From a plasmid: a DNA stretch of 64,000 nucleotides. The position numbers and the translations under genes were made by a program. Below the pieces are notes generated by a model that had not been told where the DNA came from, did not search any database, and saw only the letters and a program-made list of their open reading frames with translations. Below, one piece after another: positions 1-64,000 of the stretch; the stretch's first letter is position 1, and every line of letters starts with the position of its first letter. Where the stretch lies: sequence record NZ_LR134463.1, one strand, 5' to 3'.

Positions 1-135
1 ATCCTCGAGGTGCTCAAGCTCGCGACGACGGTCGGGGTGCACTCGATCAACGTCGGTGCGCCGATCCTGATGGAGGAGCTGCAGGCGCGGGAGCGCGCGT
101 CCGGCGACCGGGGAGGGGCCCGGGACGGGGCGTAG
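1..135 (+). CDS. 3' end of an upstream gene (C-terminal 44 codons, ...ILEVLKLATTVGVHSINVGAPILMEELQARERASGDRGGARDGA*); function not recognisable from this fragment
   Basis: Open frame 1 running to TAG at 133-135, continuous with window edge; not in ORF track because 5'-truncated. Confidence 0.3.
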   Translation: MLEVLKLATTVGVHSINVGAPILMEELQARERASGDRGGARDGA

Positions 136-171
136 GCCGAGCGCGCCGCCGCGGGACCGCCGCGGCGGCGC

Positions 172-2334
172 GTGTCGGTGGGGCCGTCTAGCCTCGGGGT
201 GCAACCGATCAGGGGAGTCTCGGCGATGACGGAACGACAGCTCACGGGAGAGCGGGCGGAGCGCGCCCGGCGGGTGATCGAGGCCCTCGCGGGGCCCGGC
301 GCGGCGCTGCGGGACGACCAGGAGACGGCGGTCGCGGCACTGCTCGAGCCGGCGGCGCGCGTGCTCGTGGTGCAGGCCACGGGGTGGGGCAAGTCCGCGG
401 TGTACTGGGTCGCCACCGCGCTGCGGCGTGCGGAGGGGGCTGGCCCGGCGCTCATCGTGTCGCCGCTGCTCTCGCTCATGCGCGACCAGGTCGCGGCCGC
501 CGAGCGCGCGGGGCTGCGCGCCTCGACCCTGAACTCGTCGAACTTCGAGGAGTGGAACGCGATCGAGGCGGCCCTGGCCGCCGGCGAGATCGACGTGCTG
601 CTGGTCTCGCCGGAGCGCCTCGCCAACCCGTCCTTCGGGCGGCGCGTCCTCGACGCGCTCGAGGGCTCCCTCGGCCTGCTGGTGATCGACGAGGCGCACG
701 CGGTTTCGGACTGGGGCCACGACTTCCGGCCCGACTACCGCCGCGTCTCCGACGTGCTCACCCGGCTGCACCCGCAGACCCCGGTGCTTGCCACCACCGC
801 GACCGCGAACGCCCGCGTCACCGACGACGTGGCCGCGCAGCTCGGCGACGCCACGCTGGTGCTGCGGGGGCCGCTGGCGCGCCGGTCCCTGCAGCTCAAC
901 GTGCTGCCGGCGCTCGCCCCGATAACCCGGTACGCGTGGGTCGCGCGACACCTGCCGGACCTGCCCGGCTCCGGCATCGTCTACGCGCTGACGGTGGCCG
1001 ACGCCGAGCGCCTCGTCGACGGGATCCGTGCGGTGCACGGACCCGGGTACCCGGTCGCGGCGTACACCGGCAAGCTCGACCCGGACACCCGCGCCCGCCT
1101 CGAGGACGCCCTGCGCGCCAACGAGATCAAGGCCCTGGTGGCCACGTCGGCGCTCGGCATGGGCTTCGACAAGCCCGACCTGGGTTTCGTCGTGCACGTC
1201 GGCTCGCCGCCCTCGCCCGTCTCCTACTACCAGCAGGTCGGTCGTGCCGGCCGCGCCATCGACCACGCCGTCGTCGCGCTGCTGCCGTCGGAGTCCGACG
1301 CGGGTGTGTGGGACTACTTCGCCACCGCCACCATCCCGGATCCGCAGCAGATGGACCGCGTCCTCGCGGCCCTCGCGGACGACGAGACCGGGGGAGGGCA
1401 GTCGGCGATCGCCCTCGAGGCCGCGACCGGCATCCGCCGCACCCGGATCGACCTCATGCTCAAGCAGCTCGCGGTCGACGGGGCCGTGGAGCGCGTGGAG
1501 GGCGGGTACCGCGCCACCGGCGCGCCCTGGCACTACGACGGCCCCCACTACGACGGGATCGTCGCCACCCGCCGCCGCGAGGCCGACATCATGCGCGCCT
1601 ACACCCGCGGGGAGCGCTGCCTGATGCAGCTGCTCACCGAGTCGCTCGACGATCCCGAGGCCGCGCCGTGCGGCCGCTGTTCGGTGTGTCTGGGCCACGT
1701 GCCCGACGGCCTCGGTGAGCCGGTCCCGCCGGACACGGCACGGGCCGTCGCGGGAGCGCTGCGATCCCAGAGCCAGGTGCTCGAGCCGCGGAAGATGTGG
1801 CCCGGCGGCGCAGCGGGCCGTAAGGGCCGGATCCAGCCGGATCTCGCTGCCGAGCCGGGACGGGTGCTGGTCTTCGCCGACGCCCCGGAGTGGACGGGCA
1901 CCGTCGGGGCCGCGCGAGCCGCCGATCCGCAGGCGATCGCCGACCTCGGGGACGCCGCCGTCGCCGCGCTGTCGCGCTGGCGCGACCAGTGGCGCGCCCG
2001 GCCCGAGATCGTCGCCTCCCTGCAGCTGACCGACCGCTCCGCGCCCGTCCAGCCCGTCGCGGACCGGATCGCCGAGGTGGGCAGGCTGGAGCGGGTGAGC
2101 CTGCCGGTGCCCCGCGGTCCCGCGCCCGGCAGGGACGCCTCCGGGGCGCAGGAGGCCGCGCACTGGCTCGACGCGATCGACGCCGGTCCGGCCGCCGCGG
2201 CCGTCCGGGGCCGGTCCGTGCTGCTCGTCGTCGATGAATCCGGCACGGGCTGGGCTGTGACCGTCGCGGCGGCCCGGCTGCGGGAGGCCGGCGCGGCCGT
2301 GGTGTTGCCGCTGGTGGTGCACCGTCCCGCCTGA
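172..2334 (+). CDS. recQ: RecQ-family ATP-dependent DNA helicase (720 aa) with atypical Pro/Ala/Arg-rich C-terminal extension
   Basis: Walker A 'ATGWGKSAVYW', DEAH box 'LVIDEAHAVSDWGHDFRPDY', helicase motifs IV-VI ('QQVGRAGR'), RecQ Zn-finger 'CLMQLL...CGRCSVC'; C-terminal 'VLLVVDESGTGWAV...AGAAVVLPL' resembles a degenerate PRTase/ComF-type motif. Confidence 0.8.
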   Translation: MSVGPSSLGVQPIRGVSAMTERQLTGERAERARRVIEALAGPGAALRDDQETAVAALLEPAARVLVVQATGWGKSAVYWVATALRRAEGAGPALIVSPLLSLMRDQVAAAERAGLRASTLNSSNFEEWNAIEAALAAGEIDVLLVSPERLANPSFGRRVLDALEGSLGLLVIDEAHAVSDWGHDFRPDYRRVSDVLTRLHPQTPVLATTATANARVTDDVAAQLGDATLVLRGPLARRSLQLNVLPALAPITRYAWVARHLPDLPGSGIVYALTVADAERLVDGIRAVHGPGYPVAAYTGKLDPDTRARLEDALRANEIKALVATSALGMGFDKPDLGFVVHVGSPPSPVSYYQQVGRAGRAIDHAVVALLPSESDAGVWDYFATATIPDPQQMDRVLAALADDETGGGQSAIALEAATGIRRTRIDLMLKQLAVDGAVERVEGGYRATGAPWHYDGPHYDGIVATRRREADIMRAYTRGERCLMQLLTESLDDPEAAPCGRCSVCLGHVPDGLGEPVPPDTARAVAGALRSQSQVLEPRKMWPGGAAGRKGRIQPDLAAEPGRVLVFADAPEWTGTVGAARAADPQAIADLGDAAVAALSRWRDQWRARPEIVASLQLTDRSAPVQPVADRIAEVGRLERVSLPVPRGPAPGRDASGAQEAAHWLDAIDAGPAAAAVRGRSVLLVVDESGTGWAVTVAAARLREAGAAVVLPLVVHRPA

Positions 2335-2430
2335 CCCGCGCGAGATGTGGAACACTGGAACACCGAGTGCTGCCTAACACCCGGGCGGCGAGGCCGCGGA
2401 TCGTCCGCGGCCACACCACCGAGGAGAACC

Positions 2431-2769
2431 ATGCCGAACCTGATCCTGCCCCTGCTGCTCGTCCTGATGCTCGTCTTCATGTTCTTCCAGTTCCGGAAGC
2501 AGAAGAAGCAGATGAACGAGACCATGGAGATGCAGGCCGCCCTCACCGTGGGCACCAAGGTCATGACCAGCACGGGCCTGTACGGCACCGTCGTGGGCCT
2601 CGGCGAGGACACGATCGACCTGGAGATCGCCCCCGGCATCACCACCACCTGGGTGCGCCGCGCCGTCGCGAAGGTGCTGACCCCGGAGGAGCTCGGCGCC
2701 CCGTCGATCGAGACCATCACCGAGGACGAGGGCCAGATCGACCTCGACAAGCGCTCCGAGGACCGCTGA
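2431..2769 (+). CDS. yajC: preprotein translocase subunit YajC
   Basis: Small single-TM protein 'MPNLILPLLLVLMLVFMFFQFRKQKKQ...GTVVGLGEDTIDLEIAPGI' typical YajC; GAGGAG SD 6 nt upstream of ATG 2431; followed by secD-secF. Confidence 0.85.
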   Translation: MPNLILPLLLVLMLVFMFFQFRKQKKQMNETMEMQAALTVGTKVMTSTGLYGTVVGLGEDTIDLEIAPGITTTWVRRAVAKVLTPEELGAPSIETITEDEGQIDLDKRSEDR

Positions 2770-2794
2770 CCCGCATCACCGTCACCACTTCAGC

Positions 2795-2827
2795 GAACGT
2801 CTTCGGCGGAGCCCGCCGGAGACGTTC
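2795..2827 (+). other. Stable RNA hairpin (15-bp stem incl. one G.U, 3-nt loop) in yajC-secD intergenic leader
   Basis: GAACGTCTTCGGCGG-agc-CCGCCGGAGACGTTC; no U-tract; sits 27 nt upstream of secD GTG and just 5' of its GAGGAG SD. Confidence 0.4.
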
Positions 2828-2853
2828 TCCACGCCGAGGAGTCGTAACCGCCC

Positions 2854-4416
2854 GTGGCCAGGAAAACATCGAGCAGCGACCGCACCGAGTCGCGGCTCCT
2901 CATCGCCTTCGGGCTGATCTTGCTCGTGGTGTTCGGGCTGGTCTTCTTCACCGGAGACCGGGAGCCGAAGCCCAAACTCGGCATCGACCTGCAGGGCGGC
3001 ACCTCCGTCGTGCTGCAGGCCGTCACGCCCGACGGTAAGGCGCCCGAGGCGGACAAGATGGAGCAGGCGCGCGACATCATCAACAAGCGCGTCAACGGTC
3101 TCGGCGTCTCCGGCTCGGAGGTCAAGATCAGCGGGCGGAACCTGATCATCACGGTGCCCGGCTCCGACGGTGACCAGGCCCGCACCCTCGGCCAGACGGC
3201 CCAGCTCAAGGTGCGCCCGGTGCTCGCCACCCAGGCCGCCCCCGCGGTCAACACCCCCGCTCCCGACCTGACCGACCCGGCTGCGGCGAAGAAGGCGATC
3301 GACGAGGCGCGCGCGACGCGTCAGTCGACCGACCCCGCTGTGCAGAAGAAGGCCATCGAGTCGCTCAACTGCAACGCCCCGTCGGACCCGCTGGCCGGCA
3401 ACGACGACCCGTCCAAGCCCCTCATCACCTGCGATCGTCCCGACGAGCGCAAGGAGGGGCAGCCGAGCTCCGTCTACACGCTGGGACCGGCGATCATCGA
3501 CGGCCAGTCCATCAAGAACGCCTCGTCGGGCATCCCGCAGAACCAGGTCCAGTACGTCGTGACCCTCGAGTTCACCGGCGAGGCCTCGCGGGTGTGGGCC
3601 GACTTCACGTCGAAGAACGTCGGCAAGCAGGCGGCGTTCGTGCTCGACTCGCAGGTCATCACCGCGCCCAACATCAACGGCCCCATCACCGGCGGCCAGA
3701 CCCAGATCACGGGCGACTTCAACCAGCAGACCGCCGGCGACCTCGCGGGCGTGCTCAAGTACGGCTCGCTGCCGCTGTCCTTCAAGCCCGGTACCGCGCA
3801 GACCGTCAGCGCGACGCTCGGCTTCGAGTCCCTCAAGGCCGGCCTCATCGCCGGCGCGATCGGCCTGGTGCTCGTGCTGATCTACGCGCTGGCCTACTAC
3901 CGCGCGCTCGGCGTGCTGGTCGCGCTGTCGCTGGCGCTGTCGATCGCGCTGCTCTACGGGCTGCTCGTGCTGCTGGGCCGGTGGATCGGCTACTCGCTCG
4001 ACCTCGCGGGCATCGCCGGCATCATCATCGGCATCGGCATGACCGCCGACTCCTTCGTCGTGTACTTCGAGCGCATCAAGGACGAGATCAGAGAGGGCCG
4101 AAGTTTCCGGTCCGCGGTGCCACGCGGCTGGGCGAGCGCCCGCCGCACCATCTGGACGGGCAACGCGGTGTCGCTGCTCTCAGCGGTCGTGCTGTACGTC
4201 CTGGCCGTCGGCGACGTCCAGGGCTTCGCCTTCACGCTCGGCCTGTCGACGATCCTCGACGTCGTCATCGTCTTCCTCGTGACGCACCCGCTGGTGTACT
4301 TCGCGTCGAAGACCGACTTCTTCGCCAAGCCGTCGATGAACGGCCTCGGCGCCGTGGCCGCCATCGGCCGTGAGCGCAAGCGCGCCGCAGCTACCACCGG
4401 GGAGGCGTCCGCATGA
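2854..4416 (+). CDS. secD: protein translocase subunit SecD
   Basis: N-terminal TM, large periplasmic domain 'GIDLQGGTSVVLQA', C-terminal 6-TM bundle; ATGA overlap with secF. Confidence 0.9.
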   Translation: MARKTSSSDRTESRLLIAFGLILLVVFGLVFFTGDREPKPKLGIDLQGGTSVVLQAVTPDGKAPEADKMEQARDIINKRVNGLGVSGSEVKISGRNLIITVPGSDGDQARTLGQTAQLKVRPVLATQAAPAVNTPAPDLTDPAAAKKAIDEARATRQSTDPAVQKKAIESLNCNAPSDPLAGNDDPSKPLITCDRPDERKEGQPSSVYTLGPAIIDGQSIKNASSGIPQNQVQYVVTLEFTGEASRVWADFTSKNVGKQAAFVLDSQVITAPNINGPITGGQTQITGDFNQQTAGDLAGVLKYGSLPLSFKPGTAQTVSATLGFESLKAGLIAGAIGLVLVLIYALAYYRALGVLVALSLALSIALLYGLLVLLGRWIGYSLDLAGIAGIIIGIGMTADSFVVYFERIKDEIREGRSFRSAVPRGWASARRTIWTGNAVSLLSAVVLYVLAVGDVQGFAFTLGLSTILDVVIVFLVTHPLVYFASKTDFFAKPSMNGLGAVAAIGRERKRAAATTGEASA

Positions 4417-5549
4417 CCGACACCAGCATCGAGAGCGAGAAGAAGGCCTCCTTCTTCACCAAGCTCTACACCGGTACCGGCGCCTTCGACATCGTCGGCA
4501 AGCGCAACCGCTACTACATCGCGACCGGCGTCATCATCGTGATCGCCATCCTGGGCATCCTGATCCCCGGCTTCAAGTTCAGCATCGACTTCGAGGGCGG
4601 TACCCAGATCTCGTTCCCCGTCGGGAACGCCCAGGTCGACACCGCCAAGGTGCGCGAGACGGTGCGCGAGGCGACGGGCGTCGAGCCCTCGGCCGTCCAG
4701 ACCGCCGGCACCGGCGCGGCGCAGACCTACCAGGTGGCGCTGTCCGAGCTGAGCAACAACCAGATCACGCAGGCGCGGGACGCCCTGTTCGAGACGTTCC
4801 ACCCGCCCGCACAGGACGGCAAGCCCGCCGAGAACACGATCAGCTTCTCGGGCGTGAGCTCGACCTGGGGCGATCAGATCACCCAGCGCGGCCTGCTCGC
4901 GCTCGCGGTGTTCCTCGTGCTGGTCACCGTGTACATCGCGGTCCGCTTCCGCGAGTGGGACATGGCGCTCGCCGCGCTCGCGTCGCTGTTCTTCGACGTG
5001 GTGGTCACCGCGGGCGTGTACGCGTGGTCCGGCTTCGAGGTCAGCCCGGCGACCGTGATCGGCCTGCTCACGATCCTCGGCTTCTCCCTGTACGACACGG
5101 TCGTCGTCTTCGACAAGGTCGAGGAGAACGTGCGCGGCGTGCTCAACACCAGTAGGCGCACCTACGCCGAACAGGCGAACCTCGCGATCAACCAGACACT
5201 GATGCGCTCGATCAACACGACCGTGATCTCGGCGCTGCCGATCATCGCGCTCATGGTCGTCGCCGCCGGCATGCTGGGCGTCGGCACGCTCATGGACCTG
5301 GGCCTGATCCAGCTGGTCGGCGTCGTGGTCGGCACGTACTCGTCCGTCTTCTTCGCCGCGCCGCTGCTGGTCACGCTCAAGGAGCGCCGCCCGCAGTACA
5401 AGGCGCACAACCAGAAGGTGCTGGCTCGCCGGGCGCGCGCCGAGGCGGGGGAGACCGCCGACGCGGTGGCCGCGACGGACGCGGGCGCGGTGCAGCTCGA
5501 CAAGGCTCCCGCCCGGCCGCAGACCAAGCGCAGCCGTCGTCGTGACTGA
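4413..5549 (+). CDS. secF: protein translocase subunit SecF
   Basis: '[42 protein letters not shown]' SecF signature; follows secD. Confidence 0.9.
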
Positions 5550-6102
5550 CGCGGCCCGCGCGGCCGTCGCCGCGCACACGCGGCACGTCGCCGGGTTCCC
5601 GGAGCCCGGGGTGGTCTTCGCCGACCTCACGCCCGTCTTCGCCGACGGTGCCGCCCTCGCGGCGGTCATCGACGGGCTCGCCGCGGCGGGCCGCGGGCCG
5701 GACGGCGCCGCCACCGTCGACCTGGTGGCCGGGTTGGACGCCCGGGGCTTCCTCCTGGGCTCCGGTGTGGCGCTGCGGCTGGGCGTGGGCACCCTCGCGG
5801 TGCGGAAGGCCGGCAAGCTGCCGCCGCCCGTACTGCGCGAGGAGTACCAGCTCGAATACGGTTCCGCGGCACTGGAGATCCCCGCCGAGGGCATCGCGCT
5901 GGAGGGCAGGCGGATCCTCATCGTCGACGACGTCCTCGCCACCGGCGGCACCGTCTCCGCGGCCGTCGCGCTGCTGCGTCGCGCGGGGGCGATCGTCGAG
6001 CGCGTGTCCGTCGTCCTGGAGCTCGAAGCGCTCGGCGGACGGGCGCGACTGCAGGAATTGCCCGCCGGGGGCATCGCGGTCTCGGCGATCTCGGTAGGCT
6101 GA
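5542..6102 (+). CDS. apt: adenine phosphoribosyltransferase
   Basis: PRPP-binding motif '[13 protein letters not shown]'; size 186 aa; conserved position between secF and relA. Confidence 0.85.
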
Positions 6103-6141
6103 ATCCCTAGTCCAGTCACGTCGTCCGGGCGGGGAGGCACC

Positions 6142-8484
6142 ATGTCGCTGCAGTCTCAAGGTTCCGACGCCGCGCGCACACCCGCCGGGGCGGGGCAGCA
6201 GGGCCCGCCCAACCTGGAGACCACGGGGTCCACCACGCGCCGAGTGCGGGCGCGCCTGGCCCGCCGGATGACGGGTACGCGCAACCATGTGCGACCCGTG
6301 CTCGAGCCCCTGGTGGCGCTGCACCGGGAGGTGTACCCCAAGGCCGACGTCGCGCTCATCGAGCGGGCGTACGACGTGGCGGAGCAGCGGCACGCCAGCC
6401 AGATGCGCAAGTCGGGCGACCCGTACATCACGCACCCCCTCGCCGTGGCGACGATCCTCGCCGAGCTCGGCATGGACACCACGACCCTGGTCGCGGCGCT
6501 GTTGCACGACACCGTCGAGGACACCGGCTACAGCCTCGAGCAGCTCACCGCCGAGTTCGGCCCCGAAGTGGCGCACCTGGTGGACGGCGTCACCAAGCTG
6601 GACAAGGTGGCGCTCGGCAGCGCCGCCGAGGCCGAGACGATCCGCAAGATGATCATCGCCATGGCCCGCGACCCGCGGGTGCTGGTGATCAAGGTCGCGG
6701 ACCGGCTGCACAACATGCGGACCATGCGCTTCCTGCCGCCCGAGAAGCAGGCCCGCAAGGCGCGCGAGACCCTCGAGGTGATCGCGCCGCTCGCGCACCG
6801 CCTGGGCATGGCGACCGTGAAGTGGGAGCTGGAGGACCTGGCCTTCGCCATCCTCCACCCGAAGAAGTACGACGAGATCGTGCGGCTGGTGGCCGACCGG
6901 GCACCGTCGCGCGACACCTACCTGGCATCCGTGCGCGCCGAGATCAACGGCGCGCTCGCGGCGCAGCGGATCGTCGCCGACGTGCAGGGCCGGCCCAAGC
7001 ACTACTGGTCGATCTACCAGAAGATGATCGTCAAGGGGCGCGACTTCGACGACATCCACGACCTGGTCGGCGTGCGGATCCTGTGCGACGAGGTGCGCGA
7101 CTGCTACGCCGCCGTCGGCACCGTCCACTCGCTGTGGCAGCCCATGGCCGGGCGGTTCAAGGACTACATCGCGCAGCCGCGGTACGGCGTCTACCAGTCG
7201 CTGCACACCACCGTCATCGGCCCGGAGGGCAAGCCCCTCGAGGTGCAGATCCGTACCCGCGAGATGCACCGGACCGCGGAGTTCGGCATCGCCGCGCACT
7301 GGCGGTACAAGGAGACCAAGGGCCGCGCGGGCGGGGGCGCCAAGAACTCGGACCTGACCGAGGTCGACGACATGGCGTGGATGCGCCAGCTCCTCGACTG
7401 GCAGCGGGAAGCGGCGGACCCGGGGGAGTTCCTCGAGTCGCTCCGCTACGACCTCGCGGTCAAGGAGATCTTCGTCTTCACGCCCAAGGGCGACGTGATC
7501 ACGCTGCCCGCGGGCAGCACCCCGGTGGACTTCGCCTACGCGGTGCACACCGAGGTGGGGCACCGCTGCATCGGCGCCCGCGTGAACGGCCGGCTCGTCG
7601 CCCTGGAGCGCAAGCTCGAGAACGGCGAGGTCGTCGAGGTCTTCACCAGCAAGGCCGAGAACGCCGGCCCGTCGCGCGACTGGCAGTCCTTCGTGGTCTC
7701 CCCGCGGGCCAAGGCCAAGATCCGGCAGTGGTTCGCGAAGGAGCGCCGTGAGGAGGCTCTGGAGAACGGCCGCGACGCCATCGCCAAGGAGGTGCGCCGT
7801 TCGGGCCTCCCGCTGCAACGTCTGACGAACGCGGAGTCGATGGCGGGCATCGCCAAGGAACTGCGCTACGCGGACGTCTCCGCGCTGTACACGGCCGTCG
7901 GCGAGCACCAGGTGTCGGCGCACACCGTCGTTCAGCGCATGGTCGAGCAGCTGGGCGGGATCGAGGAGGCCACCGAGGAGCTCGCCGAGCGCAGCACCCC
8001 GTCGACCTTCTCCGGGCCCACGGCGACGACCGACGTGGGCGTGCTCGTCACCGGGCAGCCGGGCGTGCTGGCGAAGCTCGCCAAGTGCTGCACGCCGGTG
8101 CCGGGCGACGAGATCGTCGGCTTCGTCACCCGCGGCGGCGGCGTCAGCGTGCACCGCACGGACTGCACCAACGTGGCGGAGCTCCGCAAGGAGCCGGAGC
8201 GCTTCCTCGACGTGAAGTGGGCGCCGTCCGCGTCGTCGGTCTTCCTCGTCGCGATCCAGGTGGAGGCGCTCGACCGGCACCGCCTGCTCTCCGACGTGAC
8301 GAAGGTGCTCGCCGACGAGAAGGTCAACATCCTCTCGGCGTCGGTGACCACGTCGCGCGACCGGGTGGCGGTGTCGCGCTTCACCTTCGAGATGGGGGAT
8401 CCGAAGCACCTCGGCCACGTGCTCAACGTGGTGCGCAACGTCGAGGGCGTCTACGACGTCTACCGCGTGACGTCGGCGCAGTAG
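6142..8484 (+). CDS. relA: bifunctional (p)ppGpp synthetase/hydrolase Rel
   Basis: HD hydrolase domain ('[12 protein letters not shown]...HDTVED'), RelA/SpoT synthetase domain, TGS and ACT C-terminal domains; 780 aa; GGGAGG SD upstream. Confidence 0.9.
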
Positions 8485-8535
8485 GCGCTCCGCAGCGGCG
8501 CCGCCCGCCACGGACGCACGCGCGCGGCGCACCGA

Positions 8536-8573
8536 ACGACGAAGGCCCCCGCCGGAGCGGGGGCCTTCGTCGT
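8536..8573. terminator. Bidirectional factor-independent terminator hairpin between convergent relA and ppiB
   Basis: Perfect 17-bp inverted repeat ACGACGAAGGCCCCCGC-cgga-GCGGGGGCCTTCGTCGT between two convergent stop codons. Confidence 0.5.
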
Positions 8574-8580
8574 GCTTCGA

Positions 8581-9714
8581 CTACTGGGCGGCGAGCGCCA
8601 TGGTGGTGATGTCCACCGGGTCCTTGGGCTTGCCGTCGGTGACGGGGGTGCCCGGCTTCGGGGCGGGATCGCCCGGCTTGGGCACGATGCCCTTCTTGGC
8701 GATCTGCTGCAGCACGGTCAGGCCGGCGTCGTCGGTCTTGCCGATCACGGAGTAGTTCGCGGGCAGCGTGGTGTCCTTGTAGACGAGGAAGAACTGGCTC
8801 GAGCCCGTGTTGTACGTGCCCTCCTGGCCCGTCTGCGGGTTCGACTGCTGGTTCGCGTTCGCGACGGCGATCGTCCCGGCCGGGTAGATCACGTTCTGCG
8901 CGGCCTGCATCGGGTTGCTCTCGGCGGACGCCGCCTTGAGGAACTTCGGCGCCTCGTCGGGCGAGGTCCAGCTCGGGCCGCCGAGGCCGGTGGCCGACGG
9001 ATCGCCGCACTGCAGCACGAACAGGCCGCTCTTCTTGTCGGCGGCCTCGCTGGCGGTCTCGCGGTGGCAGGTGGTGGCGTCGAAGTACTTCGCCTGCATC
9101 AGCGCGACGAAGGTCTCCACGTTGCACGGCGCCTTCGACCGGTCAAGCTCGAAGCCGATCGGGCCGCTGTTGGTGGTGATCGTGCCCGTCATCGTGCCGG
9201 TGTTCGGGACGTCCTTGCCCTCGGGCTTGGTGAGCGACTTGTTGCGCTCGGTGAGCTTGTCGAGCGTCGGCAGCTGCTTCTCGGCCTCGGCGATCGACTT
9301 CTCCGAGCTGTCGGTCTGCTCGATCGCGGCGTCGATCTGCTGCTGGAAGGACGCCTTCTGGTCCGCCGGCATCGTGGGCAGGCGCTTCTGCGCGTCCGCG
9401 ATCTGGGTGCGCATCGTCGCGATCTGCTTCTTCTGCGAATCGATGCTCTTGCGGGCATCGGCCGCGGGATCGCGGTCGCCGAAGTCGCAGGTCACGTGGA
9501 GCGACTTGAACTTGTTCTCCGCGGCGACGCGCAACGGCGCCCGCGGGCCCGCCGGGACCCAGATGTAGGCGGCGACGACGGCGGCCACCGCCACCACGGC
9601 GACACCCGCCCCGATGGCCTTCACCTTGCGCTTGCGCGCGTCGGCCTCACGCCGCTCATTCTGCTTCGCCAGCTTCTCGCGGGCTGCCTGGCGGCGCTCT
9701 TCATTGCTCGGCAC
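8581..9714 (-). CDS. ppiB: membrane-anchored cyclophilin-type peptidyl-prolyl cis-trans isomerase (PpiB-like) with long coiled-coil linker
   Basis: N-terminal TM 'AIGAGVAVVAVAAVVAAYIWV'; K/Q/E-rich linker; C-terminal cyclophilin core 'GPIGFELDRSKAPCNVETFVALMQAKYF...SSQFFLVYKDT'; position matches Mtb ppiB next to relA. Confidence 0.8.
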   Translation of the reverse strand: MPSNEERRQAAREKLAKQNERREADARKRKVKAIGAGVAVVAVAAVVAAYIWVPAGPRAPLRVAAENKFKSLHVTCDFGDRDPAADARKSIDSQKKQIATMRTQIADAQKRLPTMPADQKASFQQQIDAAIEQTDSSEKSIAEAEKQLPTLDKLTERNKSLTKPEGKDVPNTGTMTGTITTNSGPIGFELDRSKAPCNVETFVALMQAKYFDATTCHRETASEAADKKSGLFVLQCGDPSATGLGGPSWTSPDEAPKFLKAASAESNPMQAAQNVIYPAGTIAVANANQQSNPQTGQEGTYNTGSSQFFLVYKDTTLPANYSVIGKTDDAGLTVLQQIAKKGIVPKPGDPAPKPGTPVTDGKPKDPVDITTMALAAQ

Positions 9715-9822
9715 GGTGTGACGACCTCCTCATTACCGACATCCGGCGGGCACAACTGATCGCCAAGTCTGCCAGCTAAACCTGATAGACGCCGTCACCG
9801 GGTCTGGTGCCACAATGGTCGG

Positions 9823-10560
9823 ATGCTGATCACCGGATTCCCCGCGGGGGTGTTCCAGACCAATTGCTACGTCGTCGCGGCCGGTCCGGACTCCGACGCC
9901 GTCGTCATCGACCCCGGTCAGGACGCCGTCGAGCCCCTCAAGCAGCTGCTGGCCGAGCACCGCCTGAACCCCGTCGCGGTCCTGCTCACGCACGGTCACC
10001 TCGACCACACGTGGACCGCGCAGCCCTTCGCCGACGAGTACGGCATCCCCGTGCACATCCACGAGGGCGACCGCCCGATGCTCGCGGATCCCGCCGTCGG
10101 GATCGGCGCGGCGCTCGGCGCGATGATCGGCGACCAGGTCTTCGTCGAGCCGCAGAAGGTCATCGACCTCGTCGACGGCGAGCCCGTCACCCTGGCCGGG
10201 ATCACCTTCGGGGTCGACCACGCGCCCGGCCACTCCGCGGGCTCGATCGTCTTCACCGTCGAGGCCCCCGCGGTCGACGGTGCCGGTGCCCCGGTCGAGG
10301 GCGAGACGGTCACCGTCGCCTTCGACGGCGACGTGCTGTTCCAGGGCTCCATCGGCCGGACCGACCTCCCGGGCGGCAGTCACGAGCAGCTGCTGGGCTC
10401 GATCGCGGCGAAGCTGCTGCCGCTGCGGGACGACACCGTCGTCCTGCCCGGGCACGGCCCGGCCACCACCATCGGACGGGAGCGGGCGTCGAACCCGTTC
10501 CTGCAGGGCCTCACCGGCACCGAGACGCCGGGTGAGCGGAAAGGACGATACGGACTGTGA
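9823..10560 (+). CDS. MBL-fold metallo-hydrolase (glyoxalase II / hydroxyacylglutathione hydrolase-like)
   Basis: '[11 protein letters not shown]' HxHxDH metal motif; 245 aa; stop overlaps hisS start (GTGA). Confidence 0.75.
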
Positions 10561-11855
10561 GCGCCGGTAGCTTCCAGGCTCCCAAGGGCATTCCCGACTA
10601 CATCCCGGTGCCGTCGGGGGAGAAGAACAGCTCCGCCGACTTCCTCGCCGTGCGCACCGCGCTGCTGCGGGCGACCGCCGAGGCGGGGTACGGCTACATC
10701 GAGCTGCCGATCTTCGAGGACACCACGCTCTTCGCGCGCGGCGTCGGCGAATCTACGGATGTGGTCGCGAAGGAGATGTACACCTTCGCCGACCGCGGCG
10801 ACCGCTCGGTGACGCTGCGCCCCGAGGGCACCGCCGGCGTGGTCCGCGCGGTGCTCCAGCACGGCCTCGACCGCGGCCAGCTGCCCGTGAAGGCCGCGTA
10901 CGCGGGGCCCTTCTTCCGGTACGAGCGTCCCCAGGAGGGCCGCTACCGGCAGCTGCAGCAGGTCGGCATGGAGGCCATCGGTGTGGACGACCCGGCGCTG
11001 GACGCCGAGGTGATCGCGGTGGCGGACCGCGCCTACCGCAGCGTCGGCCTCGACGGCTTCCGGCTGGAGGTCTCGAGCCTCGGCGACGCGACGTGCCGCC
11101 CGCAGTACCGCGCGAAGCTGCAGGAGTTCCTGTTCGCGCTGGACCTCGACGAGGAGACCCGCCGGCGCGCCGAGATCAACCCGCTGCGCGTGCTCGACGA
11201 CAAGCGGCCGGAGGTCAAGGCGATGACGGCCGACGCGCCGCTCATGATCGACAACCTCACGCCGGAGCCGAAGGAGCACTTCGAGAAGGTGCTGGGCTAC
11301 CTCGACGCGATGGGCGTGCCGTACGTCGTGAATCCGCGCCTGGTGCGCGGCCTCGACTACTACACGAAGACCTGCTTCGAGTTCGTCCACGACGGCCTCG
11401 GCGCGCAGTCGGGCATCGGCGGCGGCGGGCGGTACGACGGCCTCGTCGAGCAGCTCGGCGGCCGCGAGGGCGTCACCGGCGTCGGCTTCGGGCTCGGCGT
11501 CGACCGCACGCTCCTCGCCCTCGCCGCGGAGGGCAAGCGCGCCCCGGCGGCGCCGCGCGTCGTGGCCTTCGGCGTGCCGCTCGGCGACGCCGCGCGCGAT
11601 GCGATGGTGCCGTTGCTCGGCCGCCTGCGGTCGGCGGGCGTCGCGTCCGACATGGCCTACGGCAACCGCGCCATGAAGGGCGCGATGAAGGCCGCGGACC
11701 GCTCGGGCGCCCGATTCGCCCTGATCCTGGGGGATGCGGAGCTGGAGCAGGGCGTCGTCATGGTCAAGGATCTGGCGAAGGGCGAGCAGCGGGCCCTCCC
11801 GATCGATACCGTCGTGGACGTGATCGTGACCGAGAGCTCCGAGAGCGCAGGGTAG
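10557..11855 (+). CDS. hisS: histidine--tRNA ligase
   Basis: Class II aaRS motifs, '[12 protein letters not shown]', '[14 protein letters not shown]'; 432 aa. Confidence 0.9.
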
Positions 11856-11860
11856 CCCGC

Positions 11861-12553
11861 GTGTCGTCCAGTCCCGCCGAGCCCGGCGCCCGCGATCCGC
11901 GGGAGCTGAGCGCGGAGGACGCCGTCGATGTGGACCTGATCCCGCCCCGCGTGGTGCTGCCGAAGGTGCGGCGCGCGGTGGCCGTGGGGCTCCTGGTGAC
12001 CGTGGTGATCGCGGTGGTCGTCGCGGTCCTCGCCGGGCCGGTGTGGGGCACCGCCGTCCTCGTCGCGGGCGCCGCGCCGGGGCTCGGCGGCTATCTCGGC
12101 GTCGCCCGGCGCCGCGTCGTGCTCGACCACCGCGTGCTCACCCGGAGGACGCTGCGCACGCAGCGCGTGAACCTCATGGACGCCGACGAGGTCGACCTCG
12201 TCGCCGAGGTGGCCCGGCTCGCCCAGGTCTCGCTGCGCATCCGGCACGGCAGGACGACGGTGCGCCTGCCGGTCGCCCTGTACGAGGGGCCCGGCCGCGG
12301 CCGGGTGCGGGGCCGGGAGCTGCCGATGCTGGGCACCCGCAGACTCGCGGAGGCGCTCGACCGCAACCGTCGCGCGGAGGTGCGCGACATCGGGCGCGTG
12401 CTCGCGGAACAGTCCCGGTCGCAGGCCTCGTCGACGCCGATGCGCGACCGACCGCTGTTCCGTGCGGCGGGGATCGCGCGCGAGGTCGGCGGCGCCGAGG
12501 AGCTGGTGTTCACGGCCGACGAGGTGGACGAGATCGCCCGGCCGCCATGGTAG
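11861..12553 (+). CDS. hypothetical membrane protein (230 aa; acidic N-terminus, one long hydrophobic segment, Arg-rich C-terminus)
   Basis: GTG 5 nt after hisS stop; 3' part of a longer spurious ORF (11093..12553) whose 5' part overlaps hisS out of frame; TM 'AVAVGLLVTVVIAVVVAVLAGPVWGTAVLVAGAA'. Confidence 0.45.
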   Translation: MSSSPAEPGARDPRELSAEDAVDVDLIPPRVVLPKVRRAVAVGLLVTVVIAVVVAVLAGPVWGTAVLVAGAAPGLGGYLGVARRRVVLDHRVLTRRTLRTQRVNLMDADEVDLVAEVARLAQVSLRIRHGRTTVRLPVALYEGPGRGRVRGRELPMLGTRRLAEALDRNRRAEVRDIGRVLAEQSRSQASSTPMRDRPLFRAAGIAREVGGAEELVFTADEVDEIARPPW

Positions 12554-12562
12554 ACGCGCGCT

Positions 12563-12600
12563 GTTCGAACACTTGACTCCGATCGAACGAGATGTTCGAA
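12563..12600. promoter_or_regulatory. Cluster of TTCGAA-centred palindromes (TGTTCGAACA ... TCGAAC-gagat-GTTCGA) upstream of radical-SAM gene; LexA/SOS-box-like
   Basis: Perfect 10-bp palindrome TGTTCGAACA at 12563-12572; TCGAACGAGATGTTCGA at 12583-12599 resembles the actinobacterial LexA box TCGAAC-N4-GTTCGA but with a 5-nt spacer. Confidence 0.3.
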
Positions 12601-12607
12601 TAGCGGT

Positions 12608-13648
12608 GTGCGATGGGACGGTCAGCTGCTGAGTGATGCCGGTTCGGGCGTGCGTGCGCTGCCGGGGCTCGAGGGCGTGGGGCGCACGGTCACCACGCCG
12701 GAATTCGAGGGCATCACCTTTCACGAGGTCCTCTGTAAGAGCGCGCTGAACAAGCTGCCCGAGTCCTCGGCGATGCCCTTCTCGTGGACCGTCAACCCGT
12801 ACCGCGGGTGCACGCACGCGTGCACGTACTGCTTCGCGCGGTCGAGTCACGAGTATCTCGAGTTCGATGCGGGCGGGGACTTCGACTCGCAGATCGTGGT
12901 CAAGACGAACCTCGTCCCGGTGCTCAAGAAGGAGCTCCGGCGCGCCTCCTGGCGGGGGGAGCCCGTCGCGCTCGGCACCAACACCGATCCCTATCAGCGC
13001 GCCGAGGGTCGGTACCGGCTGATGCCGGGCGTGATCGGTGCGTTGGCCGGCGCGGGTTCGCCGATCTCCATCCTCACCAAGGGGACGCTCCTGCGGCGCG
13101 ACCTCCCGCTGCTCACGACCGCCGCCACGCGCGTGCCGGTGCAGCTGTCGGTGTCGCTGGCGCTGCTCGACCCGGAGCTGCAGCGCTCGCTCGAACCCGG
13201 AACGCCGAAGCCCGAGGCCCGGCTGGAGCTCATCCGCGCCATCGCGGAGGCGGGTTTCGACTGTCACGTCATGGTCGCCCCGGTCGTGCCCTACCTCACC
13301 GACGACGCCGCCTCGCTGCGTGCGCTCATCGCGGCGCTCGCCGACGCGGGTGCCGCCAGTGCGTCGGTCATGGCGCTGAACCTGACGGGGCGGTACCGGG
13401 ACTGGTTCCTCGGCTGGCTCTCCGAGAACCATCCGATGCTGGTGCGGCGCTACCGCCAGCTGTACGGCTCCACCGGGCGGGTCTCGGCCGACTACCGCAC
13501 GCACCTGCGCGCCCGCGTCACCCCGATGCTCGAGGAGTTCGGCCTGCTGCGCCTGGAGGATCCGTACGCGAGCCCGCCGCAGCGCGTGCCGCGCGCCCCG
13601 CGCGTCGACGGTTCCGCCGCCCCGGACCTGCAGGAGTCGCTCTTCTAG
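12608..13648 (+). CDS. radical SAM protein, Rv2578c/SplB-like ('DNA repair photolyase' family)
   Basis: CxxxCxxC 'CTHACTYC' radical-SAM cluster motif; 346 aa; GTG start. Confidence 0.8.
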   Translation: MRWDGQLLSDAGSGVRALPGLEGVGRTVTTPEFEGITFHEVLCKSALNKLPESSAMPFSWTVNPYRGCTHACTYCFARSSHEYLEFDAGGDFDSQIVVKTNLVPVLKKELRRASWRGEPVALGTNTDPYQRAEGRYRLMPGVIGALAGAGSPISILTKGTLLRRDLPLLTTAATRVPVQLSVSLALLDPELQRSLEPGTPKPEARLELIRAIAEAGFDCHVMVAPVVPYLTDDAASLRALIAALADAGAASASVMALNLTGRYRDWFLGWLSENHPMLVRRYRQLYGSTGRVSADYRTHLRARVTPMLEEFGLLRLEDPYASPPQRVPRAPRVDGSAAPDLQESLF

Positions 13649-13663
13649 ACAGGTGCGTAACCG

Positions 13664-14080
13664 ATGCGTTACGCTTTCGGGGTGAGCGTCTTCGCGGCCA
13701 TCGCCGACCCGGTCCGCCGCCGGATCGTGGTCCTGCTCAGCGGTGCTCCCATGACCGCCGGGCAGATCGCCGCCGAGTTCGACATCAGCCGGCCGGCCGT
13801 CAGTCGCCATCTGCGCGTGCTCCGCGACGCCGGCGTCGTCGAGGGCGGGCCGTCGGGCGACGACGGCCGGGAGCGCTCGTACGCGCTGCGGCTCGCCGCC
13901 CTCGATGAGGTCGACGACTGGCTGGCCCGGGTCCGCGGACCCGCCCGGCTCGGCGGCCTACTCGCTTCGCCCGCGCTCGACACCGAGGTGCGCCGAGCGC
14001 GGCGCGACAACGCTCGCGCGGCGGGTGCCGCGGGGGTATCGACCGAGATCGACCGACCGCACGAACGGGGAACGGCATGA
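13664..14080 (+). CDS. ArsR/SmtB-family transcriptional regulator
   Basis: 'ADPVRRRIVVLLSGAPMTAGQIAAEFDISRPAVSRHLRVLRDAGVV' winged-HTH; ATGA overlap with downstream SRPBCC gene. Confidence 0.8.
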   Translation: MRYAFGVSVFAAIADPVRRRIVVLLSGAPMTAGQIAAEFDISRPAVSRHLRVLRDAGVVEGGPSGDDGRERSYALRLAALDEVDDWLARVRGPARLGGLLASPALDTEVRRARRDNARAAGAAGVSTEIDRPHERGTA

Positions 14081-14565
14081 CCAAGCAGGCGACGGGGCGC
14101 GTGGAATCCACCGGCGACGGGCGCGACCTGATACTCGAGCGCTACTTCGACGCCGGCGTCGACGACGTCTGGGCGTCGATCACCGAGCCCGAGCGCACCG
14201 CGCGGTGGTTCGGCGGCTGGACCGGCGAACCCGGCGTCGGATCGGTCGTGCAGGTGACGATGGGCTTCGAGGAGGGCTCGCCGGTGATGCCCATGACCAT
14301 CACGGCGTGCGAGCCCCCGCGGCGGCTCGGCGTGCACGCGAAGGACGAGTACGGCGAGTGGAACCTCGAAGCGCTCGTCGAGCGCGACGGTGACCGCACG
14401 CGGCTGACCTTCGTTCACCACCTCGATGCCGCGGCGAACGCCGCGGAGGTGGGGCCGGGCTGGGAGTACTACCTCGACGCGCTCGTCGCCGCCGAGAATG
14501 GTAGCGCGGCACCGGATTTCGCGGACTACTTCCCGGCGATGTCCACGCACTACGGCGGCCGGTAG
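14077..14565 (+). CDS. SRPBCC-family protein (AHSA1/Aha1-like, START/Bet-v1 fold)
   Basis: 162 aa, '[31 protein letters not shown]' typical of ArsR-partner SRPBCC proteins. Confidence 0.65.
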
Positions 14566-14583
14566 CGGGGGTGGCCGTGCATC

Positions 14584-14609
14584 ACTAATGGAAATGATTA
14601 CTATTAGTG
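14584..14609. promoter_or_regulatory. Zur-box-like AT-rich palindrome CACTAATGGAAATGATTACTATTAGTG overlapping start of COG0523 gene
   Basis: Only strongly AT-rich stretch for kilobases; inverted repeat CACTAAT/ATTAGTG flanking TAATGGAAATGATTACTATTA, about 17/21 to actinobacterial Zur box TAATGAAAATGATTTTCATTA; downstream gene is a COG0523 zinc metallochaperone-type GTPase. Confidence 0.45.
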
Positions 14610-15766
14610 GCATGACCGCCTCAGCCCCACTGCCCGTCACCGTCCTCTCCGGCTTCCTCGGCGCCGGCAAGACCACGCTGCTCAACCACCTCCTGACCAA
14701 CCGCGACGGCCTGCGGATCGCGGTGATCGTCAACGACATGAGCGAAGTCAACGTCGATGCCGCGCTCGTCGACCTCGGCGGCTTCGACCGCACCGAGGAG
14801 AAGCTCGTCGAGCTCAGTAACGGGTGCATCTGCTGCACCCTGCGCGAGGACCTCGTCGACGCCGTCGGCGCGATCGCGCGGCAACGCACCCCCGAGGGCG
14901 GACCGCGCTTCGACCATCTCGTCATCGAGTCCACGGGCATCTCCGAGCCGATGCCCGTGGCCGCGACCTTCGACTGGACCTTCGACGACGGCAGCCGCCT
15001 CGGCGACCTCGCCGCCCTCGACACGATGGTCACCGTGGTCGACGCCAGCACGTTCCTCGGCGAGATCGCCCGGGGCACGAGCCTCGCGCAGCGCGGCCTC
15101 GGCGCCGCCGCGGGCGACGAGCGGTCCATCGCCGACCTGCTCATCGACCAGGTCGAGTTCGCCGACGTCGTGCTCATCAGCAAGCTGGACCTGGTCTCCG
15201 CGGCCGCCGGCGGCGCCGTCGAGGCCACCGTCCGCCGGCTCAACCCGCGCGCGCAGGTGCGGCCGCTCCGGCGCGGCGAGATCGCGGTGACCGAGGTGAT
15301 CGGCACCGGCCTGTTCGACCACGACGCCGCGTCCTCGGTCGCGGGCTGGGACGACGAGGTGATCGGCGGCCACACGCCCGAGACGGAGGAGTACGGGATC
15401 TCCTCGATGGCCTACCGGGCCGACCGGCCGTTCCATCCGCAGCGGCTGCTCGAAGCGCTCGCGGACGTCCGTGCCGTGCTCCGGAGCAAGGGTTTCTGCT
15501 GGATCGCGAGCCGTCCGGACCTGGTCGGCGTCTGGTCCCAGGCCGGGCCCAACCTCACCATCGAGCCCGCCGCCTACTGGTCGCAGGTCGACGGTGCGCC
15601 GCAGCAGGAGCTGGTCTTCATCGGCGTGCGGCTCGACGCCGAGCGGATGCGGGCCCTGCTGGACCGCGCCCTGCTCACCGACGACGAGGTCGCCGAGGGG
15701 CCCGCCGCCTGGGTCGAGTACCCGGACCGGCTACCGGCGTGGAACGTGCCGGCGCACCGTCATTGA
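14588..15766 (+). CDS. COG0523-family GTPase (CobW/ZigA/Zng1-like putative zinc metallochaperone)
   Basis: P-loop '[15 protein letters not shown]', CxCC motif 'GCICCTLR', C-terminal CobW_C domain; alternative starts at 14594/14612. Confidence 0.8.
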
Positions 15767-17310
15767 CCGGCGAGCGCGGCCCGCGCGGCCCCCGTGGCCG
15801 CCGCGGCGACCTCCGGAATCAGGGAGAGCCGCGTGCGGCGCTCGAGCAGGTCCGCCTCGGTGATCGCGCCCTCGACGACGGCACCGAAGACCAGCTCCGC
15901 GCCGGTGACCTCAGTACCCGCGGCGACCGGCGCGGCGAGAGCCGGATCGGTCGCGCCGAGCGCCACCACGGCGGAGGCCTCGGTGCCGTAGGCGCGGACC
16001 AGCCGCTCGGGGGCGTCGATGCGCCGCAGCGCGTCCCGCGTCGCGGCGCCCACCAGGGGGAGCGTCGTGGTGACGCACGGGCCGGCAGGTAGGCCCGACG
16101 TCGCCAGCGCGGCGTCCACCGCGTCCTCCGCCATCCGCCGGTACGTCGTGAGCTTGCCACCGACGACCGTCACCAGGCCGTCGCCGCGGGTGAGCACCGC
16201 GTGCTTGCGGGAGACGTCCGCGGTCCGTCCGGCGCCCGAATCGAGGAGCGGGCGCAGGCCGGCGAAGGTGCCCACCACGTCCTCGCGGGTCAGCGGCGTG
16301 CCGAGGGCGAGGTTCACCGTCGCGAGGAGGAAGTCGATCTCGTCGTCCGAGGGCGTCGGCACGTCGGGGAGCGGGCCGTCGGCCTCCTCGTCCGTGAGGC
16401 CCACGTAGACCCGCCCGTCCGGCTGCGGCAGCGCGAAGACGTACCGCCCGAACGCGCCGGGAACGGGCACCGTCAGGCCCGCAGTGAGCCCGCCGAAACT
16501 CTCCTGCCGGAGGACGAGGTGCGTGCCGCGGCTCGGGCGCAGCGAGATCGCCGGGTCGACGGTGCCCGACCACACGCCGGTCGCGTTGATCACGACCTTC
16601 GCCCGGACGGTGACCGAGTGGCCCGTCAGCCCGTCGGTGACGGTCGCCGCGGTGCCGGTGACCTGCGAGGCGGTGCAATGCGTGAGGATCGTCGCGCCGT
16701 GGCCGGCGGCGGTCCGGGCGATGCCGACCGTGAGCCGGGCGTCGTCGGTGAGCTGTCCGTCCCAGTTGAGGAGCCCGCCGCGCAGGCCCGTGCGGCGCAC
16801 CGTCGGGGCCATGGCGATGACCTCTCCTGCGGAGATCCGGCGGGAGCGGGCGAGTTCGGACGACGGCGTGCGGGCGGCGAGGCGCAGCGCATCGCCCGCG
16901 AGGAAGCCGACGCGGGTGAGCGCGGCGTCCCGGCGCCGGACGTCGCCGAGCAGCGGCACGACCTGCGGCAGGGGGCGGGTCAGGTGCGGCGCGATCACGC
17001 GGATCAGTGCGTCGCGCTCCACGGCGCTCTCGTAGGCGATGCCCACGGCGCCCGAGGCCAGGTACCGCAGGCCTCCGTGCACCAGTTTCGACGACCAGCG
17101 GCTGGTGCCGAAAGCGAGGTCGTGCTTCTCCACCAGCGCGACGCGCAGCCCGCGGCTCGCGGCGTCGAGCGCGACGCCGGTCCCGGTGACGCCGCCGCCG
17201 ATGACCAGCACGTCGACCGACGGGTCGGCCGCCAGCGCGGCGAGGTCGGCGGCGCGGCGGGCGGCCGAGAGCCGTGTGGCCGGATCGATGGTTCCGACGG
17301 TCGCCGTCAC
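15760..17310 (-). CDS. glpD: FAD-dependent glycerol-3-phosphate dehydrogenase
   Basis: N-terminal '[53 protein letters not shown]' GlpD signature; 516 aa; start overlaps TetR stop. Confidence 0.85.
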
Positions 17311-17915
17311 GGCGCGAGGTACCGGTCGAGGAGGTCGAAGAGCTGGGCGTCGAGAAGATCGGCGGACTCGGTGAAGACCGGCCCGGTGAGCGCCGACGAC
17401 CAGGCGAGCTGCAGCACGACGGCGGCGAGCTCGGCGGGCTCTCCGGCGCGGATGCTGCCGTCGGCCTGCCCGGTGGCGATCCCGCCGGTGATCGCCTCGA
17501 GCTGGGCGCGCGAGGTGCGGCCGGTGCGGTGCAGCAGGTAGGGCATGAGGAACTCGGGGTCGAGCTCGACGATGCGGCGCAGCAGCGGGTGCGAGCGCGC
17601 CGCGGCGGTCACGTGCACGACGGTCCGCGCGATGGTCTCGCGGCCGGTGGCACCGTCGAACAGGCCCATCGAGGAGAGGGCGGCCACGAACTCGCGGGTG
17701 GTGACCGCGGCGGCCAGGGCCTGCACGTTCGGGTAGCGGCGGTAGAGGGTGGCGCGGGAGACCTGCGCGGTGCGGGCGACGTCGGCCATCGTGGTGCGGC
17801 GGATCCCGATGGTGGCCATCAGGTCGCGCGCGGCATCGAGGATCAGCTCGTCGTCGACGGCGTTGGCGGGGCCGCGGGGGGCCGACCCCCGGGGATTGAG
17901 ATCCTGCGACATCAT
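17307..17915 (-). CDS. TetR-family transcriptional regulator
   Basis: HTH 'RRTTMADVARTAQVSRATLYRRYPN'; 202 aa; co-oriented and overlapping with glpD, divergent from FAD-oxidase/DagK. Confidence 0.8.
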   Translation of the reverse strand: MMSQDLNPRGSAPRGPANAVDDELILDAARDLMATIGIRRTTMADVARTAQVSRATLYRRYPNVQALAAAVTTREFVAALSSMGLFDGATGRETIARTVVHVTAAARSHPLLRRIVELDPEFLMPYLLHRTGRTSRAQLEAITGGIATGQADGSIRAGEPAELAAVVLQLAWSSALTGPVFTESADLLDAQLFDLLDRYLAP

Positions 17916-17930
17916 GTGTACAAATGTATC

Positions 17931-19520
17931 ATGACTTCGTCCGAGGTGGATCTGCCCGTCGTCGCCTTCGAGCCCGGCCGCTGGGGTGACCCCGCGAACC
18001 CCATGCACCTGTCCGACTCGGTGCTCGGCGCGCTCACCATGCTCGGCATCGACGGCGGCCCGGGGGAACCGGAGCAGCCCTTCCTCATGCCCTCCCGCGT
18101 CTCCGGCCGCGCCCTCTCCGCCCTGCAGAAGACCGGTGTGACGGTCGCCACCGACGACGCTACCCGGCTCGGCCACCTGCGCGGCTTCTCCACGCCGGAC
18201 CTGCTCAAGTACCGCGCCGGCGACACCTCGGACGCGCCGGACGCGGTCGTGACCCCGACGTCGGCCGAGCAGGTCGCCGCGGTGCTGGCCGTCTGTGCGG
18301 CGAAGGACCTCACGCTGAGCCCGTTCTCCGGCGGCACCTCCGTCACGGGCGGCCTCGCACCCGAGCGGACGCGCCCCGTCGTCGCGCTGGACCTGCGCGG
18401 CCTCACCGGGCTGATCGATCTCGACGCCGTCTCCCAGATCGCCACGCTCGCCGCCGGCACCCGCCTGCCCGAGGCCGAGCGGCTCCTCGCCGAACACGGC
18501 TACGAGCTCGGCCACTTCCCGCAGTCCTACGAGGGCGCCACCGTCGGCGGGTGCGCCGTGACCCGCTCCGCCGGCCAGTCCTCCATCGGCTACGGCCGGT
18601 TCGACGAGATGGTCGTCGGGCTCACCGTCGCGACGCCGCAGGGCGTCGCCGAGATCGGCACCGCGCCCAAGTCCGCCGCCGGCCCGGACCTGCGGCAGCT
18701 GTTCCTCGGGTCCGAGGGCGTCTTCGGCGTCGTCACCGCCGTCCGCGTGCGGGTGCACCCCGTCCCGACGGTCCGCCGCTTCTACGGCTGGCGGTTCCCC
18801 GACTTCGCGGCCGGTGCCAACGCCATGCGGGTGCTCGCGCAGAGCTCCGTCCGCCCGACGGTGCTGCGCCTGTCCGACGAGGCCGAGACCGGCCTCAACC
18901 TCGCGAACCCCGGCGCGGCGGGCAAGGCTGCGGTCGGCGGCTGCCTCATGGTCGTAGGCTTCGAGGGCGACGAGCCCGACGTCGACTGCCGCGACGGCTA
19001 CGTCTCGGCGCGCCTGATCGAGCTGGGCGGCGAGTTCCTCGGCGAGGAGCCGGGGGAGGCCTGGCGCGCCGGCCGGTTCCGCGGCCCCTACCTCCGGGAT
19101 CCGCTCCTCGACGCGGGCGCGCTGGTCGAGACGCTGGAGACCGTCACCTTCTGGTCGAACGTCGAGCGGCTCAAGGCCGACGTGACCGCCGCGCTCACCG
19201 GCGCGCTCGGCGAGCAGGGCACCCCCGCCGTGGTCATGTGCCACATCTCGCACGTCTACCCGACGGGCGCGTCGCTGTACTTCACGGTGATCGCGAAGGC
19301 CCTGCCCGATCCGCTCGCCCAGTGGGGCGCCGCGAAGACCGCCGCCAACGCCGCGATCCGCGCCGCCGGTGCGTCCATCACGCATCACCACGCCGTCGGC
19401 ACCGACCACCGCGCCACCTACCTGGAGGAGATCGGCGACGTACAGGTCACCGCCCTGCGCGCGATCAAGGACGCCCTCGACCCGCAGGGCGTGCTCAACC
19501 CCGGGATCCTGCTCCCGTGA
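17931..19520 (+). CDS. FAD-binding oxidoreductase (FAD-linked oxidase family, AGPS/GlcD-like)
   Basis: FAD_binding_4 domain 'VVTPTSAEQVAAVLAVCAAKDLTLSPFSGGTSVTGG', 'LRQLFLGSEGVFGVVTAV'; ATG at 17931 only 15 bp from divergent TetR start. Confidence 0.8.
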   Translation: MTSSEVDLPVVAFEPGRWGDPANPMHLSDSVLGALTMLGIDGGPGEPEQPFLMPSRVSGRALSALQKTGVTVATDDATRLGHLRGFSTPDLLKYRAGDTSDAPDAVVTPTSAEQVAAVLAVCAAKDLTLSPFSGGTSVTGGLAPERTRPVVALDLRGLTGLIDLDAVSQIATLAAGTRLPEAERLLAEHGYELGHFPQSYEGATVGGCAVTRSAGQSSIGYGRFDEMVVGLTVATPQGVAEIGTAPKSAAGPDLRQLFLGSEGVFGVVTAVRVRVHPVPTVRRFYGWRFPDFAAGANAMRVLAQSSVRPTVLRLSDEAETGLNLANPGAAGKAAVGGCLMVVGFEGDEPDVDCRDGYVSARLIELGGEFLGEEPGEAWRAGRFRGPYLRDPLLDAGALVETLETVTFWSNVERLKADVTAALTGALGEQGTPAVVMCHISHVYPTGASLYFTVIAKALPDPLAQWGAAKTAANAAIRAAGASITHHHAVGTDHRATYLEEIGDVQVTALRAIKDALDPQGVLNPGILLP

Positions 19521-20398
19521 CCGCCACCGACGTCATCGCCGTCCTCAACCCGATCTCCGGCGGCGGGGTCGCGCGCACGCGGTGGGCCGCCGTCGCCGAG
19601 GAGCTCGCCCGCCGGGACGTCTCCACGGAGGTCGTCGAGTCCACCTCCGGCACCGACGCCCGCGGGCGCGCCGAGGAGGCCGCTGCCTCGGGCGCGCTGA
19701 CCGTCGCGGTCGGCGGCGACGGCCAGATCCGTGAGGTCGCCACCGGCGTGCTCCGCGTTCCCGGCGCGCCGATGGGCATCGTCACCGCCGGCCGCGGCAA
19801 CGACATGGCTCGCCACCTGCGGATCCCCGACGATCCGTCCGCCATCGCCGACGTGCTCACCGACGGCCGGCGCAAGGACCTCGACGTGCTCACCGTCGGC
19901 GACGAGATCGCCGTCGGCAACGTCTACGTCGGCCTGGACTCCGTCGCCACCGAGCTCATCAACAAGCTGCGCTGGATGGGGCCGCTCGCGTACCGCGTCG
20001 CCCCGGCGATCGCGGCGCTCCGCTGGAAGCCGGCCGGTTTCCGCATCGAGGTCGACGGTGCCGCCTACGAGGGCCCGGTGCACATGGTCGTGGTCGCCAA
20101 CTCCGGCTGGTACGGCAGCGGCCTCCACATGGTCCCCGCCGCCGCGTCCGACAACGGCCGGATCGACGTGCTCGCCGTCGACGGCGCCGGGAACAAGCTC
20201 AAGCTCATCAGTGCGATGGGGGAGGCGAAGACGGGCGCGCACGTCGCGCGGGCGGAGGTGCTGACGTTCAGCGGCCAGGAGGTGCTCGTGAGTGCCGACC
20301 GCCCGATCCCCGTCCACGCCGACGGCGACTACCTGCAGGAGCTTCCCGTCACCGTCGGGATCCGCAAGGCCGTCCTCCCGGTCCTCGTGCCCCGCTGA
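19517..20398 (+). CDS. dagK: diacylglycerol/lipid kinase (DAGK_cat family; Mtb Rv2252-like)
   Basis: 'VIAVLNPISGGG', 'LTVAVGGDGQIREVATGV', 'GIVTAGRGNDMARHL' DAGK catalytic motifs; GTGA overlap with upstream oxidase. Confidence 0.8.
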   Translation: MTATDVIAVLNPISGGGVARTRWAAVAEELARRDVSTEVVESTSGTDARGRAEEAAASGALTVAVGGDGQIREVATGVLRVPGAPMGIVTAGRGNDMARHLRIPDDPSAIADVLTDGRRKDLDVLTVGDEIAVGNVYVGLDSVATELINKLRWMGPLAYRVAPAIAALRWKPAGFRIEVDGAAYEGPVHMVVVANSGWYGSGLHMVPAAASDNGRIDVLAVDGAGNKLKLISAMGEAKTGAHVARAEVLTFSGQEVLVSADRPIPVHADGDYLQELPVTVGIRKAVLPVLVPR

Positions 20399-20440
20399 TC
20401 CGTGGCGTACTCGGGCGGCCGTACGAGGAGCAGGGCCGCG

Positions 20441-20486
20441 ACGGAGATCGCCGCGACAAGGGGACGGAGATCGCCGCAACAAGGGA
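20441..20486. repeat. 23-bp tandem direct repeat x2 (ACGGAGATCGCCGCGACAAGGGG / ACGGAGATCGCCGCAACAAGGGA) in convergent intergenic region
   Basis: 21/23 identity, head-to-tail, between dagK stop and MFS stop. Confidence 0.6.
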
Positions 20487-20530
20487 ATGGGTGTACCAGG
20501 ACATCCGCCCGCCGTGCTGGATGCCGGCGG

Positions 20531-21634
20531 TCATCCGTTGGCTCCCGCGATGACCGTGCCGAGCACGAAGACGCCGATCGCAGTACCCGCGTGCATGGCG
20601 CTGGTGTTCCACGCGCTCGCCGAGGCGCGTCGATCGCCGGCGGCCAGTGCCAGCGCCGTCTGCTGCGCAGTGACGAAGCCGCCGCTGCCGACGAACCACA
20701 CGAAGAGCGCCACGAGCGCGGGGACCGCGCTGTGTGACAGGGCGAACGCGCCGAGCCCTGCGCCGATTACCGCGATCCACAGGGCCGTCCGCGTGGGCCC
20801 GGGCAGGCCGGATCGGGTGAGCCTCCCACCTAGTAATGACCCGGTCACGCTGCCCAGCCCGACGAGGACACCCACGAGTCCGAGGCTCGCGGTGCTCCAG
20901 CCGAGACGCTCATGAAGAATCTGACCCGCATACGCGTAGGCGCCGAGACTGAACGACTGGACCACGAGGGTTGCCGCCAGGATCGGTCCGACGCGAGCAT
21001 CGAGGGCGACCCGCAAGCCCTCCCCGAGGGTCGGCGGAGTTCCAGCTGGTCGGCCGCGTGGAACGGCCGAGGCGAGCGCCCCGGTCGCGACCGCGGTGCC
21101 GGCCGCGAGGGCGACGAAGCTCCACTGCCACCCGGCCGCGGCGGCGATGCCGGCACCGACCGGGATACCGATCACCTGGCCGGACGAGAAGAACGCCATG
21201 CCGCGGCCCATCAGCATGCCGATGGACTCGGGGTCGGGGGAACTGTCCGCCAGGTACGCCCAGATGCTCGGTCCTGCGAGCGCCGCTCCGAGCCCGCCCA
21301 CCGCGCGAGCGGCGATCAGGACGGCGACCTGCGGCGCCAGGGCGCAAGCGAGGTTCGATACTAGGAACAATCCCGCGCCGATGAGCAACGGCGCCCGCCG
21401 GCCCACGCGATCGGAGACGGACCCGAGGAACGGCGACGCGATCGCATAGACCAGCACGTACGCGGTCGTGGCGTTCGCCGCCGTCGTGACGTCGGTCTGC
21501 AGCGCAGCCGTGATCGTCGGCAACAGTGGCGAGATCAGGAAGGTCTCCGCACCGATGAGGAAGAGCAGTAGGTACGCCCCTGCGATGCGCGGCCGGACGG
21601 CGATCGCGGCCGGCGCGCTCACGCGAACGTCCAT
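20531..21634 (-). CDS. MFS transporter
   Basis: 12-TM profile, 'SPFLGSVSDRVGRR' MFS motif A; 367 aa. Confidence 0.8.
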   Translation of the reverse strand: MDVRVSAPAAIAVRPRIAGAYLLLFLIGAETFLISPLLPTITAALQTDVTTAANATTAYVLVYAIASPFLGSVSDRVGRRAPLLIGAGLFLVSNLACALAPQVAVLIAARAVGGLGAALAGPSIWAYLADSSPDPESIGMLMGRGMAFFSSGQVIGIPVGAGIAAAAGWQWSFVALAAGTAVATGALASAVPRGRPAGTPPTLGEGLRVALDARVGPILAATLVVQSFSLGAYAYAGQILHERLGWSTASLGLVGVLVGLGSVTGSLLGGRLTRSGLPGPTRTALWIAVIGAGLGAFALSHSAVPALVALFVWFVGSGGFVTAQQTALALAAGDRRASASAWNTSAMHAGTAIGVFVLGTVIAGANG

Positions 21635-21788
21635 GCGCAGCCGCGTTCGCGCAGGTTGACGCCACTGCTGGTCGCAGGTCTCGGATGCATATTTCGGAGA
21701 CTAAGTAATGTTGACCGCAAACCTCAGGGTTGGGCCGACCATGATCTTGGGCTTGACTTCCGGTGGTTCGGACCGATAGCCGAAGGAC

Positions 21789-23438
21789 CTACTCAACGAT
21801 CGCGGCTCGGAGGGTGTCCAGGCCCATGCCGCCGAGCGCCAACGCGTCGCGGTGGAAGTCCTTGAGCGTGGATCCGGGGTGGGCGGCGAGGTAGGCGTCG
21901 CGCGTCTGCTCCCACACCCGCTGGCCCACCGAGTACGACGGCGCCTGCCCCGGCCAGCCGAGGTAGCGGTGGTACTCGAAGCGCAACTGCTCGTCGGACA
22001 TCGCGACGTGCGAGCGCAGGAACCGCCAGCCCTTCTCGTACGTCCAGGCCCCGCCGCCGACCTCCGCGGGCGCCTCGAAGCCGCAGTGCACGCCGATGTC
22101 GAGCACCACCCGCGAGGCGCGGAGCCGCTGCGAGTCGAGCATGCCCATGAGGTCGCCGTCGTCGTCGAGGAAACCCAGGTCGCGCATGAGCCGCTCCGCG
22201 TACAGGGCCCACCCCTCGCCGTGCCCCGAGACGAACGACGCGAGCTTGCGGAAGACGTTGAGCGGCGCGATCACCGACTGCCCGATCTGCAGGTGATGCC
22301 CGGGGACGCCCTCGTGGTAGACGGTGGTCTTCTCCTGCCAGGTGTGGAACTCGGTCACGCCGTCCGGTACCGACCACCACATGGCGCCCGCGCGCGACAG
22401 ATCGGCGGACGGGCCGGTGTAGTAGATCCCGCCCGAATTGCTCGGCGCGATCTTGCAGTCGAGCCGGTGCAGCTCGGCGGGGATGTCGAAGTGGGTCCCG
22501 GCGAGGGCGGCGACGGCCTCGTCGGAGGTCCGCTGCATCCACTCCTGCAGCGCGGCGGTGCCGTGGATCGTGTACCGCGGCTCGGTATCGAGCCGTGCGA
22601 GGGCCTCGGACACCGTCGCGCCGGGGTAGAGGCGGTGTGCGACCTGCTGCTGCTCGGCGACGATGCCGGCGAGCAGCTCCTGCCCCCAGGCGTAGGTCTC
22701 CTCGAGATCGACGTCCGCGCCCAGGTACAGCCGCGAGTACAGCGGATAGACGTCGCGGCCCACGCCGAGCCCGCCGGGCTCGTCGAGCGCCTTCGCGGCG
22801 GGCAGGACTTCGGTCTCGAGGACGTCCGCGTACCCGGCGAACGCGGCCCGCACCCGGTCCTTCAGGTCCGACGGTGCCTGCTCGCCCAGCCGGTCGACGT
22901 TCGCCGCGACCTGGTCGCCGGCCTTGCGGGCCTGCTCCAGCACCTCCCGCACCTGCAGCTCTGCGAAGGGCCAGGCACCGTCGGCGAGGCGGACCCGCAG
23001 GCCCTCCACGGCGGAGTCGACGGCGGACGGCACCGCCTCCAGCCGCGCGGTCAGCGTGGCGATCTCGTCCGGCGTGCCCGACGGGGTCAGGTCGAAGACA
23101 TCGCGGATGTCCTGCATCGGCGAGGCGATGACGTTCAGCTCGCCGACGGTGCGGCCCGCGTCGTGGATCGCGCCGTGTACGCCGAGCCGCTCGCGGAGCG
23201 TGGCCGCGGTGACCCGGTCGGCGTCGTTCTCCTCGGTCAGCCCGTCGAGCTGCGCCAGCGTCTCCCGCCCGACGGCGGCCTTCGCGTCCAGCCCGGCGGG
23301 GGAGAAGTCGGTGAGTTTGTCGTTGAGCTCGGTGATGCCCGCGTGTGTCGCCAGGATCGGGTCCGTGGCCGCGACCCGCAGGGCGAGCAGGTTGGCGAGC
23401 TGGTCGATGGGCGTGTTCGCAGCTGCAGCGTCCGACAT
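21789..23438 (-). CDS. DUF885-family protein (putative metal-dependent hydrolase)
   Basis: 549 aa; conserved 'YHEGVPGHHLQIGQ' His/Glu metal-binding-like motif typical of DUF885. Confidence 0.65.
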   Translation of the reverse strand: MSDAAAANTPIDQLANLLALRVAATDPILATHAGITELNDKLTDFSPAGLDAKAAVGRETLAQLDGLTEENDADRVTAATLRERLGVHGAIHDAGRTVGELNVIASPMQDIRDVFDLTPSGTPDEIATLTARLEAVPSAVDSAVEGLRVRLADGAWPFAELQVREVLEQARKAGDQVAANVDRLGEQAPSDLKDRVRAAFAGYADVLETEVLPAAKALDEPGGLGVGRDVYPLYSRLYLGADVDLEETYAWGQELLAGIVAEQQQVAHRLYPGATVSEALARLDTEPRYTIHGTAALQEWMQRTSDEAVAALAGTHFDIPAELHRLDCKIAPSNSGGIYYTGPSADLSRAGAMWWSVPDGVTEFHTWQEKTTVYHEGVPGHHLQIGQSVIAPLNVFRKLASFVSGHGEGWALYAERLMRDLGFLDDDGDLMGMLDSQRLRASRVVLDIGVHCGFEAPAEVGGGAWTYEKGWRFLRSHVAMSDEQLRFEYHRYLGWPGQAPSYSVGQRVWEQTRDAYLAAHPGSTLKDFHRDALALGGMGLDTLRAAIVE

Positions 23439-23458
23439 GCGACCAGGTTATGCCGGGC

Positions 23459-23935
23459 CTACAGACCGCGCGCGGCCCGGCCCGGCTTCTTCCAGGTGGC
23501 CGCGTTGGTCGCGGCCACGCCGACCGCGGCGATTAGGACGAGGAGCCAGAATCCGGTCGCGCCCCAGTGGTGGTGATGGGCGAGCTCGTAGGTCTCCTTG
23601 ATCGCGATGAGCGCCGCGCCGCAGGCCACGATCATCCACGCCCGGGCGACGGCGAAGAACCGCGCGAGCTTCGCCAACTGCGCGGTGTCGAGGCGCTCGC
23701 CGAGCGTGTTCAGGAACGCGGACTGGCGTCGCCGGGTGAGGAACATCGCGACCGGCGGCACGAGCCACCACCAGCGCGACAGATGCGAGGGCGGCGCGGT
23801 ACTGCGGACGACCTCGCCGATGCCGCTCAGTTCGGTCGCCTCCGCCTCCAGCTCCAGTCGCGCTTGGATCATCGGCCCCGCGACGAGCAGCCATCCGCCC
23901 AGGTACGCGGCCCAGCGGATCAGCGTTTCGAGCAC
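23459..23935 (-). CDS. small membrane protein (Rv2576c-like)
   Basis: 158 aa, 3-4 predicted TM helices; conserved neighbour of YpfJ-like peptidase. Confidence 0.5.
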   Translation of the reverse strand: MLETLIRWAAYLGGWLLVAGPMIQARLELEAEATELSGIGEVVRSTAPPSHLSRWWWLVPPVAMFLTRRRQSAFLNTLGERLDTAQLAKLARFFAVARAWMIVACGAALIAIKETYELAHHHHWGATGFWLLVLIAAVGVAATNAATWKKPGRAARGL

Positions 23936-23939
23936 CGGA

Positions 23940-24827
23940 TCAGATGGTGCCGCTGAAGGTGTCGCACTGCGCGGGAGCGCCGGTCCGGTAGCCCTGCGAG
24001 AACCACCGCACGCGCTGCTCCGACGTGCCGTGCGAGAAGGACTCGGGGTTGACGTTGCGTCCCGCGTTGCGCTGGATCGTGTCGTCGCCGATGGCCTGCG
24101 CGGTGGTGATCGCGTCCGAGATCTCCTCCTGCGTCAGCGGCTTGAGCATGGCGTCGGGTCCCTTGTCGGCGTGCGCCGCCCAGACCCCCGCGTAGCAGTC
24201 GGCCTGCAGCTCGACACGGACCGAGCCGCCCTGAGCGCCGCGTCCCTGCTGCGACTTGTTGATGTCGCCGAGCAGGGTCTGGACGTGGTGGCCGAACTCG
24301 TGGGCGACGATGTACTCCTGCGAGAACGGCGCGTTCGTGCCGCCCATCTTCTTGATCACGCGATCCATGAAGTCGAGCTGGAACACGGCGACCTGATCGC
24401 TCGGGCAGTAGAAGGGGCCGGTATCGGCGCCCGCGACGCCGCACGCGGTGTTGATGGACTGCGCGCCCACCGGCATGATCTTCGTCCCGCCGCGCGGGGG
24501 CTGGTAGCCGCGCAGGACCGTCGGCCACACCTTGTCCAGGGAGATCGTGGTGGCCTTGATGCGGCAGGCCGTGTCGCTGTTCGCCTGCTCCTTGGTGCAG
24601 TTCTTGAGCTTCTCGTCGAGCTGCTGCTCCGCCTGGGAGAGACCGGGCCCCGCTTGCTGCGGCGCCTGTGTCATCCCTCCGGTGCTGCCGGTGAGGAAAT
24701 AGATGAGCAGGCCGATCACGACTGTGCCGATGCTGCCGCCGCCGATCACCATGCCGCGGCCCATGCCGCCACCGCCGCCTGCGCTGACGTTGCCGCCCTC
24801 GAGCGGCCCGTTGCCCTGAAAGGTCAT
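23940..24827 (-). CDS. YpfJ-family neutral zinc metallopeptidase, Gly-rich membrane-anchored (Rv2575-like)
   Basis: HExxH 'AHEFGHHVQ', Gly-rich N-terminal 'GGGGGMGRGMVIGGGSIG' + TM; start set at internal ATG (MTFQGN). Confidence 0.7.
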   Translation of the reverse strand: MTFQGNGPLEGGNVSAGGGGGMGRGMVIGGGSIGTVVIGLLIYFLTGSTGGMTQAPQQAGPGLSQAEQQLDEKLKNCTKEQANSDTACRIKATTISLDKVWPTVLRGYQPPRGGTKIMPVGAQSINTACGVAGADTGPFYCPSDQVAVFQLDFMDRVIKKMGGTNAPFSQEYIVAHEFGHHVQTLLGDINKSQQGRGAQGGSVRVELQADCYAGVWAAHADKGPDAMLKPLTQEEISDAITTAQAIGDDTIQRNAGRNVNPESFSHGTSEQRVRWFSQGYRTGAPAQCDTFSGTI

Positions 24828-24924
24828 GCGCACAGCATTCCATGACAGGGGTGAGATCGTGAACCGGTTCGCCCCGTAGCATGACAGGCGCTGAAAGATT
24901 CCCTGTCGAAAGGACACCCCGAAA

Positions 24925-26727
24925 GTGCTGCGCACTCACCTGGCCGGATCGTTGCGTGCGGAGGATGCCGGCACCGTCGTCACCCTCGCGGGCTGGGTGG
25001 CGCGTCGGCGTGACCACGGCGGAGTGATCTTCATCGACCTGCGCGACAGCTCCGGCGTCGCGCAGGTCGTCTTCCGCGAGTCGGACGTCGCCGAGCAGGC
25101 GCACCGGCTGCGGTCCGAGTACTGCGTGCTGGTGACCGGCACCGTCGAGAAGCGGCCCGAAGGCAGCGAGAACCCGAACCTGCCGTCGGGCGCCATCGAG
25201 GTCAACGTGACCGAGCTGACGGTGCTCAACGAGTCGGCGCCGCTGCCCTTCCAGCTCGACGAGGAGCCGGGCGAGGAGGCGCGCCTGAAGTACCGCTACC
25301 TGGACCTGCGCCGCGAGGCCCCCGCCGCCGCGATCAAGCTGCGCAGCCAGGCGAACGCCGTGGCGCGCAACATCCTGGCGCTCAACGACTTCACGGAGAT
25401 CGAGACGCCGACGCTGACCCGGTCCACCCCGGAGGGCGCCCGTGACTTCCTGGTGCCCGCGCGCCTGCGTCCCGGCACCTTCTACGCGCTGCCGCAGAGC
25501 CCGCAGCTGTTCAAGCAGCTGCTCATGGTCGCGGGCATGGAGCGGTACTACCAGATCGCGCGCTGCTACCGCGACGAGGACTTCCGCGCCGACCGCCAGC
25601 CCGAGTTCACCCAGCTCGACATCGAGATGAGCTTCGTGGACCAGGAGGACGTGATCGCCCTCGGCGAGCAGATCGTCAAGGCCCTCTGGTCGCTCATCGG
25701 TCACGAGATCCCCACCCCGATCCCGCGCCTGACCTACGCCGAGGCGATGCGCCGCTTCGGCTCGGACAAGCCGGACCTGCGCTTCGGGCTCGAACTGGTC
25801 GAGTGCACCGAGTACTTCAAGGACACCCCGTTCCGCGTCTTCCAGGCGCCGTACGTCGGTGCGGTCGTCATGCCGGGCGGCGCGAGCCAGCCCCGTCGCC
25901 AGCTCGACGCCTGGCAGGAGTGGGCCAAGCAGCGCGGCGCCCGCGGCCTCGCGTACGTGCTGATCGGCGAGGACGGCGAGCTCACCGGCCCCGTCGCCAA
26001 GAACCTCTCGGACGACGAGCGCGCAGGCCTCGCGGCCCACGTGGGTGCCCAGCCGGGCGACTGTGTCTTCTTCGCCGCCGGCCCCACCAAGACGATGCGC
26101 GCCCTGCTCGGCGCGGCCCGCGGCGAGATCGCCGACAAGCTGGCCCTGATCAAGGACGGCGACTGGGCCTTCACCTGGGTCGTCGACGCCCCGCTGTTCG
26201 AGCCCGCGGACGACGCGACCGCCTCGGGCGACGTGGCCGTCGGCGACGGCGCCTGGACGGCCGTGCACCACGCCTTCACGAGCCCCAAGCCGGAGTCGAT
26301 CGACACCTTCGACACCGATCCGGGCAGCGCGCTGGCCTACGCCTACGACATCGTCTGCAACGGCAACGAGATCGGCGGCGGCTCGATCCGTATCCACCGC
26401 AAGGACGTTCAGGAGCGCGTGTTCGCGATCATGGGCATCGACGAGGAGCAGGCCCGCGAGAAGTTCGGCTTCCTCCTCGACGCCTTCTCCTACGGCGCCC
26501 CGCCGCACGGCGGCATCGCGTTCGGCTGGGACCGCGTGGTCTCGCTGCTGGCCGGCGCGCCGTCGATCCGCGAGGTCATCGCTTTCCCGAAGTCGGGCGG
26601 CGGCGTCGACCCGCTGACCGACGCGCCCGCGGCCATCACGGTGCAGCAGCGCCGCGAGTCGGGCATGGACGCGAAGCCCAAGAAGCCCGAGCAGGCCGCC
26701 GCGGACCAGGGCGCCGAGCAGAAGTAG
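24925..26727 (+). CDS. aspS: aspartate--tRNA ligase
   Basis: OB-fold anticodon domain + class II catalytic core, '[29 protein letters not shown]'; 600 aa. Confidence 0.9.
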
Positions 26728-26731
26728 CCGC

Positions 26732-27664
26732 GTGCGCCACATCCGGGTGATCAGCCCGCCGGACCGCACCGACGCGGTGCTCGCGCTGCTGCGGTCGCGG
26801 CCGGGGGTCACCCACATCACGTTGGCGCTCGGTGCGTCGCTCGTCCCCGCGGGCGACGTGCTCAGCGCGGAGGTCACCCGGGAGGCCGCGCACCGCGTGC
26901 TGCAGGGCCTCGAGGAGCTCGGCATCCCCGCCGACGGCGCCGTCACCGTCTCGACGTTGGACACGGTCCTCTCCGATGCCGCGGATGCGGCGGAGAAGGC
27001 CGTGCCCGGCGACCCGTCGGACGCCGTGGTCTGGGAGGAACTGACCGCCCGGACCCGCGAGGAGTCGACGCTCAACTCGACCTTCCTCGCCTTCCTGGTG
27101 CTGGCGGTGCTGCTGGCCGCGGTCGGCGTGGTGACGAACTCGCCGGTCACGGTGGTCGGCGCGATGGTCGTGGGGCCCGAGTTCGGGCCGCTCGCAGCGA
27201 TCGCGGTGGCGCTCGCCACCCGTCGTCTGCACTTCGCGGTGCGCCCGGTGATCGCGCTGTCCGTCGGCTTCCCCGTGGCGATGTTGTGCACCTGGCTGGG
27301 CGCCGAGGCGGCGCTCGCCGCCGACCTGTTCACCGTCGACGTCCTCGACTCCGCGGGCCAGGTCGACTTCATCTACCGCGTCGGGCCGTTCTCGCTCATC
27401 GTCGCGCTCCTCGCGGGCGCCGCGGGCATGATCTCGATGGTGACCGCGAAGTCGGCCGCCCTGGTGGGCGTCTTCATCTCGGTCACGACGGTGCCCGCGG
27501 CGGGATACGCCGTCGTGGCCGCGACGGTCGGGGAGTGGCAGCGCGCGCTCGAATCGACGGGGCAGCTCGCGATCAACCTCGTCGGCATCGTCGTCGCGGG
27601 GGTCCTGGTGCTGGTGCTGCGGCCCGCGGCGTGGCGCGACATGCGGGAGCAGGTGGGCCTGTGA
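26732..27664 (+). CDS. DUF389-family membrane protein (Rv2571c-like)
   Basis: 310 aa, Ala/Val-rich multi-TM C-terminal half; GTGA overlap with downstream ATP-grasp gene. Confidence 0.7.
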   Translation: MRHIRVISPPDRTDAVLALLRSRPGVTHITLALGASLVPAGDVLSAEVTREAAHRVLQGLEELGIPADGAVTVSTLDTVLSDAADAAEKAVPGDPSDAVVWEELTARTREESTLNSTFLAFLVLAVLLAAVGVVTNSPVTVVGAMVVGPEFGPLAAIAVALATRRLHFAVRPVIALSVGFPVAMLCTWLGAEAALAADLFTVDVLDSAGQVDFIYRVGPFSLIVALLAGAAGMISMVTAKSAALVGVFISVTTVPAAGYAVVAATVGEWQRALESTGQLAINLVGIVVAGVLVLVLRPAAWRDMREQVGL

Positions 27665-30135
27665 GCATCGACGCGCTCCGCGACCTCGACGCGGCCGGCC
27701 TGCGCCGGCTGTCGGCGCGGGTCCGCGGCCTCATCGACGACGAGGGCATCACCTACAACGCCCTCGACGCGCTGCCCGGCGTCCACGATCCGGCGATTCC
27801 CGGCGCCGCGACCGAGCCGGGGCCGTGGCGCCTCGACCCGTTGCCCGTCCTCCTCGGTGCGGAGGAGTGGGACGCCCTCGCGCGCGGCGTCGCGCAGCGC
27901 TCCCTGCTGCTCGACGCGGTGCTCAAGGACTTCTACGGCGAACAACGCACCCTCCGCACCGGCACCGTCCCGCCCGAGCTGCTGTTCGCGCATCCCGGCT
28001 TCATCCGGCGGGCCGTCGGCGTCCCGTCGCCCGGGCCGCGTTCGCTGTTCCTGCACGGCGTCGACCTCGGCGAGGCCGCCGGCGACGAGGTGAGCGGGTA
28101 CGTCGCGGTCGCCGACCGCACCCAGGCCCCCTCGGGCGTCGGCTACGCACTCGCCGACCGCCGGGTGACCTCCCGCGCTCTGCCGCGCGAGCTCCGGTCC
28201 GAGACCCCGCGGCCCGTCGCCTCGTTCGCGGCGGCGCTGCGCGTCCAGCTGGTCGAGGCCGCCCCGCCCGGCGTGGACGATCCGACCGTCGTCGTCCTCA
28301 GCCCGGGCTCGTTCTCCGAGACCGCCTTCGACCAGGCCTACCTGGCCTCGGTCCTCGGCTTCCCGCTCGTCGAGGCGTCCGACCTGACGGTGCGCGACGG
28401 AGGCGTGTTCATGCGTTCGCTCGGCCGGATGAAGCGCGTCCACGTGATCCTGCGCCGCGTCGACTCCGAGTTCTCCGACCCGCTGGACCTGCGCACCGAC
28501 TCGCAGCTCGGCGTCGTCGGCCTGGTGGAGATGATGACCCGCGGGGCCGTCACCGTCGTCAACACGCTCGGCTCGGGCGTCCTCGAGAACCCGGCCCTGC
28601 ACGCCTACCTGCCGCAGCTGTGCCGCGACCTGCTCGACGAGGACCTGCTGCTGCCGTCCACGCCGACCCTGCACGCCGCGACCCCGGCCGGACGCGCCGC
28701 CGTCGACGGCCCGCTCGACGACCGGCTCGTCCTCAACTTCGCCACGGGGGAGCGCTTCGCCGGCGGGGCGCTCACCGCCGACCGGGCCGACGACCTGCGG
28801 CAGCGGATCGCCGCCGACCCGACGGTCTGGTGCATCAAGACGCTCGTGCCGTTCACCGGCCGGCCCGCCGTCGAGCGCGGCACCGTGACGGAACGGGGCT
28901 TCGCCCTGCGCGCCTTCGCGCTCGCGCAGGAGTCCGGGTACACGGTCCTGCCGGGCGGGCTCGGCCAGGTGCTCGTCGACGGTGCGGACGCCGCGCTGCT
29001 GCACTCGTCGGCCGCTCGCGACGTGTGGGTGCCCTCGTCGGAGGACCTGCGCGCCCCCGCCCGGGTGGCGACCGCGCCCCGGTCGGGCCGGATCGGCGCC
29101 TCCGCCAGCGGCCCCGTGGCGACGCCCCGCGTGCTCTCGGACCAGTTCTGGATCGGCCGGTACGCGGAGCGCGCCGAGGCGACCGTGCGGATGCTGTCGA
29201 TGGCGCACGACCGGAGCCGCGAGTTCCGGCACCGCCCGTGGCAGGCGGGGGCCGACGTGCTGCAGCCGCTGCTCGACGCGGTGGTCGCGGCCACCGTGAC
29301 CGAGGAGCTGGGGCCGATCGTCGTGGAGGGCACCGAGCAGACCGACGTGCTCGCGCGGTTGCGCCGCCTCACCCTCGATGTGGACGTGCCGGGCAGCGTC
29401 GCGCACTCCGGCGTGCGCCTGCGGGCGTGCCTGCGGGCCGTCCGCGACCAGATGTCCACCGATACCTGGCTGGTGCTCAGCGGCGCCGAACGCTCGCTCG
29501 GGCGGCTCGCCGCCGACCGCGACGACGCGGGGGAGCAGCTCGACCAGACCCTCGGGGAGGTCCTGGTCTCGCTGCTGGCGTTCGCCGGCCTCGGCCGGGA
29601 GTCGCTGGTGCAGGACCCGGCGTGGCTCATGATGGACGCCGGCCGCAGGATCGAGCGCGCGCTGCAGCTCACCGCGGTGACCCGCGCGATGGTGGTTCCC
29701 GAGAATCCCGCCGAGATCGAGGCGGGCCTCCTCGACGCGTACCTCGTGACCTGCGAGTCCGCCGTCACCTACCGGCGTCGGCACCGTGCCGTGCTTCGCG
29801 CGGGCGCCGCCGTCGACCTGATGTTCCTCGACGCGACGAATCCGCGCTCGCTCGTCTCCGCGCTCACGGCACTCTCCGCCGACCTGGCGCAGCTGCCCGA
29901 CGAACTGCGCAGCGCGACCTGCGAGCGCACCGTCGGTGAGGTCCTCGCGCAGCTGGGACGGTTCGACCTCGACGACGCGGAGACGATCGTCGACGGGCGC
30001 CGTTCGGAGATCGAGGTGCTGCTGGACGCCGTCGACGAGGGCGTGCGAGACGTGTCGGACGTGCTGGAGCGGACCCGCTTCGCGCCGCCCGCGGCGGCCC
30101 GTCCGATCTGGGTGGGGGTGCAGTCGTGGGGCTGA
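27661..30135 (+). CDS. fused circularly-permuted ATP-grasp (type 2) + alpha-E domain protein (Rv2567-like)
   Basis: 824 aa from GTG 27661; N-terminal CP-ATP-grasp region then alpha-helical C-terminal region; upstream 125 codons of the ORF are Arg/Gly-rich read-through. Confidence 0.65.
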   Translation: MSIDALRDLDAAGLRRLSARVRGLIDDEGITYNALDALPGVHDPAIPGAATEPGPWRLDPLPVLLGAEEWDALARGVAQRSLLLDAVLKDFYGEQRTLRTGTVPPELLFAHPGFIRRAVGVPSPGPRSLFLHGVDLGEAAGDEVSGYVAVADRTQAPSGVGYALADRRVTSRALPRELRSETPRPVASFAAALRVQLVEAAPPGVDDPTVVVLSPGSFSETAFDQAYLASVLGFPLVEASDLTVRDGGVFMRSLGRMKRVHVILRRVDSEFSDPLDLRTDSQLGVVGLVEMMTRGAVTVVNTLGSGVLENPALHAYLPQLCRDLLDEDLLLPSTPTLHAATPAGRAAVDGPLDDRLVLNFATGERFAGGALTADRADDLRQRIAADPTVWCIKTLVPFTGRPAVERGTVTERGFALRAFALAQESGYTVLPGGLGQVLVDGADAALLHSSAARDVWVPSSEDLRAPARVATAPRSGRIGASASGPVATPRVLSDQFWIGRYAERAEATVRMLSMAHDRSREFRHRPWQAGADVLQPLLDAVVAATVTEELGPIVVEGTEQTDVLARLRRLTLDVDVPGSVAHSGVRLRACLRAVRDQMSTDTWLVLSGAERSLGRLAADRDDAGEQLDQTLGEVLVSLLAFAGLGRESLVQDPAWLMMDAGRRIERALQLTAVTRAMVVPENPAEIEAGLLDAYLVTCESAVTYRRRHRAVLRAGAAVDLMFLDATNPRSLVSALTALSADLAQLPDELRSATCERTVGEVLAQLGRFDLDDAETIVDGRRSEIEVLLDAVDEGVRDVSDVLERTRFAPPAAARPIWVGVQSWG

Positions 30136-31043
30136 GTTTCTCCCGGCGCACCGAGGACTCCCGGACGCGCCGGTACCGCGTGGTGCACGAGACCACCTAC
30201 AGCTACGACGCGGAGGTCACCTCCAGCTTCGGCCGCTGCTACCTCTCACCGCGGGAGCTGTCCGATCAGCGGGTCGACGAGCACGCCATCACCGTCGGTC
30301 CCGAACCGTCGGACCGCTCCGAGGGCGTCGACGCGTACGGCAACACCGACACCTACTTCCACGTGACCACGCCGCACACCCGGCTGCTGGTGCGCGGCGA
30401 GTCCGTCGTCGAGGTCGACCCGCTGGACCGCGCGATCACCGACGAGGGACCGGCCCTCGCGCCGTGGGAGCTCGCCCGGCCCGTCGGCGAGGCGGGGGCG
30501 CTCGCCGCGCAGTACCGCCTCGACCAGCGGCCGGCCGAGATCGACGACGCCGTGCGCGCCTACGCCGACGCGATCTTCACGCCGGGGAAGCCGCTGGTGG
30601 AGGCCGTCGAGGAGCTGACCACGCGGATCTACACAGATTTCGCCTACAAGTCGGGGGCGACGAACGTCTCGACCCGCGTCGGCACCGTCATGGAGCGGCG
30701 CGAGGGCGTGTGCCAGGACTTCGCGCGCGTCGCGATCGCCTGCCTGCGGTCCAAGGGCCTGGCCGCGCGGTACGTCTCCGGCTACCTCGCCACCGAGCCG
30801 CCGCCCGGTCAGGACCGGGTCGTCGGCGCCGGTGCCACCCACGCCTGGGCGGCCGTGTGGCTGCCCGGCGACGCGTGGCTGCCCTTCGACCCCACCAACA
30901 ACAAGTTCGTCGACGAGCGGCACGTGACCGTCGCCTGGGGGCGCGATTACGAGGACGTTCCACCCCTGCGCGGCGTCATCTACACCGAATCGAAGGGATC
31001 GAAGATCCATGTCTCCGTGGACGTCGCGCCCCTGCCCGACTGA
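30126..31043 (+). CDS. transglutaminase-like cysteine protease domain protein (Bact_transglu_N + TGc core; Rv2569c-like)
   Basis: 'REGVCQDFARVAIACLRSKGLAARYVSGY...HAWAAVW...FDPTNN' Cys-His-Asp triad context; overlaps upstream stop by 10 nt. Confidence 0.75.
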   Translation: MGLSFSRRTEDSRTRRYRVVHETTYSYDAEVTSSFGRCYLSPRELSDQRVDEHAITVGPEPSDRSEGVDAYGNTDTYFHVTTPHTRLLVRGESVVEVDPLDRAITDEGPALAPWELARPVGEAGALAAQYRLDQRPAEIDDAVRAYADAIFTPGKPLVEAVEELTTRIYTDFAYKSGATNVSTRVGTVMERREGVCQDFARVAIACLRSKGLAARYVSGYLATEPPPGQDRVVGAGATHAWAAVWLPGDAWLPFDPTNNKFVDERHVTVAWGRDYEDVPPLRGVIYTESKGSKIHVSVDVAPLPD

Positions 31044-31058
31044 GGTAGGTTGGAACTG

Positions 31059-32165
31059 ATGGTCACCGCGCTGGGGTACGAGACGACGAGGGCGGCTCTC
31101 ACTGCGGTGGAGGGCCTGCTGGGTCGCCGGGTCGGCGCCTCCGTCGACCTGGGCGAACCCGAGGATCTGGGCGGTTCCGGCCGCACGCTGGTGATGCGCG
31201 TGCGGGTGCTGCACAACAATCCGCTGTTGCCCCGTTCCGTCGTGATCAAGCAGCTGCGCGCCGCCGATCACACCGACAAGGACTACTCCGAGGCCTTCGC
31301 CCGTGAGGGCGCCGCGTACAAGTTCGCGACGGCGCTCCCCGTCGACGCCCGGCCGGGCCCGCAGCTCCTCGCCTCCGACGCCGAGGAGCGCATCCTCGTC
31401 CTGCAGGACTTGGGCGAGGGCGAGACGATGGGCGACCTGCTGCGGCGGACGCCGTCGTCGGGTGCGGCCACCGTGCTCTCCGCCTGGGCCCAGGCCCTCG
31501 GTCGCATGCACGCCGGCACCTACGGCCGCGAGCGCGACCTGTCCGTGCTCGCCCGGCGCGAGCACACCGACTCCCGCAACGATCCCGTCGCCGGCGAGGC
31601 CGCTCGTGCCGCCGACGCCGTGCCGGCGGCCGTGGGCGGGGTCGACGAGACCGCCCGCGCCGTGCTCGACGCCGCCGTGGCCCTGTTCACCGAGGGGCCG
31701 TTCCGCGCCTTCAGCCCGTCCGACGTGGGCCCCGACAACACGCACGTCGTGGGCGGCGCCGTCCGATTCCTCGATTACGAGTGGGCGGGATTCCGCGACG
31801 GCGCGCTGGACGTCGCCTACGTGCTGCTGACGTACCCGGACTGCACCGAGGACGGCCACGATCCCGACCTGGACGTCGCGATCGTGGAGGCATGGCGTTC
31901 CGAGGTCGTGCGGTTGTGGCCCCGGCTGGCCGACGACGTGGCGCTCCGTCGCCACGTGACCACCGCGAAGCTGGCGTGGCTCACGCTCGCCACCTACTGG
32001 GCGCTCGGACTCGACTCCGCGAGCCGCATCGACGCCGGCCACCTCGACAGCCTCCCGGCCTGGTCCTACGACGACCTCGCCGCCCGCTGGGACCGGCTGG
32101 CCGCCGCCGACCCGCGCGTGCGCGACTTCGCCGTCGCCGCCGCCGCGAAGGTCCGCACGCTATGA
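31059..32165 (+). CDS. phosphotransferase (APH/choline-kinase-like protein-kinase fold)
   Basis: Catalytic Lys 'SVVIKQL', hinge '[10 protein letters not shown]', catalytic loop '[12 protein letters not shown]', '[10 protein letters not shown]'; ATG 31059 has GAGGTAGG SD 9 nt upstream (ORF-track TTG 31050 less likely). Confidence 0.6.
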
Positions 32166-32190
32166 CCCGCCCCGCGGAGGTCCGCGCCCG

Positions 32191-33561
32191 GTGACCGGTT
32201 CCCTGTTCGGCGACGACGGGGACCTCGGAGCGCCACCCGAAGCACCCCCGTCCCGGGGACCGGTCGAGTTCGTCCCCACCCACGCGGGCACCCCGCTCGC
32301 GGTCCGCATGCGGCCCCGCGACCTCGACGAGGTGCTCGGTCAGGAGCACCTGCTCGGCCCCGGGACGCCGCTGCGCCGCCTCATCGACGGTGCCGGCGCG
32401 GCCAGCGTGATCCTCTACGGCCCGCCCGGCACCGGGAAGACGACCATCGCCTCGCTGATCTCGGGCGCGACGGGGCGCCGGTTCGAGGCGCTCTCCGCGC
32501 TCTCGGCGGGCGTCAAGGACGTGCGCGCCGTCATCGAACTGGCGCGCCGCCGCCTCCTCGTCGACGAGCAGACGGTGCTGTTCATCGACGAGGTGCACCG
32601 GTTCTCCAAGGCGCAGCAGGACGCGCTGCTCGCCGCGGTCGAGAACCGGGTCGTGCTGCTCGTCGCGGCCACCACCGAGAATCCCAGCTTCTCCGTGGTC
32701 TCGCCGCTGCTCTCGCGCTCGCTCATCCTCCAGCTACGGCCCCTGGAGCCGTCGCACATCTCGGAGCTCATCGACCGCGCCTTGTCGGACCCGCGGGGCT
32801 ACGACGGTGCGCTGACCATCGCCGACGAGGCCCGCGAGCACCTCGTGCGCCTCGCCGGCGGCGACGCCCGGCGCTCGCTCACCGCCCTGGAGGCCGCCGC
32901 CGACGTCACCCTGGGGGAGGGCGGCAACGAGATCACCCTCGAGGCCGTCGAGTCCAGCATCGACACCGCCGCCGTCCGCTACGACCGCGCGGGTGACCAG
33001 CACTACGACGTCATCAGTGCCTTCATCAAGTCGATCCGCGGCTCCGACGTCGACGCGGCGCTGCACTACCTGGCCCGCATGATCTCGGCGGGCGAGGACC
33101 CGCGGTTCATCGCCCGCCGGCTCGTGGTGCACGCCTCGGAGGACATCGGCATGGCCGACCCGCAGGCGCTGCTCGTCGCCACCGCTGCCGCGCAGGCCGT
33201 GCAACTCATCGGCATGCCCGAGGCGAGACTCGCGCTGGCACAGGCGACGATCCACCTCGCCTCGGCACCCAAGTCCGACGGGGTCGTCGCCGCGATCGGC
33301 GCCGCCATGGGCGACGTGGCCGCGGGCAAGGCCGGCGCCGTGCCGCCGCACCTGCGCGACGGTCACTACGCCGGCGCGGAGAAGCTCGGCAACGCCCAGG
33401 GCTACGTGTACCCGCACCACGTCCCCGGCGGCGTCGCCGCGCAGCAGTACCCGCCCGACGACCTGGTGGGCGTCGACTACTACACCCCCACCGACCACGG
33501 CTTCGAACGCGAGATCGGCCCGCGGGTGACGCGGCTGCGCGGGATACTCAGGCGGAGGTAG
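32191..33561 (+). CDS. rarA: replication-associated recombination protein A (AAA+ ATPase)
   Basis: Walker A '[17 protein letters not shown]', Walker B '[12 protein letters not shown]', MgsA C-terminal domain; GGAGG SD. Confidence 0.85.
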
Positions 33562-33671
33562 AGGGCACCGCGTGACGGTGGCGAGGAAGCTAGATGCGGG
33601 GGCACGCGGCGCGTCGGTAAGGTGGTCGGGTCGCTGTAACGCTCGATGACACAAGAACACGAAGGATCGTT

Positions 33672-36344
33672 GTGCAGACCCATGAGATTCGGAAGCGGTT
33701 CACGGACCACTTCGTCAAGGCCGGACACACCCAGGTGCCGAGTGCGTCGCTGGTCCTGAACGATCCGAATCAGCTGTTCGTCATCGCGGGCATGGTGCCC
33801 TTCGTGCCGTTCTTCCTGGGCCAGCAGACCCCGCCGTACGACCGCGCCACGTCGATCCAGAAGTGCGTCCGCACCCTGGACATCGAAGAGGTCGGCATCA
33901 CCACCCGGCACAACACCTTCTTCCAGATGGCCGGCAACTTCAGCTTCGGCGACTACTTCAAGCGCGAGGCGATCCGGTTCGCCTGGTCGCTGCTGACCAA
34001 CCCGGTCGATGAGGGCGGCTTCGGGATGGATCCCGAGCGCCTGTGGTCGACGGTCTACCTCGACGACGACGAGGCCCGCGACCTGTGGCTCGAGGTGGGC
34101 CAGGTGCCCGAGCGCATCCAGCGCCGCGGCATGAAGGACAACTACTGGTCGATGGGCATCCCCGGCCCCGCCGGCCCGTGCTCGGAGATCTTCTACGACC
34201 GCGGCCCCGAGTACGGGGTCGAGGGCGGCCCCGAGGCCGACGAGGACCGCTACATCGAGATCTGGAACCTCGTCTTCATGCAGAACGAGCGCGGCCAGGG
34301 CGGCGGCAAGGAGAACTTCGAGATCCTCGGCGAGCTGCCGAAGAAGAACATCGACACCGGCATGGGCGTCGAGCGCGTCGCCTTCCTCCTGCAGGGCGTC
34401 GACAACGTCTACGACACGGACCTGTTGCGCCCCGTCATCGACCGCGCGCAGGCGCTCACCGGCCAGCGGTACAACGCCGGCGACGCCGAGCACGACCGGC
34501 TCTTCCGCGTGATCGCCGACCACACCCGTACCGCCGTCATGCTCATCCAGGACGGCGTGAACCCCGGCAACGACGGCCGCGGCTACGTGCTGCGCCGCCT
34601 GCTGCGCCGCGTCGTCCGCTCGGCCCGCCTCCTCGGCGCCACGGGCGAGACCATGGGCGACTTCGTCGACACCGTCCTGTCGACGATGTCGCCGTCGTAC
34701 CCCGAGCTCGCCGACGACGCGCAGCGCATCCGCACCGTCGCCACCGGCGAGGAGCAGGCCTTCCTCAAGACCCTCGAGCAGGGCACCACGCTGTTCGGCA
34801 ACGCCGTCGACTCCACCAAGTCGTCCGGCAAGACGGTGCTCTCGGGCGACGACGCCTTCACGCTGCACGACACCTACGGCTTCCCGATCGACCTCACGCT
34901 GGAGATGGCCTCGGAGGCCGGCCTGCAGGTCGACGAGGACGGCTTCCGCGCCCTCATGGCCGAGCAGCGCCAGCGGGCCAAGGACGATGCGAACTCCCGC
35001 AAGTCGGCGCTCGCCGACCTCTCGGTCTTCCGTGAGTTCCTCGACCGCGGTCCCACCGAGTTCACCGGCTTCGACGAGCTGGTCTCCGACGCCCAGGTCC
35101 TCGGCCTCGTCAAGGACGGCGTCCGGGTTCCCGTCGCGCACCAGGGCGACGACGTCGAGATCGTCCTCGACCGCAGCCCCCTCTACGCCGAGGCCGGCGG
35201 CCAGCTCGCCGACATCGGCACCATCACCACCGCCGCCGGCGCACAGATCGTCGTGACCGACGTGCAGCGCGTCGCCAAGACCCTGTGGCGTCACCAGGGC
35301 ACCGTCGCCTCCGGCGAGGTCTCCGAGGGCGACACCGTCACCGTCGCGGTCGACGGCGGCCACCGCCACGGCAGCACCCAGGGCCACTCCGGCACCCACC
35401 TCGTGCACGCCGCGCTGCGCCAGGTCCTCGGCCCCAACGCCGTGCAGGCCGGCTCGCTCAACAAGCCCGGCTACCTGCGCTTCGACTTCCGCTGGTCCGG
35501 CGGCCTCACCGACGACCAGCGCACCGACATCGAGCGCGTCACCAACGAGGCCGTGCAGGCCGACTACGCCGTGAACACGGAGGTCACCGACCTGGAGACC
35601 GCCAAGCAGCGCGGCGCGATGGCGCTGTTCGGCGAGAACTACGGCGACCGGGTCCGCGTCGTCGAGATCGGCGGTCCGTTCTCGATGGAGCTGTGCGGCG
35701 GCACGCACGTCGCCAGCTCGGGCCTCGTCGGCCCCGTCACCGTGCTCGGCGAGAGCTCCGTCGGCTCGGGCGTGCGCCGCGTCGAGGCCTACGTGGGCCT
35801 CGACTCGCAGAAGTACCTCGCCAAGGAGCACGCGCTCGTCTCCGCGCTGTCGAGTTCGCTCAAGGTGCCCTCCGATGAGGTACCGGCCCGCGTCGAGTCG
35901 CTGGTCAGCCGCCTCAAGGACGCCGAGAAGGAGCTCGAGAAGCTGCGCGCGCAGGCCGCGTTGTCGGCGCTGGCCGAGCTCGCCTCGTCGCCCGAGCGCG
36001 TCGGCGCCGTCCGGCTCGTGGCCGCGAAGGCGCCCCAGGGCGTCACCGCGGGCGAGCTCCGCGGCCTGGTCACCCAGCTCAAGGGCCGCCTCGGCGCCGA
36101 GCCCGCCGTCATCGCCCTGTTCGCGGTCGACGGCGACAAGGTGCCGTTCGTGGTGGCCGCCAACGACGCAGCGCAGGACCTGGGTGTCAAGGCGGGCGAC
36201 GTGGTCAAGGCCGCGGCCCCCTCGGTGGGCGGCCGCGGCGGCGGCAAGGCCGACATGGCGCAGGGCGCCGGATCGGACGCCTCCGGGGTCGACGGTGCGC
36301 TCTCCGCGGTCCGGGCCGAGGTCGCGCGGACGGTGGGCGCCTGA
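33672..36344 (+). CDS. alaS: alanine--tRNA ligase
   Basis: 890 aa; class II core '[15 protein letters not shown]', editing domain HxxxH ('[11 protein letters not shown]'), C-terminal DHHA1. Confidence 0.9.
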
Positions 36345-36346
36345 CG

Positions 36347-36835
36347 GTGAGCGCCGCGGAACCCGCCTGGGAGCGGGGCCGGCGGCTGGCCCTCGATGTG
36401 GGCAAGGCCCGCATCGGGGTGGCCGTCTGCGATCCCGACGGGATCCTCGCGACGCCGGTGGAGACGGTCCGCGCGGCCAAGGACGGATCGGACCTGCGCC
36501 GGATCGCGCAGCTCGTGACCGACTACGAGCCGGTGGAGATCGTGATCGGGATGCCGCGCACCCTCCGCGGGGAGCGCGGTTCCTCGGCGAAGATGGCGGA
36601 GGTGTTCGCACGGCGGCTCGCCGAGGTTCTCGGTGCCGCGAACGCAACGCCGCCGCGGGTATGTTTTTTCGATGAGCGCTTCACCACCGTCACGGCGCAG
36701 CGGGCGCTGCGCGAGAACGGGGTGCGGGCGAAGGAGCAGCGAGCGGTGATCGATCAGGCCGCCGCGGTGGCCATCCTGCAGGGATGGCTCGACGAGCGGA
36801 GGCCGGTGTCCGGTCCCGAGGAGGTCGACGAGTGA
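36347..36835 (+). CDS. ruvX: Holliday junction resolvase-like RuvX/YqgF
   Basis: '[16 protein letters not shown]' RNase H-like motif; 162 aa; 2 nt after alaS. Confidence 0.85.
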
Positions 36836-38088
36836 GCGACGGGTGGAACAACGAGCGCGCCGATCCGGTGGCGATCGGCGGGCAGCGCACCACCCGCGCG
36901 GAGCGGCGACGCGCCGCGCAGCGGGAGCGGATCAAGCGCCGGCGCCGGGTGGCTCTGCTGTCGCTGATCGTGGTCTTCCTGGTCGTCATCGGCGGCGTGC
37001 TGTGGACGGTGCGCGGCTCCCTGTTCGGCGGCGGCTCCGCGCCCGAGGACTACGCCTCCGGCCAGGCGGGCCCCGAGGTCGTGGTCCACATCGTCGGCCA
37101 GAACAATTCCGACTTCGCGCAGAACCTCGTGGATGCGGGCGTGGTGAAGTCCGTGGGCGCGTTCAATCAGGCCGCGGGTGACAAGCCGATCTCCGCGGGC
37201 TACTACGAGCTGCGCAAGTCGCTGCCCGCGTCGGAGGTCGTCACCATGCTGGTGGACCCGGCGCGCTCGCACCGCGTGGGCATGCTCAACGTCTCGGCCG
37301 GCGCGGTCCTCGACGACAAGCGCAGCAAGGACAACAAGGTCGCCCAGGGCATCTTCAGCCAGCTCTCCGCCGCGACCGCGCACACCGTCGACGGTGTGAA
37401 GAAGCAGACCCCGAAGGCCGACTTCGTCCGGGTCGCCTCCAGCGCGAGCGTCGCCGACCTGGGCATCCCCGAGTGGGCCGCCGCCACCGTCACCCGGCTC
37501 AAGGGCGACCACCGCCGCATCGAGGGGCTCATCGCGCCGGGCATCTGGGACCAGATCGACCCGTCGGGCACGCCCATCGGCATCCTCAAGCAGCTCATCA
37601 CGGCGTCGGCGAAGCAGTACGAGGCGCAGGGCCTGCTGACCGCGAGCCGCACGTCGCCGGCGAAGCTCGCGCCGTATCAGGTGCTGGTGTCGGCGTCGAT
37701 CGTGGAGCGCGAGGTCAACCAGGCCGACGACTACCCGAAGGTCGCCCGCGTGATCCTCAACCGGCTCGCCAAGGACCAGAAGCTGGAGATGGACTCGACG
37801 GTCAACTACGGCGAGGCCGTCACCGGCATCGACGTCGCCGGCGAGAAGCTGCTCAAGAAGACCGAGTGGAACACCTACGCCAAGACGGGCCTGCCCGCGA
37901 CGCCCATCGGCGCCGTCGGCACGGATGCGTTGGTCGCCACCGAGAACCCGGCCCCCGGTCCGTGGCTGTACTTCGTCACCGTCGACAACAAGGGCACCAC
38001 GCTGTTCACCGACGACTTCGCGCAGCACGAGCGCAACCGGCAGAAGGCGTGCGACACCAAGTTCCTGACGGTGGGCTGCGGGCCGTGA
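36832..38088 (+). CDS. mltG: endolytic murein transglycosylase MltG (YceG-like)
   Basis: N-terminal TM, YceG domain '[25 protein letters not shown]'; GTGA overlap with ruvX. Confidence 0.8.
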
Positions 38089-38900
38089 TCCGGCGCGCCG
38101 CGGTCCTCGGAAAGCCGATCGCGCACTCGCTCTCGCCGGTCCTGCACGGTGCGGCGTTCGCCGCGCTCGGCCTCGACTGGACCTACGAGCGGATCGAGTG
38201 CGACGCGGAGGCGCTGCCCGGCCTCGTCGGCGGCTTCGGCCCCGAGTGGGTCGGCGTCTCGGTCACGATGCCCGGGAAGTTCGCGGCGCTGGAGTTCGCG
38301 GAGGAGCGCACCGAGCGCGCCGTCACCGTCGGTTCCGCCAACACCCTGGTCCGCACGGAATCGGGCTGGCTCGCCGACTGCACCGACGTCGACGGTGCCG
38401 ACGGCCTCCTGGCCGAGTGCGGCGCGACGGGGGAGTCCGCGGTCGTCGTCGGCGCGGGCGGCACGGCCCGCCCGGTGTTCGCCGCGCTCGCCGACCGGGG
38501 CTTCACCCGCACGACGGTCCTCGCCCGCTCGGAGGAGCGGGCACAGGGCGCGCTGGCCTGCGCCGAGGCGTTCGGTCTCGCCGCGGCCTGGGCGCCGCTC
38601 GCCGCTGCCGCGGTACCGCACGCCGACGTGGTGGTCTCCACGCTCCCCGGTTCCGCCCAGCCGGATGACTTCCCGTTGATGGACGCGCTGTCCTCGGCGG
38701 CCCCGGCCGTCGCCGACGTGGCCTACGATCCGTGGCCCACCCTGCTCGTGGCGGCCGCGGAGGCGAAGGGCGCTCGCACCGCGGGCGGCCTGACGATGCT
38801 GCTGCACCAGGCGTTCCGGCAAGCGGAGTGGTTCACCGGCGAGCCCGCGCCGCGCGCGGCGATGGCGGCGGCGCTCGCCGCCGCGAGGGAGGCACGATGA
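38085..38900 (+). CDS. aroE: shikimate dehydrogenase
   Basis: 'GKPIAHSLSPVLHGAAF', 'VVGAGGTARPVFAAL' Rossmann; GTGA overlap with mltG; 271 aa. Confidence 0.8.
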   Translation: MIRRAAVLGKPIAHSLSPVLHGAAFAALGLDWTYERIECDAEALPGLVGGFGPEWVGVSVTMPGKFAALEFAEERTERAVTVGSANTLVRTESGWLADCTDVDGADGLLAECGATGESAVVVGAGGTARPVFAALADRGFTRTTVLARSEERAQGALACAEAFGLAAAWAPLAAAAVPHADVVVSTLPGSAQPDDFPLMDALSSAAPAVADVAYDPWPTLLVAAAEAKGARTAGGLTMLLHQAFRQAEWFTGEPAPRAAMAAALAAAREAR

Positions 38901-39310
38901 GTACCGACTTCCGCTACCGGTTCCGGCCGCGGTACTACGAGATCGACCGCCAGGGCGTCATGTTCAACATGTGGTACCTCGGCTACGTCGACACGGCGAT
39001 CGGCGAGTTCTACGCCGACCGCGGCACGCCCTACGAGGCGATGCTCGCGGCCGGCTACGACTCGCAGGTGGTGCACGTCGAGCTCGACTACGCGGCGGGC
39101 CTGACCGACGAGGGCGACACCGAGCTGGTCATGCGGACCGGCCGGATCGGCACGAAGAGCTTCACGATCGAGTTCGTCTTCGTCACCGACCTCGACGCCG
39201 ACGAGCCGACCGAGGCCGTCGCCGGCCGGATCGTGTACGCCGTGATCGCCGCCGACGGCTCGGGCGCCATCCCGATCCCCGATGCGCTGCGCGAGGCCCT
39301 GCAGGCCTGA
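38897..39310 (+). CDS. acyl-CoA thioesterase (hotdog fold, 4HBT/YbgC-like)
   Basis: 137 aa 'YRFRPRYYEIDRQGVMFNMWYLGYVD' typical thioesterase N-terminus; ATGA overlap with aroE. Confidence 0.7.
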   Translation: MSTDFRYRFRPRYYEIDRQGVMFNMWYLGYVDTAIGEFYADRGTPYEAMLAAGYDSQVVHVELDYAAGLTDEGDTELVMRTGRIGTKSFTIEFVFVTDLDADEPTEAVAGRIVYAVIAADGSGAIPIPDALREALQA

Positions 39311-39322
39311 CACACTGACCCC

Positions 39323-39742
39323 GTGGAGTGGGGGCTCTTCGGGGGTGCGTTCTTGGCGTGGTGCGCCGCGCTGTGCTGGTTCGACGTGCGTGAGCGGCGG
39401 CTCCCGAACGTCCTGACCCTGCCCGCGGTGTGCGTCGCCCTCGGCGTCTCGCTCTGGGCGGTGTTCGACGGTGCGCCCGCCCCGTTGGTCGGGTTGACGC
39501 TCTGGACGGCGGTGAACGGCACGGCCTTCCTCGCCCGCGGAATGGGTGCCGGCGATGTGAAGCTGGCGCCGACGCTCGGCGCCGTGGCGGCCGGGGCGGG
39601 TGGGGTGCCGGCGGCGCTCCTCGCCGTCCTCGGGGCCCAGTTCCTCACGCTGGCGTGGGCGCTCGTCGCCCGCGACCGCACGGTGCCGCACGGCCCCGCG
39701 ATGATCGCCGCGACTCTCGCTGTGGCGGCGTCGACCGCGTGA
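39323..39742 (+). CDS. prepilin peptidase-like (A24 family, TadV/CpaA-type) membrane protein
   Basis: 'ARGMGAGDVKL' catalytic-Asp motif of A24 peptidases; 139 aa, 4 TM. Confidence 0.6.
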   Translation: MEWGLFGGAFLAWCAALCWFDVRERRLPNVLTLPAVCVALGVSLWAVFDGAPAPLVGLTLWTAVNGTAFLARGMGAGDVKLAPTLGAVAAGAGGVPAALLAVLGAQFLTLAWALVARDRTVPHGPAMIAATLAVAASTA

Positions 39743-40219
39743 TCAGGGCGTGGTGAGCCTGCGCAGAAGGCCGTCGAGGGTGTGGAGTTCGGCGTCGGTC
39801 AACGCGGAGAGCAGATCGCGCTCGCGGCGAATGTGCCCGGGGAGGAGTCGTTCGATGAGCCCTCGGCCCGCTTCGGTGAGCGTCACCGTCTTCCCTCGGC
39901 CGTCGGTCGGGCTCGGGGTCCGTGCGACGAGACCGGCGCTCTCAAGCCGATCGAGACGCGAGGTGAGGCCGGCGCGGGTGATGAGCAGCTGGTCGGCGAG
40001 GGCCGCAGGGGCGAGGGCATAGGGCGGGCCGGAGCGGCGGAGGGTCGCGAGCACGTCGAACTCACCGCGACGGAGTCCTTCGTCCTCCAGCGGTCCTTCG
40101 ATCGCGGCGCGGCCGGCCGCCTCGAGGTGCGCGAGGCGGCCGACGATGCTCATCGGCAACGTGTCGAGGTCGGGGTACTCGGTGCGCCACTGGGCCATGG
40201 CGGCGTCGACGTCATGCAC
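39743..40219 (-). CDS. MarR-family transcriptional regulator
   Basis: wHTH 'GEFDVLATLRRSGPPYALAPAALADQLLITRAGLTSRLDRLESAGLV'; divergent from cupin gene. Confidence 0.8.
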   Translation of the reverse strand: MHDVDAAMAQWRTEYPDLDTLPMSIVGRLAHLEAAGRAAIEGPLEDEGLRRGEFDVLATLRRSGPPYALAPAALADQLLITRAGLTSRLDRLESAGLVARTPSPTDGRGKTVTLTEAGRGLIERLLPGHIRRERDLLSALTDAELHTLDGLLRRLTTP

Positions 40220-40244
40220 GGGCCGAGAGTACGCCTTGACGCCA

Positions 40245-40284
40245 GTAGTTCGAGGGTGAACTATATAGTTAGAAGTCGAACTAC
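40245..40284. promoter_or_regulatory. Nested palindromic operator in MarR//cupin divergent promoter
   Basis: GTAGTTCGA-gggtg-AACTATATAGTT-agaag-TCGAACTAC: perfect 9-bp outer inverted repeat around a perfect 12-bp palindrome; TTGAC -35-like at 40236; GGAGG SD at 40288. Confidence 0.45.
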
Positions 40285-40296
40285 ATTGGAGGCGTC

Positions 40297-40785
40297 ATGA
40301 TCGTTCGGAATCCGGAACTCGTCGGCGAGGCGTCGGGGCCGCAGGTCGCGTTGTTCGCGGACGCGTCGGCCACAGGGGAGACGGCGAGCGTGCAACGCGT
40401 GCACCTTCCAGCGGGCGCCGACGGCGCCTCACCCCATTTCCACACCCGGTCCACCGAGCTCTTCTACGTCCTCGACGGCGCCCTCGACATGCTGGTCGGC
40501 GAGGAGCTCGTCGCCGTCGAGGCGGGTGGCCTCGCGGTGATCCCACCGAACACGGTGCACGCCTTCGCCGCCGGACCCGCGGTTCCGGCGACCGCGCTCA
40601 TCGTCCTGACGCCCGGCGTCGAGCGCTTCGGCTACTTCCGGCTGCTGCGCGACGTCGCGACCGGGGCGGCGGCACCGTCGGACCTGGTCGCGGCCCAGGA
40701 TCAGTACGACAACCACTTCGTCGACAGCCCGCTCTGGCGTGAGCGTCCCCGCGGCGGACGGACGATTCCCTTGGATCCACGGTGA
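40297..40785 (+). CDS. cupin-domain protein
   Basis: 'VQRVHLPAGADGASPHFHTRSTELFYVLDGALDMLVGEE...IPPNTVHAF' cupin metal motifs. Confidence 0.7.
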   Translation: MIVRNPELVGEASGPQVALFADASATGETASVQRVHLPAGADGASPHFHTRSTELFYVLDGALDMLVGEELVAVEAGGLAVIPPNTVHAFAAGPAVPATALIVLTPGVERFGYFRLLRDVATGAAAPSDLVAAQDQYDNHFVDSPLWRERPRGGRTIPLDPR

Positions 40786-40830
40786 GCGCAAGGGGTCACA
40801 GACGAATCCGCGCCGCCTACCGTCGAATCC

Positions 40831-41925
40831 GTGACCGAATCGACCTCACGCCCTGTCCTCGGGATCGCCCTGGAGCCGTTCGGCTGGCATCCCGCAGCGT
40901 TCGCGGAGGTCGGCGCGGATCCACTGGAGGCCACCTCCGCGGAGCACTGGGTTGGGCTGGCCCGCTCCGCGGAGGCGGCTGCCGCCGACCTCGTGACCTT
41001 CGAGGACTCATTCTCGCTGACCGCCCGCGACCGCCTCACCGGCCGGTTCGACGCCACGCTCCTCGCCGCGCGCGTCGCGCCCGCGGTCCCGCGGATCGGC
41101 CTGGTCCCCACCGTGACCGCCACGCACACCGAGCCCTTCCACGCCTCGAAGGCCATCGCGACGCTGGACTACGTCAGTGGCGGCCGCGCCGGGGTGCTTC
41201 CCGCGACGACGGGCGCCGCCGCGGATGCGGCCCTGTTCGGCCGTAAGCAGCCGCAGGACCCGGTTTCTCGCGCCGCAGAGGCCCGTGAGTACGTCGAAGT
41301 GCTGCGCGACCTCTGGGACAGCTGGGAGGACGACGCGATCGTCAAGGACGTCGCCACCGGCCGGTTCGTCGATCGGGACCGCCTGCACTACATCGACTTC
41401 CAGGGCGAGAACTTCTCCGTCAAGGGGCCGTCGATCACGCCGCGCCCGCCGCAGGGTCGGCCGCCGGTGATCGTCCGCGTCACGGACGCCGCCGCGGAGG
41501 CCGTCGCCGCCGATGCGGACGTCGCGATCGTTCCGGCCGCGGCCGACGAGGACCTCGCCGACACTGCGCGACGGCTCCGTGCCGCCGGCGTCCCGCTGCT
41601 CCTCGTCGATGTCACCGTCCACCTCGCCGACTCCGAGCGGACTGCGCAGCGCCGTATCGAGAAGCTGGATCGCCGCGAGCCCGCGGACGACGACACGCTC
41701 GTCTTCGCGGGGACGGGGGAGTCGTTGGCGCGCACCGTCTCCGGGTGGCAGTCCCTCGGCTTCGACGGTGCGCGGCTCCGTCCCGGCGTCAACGCCGTCG
41801 ACCTGCCCAGGCTCCGCGCGGCCTTCGCGCCACTGCTGCCCGGCGCGCCTCGGGCGGGAACGCTCCGCGAGATCCTCGGCCTCGCACCCGCGGTCAACCG
41901 TTTCGTCGCCGTGAAGGGGGCCTGA
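40831..41925 (+). CDS. LLM-class (luciferase-like) flavin-dependent oxidoreductase
   Basis: 364 aa; TIM-barrel luciferase-like pattern; GTG start; 1-nt overlap with next gene. Confidence 0.65.
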
Positions 41926-42953
41926 TGACCGGGCTGAACGTTCTCGACCTCGCGCCCATCCCGGACGGCGGCACCCCGTCCGACGCGCTGCGCAACACGC
42001 TGGACTTGGCGCGCCGCGCCGAGGACTGGGGGTACGGCCGCTACTGGGTCGCCGAGCACCACTTCGCGCACGTGGCGAGCGCGGCTCCCGCCGTCCTCAT
42101 CGGCGAGATCCTCGCCCGCACCAACCGGATCCGCGTCGGGTCGGCGGCCGTGCTCATCGGCTTCACCACCGCCCCGGCCGTCGCCGACGCCTTCGGCGTG
42201 CTGGCCGCGCTGCACCCCGGGCGCGTGGACATCGGACTCGGCCGGACGGGGCAGCGCCTGCGGACGCCCCCGCCCGGTGCCCCCGCGCCGAACCCCGCGA
42301 TCGTCGCCGGTTACGAGCACCTCTACCACCCGAAGGCGGAGCCGCCGAGCTACACGCGGCAGGTCGAGGACGTCCTGGATCTGGTCGGCGGCACCTTCAC
42401 CGCCGACGGCCACGCCTTGCGCTCCCCGGTTGCCGAGGCGGCGGCGGATGCCCCCGTGTGGATCTTCGGCAGCAGTGCGGGGGAGAGCGCGCAGCTCGCC
42501 GGCGCCCGCGGCCTGCCCTTCGTCGCCAACTACCACGTGAGCCCCGCGACCACCCTCGAGGCGGCCCAGGCCTACCGGGACGCGTTCCGGCCCTCCGACC
42601 GCCTCGCCGCACCGCACCTTGTGGTGAGCGCCGACGTGGTCGTGGGCGACACCGACGTGCAGGCACGGGAGCTCGCCGCGGGCTTCCCGGCCTGGGTGCA
42701 CTCCATCCGGTACGGCACCGGCGCGATCGCCTACCCGCGCGACAGCGCCGCGCTCACGGACGAGGAGCGCGCCGCCGTCGCGGACCGGAGCGACACGCAG
42801 TTCGTCGGCGAACCGGGCCGCGTCGCCGACGGTCTCCGCGCACTCGTCGAGCGGACCAGCGCCGACGAGCTCGTGATCACCTCGGTCACCCACGACCACG
42901 CCGCGCGCCTGCGCAGCCACGAACTCCTCGCCAAGGAATGGGGTCTCCTGTGA
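41925..42953 (+). CDS. LLM-class flavin-dependent oxidoreductase (MsnO8/YhbW-like group)
   Basis: '[15 protein letters not shown]...[12 protein letters not shown]...[24 protein letters not shown]' canonical LLM N-terminus. Confidence 0.75.
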
Positions 42954-44290
42954 CGATCGACCGCACCGACGTCCCCGTCCGGGAGGGCTTGCACCGCAAG
43001 CCGATCCACCTGGCCGCGCACTTCCCGGGCGTCAACCACAACACCGTGTGGTCGGACCCCGCGGCGCGCAGCCAGGTGGAGTTCGAGTCGTTCGTGTACC
43101 TCGCCCGGGCCGCCGAGCGCGCCAAGTTCGACTTCTTCTTCCTCGCCGAGGGGCTGCGGCTGCGGGAGCACCTCGGGCGCATCCACGACCTCGACGTGGT
43201 CGGCCGACCCGATACGTTCACTGTGCTCACCGCGCTCGCCGCCGTCACCGACCGCATCGGCCTCGCAGGCACCATCAACACGACCTTCAACGAGCCCTTC
43301 GACGTGGCACGACAGTTCGCCACCCTCGACCACCTCAGCGGCGGCCGCGCCGCGTGGAACATGGTGACCAGCTCCGACGCCTTCACCGGCGAGAACTTCC
43401 GCCGCGGGGGCTACCTCGCCCACGCCGACCGGTACCACCGGGCCGACGAATTCGTCACCGTCGCGCGGAAGTTCTGGGACGGCTGGGATCGCGGCGACGT
43501 CGTCCACCACGGCACACAGTTCGACGTGCGGGGCGCGGCACCGTTGCCACCGTCGCCGCAGGGACATCCGGTCCTGCTGCAGGCGGGCGACTCCGGCGAG
43601 GGGCGCGACTTCGCCGCGGCGCAGGCGGACGCGATCTTCACCCGCCACGGCTCGCTCGAGAGCGGCCGTGCGTTCTACGCCGACGTCAAGCGCCGGGCCG
43701 CCGACCGCGGCCGGAACCCGGATCACCTCAAGGTCTTTCCCGGCGCCGCCGCCGTCGTCGGCGACACGACCGCCGAGGCGCAGGAGAAGGCCCACGACAT
43801 CCGACGCCGGCAGGTGAGCCCACAGACCGCGCTGAACTTCCTCGAGCAGGTGTGGGGCAGGGAGCTGCAGTCCTTCGATCCCGACGGTCCGCTGCCCGAC
43901 GTCGAGCCCGTGTACGACGCACCGGCGGTGCAGGGCCGCGTGCTGCACGCGGATCCGCGCGAGATAGTCGCGACGTACCGCGAGCGCGCCGAGGCGGGCG
44001 GACTCTCCATCCGCGAGCTCGTGATCGAGCTCAACACCCGGCCCCAGTTCGTGGGCACGGCCCAGCAGGTGGCCGACGAGATCGACACGTACATCCAGGC
44101 GGACGCCGCGGACGGCTTCATCCTGGTGCCGCACCTCACGCCCACGGGCCTCGACGAGTTCATCGACGGCGTCGTGCCGTTGCTGCAGGAGCGCGGTGCG
44201 TTCCGGACCGAGTACGCGGGAACCACCCTCCGCGATCACCTCGGCCTGCCCGTCCCGGAGACCGCGAGCGGAGTGCAGCGCGCCGGTTAG
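42950..44290 (+). CDS. NtaA/SnaA/DszA-family FMN-dependent monooxygenase
   Basis: 'FFFLAEG...INTTFNEPFDVARQFATLDHLSGGRAAWNMVTS' family signature; GTG 42950 overlaps upstream stop (alt ATG 42938). Confidence 0.75.
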   Translation: MTIDRTDVPVREGLHRKPIHLAAHFPGVNHNTVWSDPAARSQVEFESFVYLARAAERAKFDFFFLAEGLRLREHLGRIHDLDVVGRPDTFTVLTALAAVTDRIGLAGTINTTFNEPFDVARQFATLDHLSGGRAAWNMVTSSDAFTGENFRRGGYLAHADRYHRADEFVTVARKFWDGWDRGDVVHHGTQFDVRGAAPLPPSPQGHPVLLQAGDSGEGRDFAAAQADAIFTRHGSLESGRAFYADVKRRAADRGRNPDHLKVFPGAAAVVGDTTAEAQEKAHDIRRRQVSPQTALNFLEQVWGRELQSFDPDGPLPDVEPVYDAPAVQGRVLHADPREIVATYRERAEAGGLSIRELVIELNTRPQFVGTAQQVADEIDTYIQADAADGFILVPHLTPTGLDEFIDGVVPLLQERGAFRTEYAGTTLRDHLGLPVPETASGVQRAG

Positions 44291-44345
44291 CGCATCTTCA
44301 CTCGTTCGCGGCGCGCGCCCGGTGAGAACCGGTTACCGTGCGGCC

Positions 44346-45971
44346 ATGAGCCGTGCGATGCGCCCTGACTTGTCCGGTGTCGACCCCCTCGTGGTCAACC
44401 TCACCCACCGCGTGTGCCTGGGCGATCTGCCCACGCGCGCCGCCCGTTCCTTCGGCGATCGCGTCGCGCTCGTCGACGGCGGCGCGACGGTCACCTATCG
44501 CGAGCTGGAGAGCCGCTCGAACGCCCTCGCACGGGGCCTGCAGGCGCGCGGCTACCAGCGCGGCGACGCGATCGCCCTGCAACTGCAGAACCGCTGGGAG
44601 TTCGTGGTCTCCCTGTTCGCGTGCGCGAAGCTCGGCGTCGTCGCGATGCCGCTCAACCTCCTGCTCGGCCCCGGCGACGTCGCCTACCAGCTCGGCGACA
44701 GCGGCGTCCGCGCCGTCATCACCGAGGACGTCTTCGCGCCCGCGCTCACCGCGGCCCTCGACGCCGCCGACCACCGGGTCGAGGCCGTCTACATCGTGGC
44801 CAACGGTGGCGGCGCGCTCCCCGCCGAGGTGGGCGGCGTCCCGTCGACCGCCTTCACCGATCTGCCCGACGCGGACGACTCCGTCGTGGAATCCATCGTC
44901 GAGGACCGCGACATCCTGCACTGCCTGTACACCTCGGGGACCACGGCACGGCCCAAGGGCGTCGTCACCAGCCATGTCGCGGTGCACATCTCGGCGCTCT
45001 CGTCCGCGGTCGCGCTGGGCGTGCGGCCCGACGTGCAGCCCGCGGTCCAGCCCATCGCGCTCCCGCTGTTCCACGTGACCGCCCTCGACGCGCTCCTCAT
45101 GCCGATGCTCGTCACCGGCGGCACCGCAGTCCTCCTGCGCGGCTTCGATCCGGCCGCGCTCGCGGGTGCCTTCGTCGACCACCGGGTCACCCACCTGACG
45201 CTGCTGCCCATGATGTGGGCGGCCCTGCTCACCCGCCCCGAGCTCACCGACGAGAACACCGCGTCGCTGCGCACGGGTCTCTACGCGATGGCGCCCATGC
45301 CGGCCGAACTGCTCACCGCGCTGCGGGCCCGATTCCCCGGCGCCGCGATCATCCTCGGTTCCGGGCAGACCGAGACCACGCCGGCCTCGGAGGTGCAGTG
45401 GACCGGCCACCAGGGGGTCAAGGACGACTCCTGGGGCCCGGCCACCGTCTCCACCGACGTCGCGATCATGGGCGACGACGGTGCGCTGCTCCCTCCGGGC
45501 GAGGTCGGCGAGATCGTCTACCGCGCACCGCAGCTCATGGAGGGCTACTGGAACAACGCCGCGGCGAACACGGAGGCGTTCGCGCACGGCTGGTTCCACG
45601 GCGGGGATATCGGCTACCTCGACGACGAGGGCGTCGTCTACTTCACCGACCGCGCCAAGGACATCATCAAATCGGGCGGCGAGAACGTCTCCTCGGTGGA
45701 GGTCGAGCGCGTCCTGCTCGGCCACGACGCCGTCGCCGAGGTCGCCGTCGTCGGCACCCCGCACGAGCACTGGGGCGAGGCCGTCACCGCCTTCGTCGTG
45801 ACGTCACCGTCGGGCGACGCCGATGGTGTCGCCCTCCTCGAGTACGCACGGCAGAACCTGGCGGGGTTCAAGGCGCCCAAGGAGATCGTCTTCGTCGACG
45901 CGCTCCCCAAGACCGCCACCGGCAAGATCCAGAAGAACCTGGTCCGCACGCTGCGCGAGACCCGGACCTAG
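44346..45971 (+). CDS. acyl-CoA synthetase / AMP-dependent ligase
   Basis: AMP-binding 'LYTSGTTARPKGV', 'GYWNN...FHGGDIGYLDDEG', 'TATGKIQK'; start at ATG 44346 (alt 44358). Confidence 0.8.
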   Translation: MSRAMRPDLSGVDPLVVNLTHRVCLGDLPTRAARSFGDRVALVDGGATVTYRELESRSNALARGLQARGYQRGDAIALQLQNRWEFVVSLFACAKLGVVAMPLNLLLGPGDVAYQLGDSGVRAVITEDVFAPALTAALDAADHRVEAVYIVANGGGALPAEVGGVPSTAFTDLPDADDSVVESIVEDRDILHCLYTSGTTARPKGVVTSHVAVHISALSSAVALGVRPDVQPAVQPIALPLFHVTALDALLMPMLVTGGTAVLLRGFDPAALAGAFVDHRVTHLTLLPMMWAALLTRPELTDENTASLRTGLYAMAPMPAELLTALRARFPGAAIILGSGQTETTPASEVQWTGHQGVKDDSWGPATVSTDVAIMGDDGALLPPGEVGEIVYRAPQLMEGYWNNAAANTEAFAHGWFHGGDIGYLDDEGVVYFTDRAKDIIKSGGENVSSVEVERVLLGHDAVAEVAVVGTPHEHWGEAVTAFVVTSPSGDADGVALLEYARQNLAGFKAPKEIVFVDALPKTATGKIQKNLVRTLRETRT

Positions 45972-45976
45972 CCCGT

Positions 45977-46987
45977 CTAGGCCGCCGACGACAGGGCGGG
46001 CAGCAGTCCGCGCGCGTCGGTGAGGATCTGCTCGTAGTCCCGGACGTCGAACTCGTACGGCAGCTCCAGACGGAACTCGGTGACCGGCCCGGATTCCGGG
46101 GAGAACGCCGGGTCGGCGGCGAGCCGTTCGGCGATCTCCGCGATCGGCCCCACGAGATCCTCGGCGAACAGGGTGCGTTTCTCGCCGTGCGCCGTCAGCG
46201 TGCGGTCGTGGCGCGACCGCACGTACTCGCGGTACCGCGCGACGGTGGCGCGGTCGGCGCTGTCCGTCGGCACGATCACCCGGCCGACGGCGACCCGTTT
46301 GCCGGCCCCGCCCGCGGCGCGGTAGGCGTCGACGAGCGTGGCCTGGACCGTACCGAAGTCATCGGAGTCGATGCCCGCTGCCGAGACGATGTTGCCGGTC
46401 AGCAGGTGCAGGCCGGCCTCGCCGGTCCACCGCGACGAGCCGAGCGACGTTCCGCCGTACCAGGAGCGGTCCGCCAGGCCGGGGGTGTGCGGCTGCAGCC
46501 GGGGCCGCTGTACGTTGCCGGGGGACTCGATCCGCGCGTCCTCGCCGCCGAGGAACGCGCCGCGCAGGTGCTCGACGGTGCGTGCGACCCGCGCGTGGCC
46601 GAGTTCGTACGCGCGCCAGTCACCGTCGAAGACCACGTCCGCGAGCAGGTCGGCGTGCGGCATCCCGGTGGAGAACCCCGGCTGCAGCCTGCCGCGGGAG
46701 AGCGCGTCCGCGAGCGATAGGTCCTCGGCCAAGCGGAACGGGTTCTCGTAGCCGATCGGGATGACCGCGGTGCCCAGCTCGATCGTGGACGTGCGCTGCG
46801 ACGCCGCCCCGAGGAAGACCGCCGCGGAGGAGATACCGTGCTCCAGGTGGCGCTGCCGCACCCAGGCGCCGCGGTACCCCAGGCCCTCGCCGAACGCGAT
46901 GAGGCGCAGCGTGTCCTCGAGCCCGGCAGCCGGATCCGCGTCGAGGTAGTTGCCCGGCGTGAGGAAGGCGAGCGACTCGATCGTCAC
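45977..46987 (-). CDS. LLM-class flavin-dependent oxidoreductase
   Basis: 336 aa luciferase-like; first gene of minus-strand operon with ABC transporter. Confidence 0.7.
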   Translation of the reverse strand: MTIESLAFLTPGNYLDADPAAGLEDTLRLIAFGEGLGYRGAWVRQRHLEHGISSAAVFLGAASQRTSTIELGTAVIPIGYENPFRLAEDLSLADALSRGRLQPGFSTGMPHADLLADVVFDGDWRAYELGHARVARTVEHLRGAFLGGEDARIESPGNVQRPRLQPHTPGLADRSWYGGTSLGSSRWTGEAGLHLLTGNIVSAAGIDSDDFGTVQATLVDAYRAAGGAGKRVAVGRVIVPTDSADRATVARYREYVRSRHDRTLTAHGEKRTLFAEDLVGPIAEIAERLAADPAFSPESGPVTEFRLELPYEFDVRDYEQILTDARGLLPALSSAA

Positions 46988-46990
46988 CGG

Positions 46991-47908
46991 TCAGAACCCC
47001 GCGGTCGGGTTGATCTCGGACTTCGGCAGTGCCGAGGTCGGGACCTTCCACTTCTCGAACAGCTTCTGGTACTCGCCCCGTGCGATGAGGGTGTTGATCG
47101 CCTGCGAGATCGCGGGCGCGATCGGAGACCCCTTCGCCGTCACGAAACCGACCACGGTGGTGGAGTACTCGCCGAGGAACTTCGTACCGGGCACCTTGTC
47201 CACCAGGTACCGCAGGGAGAGCGTCGGGCCGAAGTACGCGTCCACCTTGTTGTTCTGCAGGCTGAGGATGATGGCGCCCTGGTCGTCCAGGTACTGGACG
47301 GTGTACGCGGGCTTGCCCTTCGACGTGCACTGGTCGACGCCCTTCTCCAGGATCTGCTGGAAGGTGGTGCCCGAGCCCGTGACGATCTTCTTGCCGCACA
47401 GGTCCTCCAGCGTCTTCACGCTCGTGAGGCCGGAGTTCGACGAGCCGACGAAGGACTGGCCGTCGTTGAGGTACGTCGCGAAGTCGACGACCTCGAGGCG
47501 CGGCTTGGTGACGCCGAAGTTGCCCTGGCCCACCTGGTACCGGCCGTTCTGCACCCCCGGGATGATCGTGGAGAAGGTCCCGATCTCCTGCTTCCAGGAC
47601 ACGCCGAGGGCCTTCGCCACCGCGTTTCGGAGATCCACGTCGAGGCCCACCGGGTTGCCGTCGGGGACCTCGCCGCCGTGCGGCAGGTTGTTGATGCCGG
47701 GCTGGCGAGTGAGCCCCAGAGTCAGCTCCTTCGTGCCGGCCGGCAGGAGGGCCTGCGCGGCGGGGTCGACGGCGACGGACGACACCACGTCCTGCGTCGG
47801 GATCGGGTAGCCGGAGCTCTCGGCCGCCGGATCGGACGAGCCGCCGCACGCCGCGAGGACGGTGGCGGCGGCGATCAGGGGCAGGGCGAGCAGAGCGCGG
47901 CTGCGCAT
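46991..47908 (-). CDS. ABC transporter substrate-binding lipoprotein (polar amino acid, family 3)
   Basis: Lipobox 'LAACGG'; SBP_bac_3-like. Confidence 0.8.
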   Translation of the reverse strand: MRSRALLALPLIAAATVLAACGGSSDPAAESSGYPIPTQDVVSSVAVDPAAQALLPAGTKELTLGLTRQPGINNLPHGGEVPDGNPVGLDVDLRNAVAKALGVSWKQEIGTFSTIIPGVQNGRYQVGQGNFGVTKPRLEVVDFATYLNDGQSFVGSSNSGLTSVKTLEDLCGKKIVTGSGTTFQQILEKGVDQCTSKGKPAYTVQYLDDQGAIILSLQNNKVDAYFGPTLSLRYLVDKVPGTKFLGEYSTTVVGFVTAKGSPIAPAISQAINTLIARGEYQKLFEKWKVPTSALPKSEINPTAGF

Positions 47909-47951
47909 GGGGTCTCCTTGGACTCGGGTCTAGCGATGGACTAGCGGTGGT

Positions 47952-48722
47952 TCAGCGCACGGCCGCGAGGAATTCGCGGGTGCGGGAGTGCTCGGCGTCG
48001 GCGAAGATCGCCTCGGGCCGGCCGGTCTCGACGATGCGGCCGTCGTCCATGAAGATCACGGTGTCGGCGACGTCGCGGGCGAAACCGATCTCGTGCGTCA
48101 CCACGACGAGGGTCATACCCGACTCGGCGAGGTCGCGGATCACGGCCAGCACCTCGCCGACCAGCTCCGGGTCCAGTGCCGAGGTGGGCTCGTCGAAGAG
48201 CACCACGTCGGGTCGCATGGCCAGCGTGCGGGCGATCGCGACCCGCTGCTGCTGGCCGCCTGAGAGCTGCGACGGGTACGCCTTCTCGCGGCCCGCGAGG
48301 CCGACGCGCGCGAGGAGCTCGCGCCCGCGCTCGGCCGCCTCGCCGGGGGAGACGCCGGTCGCGAGCTGACCCTCCGTGAGGTTCTCCAGGACGGTGAAGT
48401 GTGGGAAAAGGTTGAACTGCTGGAAGACCATCCCGATGCGGCGGCGCTGGCGCGCCACGTCGCGGGGGTGCAGCTCGCGCAGCACGGTCGCGTCGCCGCG
48501 GTGGCCGCCCTCGCGGTAGCCGATCAGGTCGTCGTTCACCCGGACGTAGCCGGCGTCGGGGCGTTCCAGGTGGTTGATGCAGCGGAGCAGCGTCGACTTC
48601 CCGGACCCGGAGGGCCCGAGAACGATGGCGACCTCGCCCTGCGCGACGTCCAGGTCGACGCCGCGCAGCACCTCGGTGCCGCCGAAGGACTTCCGGAGCC
48701 CGCGCACCTCGATCGCGCTCAT
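47952..48722 (-). CDS. ABC transporter ATP-binding protein (polar amino acid type)
   Basis: Walker A 'GPSGSGKST', signature '[13 protein letters not shown]', Walker B '[12 protein letters not shown]'; 256 aa (ORF-track 521 aa is read-through). Confidence 0.85.
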
Positions 48723-49693
48723 CCGCGGTCTCCCGCGGTGCGGACGCTGCGGGGGAGCCGGGGGCGCAGGCGGGCCGCGTCGGCGAGGACCTCGCGGAAG
48801 GGGCGGGCGTCCCGTCGGCCCCGGTTGAACCGGCGCTCGATGAAGTACTGGCCCACGGCCAGGACGGAGGTGATCACGATGTACCAGATGGTCGCCACCA
48901 GCAGCAGCGGCATCACCTTGAAGTTCTGGTTGTAGACCAACTGCACCGAGTACAGCAGGTCGGTCACGGCGATGACGCTGACCAGCGACGTGGACTTGAG
49001 CAGCCCGATCAGCAAATTGCCGGACGCGGGGATGATGGCCGGCATCGCCTGGGGCAGCACGATGCGGCGGAAGATGCGGCGCGGGCTCAGGCCCAGCGAC
49101 CGGGCGGCCTCCGTCTGGCCCGGATCCACCGAGACCAGCCCGCCGCGCACGATCTCCGCGGCGAACGCGGCCACGTCGATGGTCAGCGCGATGAACGCCG
49201 CGACCAGCCCGCTGATGAGGTGCGTGGTGTTGACCGTGACGAACTCGGGGCCGAAGGGGATGCCCAGCGACAGTTGCGGGTACAGCGACGCGAGCTGGAA
49301 CCAGAAGAGCAGCAGGACCAGAGGTGGCACCGACCGCACCAGCCAGACGAAGACGAAGGACACCGTCTGGAGGACGGGACCGCCCCACAGCCGCATCGCC
49401 GCGAGGCCGATGCCGAGGACGAAACCGGCGGCGAAGGTGACCGCCGTGAGCCACAGCGTGAGCCAGAGCCCCTTGAGAATCGCGGTCTGCGTGAAGTAGT
49501 GGGCGACGGTGGGCCACTCGAAGCGCTCATTGGTGACCAGGGTGTGCAGGAGCATCGCGCCGAGGATTGCCACGACCGCGGCGGCCAGCCAGCGCCCGGG
49601 GCGGCGGCGCGGCACCAGGCGCACCGGTGCCGTCGAGGTATCCGCTGGCGGGCCCTGCGTGGCCCGCGACGGGGAGAGGATCGTTGTCGCCAT
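48719..49693 (-). CDS. ABC transporter permease (amino-acid type, BPD_transp_1)
   Basis: '[28 protein letters not shown]' EAA loop; ATGA overlap with ATPase. Confidence 0.8.
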
Positions 49694-49735
49694 GATGTCC
49701 GACCGTAAGTCGTTGGCGCGCAGAGAAGAAGGTTT

Positions 49736-50416
49736 TCAATCGCCCTGACCGGATGCGGCGATCCCGGAATCGAAGGCGTACCGCACGGCGTGCGCACGGT
49801 CCCGGAGCTGCGCCTTCGCGAACAGATTGTTGATGTGCGTCTTCACCGTCGACTCGCTGACGAACAGCCGCGCGGCGATGTCGCGGTTGGTCAGGCCGTC
49901 GGCGATGAGTCGCAGCACCTCGGTCTCGCGGGGCGTCAGGTCGGCGGGCGGCACGTCCGGCGGGGCCGACGGTGCCGGCCCGGCTCCGGTGCCCCCGGTC
50001 GCCGACGCGAGAAGGCGCCGCTGCACCTGCGGGTCGAGCACCGACTGTCCCGCGGCGGCAGCCATGATCGCTGCGGCGATCTCCGTCCGCCCCGCGTTCT
50101 TGGTGAGATAGCCACGGGCACCCGCCTGGAGGCCGCGGAGGATCGACTCCTCGTCGTCGAACGTGGTGAGCAGCACGACGGCGGTGTCCGGTGCGTCGGC
50201 GAGGACGCGCTCCGTGGCGCCGGCACCGTCGAGGTTCGGCATCCGCAGGTCGGTGAGCAGCACGTCGGGGCGGTGCTCCCGCACCAGGGCGACCGCCTCG
50301 ACCCCGTCGGCGGCGGCCCCGACCACCGCGATCCCGGGCATCAGGTCGAGCATCGCGGCGAGCGCCTCGCGTACCGCGGCCTGATCGTCTGCGACCACCA
50401 CTCGGATGTCGTTCAC
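49736..50416 (-). CDS. LuxR/NarL-family response regulator
   Basis: REC 'IRVVVADDQ...DVLLTDLRMPNLDG', C-terminal HTH 'LTPRETEVLRLIADGLTNRDIAARLFVSESTVKTH'. Confidence 0.85.
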   Translation of the reverse strand: MNDIRVVVADDQAAVREALAAMLDLMPGIAVVGAAADGVEAVALVREHRPDVLLTDLRMPNLDGAGATERVLADAPDTAVVLLTTFDDEESILRGLQAGARGYLTKNAGRTEIAAAIMAAAAGQSVLDPQVQRRLLASATGGTGAGPAPSAPPDVPPADLTPRETEVLRLIADGLTNRDIAARLFVSESTVKTHINNLFAKAQLRDRAHAVRYAFDSGIAASGQGD

Positions 50417-51619
50417 TCACAGCTCCTTGATCGGATCGGACGGGCGGGGCAGGACCAGGCGGACCGCCCAGCCGCCGTCGCCGGTCGGCCCGGCGTACAG
50501 CGTGCCGCCGACCTCGGCCGCGCGCTCGCGCATGCCGATGAGGCCCATGCCGGAGCCGGGAACGCCGCTCGCCGTACCCGGTCCGTTCCCGACGGTGAGC
50601 TCGGCACCGTCGGGCACGGGGAAGAGGCGGACCGTGACGGGCGCGCCCGCGGCGTACCGTCGGGCGTTCGTGACGGCCTCCTGCGCGACCCGCAGGACCG
50701 CCCGGGCCTGCGCGTCCGTCAGCTCGACCGGCCCGGTCTCCACCGTCTCGTCGGGCCCGTCCGCGAGAGCGGCGAGCGTCGTCGGCAGGTCGACGGTGTC
50801 CTCCCGCAGCGCATGGACGGCGCCTCGGGCCTCGGTGACCCCGTCCGCGATCGCGCCGCGGGCGCGCTGGACGGCGGCGCGGGCGTCGTCGGGGCGGTTC
50901 GCCTCCAGGAGGGCATCGGCGAGCTCGAGCTGCATCCCCGCGCCGGAAAGGGTGTGGGCGAGGACGTCGTGCAGGTCGCGGGCGATGCGGGCGCGTTCGG
51001 CGAGCGCGCTGCTCCGCGACTCGGACTCCGCGGTCAACTTCGTCTGTTCCACGAGCTGTTCGAGCGCCCGAGTGCGCTCGCGGCGGCTGCGACCCGCGAT
51101 GCCGGCCCACACCGTCGCGGTGACCGAGACGCCGATCCAGATCGCGTTGAAATCGATGGGGCCGGAGAGCGCCGCGGTCGCGGTGACGCTGGCCCCGGCG
51201 AGCACCGCGAGCGGGACCGAGATACGTGCCGGGAACACGGCTCCCAGGTGCACCGTCGAGACGTAGAGCAGGACACCGAGCGCGCCGTTCGGCTGGAGCG
51301 CGAACAGGATGCCGGCGGCGACCACCGTCGCCGCCTCGGTCGCGACCCGCGCGGGAAGCGGGACCCGGTCCTCTGGAAGGCACCGGACGACGACGCCGGC
51401 CGCGGCGATCGCGAACAGGACGGCGGTCCACGGGCTGTCGCGGTGGAAGTCGAGGGTCGCGCCGGCGACCACGACGCCGGCCACCGCGATGACGAGCGTG
51501 ATCCTCGTCCGCAAGCCGTCCACCACCTCGTCATGATGGCACGCGATCGTGCGCCGTGCTTCCGACCCGCCCGTCGTTAGGCGGACCAGGCGATTCGCGA
51601 TGGCTAACATCGGGTGCAT
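50417..51619 (-). CDS. sensor histidine kinase (HisKA_3/NarX-type, multi-TM N-terminus with no large extracellular domain)
   Basis: H-box 'DLHDVLAHTLS', HATPase_c 'GMGLIGMRERA'; 5-6 N-terminal TM helices. Confidence 0.8.
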   Translation of the reverse strand: MHPMLAIANRLVRLTTGGSEARRTIACHHDEVVDGLRTRITLVIAVAGVVVAGATLDFHRDSPWTAVLFAIAAAGVVVRCLPEDRVPLPARVATEAATVVAAGILFALQPNGALGVLLYVSTVHLGAVFPARISVPLAVLAGASVTATAALSGPIDFNAIWIGVSVTATVWAGIAGRSRRERTRALEQLVEQTKLTAESESRSSALAERARIARDLHDVLAHTLSGAGMQLELADALLEANRPDDARAAVQRARGAIADGVTEARGAVHALREDTVDLPTTLAALADGPDETVETGPVELTDAQARAVLRVAQEAVTNARRYAAGAPVTVRLFPVPDGAELTVGNGPGTASGVPGSGMGLIGMRERAAEVGGTLYAGPTGDGGWAVRLVLPRPSDPIKEL

Positions 51620-52052
51620 GCGCGTGATCCTGACCCTGGCGGCCCTCGCGGCCGTCTCCGCGGGTGCGTGGTTCGCCTTCCTCGGGTGGGATCAGGAGTA
51701 CTACGAGGTCGACGGTGTCGCGCAGGGCCCGTACCGGCCGTGGCAGGTGATCGCGTGCGGCGCCGTGATCGTCCTCGCCTGCACCGCGGCGTTCTGCTAT
51801 CTGCGGCGCGTCTGGCTGCTGGCGGTGATCCCCGTGGTCGCGGTCGTCGCCTTCGCGGTGCCGTGGGCGGCGTGGGCATCGCAGGACGACACCGGACTGT
51901 GGGTGGTGGGCCTGCTGTTGCTGCTGGTGGGCGGGACAATGGGGCTGACCGCCTGGCTGGCGGTGGGGTACGGCGTCGTCGAGGCGATCCGCGCGTTCCG
52001 GCGCCGGCGCACCGTGACCAGGGCCCGGTCGGGTCCAGGGCCAGGACGGTGA
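51618..52052 (+). CDS. small hypothetical membrane protein
   Basis: ~145 aa, 4 hydrophobic segments; start uncertain (ATG 51600 or 51618); divergent from HK. Confidence 0.4.
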   Translation: MRVILTLAALAAVSAGAWFAFLGWDQEYYEVDGVAQGPYRPWQVIACGAVIVLACTAAFCYLRRVWLLAVIPVVAVVAFAVPWAAWASQDDTGLWVVGLLLLLVGGTMGLTAWLAVGYGVVEAIRAFRRRRTVTRARSGPGPGR

Positions 52053-52429
52053 CGGTGCGACCCGGCCTGCGCGCGGCGCTCGTTCTCGCCGGACTCGCCG
52101 CGACCGTGACGGTGCTCGCGATCGGCCTGGTGGCCCTGCCCGACGGGGCCCTGTCGATCGCGTGCACGATCGCGATCCTCTCGGCGGCGGCCGGCGCGCA
52201 GGTCCTGCTCGGCCGGGCGTGGGGCGTCGCCGCCCTCCCCGTGGTGACCGCGGCCGCGATGCTCGTGCCGATGATGATCGACGCGGCGGGCGAGCCCGCG
52301 GCGCACATGTGGCCGGTGGCCGTGATCGGAGTGATCGTCTTCCTGATCCCGGCCCTGATCTGCTTCCTCGCGGCGGTCCACTGGCTTGCCGGGGTGGCGC
52401 GCCGGGAGCGCGCGCGACGGGCGGGGTGA
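52049..52429 (+). CDS. small hypothetical membrane protein
   Basis: 126 aa from GTG overlapping upstream stop (GTGA); 3-4 TM. Confidence 0.4.
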   Translation: MTVRPGLRAALVLAGLAATVTVLAIGLVALPDGALSIACTIAILSAAAGAQVLLGRAWGVAALPVVTAAAMLVPMMIDAAGEPAAHMWPVAVIGVIVFLIPALICFLAAVHWLAGVARRERARRAG

Positions 52430-52453
52430 GCCGCGTTCCGGTCGAGTGGGAAA

Positions 52454-53785
52454 ATGACCCCCATGTCTACGTCATCGATGTCCAGTGCCGCCGCCGACCT
52501 GACGGTGCACTCGATTATTGATGCCCGTGCGCGGCTCGCCGGGGTGGTGTCGGTGAGCCCGCTGCAGCACTGCGACCGGCTCTCGGCACTGACCGGGGCG
52601 AAGGTCTACCTCAAGCGCGAGGACCTGCAGGTGGTGCGCTCGTACAAGATCCGCGGCGCCTACAACCTGATGGCGCAGCTCACCGACGCGGAGAAGGCGG
52701 CCGGGGTCGTCGCCGCCTCGGCCGGCAACCACGCGCAGGGCGTCGCCTTCGCGTGCCGCGCCATGGAGGTGCACGGCCGGATCTACGTGCCGACCACCAC
52801 GCCGAAGCAGAAGCGGGACCGCATCCGCGCGCACGGCGGCCGGTACGTCGAGCTGATCGCGACCGGCGAGACCTACGACGCCGCGGCCGCCGCGGCCCAG
52901 GAGGACGTCGCGTCCACGGGCGCCACCTGGGTGCACGCCTTCGACGACTCCCGCACCACGTCGGGGCAGGGCACCATCGGCGTCGAGCTCGTCGAGCAGC
53001 TCGGCGGGGTCGTGCCGGACGTGACCGTCATGCCCGTCGGGGGTGCCGGCTGCTTCGCGGGTGTCACGCGGTACCTGCGCTCGCAGTCCCCGTCCGCCAC
53101 GATCGTCGGCGCCGAGCCCGCAGGCGCACCGTCGCTGGCGCGGGCGCTCGAGGCCGGCGGGCCCATCGATCTCCCGACCATCGACCCGTTCGTCGACGGC
53201 GCCGCCGTCAAGAGGATCGGCTCCATCGGCTACGACGTCGCCGTCGCCGAGGGCGCCGCGGTGTGGCCCGCGCACGAGGTCCGCGACGTGGCGGCCGGCG
53301 AGCTCGGCATCATCGGGGTCGACGAGGGCGCCATCTGCACCGCGATGTTGGACCTGTACCAGAACGAGGGCGTCATCGCGGAGCCGGCGGGCGCGCTGTC
53401 GGTGGCCGCGCTCGCGCAGCTGCGGTTCGAGCCCGGTGCCACTGTCGTGTGCCTGCTCTCGGGCGGCAACAACGACGTCTCGCGCTACAACGAGGTGATC
53501 GAGCGCTCGCTGGTGCACCAGGGCCTCAAGCACTACTTCCTCGTCGCCTTCCCGCAGGAGCCCGGCGCGCTGCGCCGCTTCCTCGACGAGGTGCTGGGAC
53601 CCGACGACGACGTCACCCTGTTCGAGTACGTCAAGCGCAACAACCGCGACACCGGCGAGGCGCTCGTCGGCATCGAGCTCGGTACCGCGGGCGACCTCGG
53701 GGCGCTGCTGGAGCGGATGGATTCGTCGCGCCTGCACTGTGAGCGTCTGGAGCCGGGCTCGCCGGCGTACCGCTACCTGACGTGA
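52454..53785 (+). CDS. ilvA: threonine ammonia-lyase (biosynthetic threonine dehydratase)
   Basis: PLP fold-II 'SYKIRGAYNLM', 'ASAGNHAQGVA'; C-terminal ACT-like regulatory domain; 443 aa. Confidence 0.85.
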   Translation: MTPMSTSSMSSAAADLTVHSIIDARARLAGVVSVSPLQHCDRLSALTGAKVYLKREDLQVVRSYKIRGAYNLMAQLTDAEKAAGVVAASAGNHAQGVAFACRAMEVHGRIYVPTTTPKQKRDRIRAHGGRYVELIATGETYDAAAAAAQEDVASTGATWVHAFDDSRTTSGQGTIGVELVEQLGGVVPDVTVMPVGGAGCFAGVTRYLRSQSPSATIVGAEPAGAPSLARALEAGGPIDLPTIDPFVDGAAVKRIGSIGYDVAVAEGAAVWPAHEVRDVAAGELGIIGVDEGAICTAMLDLYQNEGVIAEPAGALSVAALAQLRFEPGATVVCLLSGGNNDVSRYNEVIERSLVHQGLKHYFLVAFPQEPGALRRFLDEVLGPDDDVTLFEYVKRNNRDTGEALVGIELGTAGDLGALLERMDSSRLHCERLEPGSPAYRYLT

Positions 53786-53791
53786 TCGCTC

Positions 53792-53833
53792 GCGCCTGCT
53801 CGGTGGAGCAGAATGGCACCGAGGAGGCGCGGT
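53792..53833. other. Two-tier hairpin after ilvA stop whose 3' arm contains the GAGGAGG SD of the next ORF
   Basis: GCGCCT-g-CTCGGTG-(loop)-CACCGAG-g-AGGCGC; terminator and/or translational control element. Confidence 0.35.
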
Positions 53834-54166
53834 ATGGCGAAACTGGAGCATGCGTTCACCGGTGATTTCGACAGGGCGTTGGAGGTGCTCGACGCGCACA
53901 TCATCGGGGGCAGCGTCTCGGCCACCTTCGAGGACGGCAGCACCATCACGGCGGGTGGGGTTCGCGTCGCGGTGCGGGTGTACGAGCGGTACAGCTACAC
54001 CGGATCCAACCGGGTGAGCCTGAATCTCACGCTCGTCGGGGATGGCGAGAACCTGTACCTGTCCGGGATCACGTCCGGCGGGAGCCAGGCGATGTTCTTC
54101 AAGATCAACCGCGTCGGCGAGGACGCCTTCCTGGGCAAGCTCTGGGATGCGCTCGCCCAGCTCTGA
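53834..54166 (+). CDS. hypothetical protein (110 aa)
   Basis: Start set at ATG 53834 (MAKLEHAF) with GAGGAGG SD 7 nt upstream; ORF-track start 53813 lies inside the hairpin. Confidence 0.45.
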   Translation: MAKLEHAFTGDFDRALEVLDAHIIGGSVSATFEDGSTITAGGVRVAVRVYERYSYTGSNRVSLNLTLVGDGENLYLSGITSGGSQAMFFKINRVGEDAFLGKLWDALAQL

Positions 54167-54186
54167 GGAGCCGCCGGTCGGGATCG

Positions 54187-54690
54187 TCAGGCGACCGGAA
54201 CCGACGGCTGCTGCGCCCGGTGCGCGGCGACGCGCTGCTGCAGGAAGTAGTTCTGCGCGTAGAGGGTGATGCCGATGAAGAGCATCGTCGTGACGCCGGC
54301 GAAGCCGCGGCCGGTGTGGTCGCCCATCGCCATCGGCACCAGGACGTCGACGCCCACGTGCAGGCCGATCGCGACGACCCACAGGCCGATGGTGGCGGCG
54401 GTGCCCTGGCGCAGGTAGCGGCCGTCGGGGCCTGGGAAGACCTTCGTGGTCAGCGCCCGCGGGTAGGCGAGGGCGACGGCGATGACGAGGCCCAGGACCG
54501 CGGCGACGACGTGGCCCGCGCCGACTTCGCCTCCGCCCGAAACATATTGCACGGTCTGGTACAGGCCGACGGCGGCGAGGACGAGGGCGATGCGGGCGGT
54601 CTTGTCCTTGAGCGGACGGGCCTGCAACTGGCGGTAGAAGATCCAGCCGATGGCGAGGACGGCGATGACGGCGGTGGTCGCTGTGTTCAT
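54187..54690 (-). CDS. hypothetical membrane protein (4 TM, 167 aa)
   Basis: Start at internal ATG (MNTATTAVIAV...); the upstream 49 codons are Arg-rich and unlikely to be coding. Confidence 0.5.
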   Translation of the reverse strand: MNTATTAVIAVLAIGWIFYRQLQARPLKDKTARIALVLAAVGLYQTVQYVSGGGEVGAGHVVAAVLGLVIAVALAYPRALTTKVFPGPDGRYLRQGTAATIGLWVVAIGLHVGVDVLVPMAMGDHTGRGFAGVTTMLFIGITLYAQNYFLQQRVAAHRAQQPSVPVA

Positions 54691-54769
54691 GCCGGTGACT
54701 CTGCCGCGATCCGGGCCGCGGCGGATCGACCGACGGGTGGAGATCCGGGTGGAGACGTAGCCTCGACCC

Positions 54770-55201
54770 ATGCAGATCAGCGAGACCCTGACGCCCGCCG
54801 TCGTCGACTTCCTCTCCGCCGGAACGCGGACCGGCAACCTCGCCTACCTCGCCGGCGACGGGCGCCCGCTCACGACGCCGGTCTGGTTCGTCATCGACGA
54901 CGGTGCTCTCGTCTTCGCGACGGGGCGGGACACCCCGAAGGGACGCCTGCTGGCGAAGGACCCGCGGGTGGCGCTTTCCGTCGACCTGCAGGAGCCGCCC
55001 TACGCGTTCGCACAGGTGCAGGGCATCGCGGAACTCGTCGACGACCCCGACTACCTACTGAAGGTCTGTACCGCGTGCGGTGTCCGGTACATGGGTGCCG
55101 AGCGGGGCGAGGAGTTCGGTCGGCGCAACGCCGTCCCCGAGGAGATCGTCGTGCGGGTGCGCCCGACGCGCGTCCTGTTCAACGGCGACGTCACCGCCTG
55201 A
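54770..55201 (+). CDS. PPOX-class F420-dependent / pyridoxamine-5'-phosphate-oxidase-family protein
   Basis: 143 aa split-barrel pattern 'GNLAYLAGDGRPLTTPVWFVIDDGALVFATG...PRVALSVD'. Confidence 0.7.
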   Translation: MQISETLTPAVVDFLSAGTRTGNLAYLAGDGRPLTTPVWFVIDDGALVFATGRDTPKGRLLAKDPRVALSVDLQEPPYAFAQVQGIAELVDDPDYLLKVCTACGVRYMGAERGEEFGRRNAVPEEIVVRVRPTRVLFNGDVTA

Positions 55202-55300
55202 CGCCGGCCCCTCCGCGCGCGGAATCTGTCGGACCCTTCCGGTACATCTCTATCCCAGGGGAGTCCCGGCGAATGACGCCGGGCGGAGGAGGACGGCATC

Positions 55301-56026
55301 ATGCCCACCTGGGTCTCGGCGATCATCATCGTCGTATCGCTATTGCTGATCGCGTGGAATCTGTCGCGCGCGAAGGACGCTCGCTGGCGGAGGGACTACC
55401 GGTCCGTCCTCCGTGCGCTGCGCTGGTGGATGCTGCCGGGCGCGCTCCTCACCCTCGCCGTGGTGATCGGCGTGACCCAGGCGCTGTGGCAGATCCCCGC
55501 GTTGCGGACCGGGTGGTGGAACCTGGCGGGCGGGGTGGGCAACGTCTACCTGGGGCAGACGTCCAACGAGGGGATCGGGTGGCGGCTGACCGCTCTCGCG
55601 GTGCCGCTGCTGCTCGCGCTCATTCTGCCGATCGCGGCCTTCGCCGAGGAGTCGATCTTCCGCTCCGGGTTGGAGGACCAGTCCTGGGGCGTGCGCATCG
55701 GACGGCAGGTGGTGTTCGGTTTCCTCCACTGCCTCCTGGCCGGCGTTCCTCTCGCCGCGGGCTTCGCGATCAGCGTCGCGGGCGGCTACTACGCCGCGGT
55801 GTACCTGGCCGCATACCGCGCGGAGGCCAGGGCGAACCCCGACCGCGTGCTCGTCGGGCCGGGCCCCGGTGAGCGGTGGGAGGACTGGGTGCGGCAGGCG
55901 GACCAGGCGGTCGAGAGGGGTGCCGACGCGCAGCGCGGTGCGGTCGTGACCGCCGCGGCGGCGCATCTGACGTTCAACGCCATCATCCTGACGGTGGTCA
56001 TCGTCGCCGCCGCGATCGCGGTCTGA
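55301..56026 (+). CDS. CPBP-family intramembrane glutamic endopeptidase (CAAX protease/Abi-like)
   Basis: Motifs 'FAEESIFRSG' (EExxxR), 'FGFLHCL' (FxxxH), 'AAAHLTFNA' (HxxxN); [11 protein letters not shown]. Confidence 0.7.
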   Translation: MPTWVSAIIIVVSLLLIAWNLSRAKDARWRRDYRSVLRALRWWMLPGALLTLAVVIGVTQALWQIPALRTGWWNLAGGVGNVYLGQTSNEGIGWRLTALAVPLLLALILPIAAFAEESIFRSGLEDQSWGVRIGRQVVFGFLHCLLAGVPLAAGFAISVAGGYYAAVYLAAYRAEARANPDRVLVGPGPGERWEDWVRQADQAVERGADAQRGAVVTAAAAHLTFNAIILTVVIVAAAIAV

Positions 56027-57085
56027 TCAGCCGAGCTCGTCGACCGCGCCCTTGATCAGCTCGAGGCTGTGCTTGCGCTCCGCGAGGCCGGGGATCATGC
56101 CGGAGATCATCAGCTCCTGCGGCTGGGTGCGGGTGAGCAGCTCGTGCAGCTCGTCGCGGACCGTCTCCTGGGACCCGACGATCCATGCCGACGTGGTCGG
56201 GGCGATCGCGTGCTCCTGCTCGGGCGTGAGCGGCTGCGCAGCGGCCTGTTCGTAGGTCATCATCCGGCCCGGGTTACCGGTGCGCACCCGGTACATCGAC
56301 GCCTTCGCGGGGCCGGCGATGCGCTGCGCCTCCGCGTCGGTGTCCGCCGCCACGACGGTGACCGTCAGCATCGCGTTGGGGGAGTCGAGGTCCCCGGGGC
56401 GGAAGGTCTCCCGGTACTCGGCGAGCGCGGGCAGCGTGGCCTGCGGCGCGAAGTGGCGGGCGAAGGCGAACGGCAGGCCCAGCAGGCCCGCGAGCTTCGC
56501 GCTGAACGTCGACGAGCCGAGCAGCCACATCTGCGGGTTCGAGCCGACGCCCGGCGTCGCGGTGATCGCCACGTACGGGTGGTCGGCGGGGAAGTCGTCG
56601 TTCAGGAACGCCCGCAGGTGCGCCAGGGCCTGGGGGAAGTCGTCGACGGACTCGCTCACTTTGCCACCGCGGAGCGCGTGCGCGGTCAGCTGGTCGGTGC
56701 CCGGCGCGCGACCGATGCCGAGGTCGATGCGATCGGGGAACAGCGCGTCGAGAGTGCCGAACTGCTCGGCCACGACGAGCGGCTGGTGGTTCGGCAGCAT
56801 GACACCGCCCGAGCCCACGCGGATCGTCTCGGTGGCCGCCGCGATCTGACCGATGAGCACCGCGGGCGCGGAGCTCGCGATGCCCGGCATGGAGTGGTGC
56901 TCCGCGACCCAGACCCGCTCGTAGCCAAGGCGTTCGGCCTCCTGTGCGGTCGCGATGGTGTCGCGGAGGGCGTCGCCGAAGGACGCACCGTCGACGACGG
57001 GGGCGAGCTCGAGCAGGGACAGGCGGGGGCGGGGGAACGGTGCTTCGGTCACAGAAGAGACAACCGGGGGCGGCCCGGAAATCAT
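56027..57085 (-). CDS. LLM-class flavin-dependent oxidoreductase (group-1 luciferase-like); N-terminus may start downstream at GTG 57052
   Basis: 'LSLLELAPV...[12 protein letters not shown]...[25 protein letters not shown]'; annotated ATG lies in loop of a GC-rich hairpin. Confidence 0.7.
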
Positions 57086-57100
57086 CCCGGACCGCCCCCG
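57065..57100. other. GC-rich hairpin (CGGGGGCGG...CCGCCCCCG) between two co-oriented LLM genes
   Basis: 9-bp G/C stem plus 2 bp, 7-nt loop; likely terminator of upstream F420-LLM gene or translational element. Confidence 0.35.
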
Positions 57101-57118
57101 ACGGCGTCGTGGCGACGG

Positions 57119-58159
57119 CTACACGAGCTCGCGCAGCGCCTCGATCTGCTTCACCCGGCCGGCCGCGTCCTCCGCGATCGGCACGACGTTGAGCACGGTG
57201 GCGCCGGCCTCCTCGAACGCGGCGATCCGCTCCTTCACGTAGCCCTTCGGGCCGATGAGGGAGACGCTGCGGGCCAGCTCGTCCGGCACGGCCTCGACCG
57301 CGGCGGCCTTGTCACCGGCGAGGTAGAGCTCCTGGATCCGGTCGGCCTCGGCGCCGTAGCCGTAGTTGGTGGCCAGGGTGTGGTAGAAGTTCTTGCCCTT
57401 GGCGCCCATGCCGCCGATGTACAGCGCGAGGTGCGGCTTGACGAAGCCGAGCAGGTGGTCGACGTTCTCGCCGATCGCGAGCGCGGGGCCCGCGTAGACG
57501 TCCAGCTCGCCGAGCGACGGGTCGCGCTTGGCCTTGCCCTCGGCGACGGCGTCGCCCCACACGTCCTTCGCCTTCTCCGGCAGGAAGAAGATGGGCTGCC
57601 AGCCCTCGGCGACCTCCGCCGCCAGCGCCACGTTCTTCTGGCCCAGCGCGGCCAGCAGCACCGGGATGCGCTCGCGCACCGGGTGGTTGATCAGCTTCAG
57701 CGGCTTGCCGAGCCCGGTGCCGCCGTCCTCCTGGGTGAGCGGCATCGTGTAGAACTTGCCGCGGTGCTCGAGCCGCTCGCGGCGCCACACCTTGCGGCAG
57801 ACCTCGATGATCTCGCGGGTCCGGCCGATCGGAGCGTCGTACTTCACGCCGTGGAAGCCCTCGATCACCTGCGGGCCCGAGGCGCCGAGGCCGAGGATGA
57901 ACCGGCCGTCGGAGACGTTGTCCAGGCCCGCGGCGGTCATCGCCGTCAGCGTGGGCGTGCGGGTGTAGATCTGCAGGATGCCGGACGCCAACTGCACGCG
58001 CTCCGTCTTCGCGGCGAGGTAGCCCAGCGCGCTCACCGCGTCGAACGAGTACGCCTCGGGGACGAAGACGATGTCCAGCCCCGCCCGCTCCAGGTCGAGG
58101 ACCTCGTCGGCCGTGGCCTTGAACCCGTCCGTGTAGTTGATGCCCAATCCGATTCGCAT
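57119..58159 (-). CDS. LLM-class F420-dependent oxidoreductase
   Basis: 346 aa 'MRIGLGINYTDGF...LDIVFVPEAYSFDAVSALGYLAAKTERVQLASGILQIYTRTP' typical F420-dependent LLM; ORF-track 854 aa is read-through. Confidence 0.75.
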   Translation of the reverse strand: MRIGLGINYTDGFKATADEVLDLERAGLDIVFVPEAYSFDAVSALGYLAAKTERVQLASGILQIYTRTPTLTAMTAAGLDNVSDGRFILGLGASGPQVIEGFHGVKYDAPIGRTREIIEVCRKVWRRERLEHRGKFYTMPLTQEDGGTGLGKPLKLINHPVRERIPVLLAALGQKNVALAAEVAEGWQPIFFLPEKAKDVWGDAVAEGKAKRDPSLGELDVYAGPALAIGENVDHLLGFVKPHLALYIGGMGAKGKNFYHTLATNYGYGAEADRIQELYLAGDKAAAVEAVPDELARSVSLIGPKGYVKERIAAFEEAGATVLNVVPIAEDAAGRVKQIEALRELV

Positions 58160-58215
58160 AGGCGTTAGGTTCTCACAAAGCAACCGCTTAGCGACAGGGT
58201 GCCCGAGGATTGTGG

Positions 58216-59955
58216 TCAGGTCCCGCGGCGGAGCACCACGAAGGAGTGCCCGGGCACCGTCGTCGCGCCGTCCGCGATCGACGGCTCCTCCCACGACAGC
58301 ACGGGGGACCCGTCGAACGGCGCGGCGACCGGCGACGGGGAGAAGTTCACGACCAGTGTCAGGTCGCCCCGGTGCACGGCGAACCAGGTGGCCTCGCCCG
58401 GGTGATCGCAGGCGACGGCCCGCAGGTCGTCTGCGGCGAGGGCGGGGTCGCGACGGAGCGCGATGAGGGCGCGATGGGTCTCCAGCAGCCGCGCGTGCTC
58501 CGGACTCGCCGGCTCCGACCAGTCCAGGTGCGAGACCGCGAAGGTCTCGGGATCCTGCGGGTCGGGCACGTCGCCCGGCGGCCAGCCGTGCTCGGCGAAC
58601 TCGGCCTTGCGACCCTCCGCGGTGGCGCGCGCCAGCTCCGGCTCGGGATGGCTGGTGAAGAAGCGGAAGGGCGTCCGCGCGCCCCACTCCTCGCCCATGA
58701 ACAGCATGGGCGTGAACGCGGAGAACAGGACCAGCGCGGCCTTCACCGCCAGTTGGCCGTCGGTCAGGTACGCCGCGGGCCGGTCGCCGCGGGCTCGGTT
58801 GCCCACCTGGTCGTGCGTGCACGTGTAGGCCAGGAGCTGTGACGGTGCCACCCGCGCGGGGTCGATCCGTTCCCCGTGGGTGCGGCCGCGGAACGAGCTG
58901 TACGTGCCGGCGTGGAAGAAGCCCTCGGTGAGGACCGTCGCGAGGCACTCGGGGCTGCCGAAGTCGGCGTAGTACCCCTGTCGCTCGCCCGAGACGATGG
59001 TGTGGATCGCGTGGTGCACGTCGTCGTTCCACTGGGCGGCGAGCCCGCAGCCGCCCAACTCGGTGGCGGTGACCAGGCGCGGGTCGTTGAGGTCCGATTC
59101 CGCGACGAGGGCCAGCGGACGGCCGAGGTCGGCGGAGAGGCTCGCGGCCAGCGCGGCGGCGTCCTGCAGGATATGGCGGTCGGAGTGGTCGACGAGGGCG
59201 TGCACTGCGTCGAGCCGCAGCCCGTCGACGCCGTAGCGGCGCAGCCACCAACCGATGTCGTCGAGCAGGAACCGACGGACCTCGGCGCTGCCCTCGCCGG
59301 ACAGGTTGATGGTGCGACCCCAGGAGTTCGCGCCGTCGGTCTCGTACGGGCCGAAGCGCCCGAGGTAGTTGCCCGACGGTCCGAGGTGGTTGTGCACCAC
59401 GTCGAGGAGCACTCCCAGTCCGAGGTCGTGCGCCGCCGCGACGAAGCGCTCCAAGCCCGACGGTCCGCCGTAGGGCTCGTGCACCGCGAACCAGCCGACA
59501 CCGTCGTAGCCCCAGCCGTGCTCCCCGTTGAAGGCGTTGACCGGCATCACCTGCACGAAGCCGACGCCCAGGTCCCGTAGGTGCGGCAGGCGCTCGATGG
59601 CCGCGTCGAACGTGCCCTCGGGGGTGAACGCGCCGATGTGCAGCTCGTAGACGACCGCACCACGCAGCGCGCGGCCCGCCCACCGCGGGCCGTCCACCTC
59701 CGGGATCAGCGCCGACGGGCCGTGGACCCCGTCGGGCTGGCGGGGCGAGCGCGGATCCGGGAGGACCGTCTCGTCGTCATCGAGGAGGAAGCCGTATCGC
59801 GCACCGGGCGAGGCCGGCGCGGTGACCCGCCACCAGTCGCCGGTGCCGCGGCGCATCGCGTGGACCGCACCCTCGAGCCAGAGCCGCACCCGCCGGGGCC
59901 GCGGAGCCCACACCTCGAAGGCGTGGTCGGCGGCGGCGACGGGCGGGGTGGACAT
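58216..59955 (-). CDS. treZ: malto-oligosyltrehalose trehalohydrolase
   Basis: GH13 with N-terminal E-set; 'GFVQVMPVNAF', 'GLRLDAVHAL', 'LVAESDLNDP'; 579 aa. Confidence 0.85.
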   Translation of the reverse strand: MSTPPVAAADHAFEVWAPRPRRVRLWLEGAVHAMRRGTGDWWRVTAPASPGARYGFLLDDDETVLPDPRSPRQPDGVHGPSALIPEVDGPRWAGRALRGAVVYELHIGAFTPEGTFDAAIERLPHLRDLGVGFVQVMPVNAFNGEHGWGYDGVGWFAVHEPYGGPSGLERFVAAAHDLGLGVLLDVVHNHLGPSGNYLGRFGPYETDGANSWGRTINLSGEGSAEVRRFLLDDIGWWLRRYGVDGLRLDAVHALVDHSDRHILQDAAALAASLSADLGRPLALVAESDLNDPRLVTATELGGCGLAAQWNDDVHHAIHTIVSGERQGYYADFGSPECLATVLTEGFFHAGTYSSFRGRTHGERIDPARVAPSQLLAYTCTHDQVGNRARGDRPAAYLTDGQLAVKAALVLFSAFTPMLFMGEEWGARTPFRFFTSHPEPELARATAEGRKAEFAEHGWPPGDVPDPQDPETFAVSHLDWSEPASPEHARLLETHRALIALRRDPALAADDLRAVACDHPGEATWFAVHRGDLTLVVNFSPSPVAAPFDGSPVLSWEEPSIADGATTVPGHSFVVLRRGT

Positions 59956-59973
59956 CGGTTCGCAACGATAGCG

Positions 59974-60651
59974 TCAGTGGAGGCTCTCCCACTCCGCGGT
60001 GCGGGCGCGGTGCAGCTCGATCGCCGCGAGCGCCGACTCCGCCGTCTCGTGCCGGCCGCCGGTGATGCACCCGATCGGGCGGTAGTCGTGCTGGTCGAGG
60101 GCGCGGAACCGCCACACGTCGTCCAACGAGTGGGTGCAGACGTGCGTGGTCAGCGTGACCACGGCCGGTTCCCCGAGGCACGCGCTGGCGTCCTCGGCGA
60201 AGACCTCCGCAAAGGTGCGCTCGCCGAGGCGGACGTACAGCGTGTCGCTCATCGGCACTTCGCTCAGCACGGTGCGATCCCCGGCGAGGATCAGCCGGTC
60301 GTGGATCTCAGCCGTGAGCGCCCAGGCCGAGGCCATCCCCGCGCAGCGGATCAGCAGGTGCGCGACCTCCTCCGCGTCGTCCAACAGCCCCAGGATGGAG
60401 TTGCGGCCCTCGCGCAGCGCCCGCACCTCGATGGCGCCGCCCGGCAGCGTCTGCGCGGTGAGGCGCGACGTTCCGGAGACCACGACCAGCCGCCCGGTGG
60501 GCAGCAGGTCGGCCGGGAGGCCGTGGTCGCGCAGCGATTCGGCGACCCGCGCGAGCGTGGAGGCGCGGATGCGGTTGCCGCTGACGCCGACGCGCGCGGT
60601 GGCGGACTGGGCGAGTGCCGTGGAGAGCGGCCGCGGGGTTTCGCTGTTCAT
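59974..60651 (-). CDS. hypothetical protein (225 aa) between treY and treZ on the same strand
   Basis: Complete ORF, 18 nt from treZ start and 34 nt after treY stop; no recognisable family signature. Confidence 0.5.
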   Translation of the reverse strand: MNSETPRPLSTALAQSATARVGVSGNRIRASTLARVAESLRDHGLPADLLPTGRLVVVSGTSRLTAQTLPGGAIEVRALREGRNSILGLLDDAEEVAHLLIRCAGMASAWALTAEIHDRLILAGDRTVLSEVPMSDTLYVRLGERTFAEVFAEDASACLGEPAVVTLTTHVCTHSLDDVWRFRALDQHDYRPIGCITGGRHETAESALAAIELHRARTAEWESLH

Positions 60652-60685
60652 GCCCCGAGTGTGCGCGGACCCACTGACAAGTTTT

Positions 60686-63037
60686 CTACTCGCGTACCAG
60701 CAGGGCGACAGGATGTTCGAGGAAGACCTCGTTGAGCGGTGTCCGACCTGCGACGACGTTCCCGGTCAGACGATCGGTCCAGCTGTCGTCACCGAGGTCG
60801 ACGTGCGTGTCGCGCCAGCCCCCGGTGCGCTCGAGGCGGAGCGAGTGGCGCGTCGCGAGCGCGGCGACATCGGGGGCCCCGTCGCGCGGGCCGCGGAGGA
60901 AGCCGAGCAGGTGGTCCGCCGCCGGTCCGTCCGCGGCGATCGGGGCGTACGAGCCCTCGACGAAGCTGCCCGGACGCTCGCGGCGCAGCCGGAGCGCGGC
61001 ACGGACGAGGCGCTGCTTGGGATGGGCGTCGTCCGCCGCGTCCCAGTCGACGGGCCGCCGGTTGTCCGGGTCGACCAGCGAGTCCTCCCAGCGTTCGGTG
61101 CCCTGGTAGACGTCCGGCACGCCGGGGCCCGCGAGTTGCAGCAGCTTCTGGGCGAGCGCGTCCGAGCGGCCGTGCGGCGCCAGCCGGGCGACGAGGTCCG
61201 TGAGCGCGGCACCGTCGAACAGCGCGTCGAGGAAGGCGTGTCCGGCGGCCTCGAAGGCACCGTCGGGCGAAGTCCAGGAGGTGCCGATGCGGCCCTCGCG
61301 CATCGCCTTCTCGGCGTACGCGTGCAGACGCCCCCGGAGGTCGTCGGTGATCGCGCCGTCATCCGGCCAGACCCCGAACGCGGTCTGCAGGAGGAACAGG
61401 CCCGTCACCGGGTCCAGCAGGGAGGGGCGCAGGAGCATCCACCGGTCGACGACGGGGGCCCAGTCGGTCGGGCACTGGCTCAGCACGCCGATCCGGGCCC
61501 GCACGTCCTCGCCGCGCTTGGTGTCGTGCGTCGAGAGGGTCGTCATCGTCGCGGGCCACTCGGCGGCGCGGCGGGCGAACGCCGGGTGCGGGTCAGTCGG
61601 CCCGAAGTCCGACGGTGCGCCGCCGACCTCCTGCAGGGAGATCAGTCGCGCGGTGCGGTAGAACAGCGTGTCCTCGACGGCCTTCGCGGTGAGCGCGCCC
61701 GTGAACTGGGGGAAGCGCGCCGTGGTCTCGGCGCCGCGGTCGCGGGCCTCGGCGAGCAGGTCGACGGCGTCCGTGCTGCCGGGCTCGTCCTCATCGCACT
61801 CCTGGGAGCGGGTGCGGACGTCCTCGCGCAGCCGGGCCGCGGCTGTCGCGAGCACGGGGTAGTCGTCGCGGTAGTACGGCGTGACCTGCGCCCATCGCAC
61901 GATCGCCTCCTCGATCAGCGGCTGCGGAGGCGGCCCGGCGAGCGATTTCGGCGTCGATTCGCGCAGCACTGCCCGCGCGAGCCGGCGCAGCTCGGGGCCG
62001 AGATCGCCCCGGGCGAGCCCGTCGCCGATCCCGAGGCGCGCGGCGTGCAGCGCCTCCGTGCCGCCGTCGTCGCCCGCCCAGCGCTCGTGCACCGCGCTGA
62101 GGCCCACCGCGCCGGCGGGATCCAGCAGGGCATGGCCGAGCTCGCGGAGCGCGTCGTAGCCGGTCGTCCCGTCCACGGGTAGCCCCGGATCCAGCGGCTC
62201 GTCCGGCTCGAGGATCTTCTCGATCACGATCCAGGCGTCGGGGCCGGTCAGCTCGCGCAGCCGGCGCAGGTAACCGGCGGGATCGGCCAGTCCGTCCGGG
62301 TGATCGACGCGCAGCCCGTCGGCGATGCCGTCCGCGAACCAGGACCCGATCTCGGCGTGCGTCGCGGCGAAGACGGTGGGATCCTCCACGCGCACCGCGG
62401 CCAGGTCGTCGACGGTGAAGAACCGGCGGTACGCGCGGACCGGGGAGTCCCACGGCACCAGCCGGTAGGGCTGGGCGTAGTGGACGCGCTCGGCGTCGCC
62501 GCCGCCCACGTCGCGGCCGATCGGGAAGACCCGGTCGTGGTAGCGCAGCACCGGCTCCGGACCGGTCCGGTCGAGGCTGATCGCCGCGGCGTCGGCCTCG
62601 GAGGCCAGGACGGGGAGGGCGAGTTTGCCGCCCGCGCCGTTGCGCGGGTCCCAGTCGATGTCGAAGTAGTGCGCGAACGGGGACTTCCGGCCGTGCGCGA
62701 GCACGTCCCACCACCACGGGTTCTGCTCGGGGCGGCCGACGCCGAGGTGGTTCGGGACGATGTCGATCACCAGGCCGAGTCCGTCGACGTGCGCCGAATC
62801 CGCGAGGCGTTCCAATCCCTTACGCCCGCCGAGCTCGGCGCGGACCGTCGTCGGATCGGTCACGTCGTAGCCGTGCGTCGAGCCGCGGACCGCCTCGAGG
62901 ACGGGGGAGAGGTAGAGGTGCGTCACGCCCAGATCGGCCAGGTGGGGCACGCGACGGGCGGCGTCGTCGAAGGTGAAGGACGGCCCCAGTTGCAGCCGGT
63001 AGGTCGCGCCGACGGGTCGCACTACGCCGGAAGACAT
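60686..63037 (-). CDS. treY: malto-oligosyltrehalose synthase
   Basis: 'ATYRLQL...[27 protein letters not shown]...GYDVTDP', 'DIVPNHLG' GH13; start at MSSGV (63037), alternatives 63049/63118. Confidence 0.85.
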
Positions 63038-63135
63038 GGGCCCGATCATGCCATCCGCGATCGCCGCCGCCGGTCGGCGCCACACCCACCCGGCGGATGG
63101 CCACGCGGCGCGGCGCACCGCTAACGTGGCCCGAC

Positions 63136-64000
63136 ATGACGCCCGACGAGATCCTCGACCTGGACACCCGGACGCTCTGGCACCCGTACAGCGCCGTCGG
63201 CGGCGCGGGGGCGCGGGTCGTCACCTCCGCCGAGGGAGTTCGCCTGACGCTCGGCGACGGCACGGAGGTCATCGACGGGATGAGCTCCTGGTGGGCGGCG
63301 ATCCACGGCTACCGCAATCCCGTGCTCGACGCCGCCGCCAAGGCCCAGATCGACACCATGTCGCACGTCATGTTCGGCGGGCTCACCCACGAGAGCGCCG
63401 CCCGCCTCGGCGAGCTGCTGGTGCGCATCACTCCCGACGGCCTCGACCGCGTCTTCCTCGCCGACAGCGGCTCGGTCTCCATCGAGGTCGCCGTGAAGAC
63501 CGCCCTCCAGTACTGGCGAGCCCGCGGCGTCGCCGGCCGCAACCGCCTGCTGACCTGGCGCGGGGGCTATCACGGCGACACGTTCACCCCGATGAGCGTC
63601 TGTGACCCGGACGGCGGCATGCACTCGCTGTGGAGCGACGTCCTCACGACGCAGGTCTTCGCGCCCGCGCCGCCCGCCGAGTACGACGAGGCCTACGTCG
63701 CCGAGCTGGATCGGCTGGTGGCCGAGCACGCGCACGAGCTGGCCGCCGTCATCATCGAGCCGGTCGTGCAGGGTGCGGGCGGCATGCGCTTCCACCCGCC
63801 CGCCTACGTGGCGGCCCTCCGCGAGATCACGCGGCGGCACGACGTCCTGCTCATCTGCGACGAGATCGCCACCGGCTTCGGCCGCACCGGCACCCTCTTC
63901 GCCAGCGAAGCCGCCGGCATCACGCCGGACATCCTGTGCGTCGGCAAGGCCCTGACCGGCGGGTACCTCACCCTCGCCGCCATGCTTTGCACCGATGAGG
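63136..64000 (+). CDS. bioA: adenosylmethionine--8-amino-7-oxononanoate transaminase (5' portion, 3'-truncated by window edge)
   Basis: '[23 protein letters not shown]...[17 protein letters not shown]...[20 protein letters not shown]...[18 protein letters not shown]...GKALTGGY' class-III aminotransferase/BioA pattern; not in ORF track (no stop in window). Confidence 0.8.

What the first reader, a model, noticed from the sequence alone, without database searches (positions are those of the whole stretch)
27661..32165. Circularly-permuted ATP-grasp/alpha-E + transglutaminase cassette extended by an APH-like kinase
Three genes are chained with overlapping or near-abutting stop/start codons. (i) An 824-aa fusion of a circularly-permuted ATP-grasp (type 2) and alpha-E domain; (ii) a transglutaminase-like cysteine protease; (iii) a protein-kinase-fold phosphotransferase with intact Lys/Asp/Asn catalytic residues. 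The ATP-grasp/alpha-E/transglutaminase triad has been predicted computationally to be a peptide ligation or peptide-tagging system (Mtb Rv2567/Rv2569c-like), but no substrate or product is known. I do not recall a kinase in the mycobacterial version, so it may be a lineage-specific addition. A DUF389 membrane protein is coupled upstream (GTGA overlap) and rarA follows.
Basis: partly seen in the sequence, partly recalled or inferred. Interest (0 to 1): 0.6.

Follow-up and report, generated by a model that had tools for sequence, protein, structure and literature searches.

The report
Peptide-ligase cassette beside an older resident kinase
The three genes are real and correctly identified, but the kinase is an old resident of this chromosomal spot that stays put whether or not the ligase/transglutaminase cassette is there, so it is probably a neighbour and not a new part of the cassette.

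Summary
The window is from a Tsukamurella species. The gene string aspS, DUF389, CP-ATP-grasp/Alpha-E fusion, transglutaminase-like peptidase, kinase, rarA, alaS is present as described, with 15 bp or less between successive genes from DUF389 to the kinase.

The third gene has no Pfam or NCBIfam hit. It is still a confident kinase: the AF2 model has pLDDT 91.8, the best fold and sequence match is ComG (the corramycin peptide kinase), and the Lys, Glu, Asp, Asn and Asp catalytic residues are invariant.

Comparative evidence argues against the reading that the cassette is extended by the kinase:
- **Kinase-anchored genomes:** of 79 loci, 44 have the cassette directly upstream, 3 have a 5-kb insertion between them, and 31 lack the cassette. 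The cassette-less loci form at least 6 separate clades.
- **Pseudonocardiaceae:** the orthologous kinase sits in the same aspS-(DUF389)-kinase-rarA slot with no cassette.
- **Antrihabitans:** the cassette lies elsewhere, with a Zn-peptidase (Peptidase_Mx) and no kinase.
- **Cassette-anchored metagenome loci:** of 64 determinable loci, the gene after the transglutaminase is Peptidase_Mx in 58 and the kinase in 4.

The kinase therefore belongs to the syntenic backbone, and the cassette is the variable insert. The substrates of both remain unknown. Interest is low to moderate.

The parts
24925..26727 (+). aspS (aspartyl-tRNA synthetase). It is the left anchor of the conserved syntenic interval.
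   Evidence: tRNA-synt_2 E 1e-116, tRNA_anti-codon and GAD domains. It is found upstream of the kinase in nearly all related loci and in Amycolatopsis and Kutzneria.
26732..27664 (+). DUF389 membrane protein. It is a variable backbone gene, not part of the cassette.
   Evidence: PF04087 E 1e-27. It is 55% identical to the DUF389 gene that directly precedes the kinase in Amycolatopsis. It lies directly upstream of the kinase in Prescottella and the R. erythropolis group. Its TGA overlaps the GTG of the next gene.
27661..30135 (+). Fusion of a circularly permuted ATP-grasp type 2 domain and an Alpha-E domain (Rv2567-like predicted amide ligase).
   Evidence: CP_ATPgrasp_2 E 1e-113 over residues 62-437, covering the full model; Alpha-E E 4e-56 over residues 489-805. 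PDB relative 3n6x, E 1e-57. It lacks about 40 N-terminal residues that are present in the orthologues P0133 and P0161.
30126..31043 (+). Transglutaminase-like cysteine peptidase (Rv2569c-like).
   Evidence: Bact_transglu_N E 3e-23 and Transglut_core E 6e-21. Cys196 (GVCQDF), His239 (THAWAA) and Asp255 (PFDPTN) are present. PDB relatives 3isr and 6g49.
31059..32165 (+). ComG-like kinase of the APH/choline-kinase fold, substrate unknown. It is a backbone gene adjacent to the cassette.
   Evidence: No Pfam or NCBIfam hit. ComG (8agy) by sequence: E 7e-12, profile E 6.7e-17. AF2 pLDDT 91.8, pTM 0.90. Foldseek best match 8agy, TM 0.67/0.71. Invariant G38-G39-x-G41 (S40 in at least 90% of sequences), K64, E83, D222, N227 and D239 across 48 homologues.
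32191..33561 (+). rarA/mgsA AAA+ recombination factor. It is the right anchor of the interval.
   Evidence: MgsA_C E 6e-66, AAA_assoc_2 and AAA domains. It lies downstream of the kinase in the great majority of related loci with enough downstream sequence.
33672..36344 (+). alaS (alanyl-tRNA synthetase), part of the housekeeping backbone.
   Evidence: tRNA-synt_2c E 5e-186.

Best explanation
The region holds two unrelated units that happen to abut.

(1) A reduced two-gene version of the Mycobacteriales Rv2566-Rv2569c module. An ATP-grasp/Alpha-E fusion is inferred, from the family's chemistry, to activate a carboxylate as an acyl-phosphate and form an amide bond on a peptide or metabolite. A transglutaminase-fold Cys-His-Asp enzyme is inferred to hydrolyse or transfer that bond. 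This window lacks the two other usual members: the Rv2566-like transglutaminase+DUF2126 protein and the Zn_ribbon+Peptidase_Mx metallopeptidase.

(2) A vertically inherited ComG-like kinase that belongs to an older syntenic backbone, aspS-(DUF389)-kinase-...-rarA-alaS, shared with Pseudonocardiaceae. It is inferred to transfer the gamma-phosphate of ATP to a hydroxyl of a small molecule or short peptide. In that scheme Lys64-Glu83 anchor ATP, Asp222 acts as base, and Asn227 and Asp239 bind Mg. Its substrate is unrelated to the cassette.

The cassette is the variable element. It is inserted between DUF389 and the kinase, and has been repeatedly lost or moved. The compact spacing in Tsukamurella probably gives read-through co-transcription of the whole aspS-to-rarA string, not a dedicated cassette+kinase operon.

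Shown here: the domain and fold identities, the catalytic residues and the comparative gene-order pattern. Inferred: the chemistry, co-transcription and functional independence.
For: - **Identity of the parts:**
- **Kinase without cassette:** 31 of 78 determinable kinase-anchored genome loci have no ATP-grasp or transglutaminase within 10 kb. On the kinase tree, which follows genera, these loci form at least 6 separate clades. Two of them (L027/L035 and L058/L065/L066) are nested inside cassette-bearing clades. The catalytic residues stay invariant in cassette-less members.
- **Outgroup:** in Amycolatopsis and Kutzneria the orthologue (36% identity, motifs kept) lies in aspS-(DUF389)-kinase-GDSL lipase-...-rarA with no cassette.
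- **Cassette without kinase:** in Antrihabitans stalactiti the Rv2566-like/ATP-grasp/transglutaminase/Peptidase_Mx module sits at another locus with no kinase. In Antrihabitans stalagmiti and spumae the kinase sits at the aspS locus without the cassette.
- **Cassette-anchored sample:** Peptidase_Mx follows the transglutaminase in 58 of 64 determinable loci and the kinase in 4.
- **Breakable junction:** a 5.1-kb opposite-strand Opp/Dpp-type ABC transporter plus an ArsR/MarR regulator separates the transglutaminase from the kinase in three Tsukamurella genomes.
- **Spacing:** 15 bp only in core Tsukamurella and 46-252 bp elsewhere. The kinase lies 6-7 bp after aspS or 48 bp after DUF389 where the cassette is absent.
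- **Mosaic history:** in T. spumae (L010) the ATP-grasp is 61% identical to the window's but the kinase is 91%.
Against: - Where the kinase follows the transglutaminase, Peptidase_Mx is absent from the locus (0 of 79). Where Peptidase_Mx follows it, the kinase is absent. The two occupy the same slot in a mutually exclusive way, which could reflect functional displacement.
- The closest characterised relative, ComG, phosphorylates a peptide. That would fit a peptide-ligase product.
- In Tsukamurella the 15-bp gap and the lack of a terminator make co-expression likely.
- I could not check whether cassette-less genomes carry the cassette elsewhere, except in Antrihabitans.
- Both samples are biased. 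The kinase-anchored set is the best 80 of at least 516 hits. The metagenome set comes from environmental and host-associated metagenomes that were not de-replicated and are of unknown taxonomy.
Confidence: 0.7

Rival explanations
1. The kinase is a co-opted fourth component. In the Tsukamurella/Gordonia/Rhodococcus clade it has taken the slot held by the Peptidase_Mx metallopeptidase in Mycobacterium-type cassettes. It would phosphorylate the peptide or metabolite made or processed by the ATP-grasp and transglutaminase pair, for example to inactivate, export-tag or regulate it.
For: - Kinase and Peptidase_Mx are strictly mutually exclusive directly downstream of the transglutaminase.
- The adjacency is kept in 44 of 78 kinase-anchored loci across several genera and in a Nocardia sp..
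- The gap is 15 bp with no terminator in Tsukamurella.
- The only solved relative, ComG, is a peptide kinase.
Against: - The kinase predates the cassette at this locus, as shown by the Pseudonocardiaceae loci.
- It is kept with intact catalytic residues in at least 6 clades without the local cassette.
- The cassette relocates without it.
- A 5-kb insertion is tolerated between them.
- Gaps of 150-250 bp in Gordonia and the R. fascians group leave room for a separate promoter.
- A kinase cannot replace a metallopeptidase biochemically.
Confidence: 0.15
2. The kinase is an intrinsic antibiotic- or xenobiotic-inactivating phosphotransferase. It would be like ComG, APH, Mph or Cph, chromosomally fixed in these actinomycetes and unrelated to the cassette.
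For: The closest relative, ComG, is a self-resistance kinase. The fold neighbours include APH(3'), APH(4) and macrolide phosphotransferases. This reading is compatible with independence from the cassette.
Against: - No hit to any NCBIfam model.
- It is strictly vertical and sits in a housekeeping syntenic context in two related actinomycete groups (Mycobacteriales genera and Pseudonocardiaceae). It is not in a biosynthetic cluster or a mobile element.
- Fold neighbours equally include metabolic kinases: choline, methylthioribose and homoserine kinases and PsiK.
- The ComG paper reports that homologues outside corramycin-type clusters did not confer resistance.
Confidence: 0.12

Closest known systems
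Mycobacterium-type Rv2566/Rv2567/Rv2568c/Rv2569c module. It belongs to the ATP-grasp + Alpha-E + transglutaminase-like systems predicted by Iyer et al. 2009, as summarised in PMC6376114.
   Same: - The same ATP-grasp/Alpha-E fusion architecture and the same Bact_transglu_N+Transglut_core partner.
- The same chromosomal interval between aspS and rarA/alaS.
- Function still only predicted (peptide ligation or tagging). In a 2026 preprint, lysate of E. coli expressing Rv2567 made no GABA-trehalose, whereas Rv1722 did.
   Different: - The window lacks the Rv2566-like transglutaminase+DUF2126 gene and the Zn_ribbon+Peptidase_Mx gene. I equate the latter with Rv2568c from gene order and orientation only.
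- The window has DUF389 upstream and the kinase downstream instead.
- Its ATP-grasp lacks about 40 N-terminal residues.
- There is no Anbu proteasome-like subunit, unlike the proteobacterial four-gene operon.
ComG, the corramycin phosphotransferase of Corallococcus coralloides (PDB 8agy/8ahd; PMC10996006).
   Same: It is the only solved structure detectable by sequence (E 7e-12; profile E 6.7e-17). It is the best fold match (TM 0.67/0.71, 23% identity). Both have the bilobed APH-like kinase fold with C-terminal helical additions and the same catalytic-loop and Mg-binding motifs.
   Different: ComG sits in a PKS/NRPS gene cluster as a self-resistance enzyme. This kinase sits in a housekeeping syntenic block and is vertically inherited. 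The catalytic-loop His of HGD is replaced here (SPSD). Conservation of the corramycin-binding region (ComG residues 285-315) was not established.
APH / choline kinase / methylthioribose kinase superfamily (Pfam APH, PF01636).
   Same: Fold-level similarity (Foldseek probability 1.0, TM 0.44-0.56) and the Lys/Glu/Asp/Asn/Asp catalytic set.
   Different: The window protein does not match PF01636 even at E=10. Only a few homologues carry a precomputed PF01636 hit. It is a divergent subfamily of about 214 50%-identity clusters at E<=1e-30.

Membership tests
CP ATP-grasp type 2 / Alpha-E fusion (Rv2567-like) | Full-length match to the CP_ATPgrasp_2 model | tested here: met
   E 9.9e-114, model positions 1-373 of 374. 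PDB 3n6x E 1e-57.
CP ATP-grasp type 2 / Alpha-E fusion (Rv2567-like) | C-terminal Alpha-E domain in the same polypeptide | tested here: met
   PF04168 E 3.8e-56, residues 489-805. All listed orthologues have the same architecture.
CP ATP-grasp type 2 / Alpha-E fusion (Rv2567-like) | ATP-dependent amide-bond ligase activity | not testable with these tools
   Only orthophosphate release from ATP has been reported, for the Yersinia homologue. No substrate is known.
Transglutaminase-like cysteine peptidase (Rv2569c-like) | Bact_transglu_N plus Transglut_core domains | tested here: met
   E 3e-23 and E 5.8e-21.
Transglutaminase-like cysteine peptidase (Rv2569c-like) | Cys-His-Asp catalytic triad | tested here: met
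   Cys196 in GVCQDF, His239 in THAWAA and Asp255 in PFDPTN, read from the translation. The assignment rests on the known motif pattern of the family.
Complete Mycobacteriales four-gene module (Rv2566-like, ATP-grasp/Alpha-E, transglutaminase, Peptidase_Mx) | Rv2566-like transglutaminase+DUF2126 gene upstream | tested here: not met
   No tblastn hit in the 64-kb window. The gene is present in 20 of 79 related loci.
Complete Mycobacteriales four-gene module (Rv2566-like, ATP-grasp/Alpha-E, transglutaminase, Peptidase_Mx) | Zn_ribbon_DZR_6 + Peptidase_Mx gene next to the transglutaminase | tested here: not met
   Absent from the window and from all 79 kinase-anchored loci. Present in 58 of 64 cassette-anchored loci.
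APH/choline-kinase-like kinase fold | Match to Pfam APH (PF01636) or a related profile | tested here: not met
   No Pfam family at E<=10 and no NCBIfam family at E<=0.01.
APH/choline-kinase-like kinase fold | Bilobed kinase fold | tested here: met
   AF2 pLDDT 91.8. 144 PDB matches at E<=0.001; the 50 best listed are all kinases of this superfamily.
APH/choline-kinase-like kinase fold | Catalytic residues: beta3 Lys, alphaC Glu, catalytic-loop Asp and Asn, Mg-binding Asp | tested here: met
   K64, E83, D222, N227 and D239 are invariant in 48 sequences. They align with the ComG motifs.
ComG-like peptide-antibiotic kinase | Significant sequence and fold similarity to ComG | tested here: met
   E 7e-12, profile E 6.7e-17, TM 0.67/0.71.
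ComG-like peptide-antibiotic kinase | Conserved corramycin-binding C-terminal region (ComG residues 285-315) | tested here: inconclusive
   The phmmer alignment reaches ComG residue 298 and the profile alignment only residue 279. Residue-level conservation was not assessed.
ComG-like peptide-antibiotic kinase | Location in a biosynthetic gene cluster as a self-resistance gene | tested here: not met
   The neighbours are aspS, DUF389, rarA and alaS. The synteny is the same in the sampled Mycobacteriales genera and in Pseudonocardiaceae.
Acquired aminoglycoside/macrolide resistance kinase | Match to curated resistance-kinase models, or a mobile context | tested here: not met
   No NCBIfam hit. 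The kinase tree follows genera and the locus is syntenic.
Kinase as an integral member of the ATP-grasp/transglutaminase cassette | Co-occurrence: the kinase is present only with the cassette and moves with it | tested here: not met
   31 of 78 kinase loci lack the cassette. Pseudonocardiaceae loci have the kinase alone. The Antrihabitans cassette lacks the kinase. 58 of 64 cassette loci carry Peptidase_Mx instead.
Kinase as an integral member of the ATP-grasp/transglutaminase cassette | Conserved tight or overlapping junction with the transglutaminase gene | tested here: not met
   15 bp only in core Tsukamurella. 46-252 bp in other genera, and about 5.1 kb in L001, L012 and L016.

The most novel reading that the evidence does not exclude
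In the Tsukamurella/Gordonia/Rhodococcus lineage the resident ComG-like kinase has been recruited to the cassette, in the slot where other Mycobacteriales carry the Peptidase_Mx metallopeptidase. The ATP-grasp/transglutaminase product would then be controlled by phosphorylation instead of proteolysis. That would be a new three-enzyme peptide-modification pathway and would give a handle on the unknown substrate of the Rv2567 family.
Probability: 0.12. Interest if true: 0.6.

Novelty: new member of a known kind. Interest (0 to 1): 0.25.

Why it matters
The ATP-grasp/Alpha-E/transglutaminase system is widespread. It has two copies in M. tuberculosis by my recollection, and the Anbu operons of proteobacteria contain it. 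About 17 years after its prediction it still has no known substrate, so any reliably linked extra enzyme would be a useful clue.

This analysis shows that the kinase is not such a clue. The partner that does travel with the cassette in Mycobacteriales is a Zn-ribbon/Peptidase_Mx metallopeptidase, together with the Rv2566-like transglutaminase+DUF2126 protein. That redirects attention to those genes.

It also flags a conserved, Pfam-invisible ComG-like kinase family. The family is fixed next to aspS and rarA in two related actinomycete groups (Mycobacteriales genera and Pseudonocardiaceae), and its substrate is unknown.

Tried and rejected
- **Profile searches on the kinase:** Pfam and NCBIfam gave nothing, even when Pfam was run at E=10. 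Identification had to come from the PDB sequence search and a structure prediction.
- **Terminators and promoters:** the scan found none informative between aspS and rarA.
- **Literature on the cassette:**
  - The Iyer et al. 2009 paper is not held. Its content is cited only through PMC6376114.
  - The search on Rv2566-Rv2569c found no functional study of Rv2567, apart from a negative GABA-trehalose lysate assay.
  - One paper calls Rv2569c a serine protease and never mentions the transglutaminase fold.
- **Failed look-ups:** P0185, P0218 and P0392 are not on record. For Antrihabitans stalagmiti the unlinked position of the cassette therefore rests on contig lengths, plus the A. stalactiti locus L081.
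- **Unavailable library:** the afdb50 fold library could not be used.
- **Hidden kinase in Mycobacterium-type loci:** I considered that the roughly 1.1-kb gap between Peptidase_Mx and rarA might hide a divergent kinase. It encodes DUF3097 instead, and an HMM of the kinase family finds nothing there.
- **Start of the ATP-grasp gene:** I considered that it might start upstream inside DUF389, in the 949-aa ORF. I rejected this because the upstream frame is Arg/Gly-rich nonsense without the YDEL...DG..R..W motif, and NCBI orthologues start at the same Met/Val.
- **Mobile resistance gene:** rejected on synteny and the tree.

Full report
**What is in the window**

The window has 72% G+C. Its proteins are 96-97% identical to those of Tsukamurella asaccharolytica, T. 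ocularis and T. hominis, so it comes from a Tsukamurella species.

On the + strand there is a tightly packed string of genes:

| Gene | Coordinates |
|---|---|
| aspS | 24925-26727 |
| DUF389 | 26732-27664 |
| CP_ATPgrasp_2 + Alpha-E fusion | 27661-30135 |
| Bact_transglu_N + Transglut_core protein | 30126-31043 |
| 368-aa ORF (kinase) | 31059-32165 |
| rarA | 32191-33561 |
| alaS | 33672-36344 |

No terminator-like site lies between aspS and rarA. Third-position GC of the 368-aa ORF is 0.93, typical of real genes here.

**The third gene**

It has no Pfam or NCBIfam hit, even when Pfam was run at E=10. Calling it APH-like was therefore a good guess by eye, not something a routine domain search would return. 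The kinase assignment rests on other evidence.

- *Sequence.* A phmmer search of PDB sequences finds a single relative, ComG, the corramycin phosphotransferase (8agy, E 7e-12). A profile of 48 family members raises this to E 6.7e-17, and ComG is still the only hit.
- *Structure.* An AF2 model built from that alignment is confident (pLDDT 91.8, pTM 0.90). Foldseek against the PDB puts ComG first (TM 0.67/0.71, 23% identity). PsiK, choline and ethanolamine kinases, methylthioribose kinase, TvaE, homoserine kinase, APH(3'), APH(4) and macrolide phosphotransferases follow.
- *Catalytic residues.* Across 48 homologues G38, G39 and G41 of the Gly-rich loop, K64, E83, D222, N227 and D239 are invariant; S40 is present in at least 90%. 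These are the ATP-anchoring Lys-Glu pair, the catalytic-loop Asp/Asn and the Mg-binding Asp of this fold, and they align with the ComG motifs.
- *What ComG does.* It phosphorylates a peptide antibiotic and acts as a self-resistance enzyme inside a PKS/NRPS cluster (PMC10996006).
- *Family size.* The family is modest: 214 50%-identity clusters at E<=1e-30 and 1114 at E<=1e-10.

**Is the kinase part of the cassette? Kinase-anchored view**

I fetched 79 genome loci that encode relatives of the kinase, with 10 kb on each side. I then located the window's neighbouring proteins in them by tblastn.

The kinase lies between aspS and rarA/alaS in essentially every locus with enough flanking sequence. 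The loci divide as follows:
- The ATP-grasp/Alpha-E and transglutaminase genes are directly upstream in 44.
- They are upstream but separated by about 5.1 kb in 3 Tsukamurella genomes.
- They are absent within 10 kb in 31.
- One locus is undeterminable.

The 5.1-kb insertion is an opposite-strand Opp/Dpp-type ABC transporter operon plus an ArsR/MarR-type regulator.

A neighbour-joining tree of the kinases follows genera, so inheritance is vertical. The cassette-less loci fall into at least six separate clades:
- Gordonia spumicola and G. liuliyuniae
- Antrihabitans
- Prescottella
- the R. erythropolis group
- a large Rhodococcus clade
- two small groups (L027/L035 and L058/L065/L066) nested inside cassette-bearing clades

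Catalytic residues are invariant in cassette-less members too.

The 15-bp transglutaminase-kinase gap is confined to core Tsukamurella. Elsewhere the gap is 46-252 bp. Where the cassette is missing, the kinase sits 6-7 bp after aspS (Gordonia) or 48 bp after DUF389 (Prescottella). Tight packing is therefore a property of this chromosomal string, not of a cassette+kinase unit.

**Outgroup**

A more distant family member (P0255) led to Pseudonocardiaceae orthologues.
- In Amycolatopsis sp. QT-25 the order is aspS-DUF389-kinase-GDSL lipase-rarA.
- In Kutzneria viridogrisea it is aspS-kinase-GDSL lipase-...-rarA.

Neither has any ATP-grasp or transglutaminase gene. The Amycolatopsis kinase is 36% identical to the window's over 313 residues and keeps all motifs. 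Its DUF389 neighbour is 55% identical to the window's.

The aspS-(DUF389)-kinase-rarA backbone is therefore older than the presence of the cassette at this site. In the window the cassette sits exactly between two old neighbours.

**Cassette-anchored view**

Homologues of the ATP-grasp fusion and 80 metagenomic loci anchored on it show that the module usually has more genes than in this window. It often starts with an Rv2566-like transglutaminase+DUF2126 protein of about 1150 aa.

In 58 of 64 loci where the next gene can be read, the transglutaminase is followed by a Zn_ribbon_DZR_6 + Peptidase_Mx protein of about 340-360 aa. The kinase follows in only 4, and something else in 2.

In 26 of the 58 the transglutaminase-Peptidase_Mx pair is inverted relative to the ATP-grasp gene and faces aspS. 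From my knowledge of the M. tuberculosis gene numbering, this matches Rv2567(+), Rv2568c(-), Rv2569c(-) ... Rv2572c aspS. That equation is an inference and was not tested.

An HMM of the kinase family finds no member in any Peptidase_Mx-type locus. The gene between Peptidase_Mx and rarA there is DUF3097. Conversely, Peptidase_Mx and DUF3097 are absent from the window and from all 79 kinase-anchored loci.

The clearest dissociation is in Antrihabitans. In A. stalagmiti and A. spumae the kinase sits at the aspS locus with no cassette (L032, L053). In A. stalactiti the Rv2566-like/ATP-grasp/transglutaminase/Peptidase_Mx module sits at an unrelated locus with no kinase (L081). The A. stalagmiti ATP-grasp gene is reported on a 949,225-bp contig, whereas its kinase is on a 994,068-bp contig.

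**Interpretation**

The best-supported reading is that two units abut.
- The cassette is a reduced, two-gene form of the known but biochemically uncharacterised ATP-grasp/Alpha-E/transglutaminase system. It is predicted to ligate and process peptides or metabolites (Iyer et al. 2009, as summarised in PMC6376114). In a 2026 preprint, lysate of E. coli expressing Rv2567 made no GABA-trehalose.
- The kinase is a backbone gene of unknown substrate.

I put this at about 0.7.

The main rival, at about 0.15, is that the kinase was recruited to the cassette in the clade that lacks Peptidase_Mx. Three things keep it alive: the strict mutual exclusivity of kinase and Peptidase_Mx in the slot after the transglutaminase, the peptide specificity of ComG, and probable co-transcription in Tsukamurella. 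Against it stand the kinase's retention without the cassette in many lineages, the cassette's relocation without it, and the tolerated 5-kb insertion.

A third reading, an intrinsic xenobiotic or antibiotic kinase (about 0.12), is compatible with independence from the cassette. It has no direct support beyond the relationship to ComG and APH.

**Limits**
- The kinase-anchored sample is the best 80 of at least 516 hits. It covers mainly Tsukamurella, Rhodococcus, Gordonia and Prescottella.
- The metagenome sample is not de-replicated and has no taxonomy.
- I could not scan whole genomes, so "no cassette" means none within 10 kb, except where another contig could be shown (Antrihabitans).
- No transcript or biochemical data exist for any of these genes in Tsukamurella.

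**Verdict**

The domain calls are correct. The functional "extension" reading is not supported, although it is not excluded. The region is a new member of known kinds, of low to moderate interest (0.25). The useful by-product is that Peptidase_Mx and the Rv2566-like protein, not the kinase, are the partners that travel with the cassette.

Noticed in passing
window 27661-27780 (compare P0133 and P0161): The window's ATP-grasp/Alpha-E protein (824 aa) lacks about 40 N-terminal residues, the motif YDEL..D.DG..R..W. These are present in orthologues of 860-910 aa from T. sp. 8F, Nocardia, Gordonia and Rhodococcus. The short form goes with the DUF389 gene abutting it in a GTGA overlap. The Pfam domain itself is intact.
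   Followed up: partly
L001:4904-10001, L012:4872-10001, L016 (Tsukamurella ocularis CIP111612T, T. strandjordii, T. sp. PLM1): A 5.1-kb block is inserted between the transglutaminase gene and the kinase. It holds an opposite-strand oligopeptide/dipeptide-type ABC transporter (SBP_bac_5, a BPD_transp_1 permease and two ABC ATPases) plus a small ArsR/MarR HTH gene just upstream of the kinase. A peptide importer at exactly this junction is curious.
   Followed up: partly
L010 (T. spumae) compared with L009 (T. pseudospumae): Mosaic history inside the cassette. The kinase is 91% identical to the window's in both genomes. The ATP-grasp is 61% identical in T. spumae, where it comes with an Rv2566-like gene instead of DUF389, against 85% in T. 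pseudospumae. The transglutaminase is intermediate (84% against 93%). This suggests replacement of the left part of the cassette by recombination.
   Followed up: no
L082-L161 and L001-L079: Zn_ribbon_DZR_6+Peptidase_Mx and the kinase are strictly mutually exclusive in the position after the transglutaminase gene: 58 loci against 4 among the cassette-anchored loci, and 0 of 79 kinase-anchored loci have Peptidase_Mx. DUF3097 accompanies Peptidase_Mx-type loci and is absent from kinase-type loci.
   Followed up: partly
window 31059-32165 and its family (A2): A conserved family of confident kinase fold is invisible to Pfam and NCBIfam for this member, with no hit even when Pfam was run at E=10. 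Public names range from 'kinase' to 'Kae1-associated kinase', 'Bud32' and 'thiamine kinase-like', which are probably over-annotations.
   Followed up: yes
literature: PMC11081392: The M. tuberculosis orthologue of the transglutaminase-like protein (Rv2569c) is described as a secreted serine protease that cleaves E-cadherin. The words 'transglutaminase' and 'catalytic' do not occur in the main text of that paper, whereas the family has a Cys-His-Asp papain-like core.
   Followed up: no
window 17205-19520 (+): An FAD-linked oxidase (FAD_binding_4 + FAD-oxidase_C) carries about 340 N-terminal residues that match no Pfam family at E<=1e-5.
   Followed up: no

Follow-up and report, generated by a model that had tools for sequence, protein, structure and literature searches.

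The salvage of S-alkylcysteines in B. subtilis follows a logic in which the compound is acetylated and then disassembled by monooxygenases (PMC12757645, PMC10863075). The clusters of that organism with which we compared our locus are ytmI-ytn (TcyJKLMN, CmoO, CmoJ), scm/yxe (ScmL, ScmK, ScmP) and yha, which concern the salvage of S-alkylcysteine or S-(2-succino)cysteine. A different precedent is NtfO1/NtfO2, a heterodimeric luciferase-like monooxygenase (LLM) that hydroxylates a polyketide within a biosynthetic cluster (PMC8027225). It is also established that proteins expressed under starvation for an element can be poor in that element (PMC2932507 and references therein).

The locus described here lies in a 64,000-nucleotide stretch of DNA, referred to as the window. 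Its genes were called by a combination of GC3 frame analysis with Pfam and NCBIfam searches, and the features are as follows.

38085-38900, aroE, flanking gene before the block
38897-39310, thioesterase gene, after aroE
39323-39742, prepilin peptidase gene, after the thioesterase gene
39743-40219, minus strand, MarR gene (Pfam), divergent from the cupin gene
40297-40785, plus strand, cupin gene (Pfam), divergent from the MarR gene
40763-40830, plus strand, conserved non-coding element directly 5' of G1
40831-41925, plus strand, G1, LLM of 364 aa (Pfam Bac_luciferase)
41925-42953, plus strand, G2, MsnO8-family (group 1) LLM (TIGR03558)
42950-44290, plus strand, G3, NtaA/DmoA-family FMNH2-dependent monooxygenase of 446 aa (TIGR03860)
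about 44346-45971, plus strand, G4, AMP-dependent acyl-CoA ligase (AMP-binding and AMP-binding_C)
45977-46987, minus strand, G5, LLM (Pfam Bac_luciferase), last gene of the importer operon
46991-47908, minus strand, G6, family-3 solute-binding lipoprotein (SBP) of the polar-amino-acid type (SBP_bac_3)
47952-48722, minus strand, G7, ABC ATPase (ABC_tran)
48719-49693, minus strand, G8, ABC permease (BPD_transp_1), first gene of the minus-strand operon
49736-50416, minus strand, LuxR/NarL-type response regulator gene (Pfam), same orientation as the importer
50417-51619, minus strand, HisKA_3 histidine kinase gene (Pfam), same orientation as the importer

Both the content and the coordinates of this inventory (four LLMs, an acyl-CoA ligase and a polar-amino-acid ABC importer) agree with the initial annotation of the sequence, as do its flanking aroE and prepilin peptidase genes, MarR/cupin pair and LuxR-type two-component system; the thioesterase gene had gone unmentioned. 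A palindromic operator lies between the divergent MarR and cupin genes.

Comparison with described systems

Like the B. subtilis clusters, the locus places a polar-amino-acid ABC importer beside FMNH2-dependent LLMs, has an NtaA/DszA-family enzyme as the probable C-S-cleaving step and a second, smaller LLM, and leaves the flavin reductase unlinked. The mycobacterial and Streptomyces versions of the locus come closer still to the acetylate-then-disassemble logic, since an N-acetyltransferase gene precedes the G1-G2-G3 triad there. In contrast to the B. subtilis clusters, the window lacks an acetyltransferase, a deacetylase and a thioredoxin-like reductase, and the locus encodes two additional LLMs, the lid-less G1 as a third and G5, tied to the importer, as a fourth. 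The kinship of G3 with CmoJ is at the family level only, the alignment of the two splitting into two local segments. NtfO1-NtfO2 and StmO1-StmO2 (PDB 7E36) likewise combine a short LLM without a lid and a full NtaA-family LLM that binds FMN, and as in NtfO1-NtfO2 the side loop is present in the short protein, G1, and absent from the Tsukamurella G3. Not all G3 orthologues show this side-loop complementarity, however, G1 and G3 are separated by G2, and the setting here is one of an importer and sulfur metabolism, with the G1-G3 association a prediction from the genes.

The locus would also resemble SsuD/SsuE, MsuD, SfnG, DszA/DszD and the C. glutamicum ssu/seu systems, if its FMNH2-dependent LLMs free sulfur as we predict. 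Co-encoded ABC importers, a separate flavin reductase and sulfur-poor proteins are features that it shares with systems induced by sulfate starvation. Unlike Ssu and Tau systems its importer is of the PAAT (amino-acid) type, and unlike SsuD/SsuE-type systems the reductase is absent from the block; T. sp. 8F, with its FMN_red-like gene, is the exception. To the nitrilotriacetate and EDTA monooxygenases (NtaA-NtaB, EmoA-EmoB) the locus is connected by G3, which passes the model of the NtaA/DmoA family, but the NtaB/EmoB partner is missing and EmoA is a weaker match to G3 than are its C-S-cleaving relatives. The initial annotation had noted no local flavin reductase partner, and indeed no Flavin_Reduct or FMN_red domain occurs in any window gene scanned. 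Among the scanned window genes there was likewise no NtaB-like NADH:FMN oxidoreductase component B and no GNAT or other N-acetyltransferase.

Conservation of the block

The region from G1 to G8 is a genus-wide Tsukamurella block and not a strain-specific island. All 12 of the close Tsukamurella species that were sampled have it in the identical position and share the order alaS-ruvX-mltG-thioesterase-pilD-(variable slot)-G1 to G8-response regulator-histidine kinase-ilvA. We therefore reject the proposal that this is an accessory island, the initial annotation itself having named such conserved synteny as evidence against it. The deviation in GC or codon usage for which it had suggested a check is not seen either, the GC content of the block being 0.718 versus 0.720 and 0.720 in the two flanks, with a housekeeping-like GC3 of 0.90-0.96 in the block genes. 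There is no tRNA gene in the window, and neither mobility genes nor integrase or transposase domains were found among the Pfam-scanned window genes. The response regulator/kinase pair adjoins the block in the 12 core Tsukamurella loci, and is not beside it in T. sp. 8F and T. soli.

The block consists of two conserved units, G1-G2-G3 and G8-G7-G6-G5, while the ligase G4 and the MarR/cupin pair are variable inserts outside the conserved core. G4 sits where G3 and G5 converge, as a lineage-specific insert; four loci do not have it, those of T. asaccharolytica, T. sp. 8F, T. soli and one MAG contig (L003, L014, L016 and L024), its Cys+Met content is a normal 2.4%, and no NCBIfam equivalog model reaches its cut-off on it. 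Because of its absence from these four related blocks and its normal sulfur content, the CoA activation that had been proposed does not belong to the conserved system. The MarR/cupin pair is found in the window and in only three of 12 related loci (L005, L006 and, in part, L012), and the prepilin peptidase gene directly abuts G1 in L003, L004, L007, L009 and L011. An FMN_red/Flavodoxin_2 gene is inserted within the block in T. sp. 8F, which is consistent with a two-component flavin system.

About 70 bases upstream of G1 are conserved in an alignment of the window with 15 Tsukamurella-type loci regardless of the preceding gene, and at its 5' end this element shares 23 bases with the end of the cupin gene. 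In every aligned region (the window and the 15 loci) GAGCGCAA is found at -47. The element probably holds a promoter, read from the sequence as GTCACA-N17-TACCGT-N7-GTG, together with an operator, in which case the G1 transcript would presumably be leaderless; a generic sigma-70 scan of the region gave no match. At G8, a -10-like TACGGT precedes the ATG by 8 nt, inside a conserved 42-bp gap. No riboswitch was found.

The G1-G2-G3 triad

The order G1-G2-G3 is held in 74 of 78 related loci from Tsukamurella and Mycobacteriaceae. The genes overlap by 1-4 nt and are translationally coupled, the G2 ATG overlapping the G1 stop codon by 1 nt and the G2/G3 overlap being GTGA. G3 was correctly assigned to the NtaA/DszA family of FMN monooxygenases, since it scores 406.9 bits against TIGR03860 (cut-off 279.7) over positions 9-422 of 422. 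The description of two further LLMs as group 1 is right for G2, which scores 274.6 bits over its full length against TIGR03558 (cut-off 167, precisely 166.95) and has MsnO8 (4us5, 2.2e-41) as its best PDB match. It does not apply to G1, a short NtaA-like protein that fails TIGR03558, as does G5 (31.5 bits). Full membership of G1 in the NtaA/DmoA family was also considered and rejected, because its TIGR03860 score is 170.7 bits (cut-off 279.7), the match covers model positions 2-254 of 422 only, and the protein has no lid region.

Among solved structures, G3 is closest to B. subtilis CmoJ/YtnJ (283 bits), followed by 3sdo (263), NtfO2 (260; 4.6e-76) and the C-S-cleaving DszA/BdsA (252), with EmoA at 163 and SsuD, MsuD and SfnG distant at 62-69 bits. 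Since CmoJ, 3sdo (an uncharacterised "NTA monooxygenase"), NtfO2 and DszA are about equally distant from G3 (283-252 bits), homology does not fix the substrate.

G1 matches 3sdo (6.9e-36) and NtfO1 (7e36_A, 5.9e-32) by sequence, and NtfO1 has the highest identity (30%) among its structural matches. Its AlphaFold2 model (pLDDT 85.7) is a complete TIM barrel. Alignment shows that G1 is 75-88 residues shorter than G3 by a deletion in which the lid insertion is gone; the side loop, WDSWEDDA...GRF.DRD.LHYIDF, is retained. According to the list of NtfO2 FMN contacts (T133, H151, Y155, Q203, F56, A58, T101 and F222; PMC8027225), all eight equivalents are kept in G3. In G1, H151 is replaced by P/L/V, Q203 by R/A, F56 by T and A58 by E, and the equivalent of Y155 is A/L/F/Y. 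By analogy, G1, which is without a lid and whose FMN site is degenerate, would be a non-FMN partner subunit that probably pairs with G3 as NtfO1 does with NtfO2. Alternatively, G1 may be active in its own right and not a passive partner, because the family-invariant histidines H20, H99, H104 and H186 are retained. The side loop of G3 is deleted in Tsukamurella and shortened in M. abscessus; the G3 orthologues of M. avium, Streptomyces and Amycolatopsis keep it. In Amycolatopsis a G1-like gene lies directly beside a G3-like gene, and G2 is absent.

The importer unit

The N-terminus of G6, MRSRALLALPLIAAATVLAAC, is a signal peptide with a lipobox-like LAAC. G6 has no specific NCBIfam match (cystine-SBP 46 bits, Lys/Arg/Orn-type 89 bits); the best match of G7 is TcyN, an L-cystine ATPase, at 334.5 bits and under the cut-off of 406, and those of G8 are the cystine, EhuC and GlnP permeases, all under their cut-offs. 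G8 and G7 overlap by 4 nt. Homologues of G5 that are 65-79% identical occur in Gordonia, Nocardia, Streptomyces and Actinomadura, and by sequence the subfamily is widespread in actinobacteria. In Gordonia soli, permease-ATPase-SBP-G5 is a stand-alone operon, and in one Streptomyces an Opp-type ABC importer is followed by G5.

Depletion of cysteine and methionine

G1, G2, G3 and G5 together contain 2 Cys+Met in 1481 residues, whereas the figure for 38 other proteins of the window is 2.02% (binomial P=3.9e-11). Neither G1 nor G2 has any Cys or internal Met, and G3 and G5 have no Cys and a single Met each. In 80 related loci the orthologues have 0.22% (G1), 0.48% (G5), 0.78% (G3) and 0.98% (G2) Cys+Met, compared with 1.9% for alaS and 2.8% for ilvA. 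The top 120 database homologues of each protein give 0.24% for G1, 0.31% for G5 and 0.70% for G3, the Streptomyces and Amycolatopsis copies are likewise sulfur-poor, and the depletion recurs in homologues throughout the Actinobacteria. Of the 569 other proteins in the related loci that are 300 aa or longer, unlabelled G1 orthologues being left out of the count, only one has one Cys+Met or fewer. The depletion is not a family trait, because an MsnO8-family paralogue in the window (56027-57085, 416 bits) has a normal 2.6%. The importer proteins are merely mildly sulfur-poor (P=0.10). Four LLMs almost without Cys and Met point to the recovery of organosulfur under sulfur scarcity.

Gene context in relatives

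In relatives the triad is linked to cysteine genes and to an N-acetyltransferase gene. The order in M. avium is cysK-cysE-G1-G2-G3, which points to sulfur, and in M. abscessus it is permease-ATPase-SBP-GNAT acetyltransferase-G1-G2-G3, the GNAT domain being confirmed by Pfam; one Streptomyces has GNAT-G1-G3-G2. The acetyltransferase beside the triad mirrors the pairing of S-alkylcysteine acetyltransferase and monooxygenase in B. subtilis. In 53 of 80 related loci a member of a 164-residue protein family is encoded no more than 7 kb from the G3 orthologue, occupying the slot immediately upstream of G1, as the GNAT gene does in M. abscessus. Neither the window nor the M. abscessus and M. avium loci contain an M20 amidohydrolase (N-acetylcysteine deacetylase). 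In dozens of mycobacteria the triad lies in core-genome contexts beside importers.

Proposed function and alternative explanations

We think it fairly likely that the two conserved units act jointly to recover sulfur, under scarcity of inorganic sulfur, from an amino-acid-like organosulfur compound that is imported. The best reading of this still uncharacterised system is one that resembles the Bacillus S-alkylcysteine pathways. The importer (G8-G7-G6, with its lipoprotein binding protein) would take up the compound, which we infer to be of the S-substituted cysteine or mercapturate-like class, and G5 would oxygenate it. G3 would be the catalytic NtaA/DszA-type enzyme that breaks the C-S bond, and G2 could carry out a separate oxygenation, such as thioether to sulfoxide, as CmoO does. 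G1, the lid-less paralogue of G3, would most likely form a heterodimer with it in the manner of NtfO1 and NtfO2. Reduced FMN would be supplied by a flavin reductase encoded elsewhere, and the block would be induced by sulfur limitation; the G4 ligase and the MarR/cupin pair would be later insertions that are not needed for sulfur recovery. This division of labour among the LLMs, like the heterodimer, is a prediction. Desulfurisation of an S-substituted, amino-acid-like carboxylate was one of the options in the initial annotation, and it fits because of the Cys/Met depletion of the LLMs, the linkage to cysK-cysE in M. avium and to importer and N-acetyltransferase in M. abscessus, and the position of CmoJ as the nearest solved relative of G3. 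Against a Bacillus-like reading, those pathways are defined by an N-acetyltransferase and a deacetylase, and the window has neither.

The sulfur could instead come from sulfonates, sulfonate esters or sulfones, along the lines of seuABC/ssu in C. glutamicum or sfn/msu in Pseudomonas. Such a source would fit the sulfur-poor composition equally well, and G3 and DszA/BdsA are similar at the family level (252 bits). Within the same order, C. glutamicum presumably carries three adjacent Dsz-like seu monooxygenase genes that depend on an unlinked reductase, which would favour the same explanation. So does the accumulation of proteins annotated as NtaA-like in Rhodococcus IGTS8 on dibenzothiophene (PMC8557817). 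We nevertheless regard sulfonates or sulfones as an unlikely source, as the importer, which resembles TcyN, GlnP and EhuC, belongs to the polar-amino-acid type and not to the SsuABC/TauABC type, the relatives link the triad to N-acetyltransferase and cysK-cysE and not to ssu genes, and SsuD, MsuD and SfnG are far from G3 (62-69 bits).

A role outside sulfur metabolism has less to recommend it. The oxidation of a carboxylic or fatty acid or a xenobiotic by way of CoA activation, with G4 feeding the LLMs, would account for the ligase gene chained after G3, and the tailoring of a secondary metabolite would account for the polyketide epoxidase MsnO8 as best solved relative of G2 and for a G1/G3 pair resembling the polyketide hydroxylase NtfO1/O2. 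Both are very improbable in view of the absence of G4 from four related blocks, its lack of sulfur depletion, a 64-kb window without PKS, NRPS or other biosynthetic genes, and the conservation of the triad beside importers in mycobacterial core genomes. We give hardly any credence to the catabolism of an aminopolycarboxylate (NTA/EDTA-like) or other N-substituted carboxylate as a nitrogen or carbon source. The initial annotation had offered this option beside desulfurisation, and the NtaA/DmoA family of G3 and the amino-acid-type importer agree with it, but it finds no specific support because EmoA matches G3 at 163 bits versus 283 for CmoJ. Neither an NtaB/EmoB reductase nor an iminodiacetate oxidase is present, the cysK-cysE linkage indicates sulfur, and a carbon or nitrogen role would leave unexplained why Cys and Met are nearly absent, a feature conserved in phyla-wide homologues.

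Gene content and setting of the block

Genes in the window, which has a GC content of 72%, were called from third-position GC, and the calls were checked against Pfam and NCBIfam. The block of flavoenzyme, ligase and transport genes marked out in the initial annotation proved exact in its limits, with the G1 start at one end and the G8 start at the other (40831-49693), and consists of the following genes.

40831-41925, plus strand: G1, luciferase-like monooxygenase (LLM)
41925-42953, plus strand: G2, MsnO8/group-1 LLM (274.6 bits)
42950-44290, plus strand: G3, LLM of the NtaA/DmoA family (406.9 bits)
about 44346-45971, plus strand: G4, AMP-dependent ligase
45977-46987, minus strand: G5, LLM
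46991-47908, minus strand: G6, family-3 binding lipoprotein
47952-48722, minus strand: G7, ATPase, best match TcyN
48719-49693, minus strand: G8, permease

Within the triad formed by G1, G2 and G3 the first two genes overlap by 1 nt and the last two by 4 nt, and in the importer operon G8 and G7 overlap by 4 nt, with 3 bp between G6 and G5; the ligase gene and G5 are convergent, with 5 bp between their stop codons. Two of the LLMs had been assigned to group 1, which holds for G2 and not for G1, a shortened NtaA-like protein that falls below the family cut-off. The claim that no flavin reductase is encoded locally stands, no flavin-reductase domain being found in any scanned gene of the window. 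A PNPOx-like gene at 54770-55201 was considered as the missing reductase and rejected because its product is an F420-dependent PPOX-class protein. It belongs with the further flavin and deazaflavin enzymes encoded downstream (54770-58192), which include a second MsnO8-family LLM, of normal sulfur content (56027-57085), and an Rv3520c-family LLM that depends on F420 (57119-58192).

The flanks are as initially described, with aroE, a prepilin peptidase gene (pilD) and a MarR gene divergent from a cupin gene on one side, and genes for a LuxR-type response regulator and a HisKA_3 histidine kinase on the other. A 4HBT-type thioesterase gene missing from that description lies between aroE and pilD, and these three are chained (38085-39742), with 4-nt start/stop overlaps at mltG/aroE (GTGA) and aroE/thioesterase (ATGA). 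The first 40 kb of the window are a conserved housekeeping run (yajC-secDF-relA-hisS-aspS-rarA-alaS-ruvX-mltG-aroE), and beyond the block lie ilvA and two alpha-amylase-family genes that we read as treZ and treY. None of aroC, aroK and aroB is found within the window, so that, compared with the usual order of genes in mycobacteria, the block marks a break where two segments of conserved synteny meet. Elsewhere in the window are two groups of genes unrelated to the block: in one (27286-31043) a transglutaminase-like protein comes after a circularly permuted ATP-grasp/Alpha-E protein, and the other, further upstream (12608-15766), comprises a radical-SAM protein, an ArsR-type regulator and a CobW-like GTPase. 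Two small ORFs on the far side of the block (51549-52052 and 52049-52429) have good coding GC3, no family match and high Cys+Met contents of 4.2% and 4.8%; the former runs into the histidine kinase gene at its annotated 5′ end, so that either its own start codon or that of the kinase is probably misplaced.

Sulfur-poor composition of the four LLMs

The initiator excluded, G1 (363 aa) and G2 (338 aa) contain no cysteine or methionine at all, and G3 (445 aa) and G5 (335 aa) contain one methionine each. The binomial probability of finding at most two such residues in 1481 is 3.9e-11. The mean Cys+Met content of 38 other proteins of the window is 2.02%, and the ligase has 13 such residues (2.4%). 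The depletion extends to relatives: orthologues in 80 loci fetched around G3 relatives have Cys+Met contents of 0.22% (G1), 0.48% (G5), 0.78% (G3) and 0.98% (G2), the best 120 database homologues have 0.24% (G1), 0.31% (G5) and 0.70% (G3), and copies from Streptomyces, Amycolatopsis, Gordonia and Nocardia are likewise depleted. Of the 585 other proteins encoded at the 80 loci that are 300 aa or longer, 17 contain at most one Cys or Met, and 16 of these are G1 orthologues in the G1 position. The depletion is not a property of the fold, because the MsnO8-family paralogue encoded 13 kb downstream (56027-57085, 416 bits) contains nine methionines. Since proteins made during starvation tend to be poor in the scarce element (PMC2932507, citing Baudouin-Cornu 2001, Mazel and Marlière 1989, Fauchon 2002), the depletion is strong, sequence-intrinsic evidence that G1, G2, G3 and G5 would be made when sulfur is limiting.

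Conservation of the block in Tsukamurella

The initial annotation viewed the block as an accessory island, a view which by its own account would not survive the finding of the same genes in synteny in relatives. That is what was found. A tblastn map of the 80 loci gives, in all 12 core Tsukamurella species, the order alaS-ruvX-mltG-thioesterase-pilD-[variable slot]-G1-G2-G3-(G4)-G5-G6-G7-G8, followed by the response regulator, the histidine kinase and ilvA. The G3 sequence matches a Tsukamurella tyrosinosolvens protein at 100% identity, and its orthologues in a dozen other Tsukamurella species at 85-96%; an exact-match search with it gave a single hit, a metagenome contig of 3.6 kb. The GC content of the block (0.718) matches that on each side (0.720), its GC3 equals that of alaS or relA, and neither a tRNA nor a mobility gene was found in the window. 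Conserved across the genus and placed at a synteny breakpoint, the block is not a recent acquisition.

What does vary are two slots. The MarR/cupin pair occupies the pilD-G1 slot only in the window, in loci L005 and L006 and partly in L012, the slot being empty or filled by unrelated genes in other species. The other slot, the convergent G3/G5 junction, is a hot spot for insertions: it carries the ligase in most species, nothing in T. asaccharolytica, an additional 0.7 kb (at about 13000-13730) in loci L002 and L011, and in T. sp. 8F (L014, 11371-14437) genes for a hydrolase, a TetR, a MarR and a reductase-like FMN_red/Flavodoxin_2 protein. Two deep-branching lineages, T. sp. 8F and T. soli, have the block at a different site, beside cobN and acyl-CoA dehydrogenase genes, with no two-component system adjoining. 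A 13.6-kb MAG contig labelled Acidobacteriaceae bacterium (CAJCHX010000329.1) has the layout cobN-G1-G2-G3-G5-G6, like that of T. sp. 8F, and encodes proteins 59-73% identical to those of Tsukamurella; mis-binning of an actinobacterial contig is the probable cause, with transfer as the alternative.

Relationship of G1 and G3

The best PDB sequence matches of G1 are the N-terminal 250 residues of 3sdo, and NtfO1 (7e36_A, 5.9e-32). In the crystallographic NtfO1-NtfO2 heterodimer, a short LLM without a lid is paired with an NtaA-family LLM that binds FMN, and H151A and F56A substitutions nearly abolish NtfO2 activity (PMC8027225). In the alignment of G1 and G3 orthologues, an insertion of 75-88 residues corresponding to the lid region is missing from G1, which retains the "side loop". 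When the FMN-contact residues of NtfO2 are transferred through the G3-NtfO2 alignment, G3 retains the equivalents of T133, H151, Y155, Q203, F56, A58, T101 and F222; in G1 orthologues H151 is replaced by P, L or V, Q203 by R or A, F56 by T and A58 by E. AlphaFold2 models G1 with confidence as a complete TIM barrel (pLDDT 85.7, pTM 0.87), whose closest matches in a fold search are NtaA/DszA-family enzymes. NtfO1 has the top identity (30%) but ranks only 22nd, so the link to NtfO1 rests on sequence and the missing lid, not on fold ranking. The analogy would be completed by a loss of the side loop from G3, which is seen in Tsukamurella but not in the M. avium, Streptomyces and Amycolatopsis orthologues. 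Whether G1 and G3 form a heterodimer we regard as evenly balanced. The G1 family has invariant histidines (H20, H99, H104 and H186, in GWHP, THTEPFH and LHYIDF) that are absent from G3 at the aligned positions; these hint at a ligand- or substrate-binding role of its own, and suggest that G1 may have a function beyond scaffolding.

Two conserved units and their probable function

The order G1-G2-G3 is kept in 74 of the 78 loci with enough upstream sequence, in Tsukamurella, Mycobacterium, Mycolicibacterium and Mycobacteroides, and the M. abscessus and M. avium triads have the same 1-4 nt overlaps between genes. More generally, G1-like short LLMs (about 48-50% identity) are common beside G3-like genes in Actinobacteria: Amycolatopsis has the pair without G2, and Streptomyces has GNAT-G1-G3-G2, with a G2-like protein 48.5% identical to G2. 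The G5 subfamily is also widespread (65-79% identity in Gordonia, Nocardia, Streptomyces and Actinomadura). Because Gordonia soli has permease-ATPase-SBP_bac_3-G5 as a stand-alone operon, and one Streptomyces an Opp-type importer followed by G5, importer and G5 are a unit in their own right.

In M. avium subsp. paratuberculosis the triad comes straight after two genes, one of the PALP family and one with hexapeptide repeats, which we read as cysK and cysE. The M. abscessus operon has the order permease-ATPase-SBP_bac_3-GNAT acetyltransferase-G1-G2-G3, and a PLP enzyme of Cys/Met metabolism is encoded close by. In 53 of the 80 loci a family of 164-residue proteins is represented no more than 7 kb from the G3 orthologue; it takes the place just upstream of G1 that the Pfam-confirmed GNAT has in M. 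abscessus, and may correspond to it. Genes for MBL, LLM, pta and ackA near mycobacterial triads were discarded as ordinary flanking genes, presumably the Rv0406c-fgd1-pta-ackA flank. The context of the triad in relatives parallels the B. subtilis clusters for S-modified cysteines, with their acetylation, monooxygenase-mediated disassembly and deacetylation (PMC12757645), and the CmoO/CmoJ pair of that organism (PMC10863075). Of the solved structures, CmoJ/YtnJ is closest to G3 (283 bits), followed by an uncharacterised Burkholderia "NTA monooxygenase" (263), NtfO2 (260) and DszA/BdsA (252), with LadA (187), DmoA (176), EmoA (163) and SsuD/MsuD/SfnG (62-69 bits) more remote. A Rhodococcus proteome study includes proteins that share with G3 only the NtaA annotation in the set it associates with growth on dibenzothiophene (PMC8557817).

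Composition and gene context together mark the block as what appears to be a genus-conserved pair of sulfur-starvation-type modules, an uncharacterised version of an already known type of system. The sulfur half of the initial interpretation, which was catabolism or desulfurisation of an N- or S-substituted carboxylate, is well supported. NTA or EDTA catabolism, its nitrogen counterpart, would lack its partner reductase and leaves the sulfur-poor composition unexplained. CoA activation is not supported as part of the system, the ligase being dispensable and of normal sulfur content; the same points argue against CoA-dependent catabolism or secondary-metabolite tailoring, for which biosynthetic genes are also absent from the window. 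A sulfonate or sulfonate-ester (seu/ssu-like) substrate would retain the sulfur role and fits less well, being a poorer match to the amino-acid-type importer and to the acetyltransferase and cysKE linkage.

For the sulfur-salvage modules we put forward one more specific proposal, which taken as a whole is possible and on the unlikely side. G1 and G3 would together make up a heterodimeric flavin monooxygenase of a class not recognised before, which cleaves C-S bonds, is specific to sulfur starvation and has as one subunit a lid-less LLM that does not bind FMN; with G2, this enzyme would be widespread in Actinobacteria, including M. abscessus and M. avium; it would recover cysteine sulfur from S-alkylcysteines or mercapturic acids made by mycothiol-dependent detoxification; and salvage enzymes of a second, independent family would be found in the G5-type LLMs that are fused to importer operons. 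Should the salvage reading be right, a large number of genes whose annotation goes no further than "LLM class flavin-dependent oxidoreductase", in Tsukamurella, many mycobacteria (the pathogens M. abscessus and M. avium among them), Streptomyces, Nocardia and Gordonia, would gain a physiological role in organosulfur salvage, and the NtfO1/O2-type heterodimer architecture would reach from antibiotic tailoring into primary sulfur metabolism. The LLM, which may be heterodimeric, is relevant to specialists in flavoenzymes and in actinobacterial sulfur metabolism. The near-total absence of Cys and Met is in addition a cheap, sequence-only marker of sulfur-starvation genes in poorly studied high-GC bacteria.

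Upstream elements and regulation

About 70 bp of non-coding sequence directly upstream of G1 (40763-40830) are kept in the window and in 15 of 15 Tsukamurella-type loci, whatever gene precedes them; in the window the last 23 bases of the cupin gene overlap this element. It contains GAGCGCAA at -47, and the G1 upstream region reads GTCACA-N17-TACCGT-N7-GTG, with no Shine-Dalgarno motif. A conserved 42-bp gap before G8 contains TACGGT-N8-ATG. We infer from these two putative leaderless-type promoters, before G1 and before G8, and an upstream operator for a regulator. As a generic promoter scan found no promoter-like site, the argument for them is one of conservation; a terminator scan found one terminator-like site only, inside G3, and Rfam gave no riboswitch or other RNA leader in the window. 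A hairpin in the G1 upstream element (CCCTTG...CAAGGG) was rejected, the substitutions in loci L007 and L009 not being compensatory. A CGATTCC-N-GGATC motif occurs upstream of both operons and nowhere else in the window; because the G8 copy falls within the coding sequence of the response regulator and has become CGAGACC in other species, a common motif of both operons is unproven. In core Tsukamurella the genes of the two-component system point the same way as those of the importer; in deeper lineages the system is no part of the block. The MarR-cupin intergenic region contains a three-part palindrome, GTAGTTCGA (40245-40253), AACTATATAGTT (40259-40270) and TCGAACTAC (40276-40284), which looks like a typical MarR operator and is a candidate for one.
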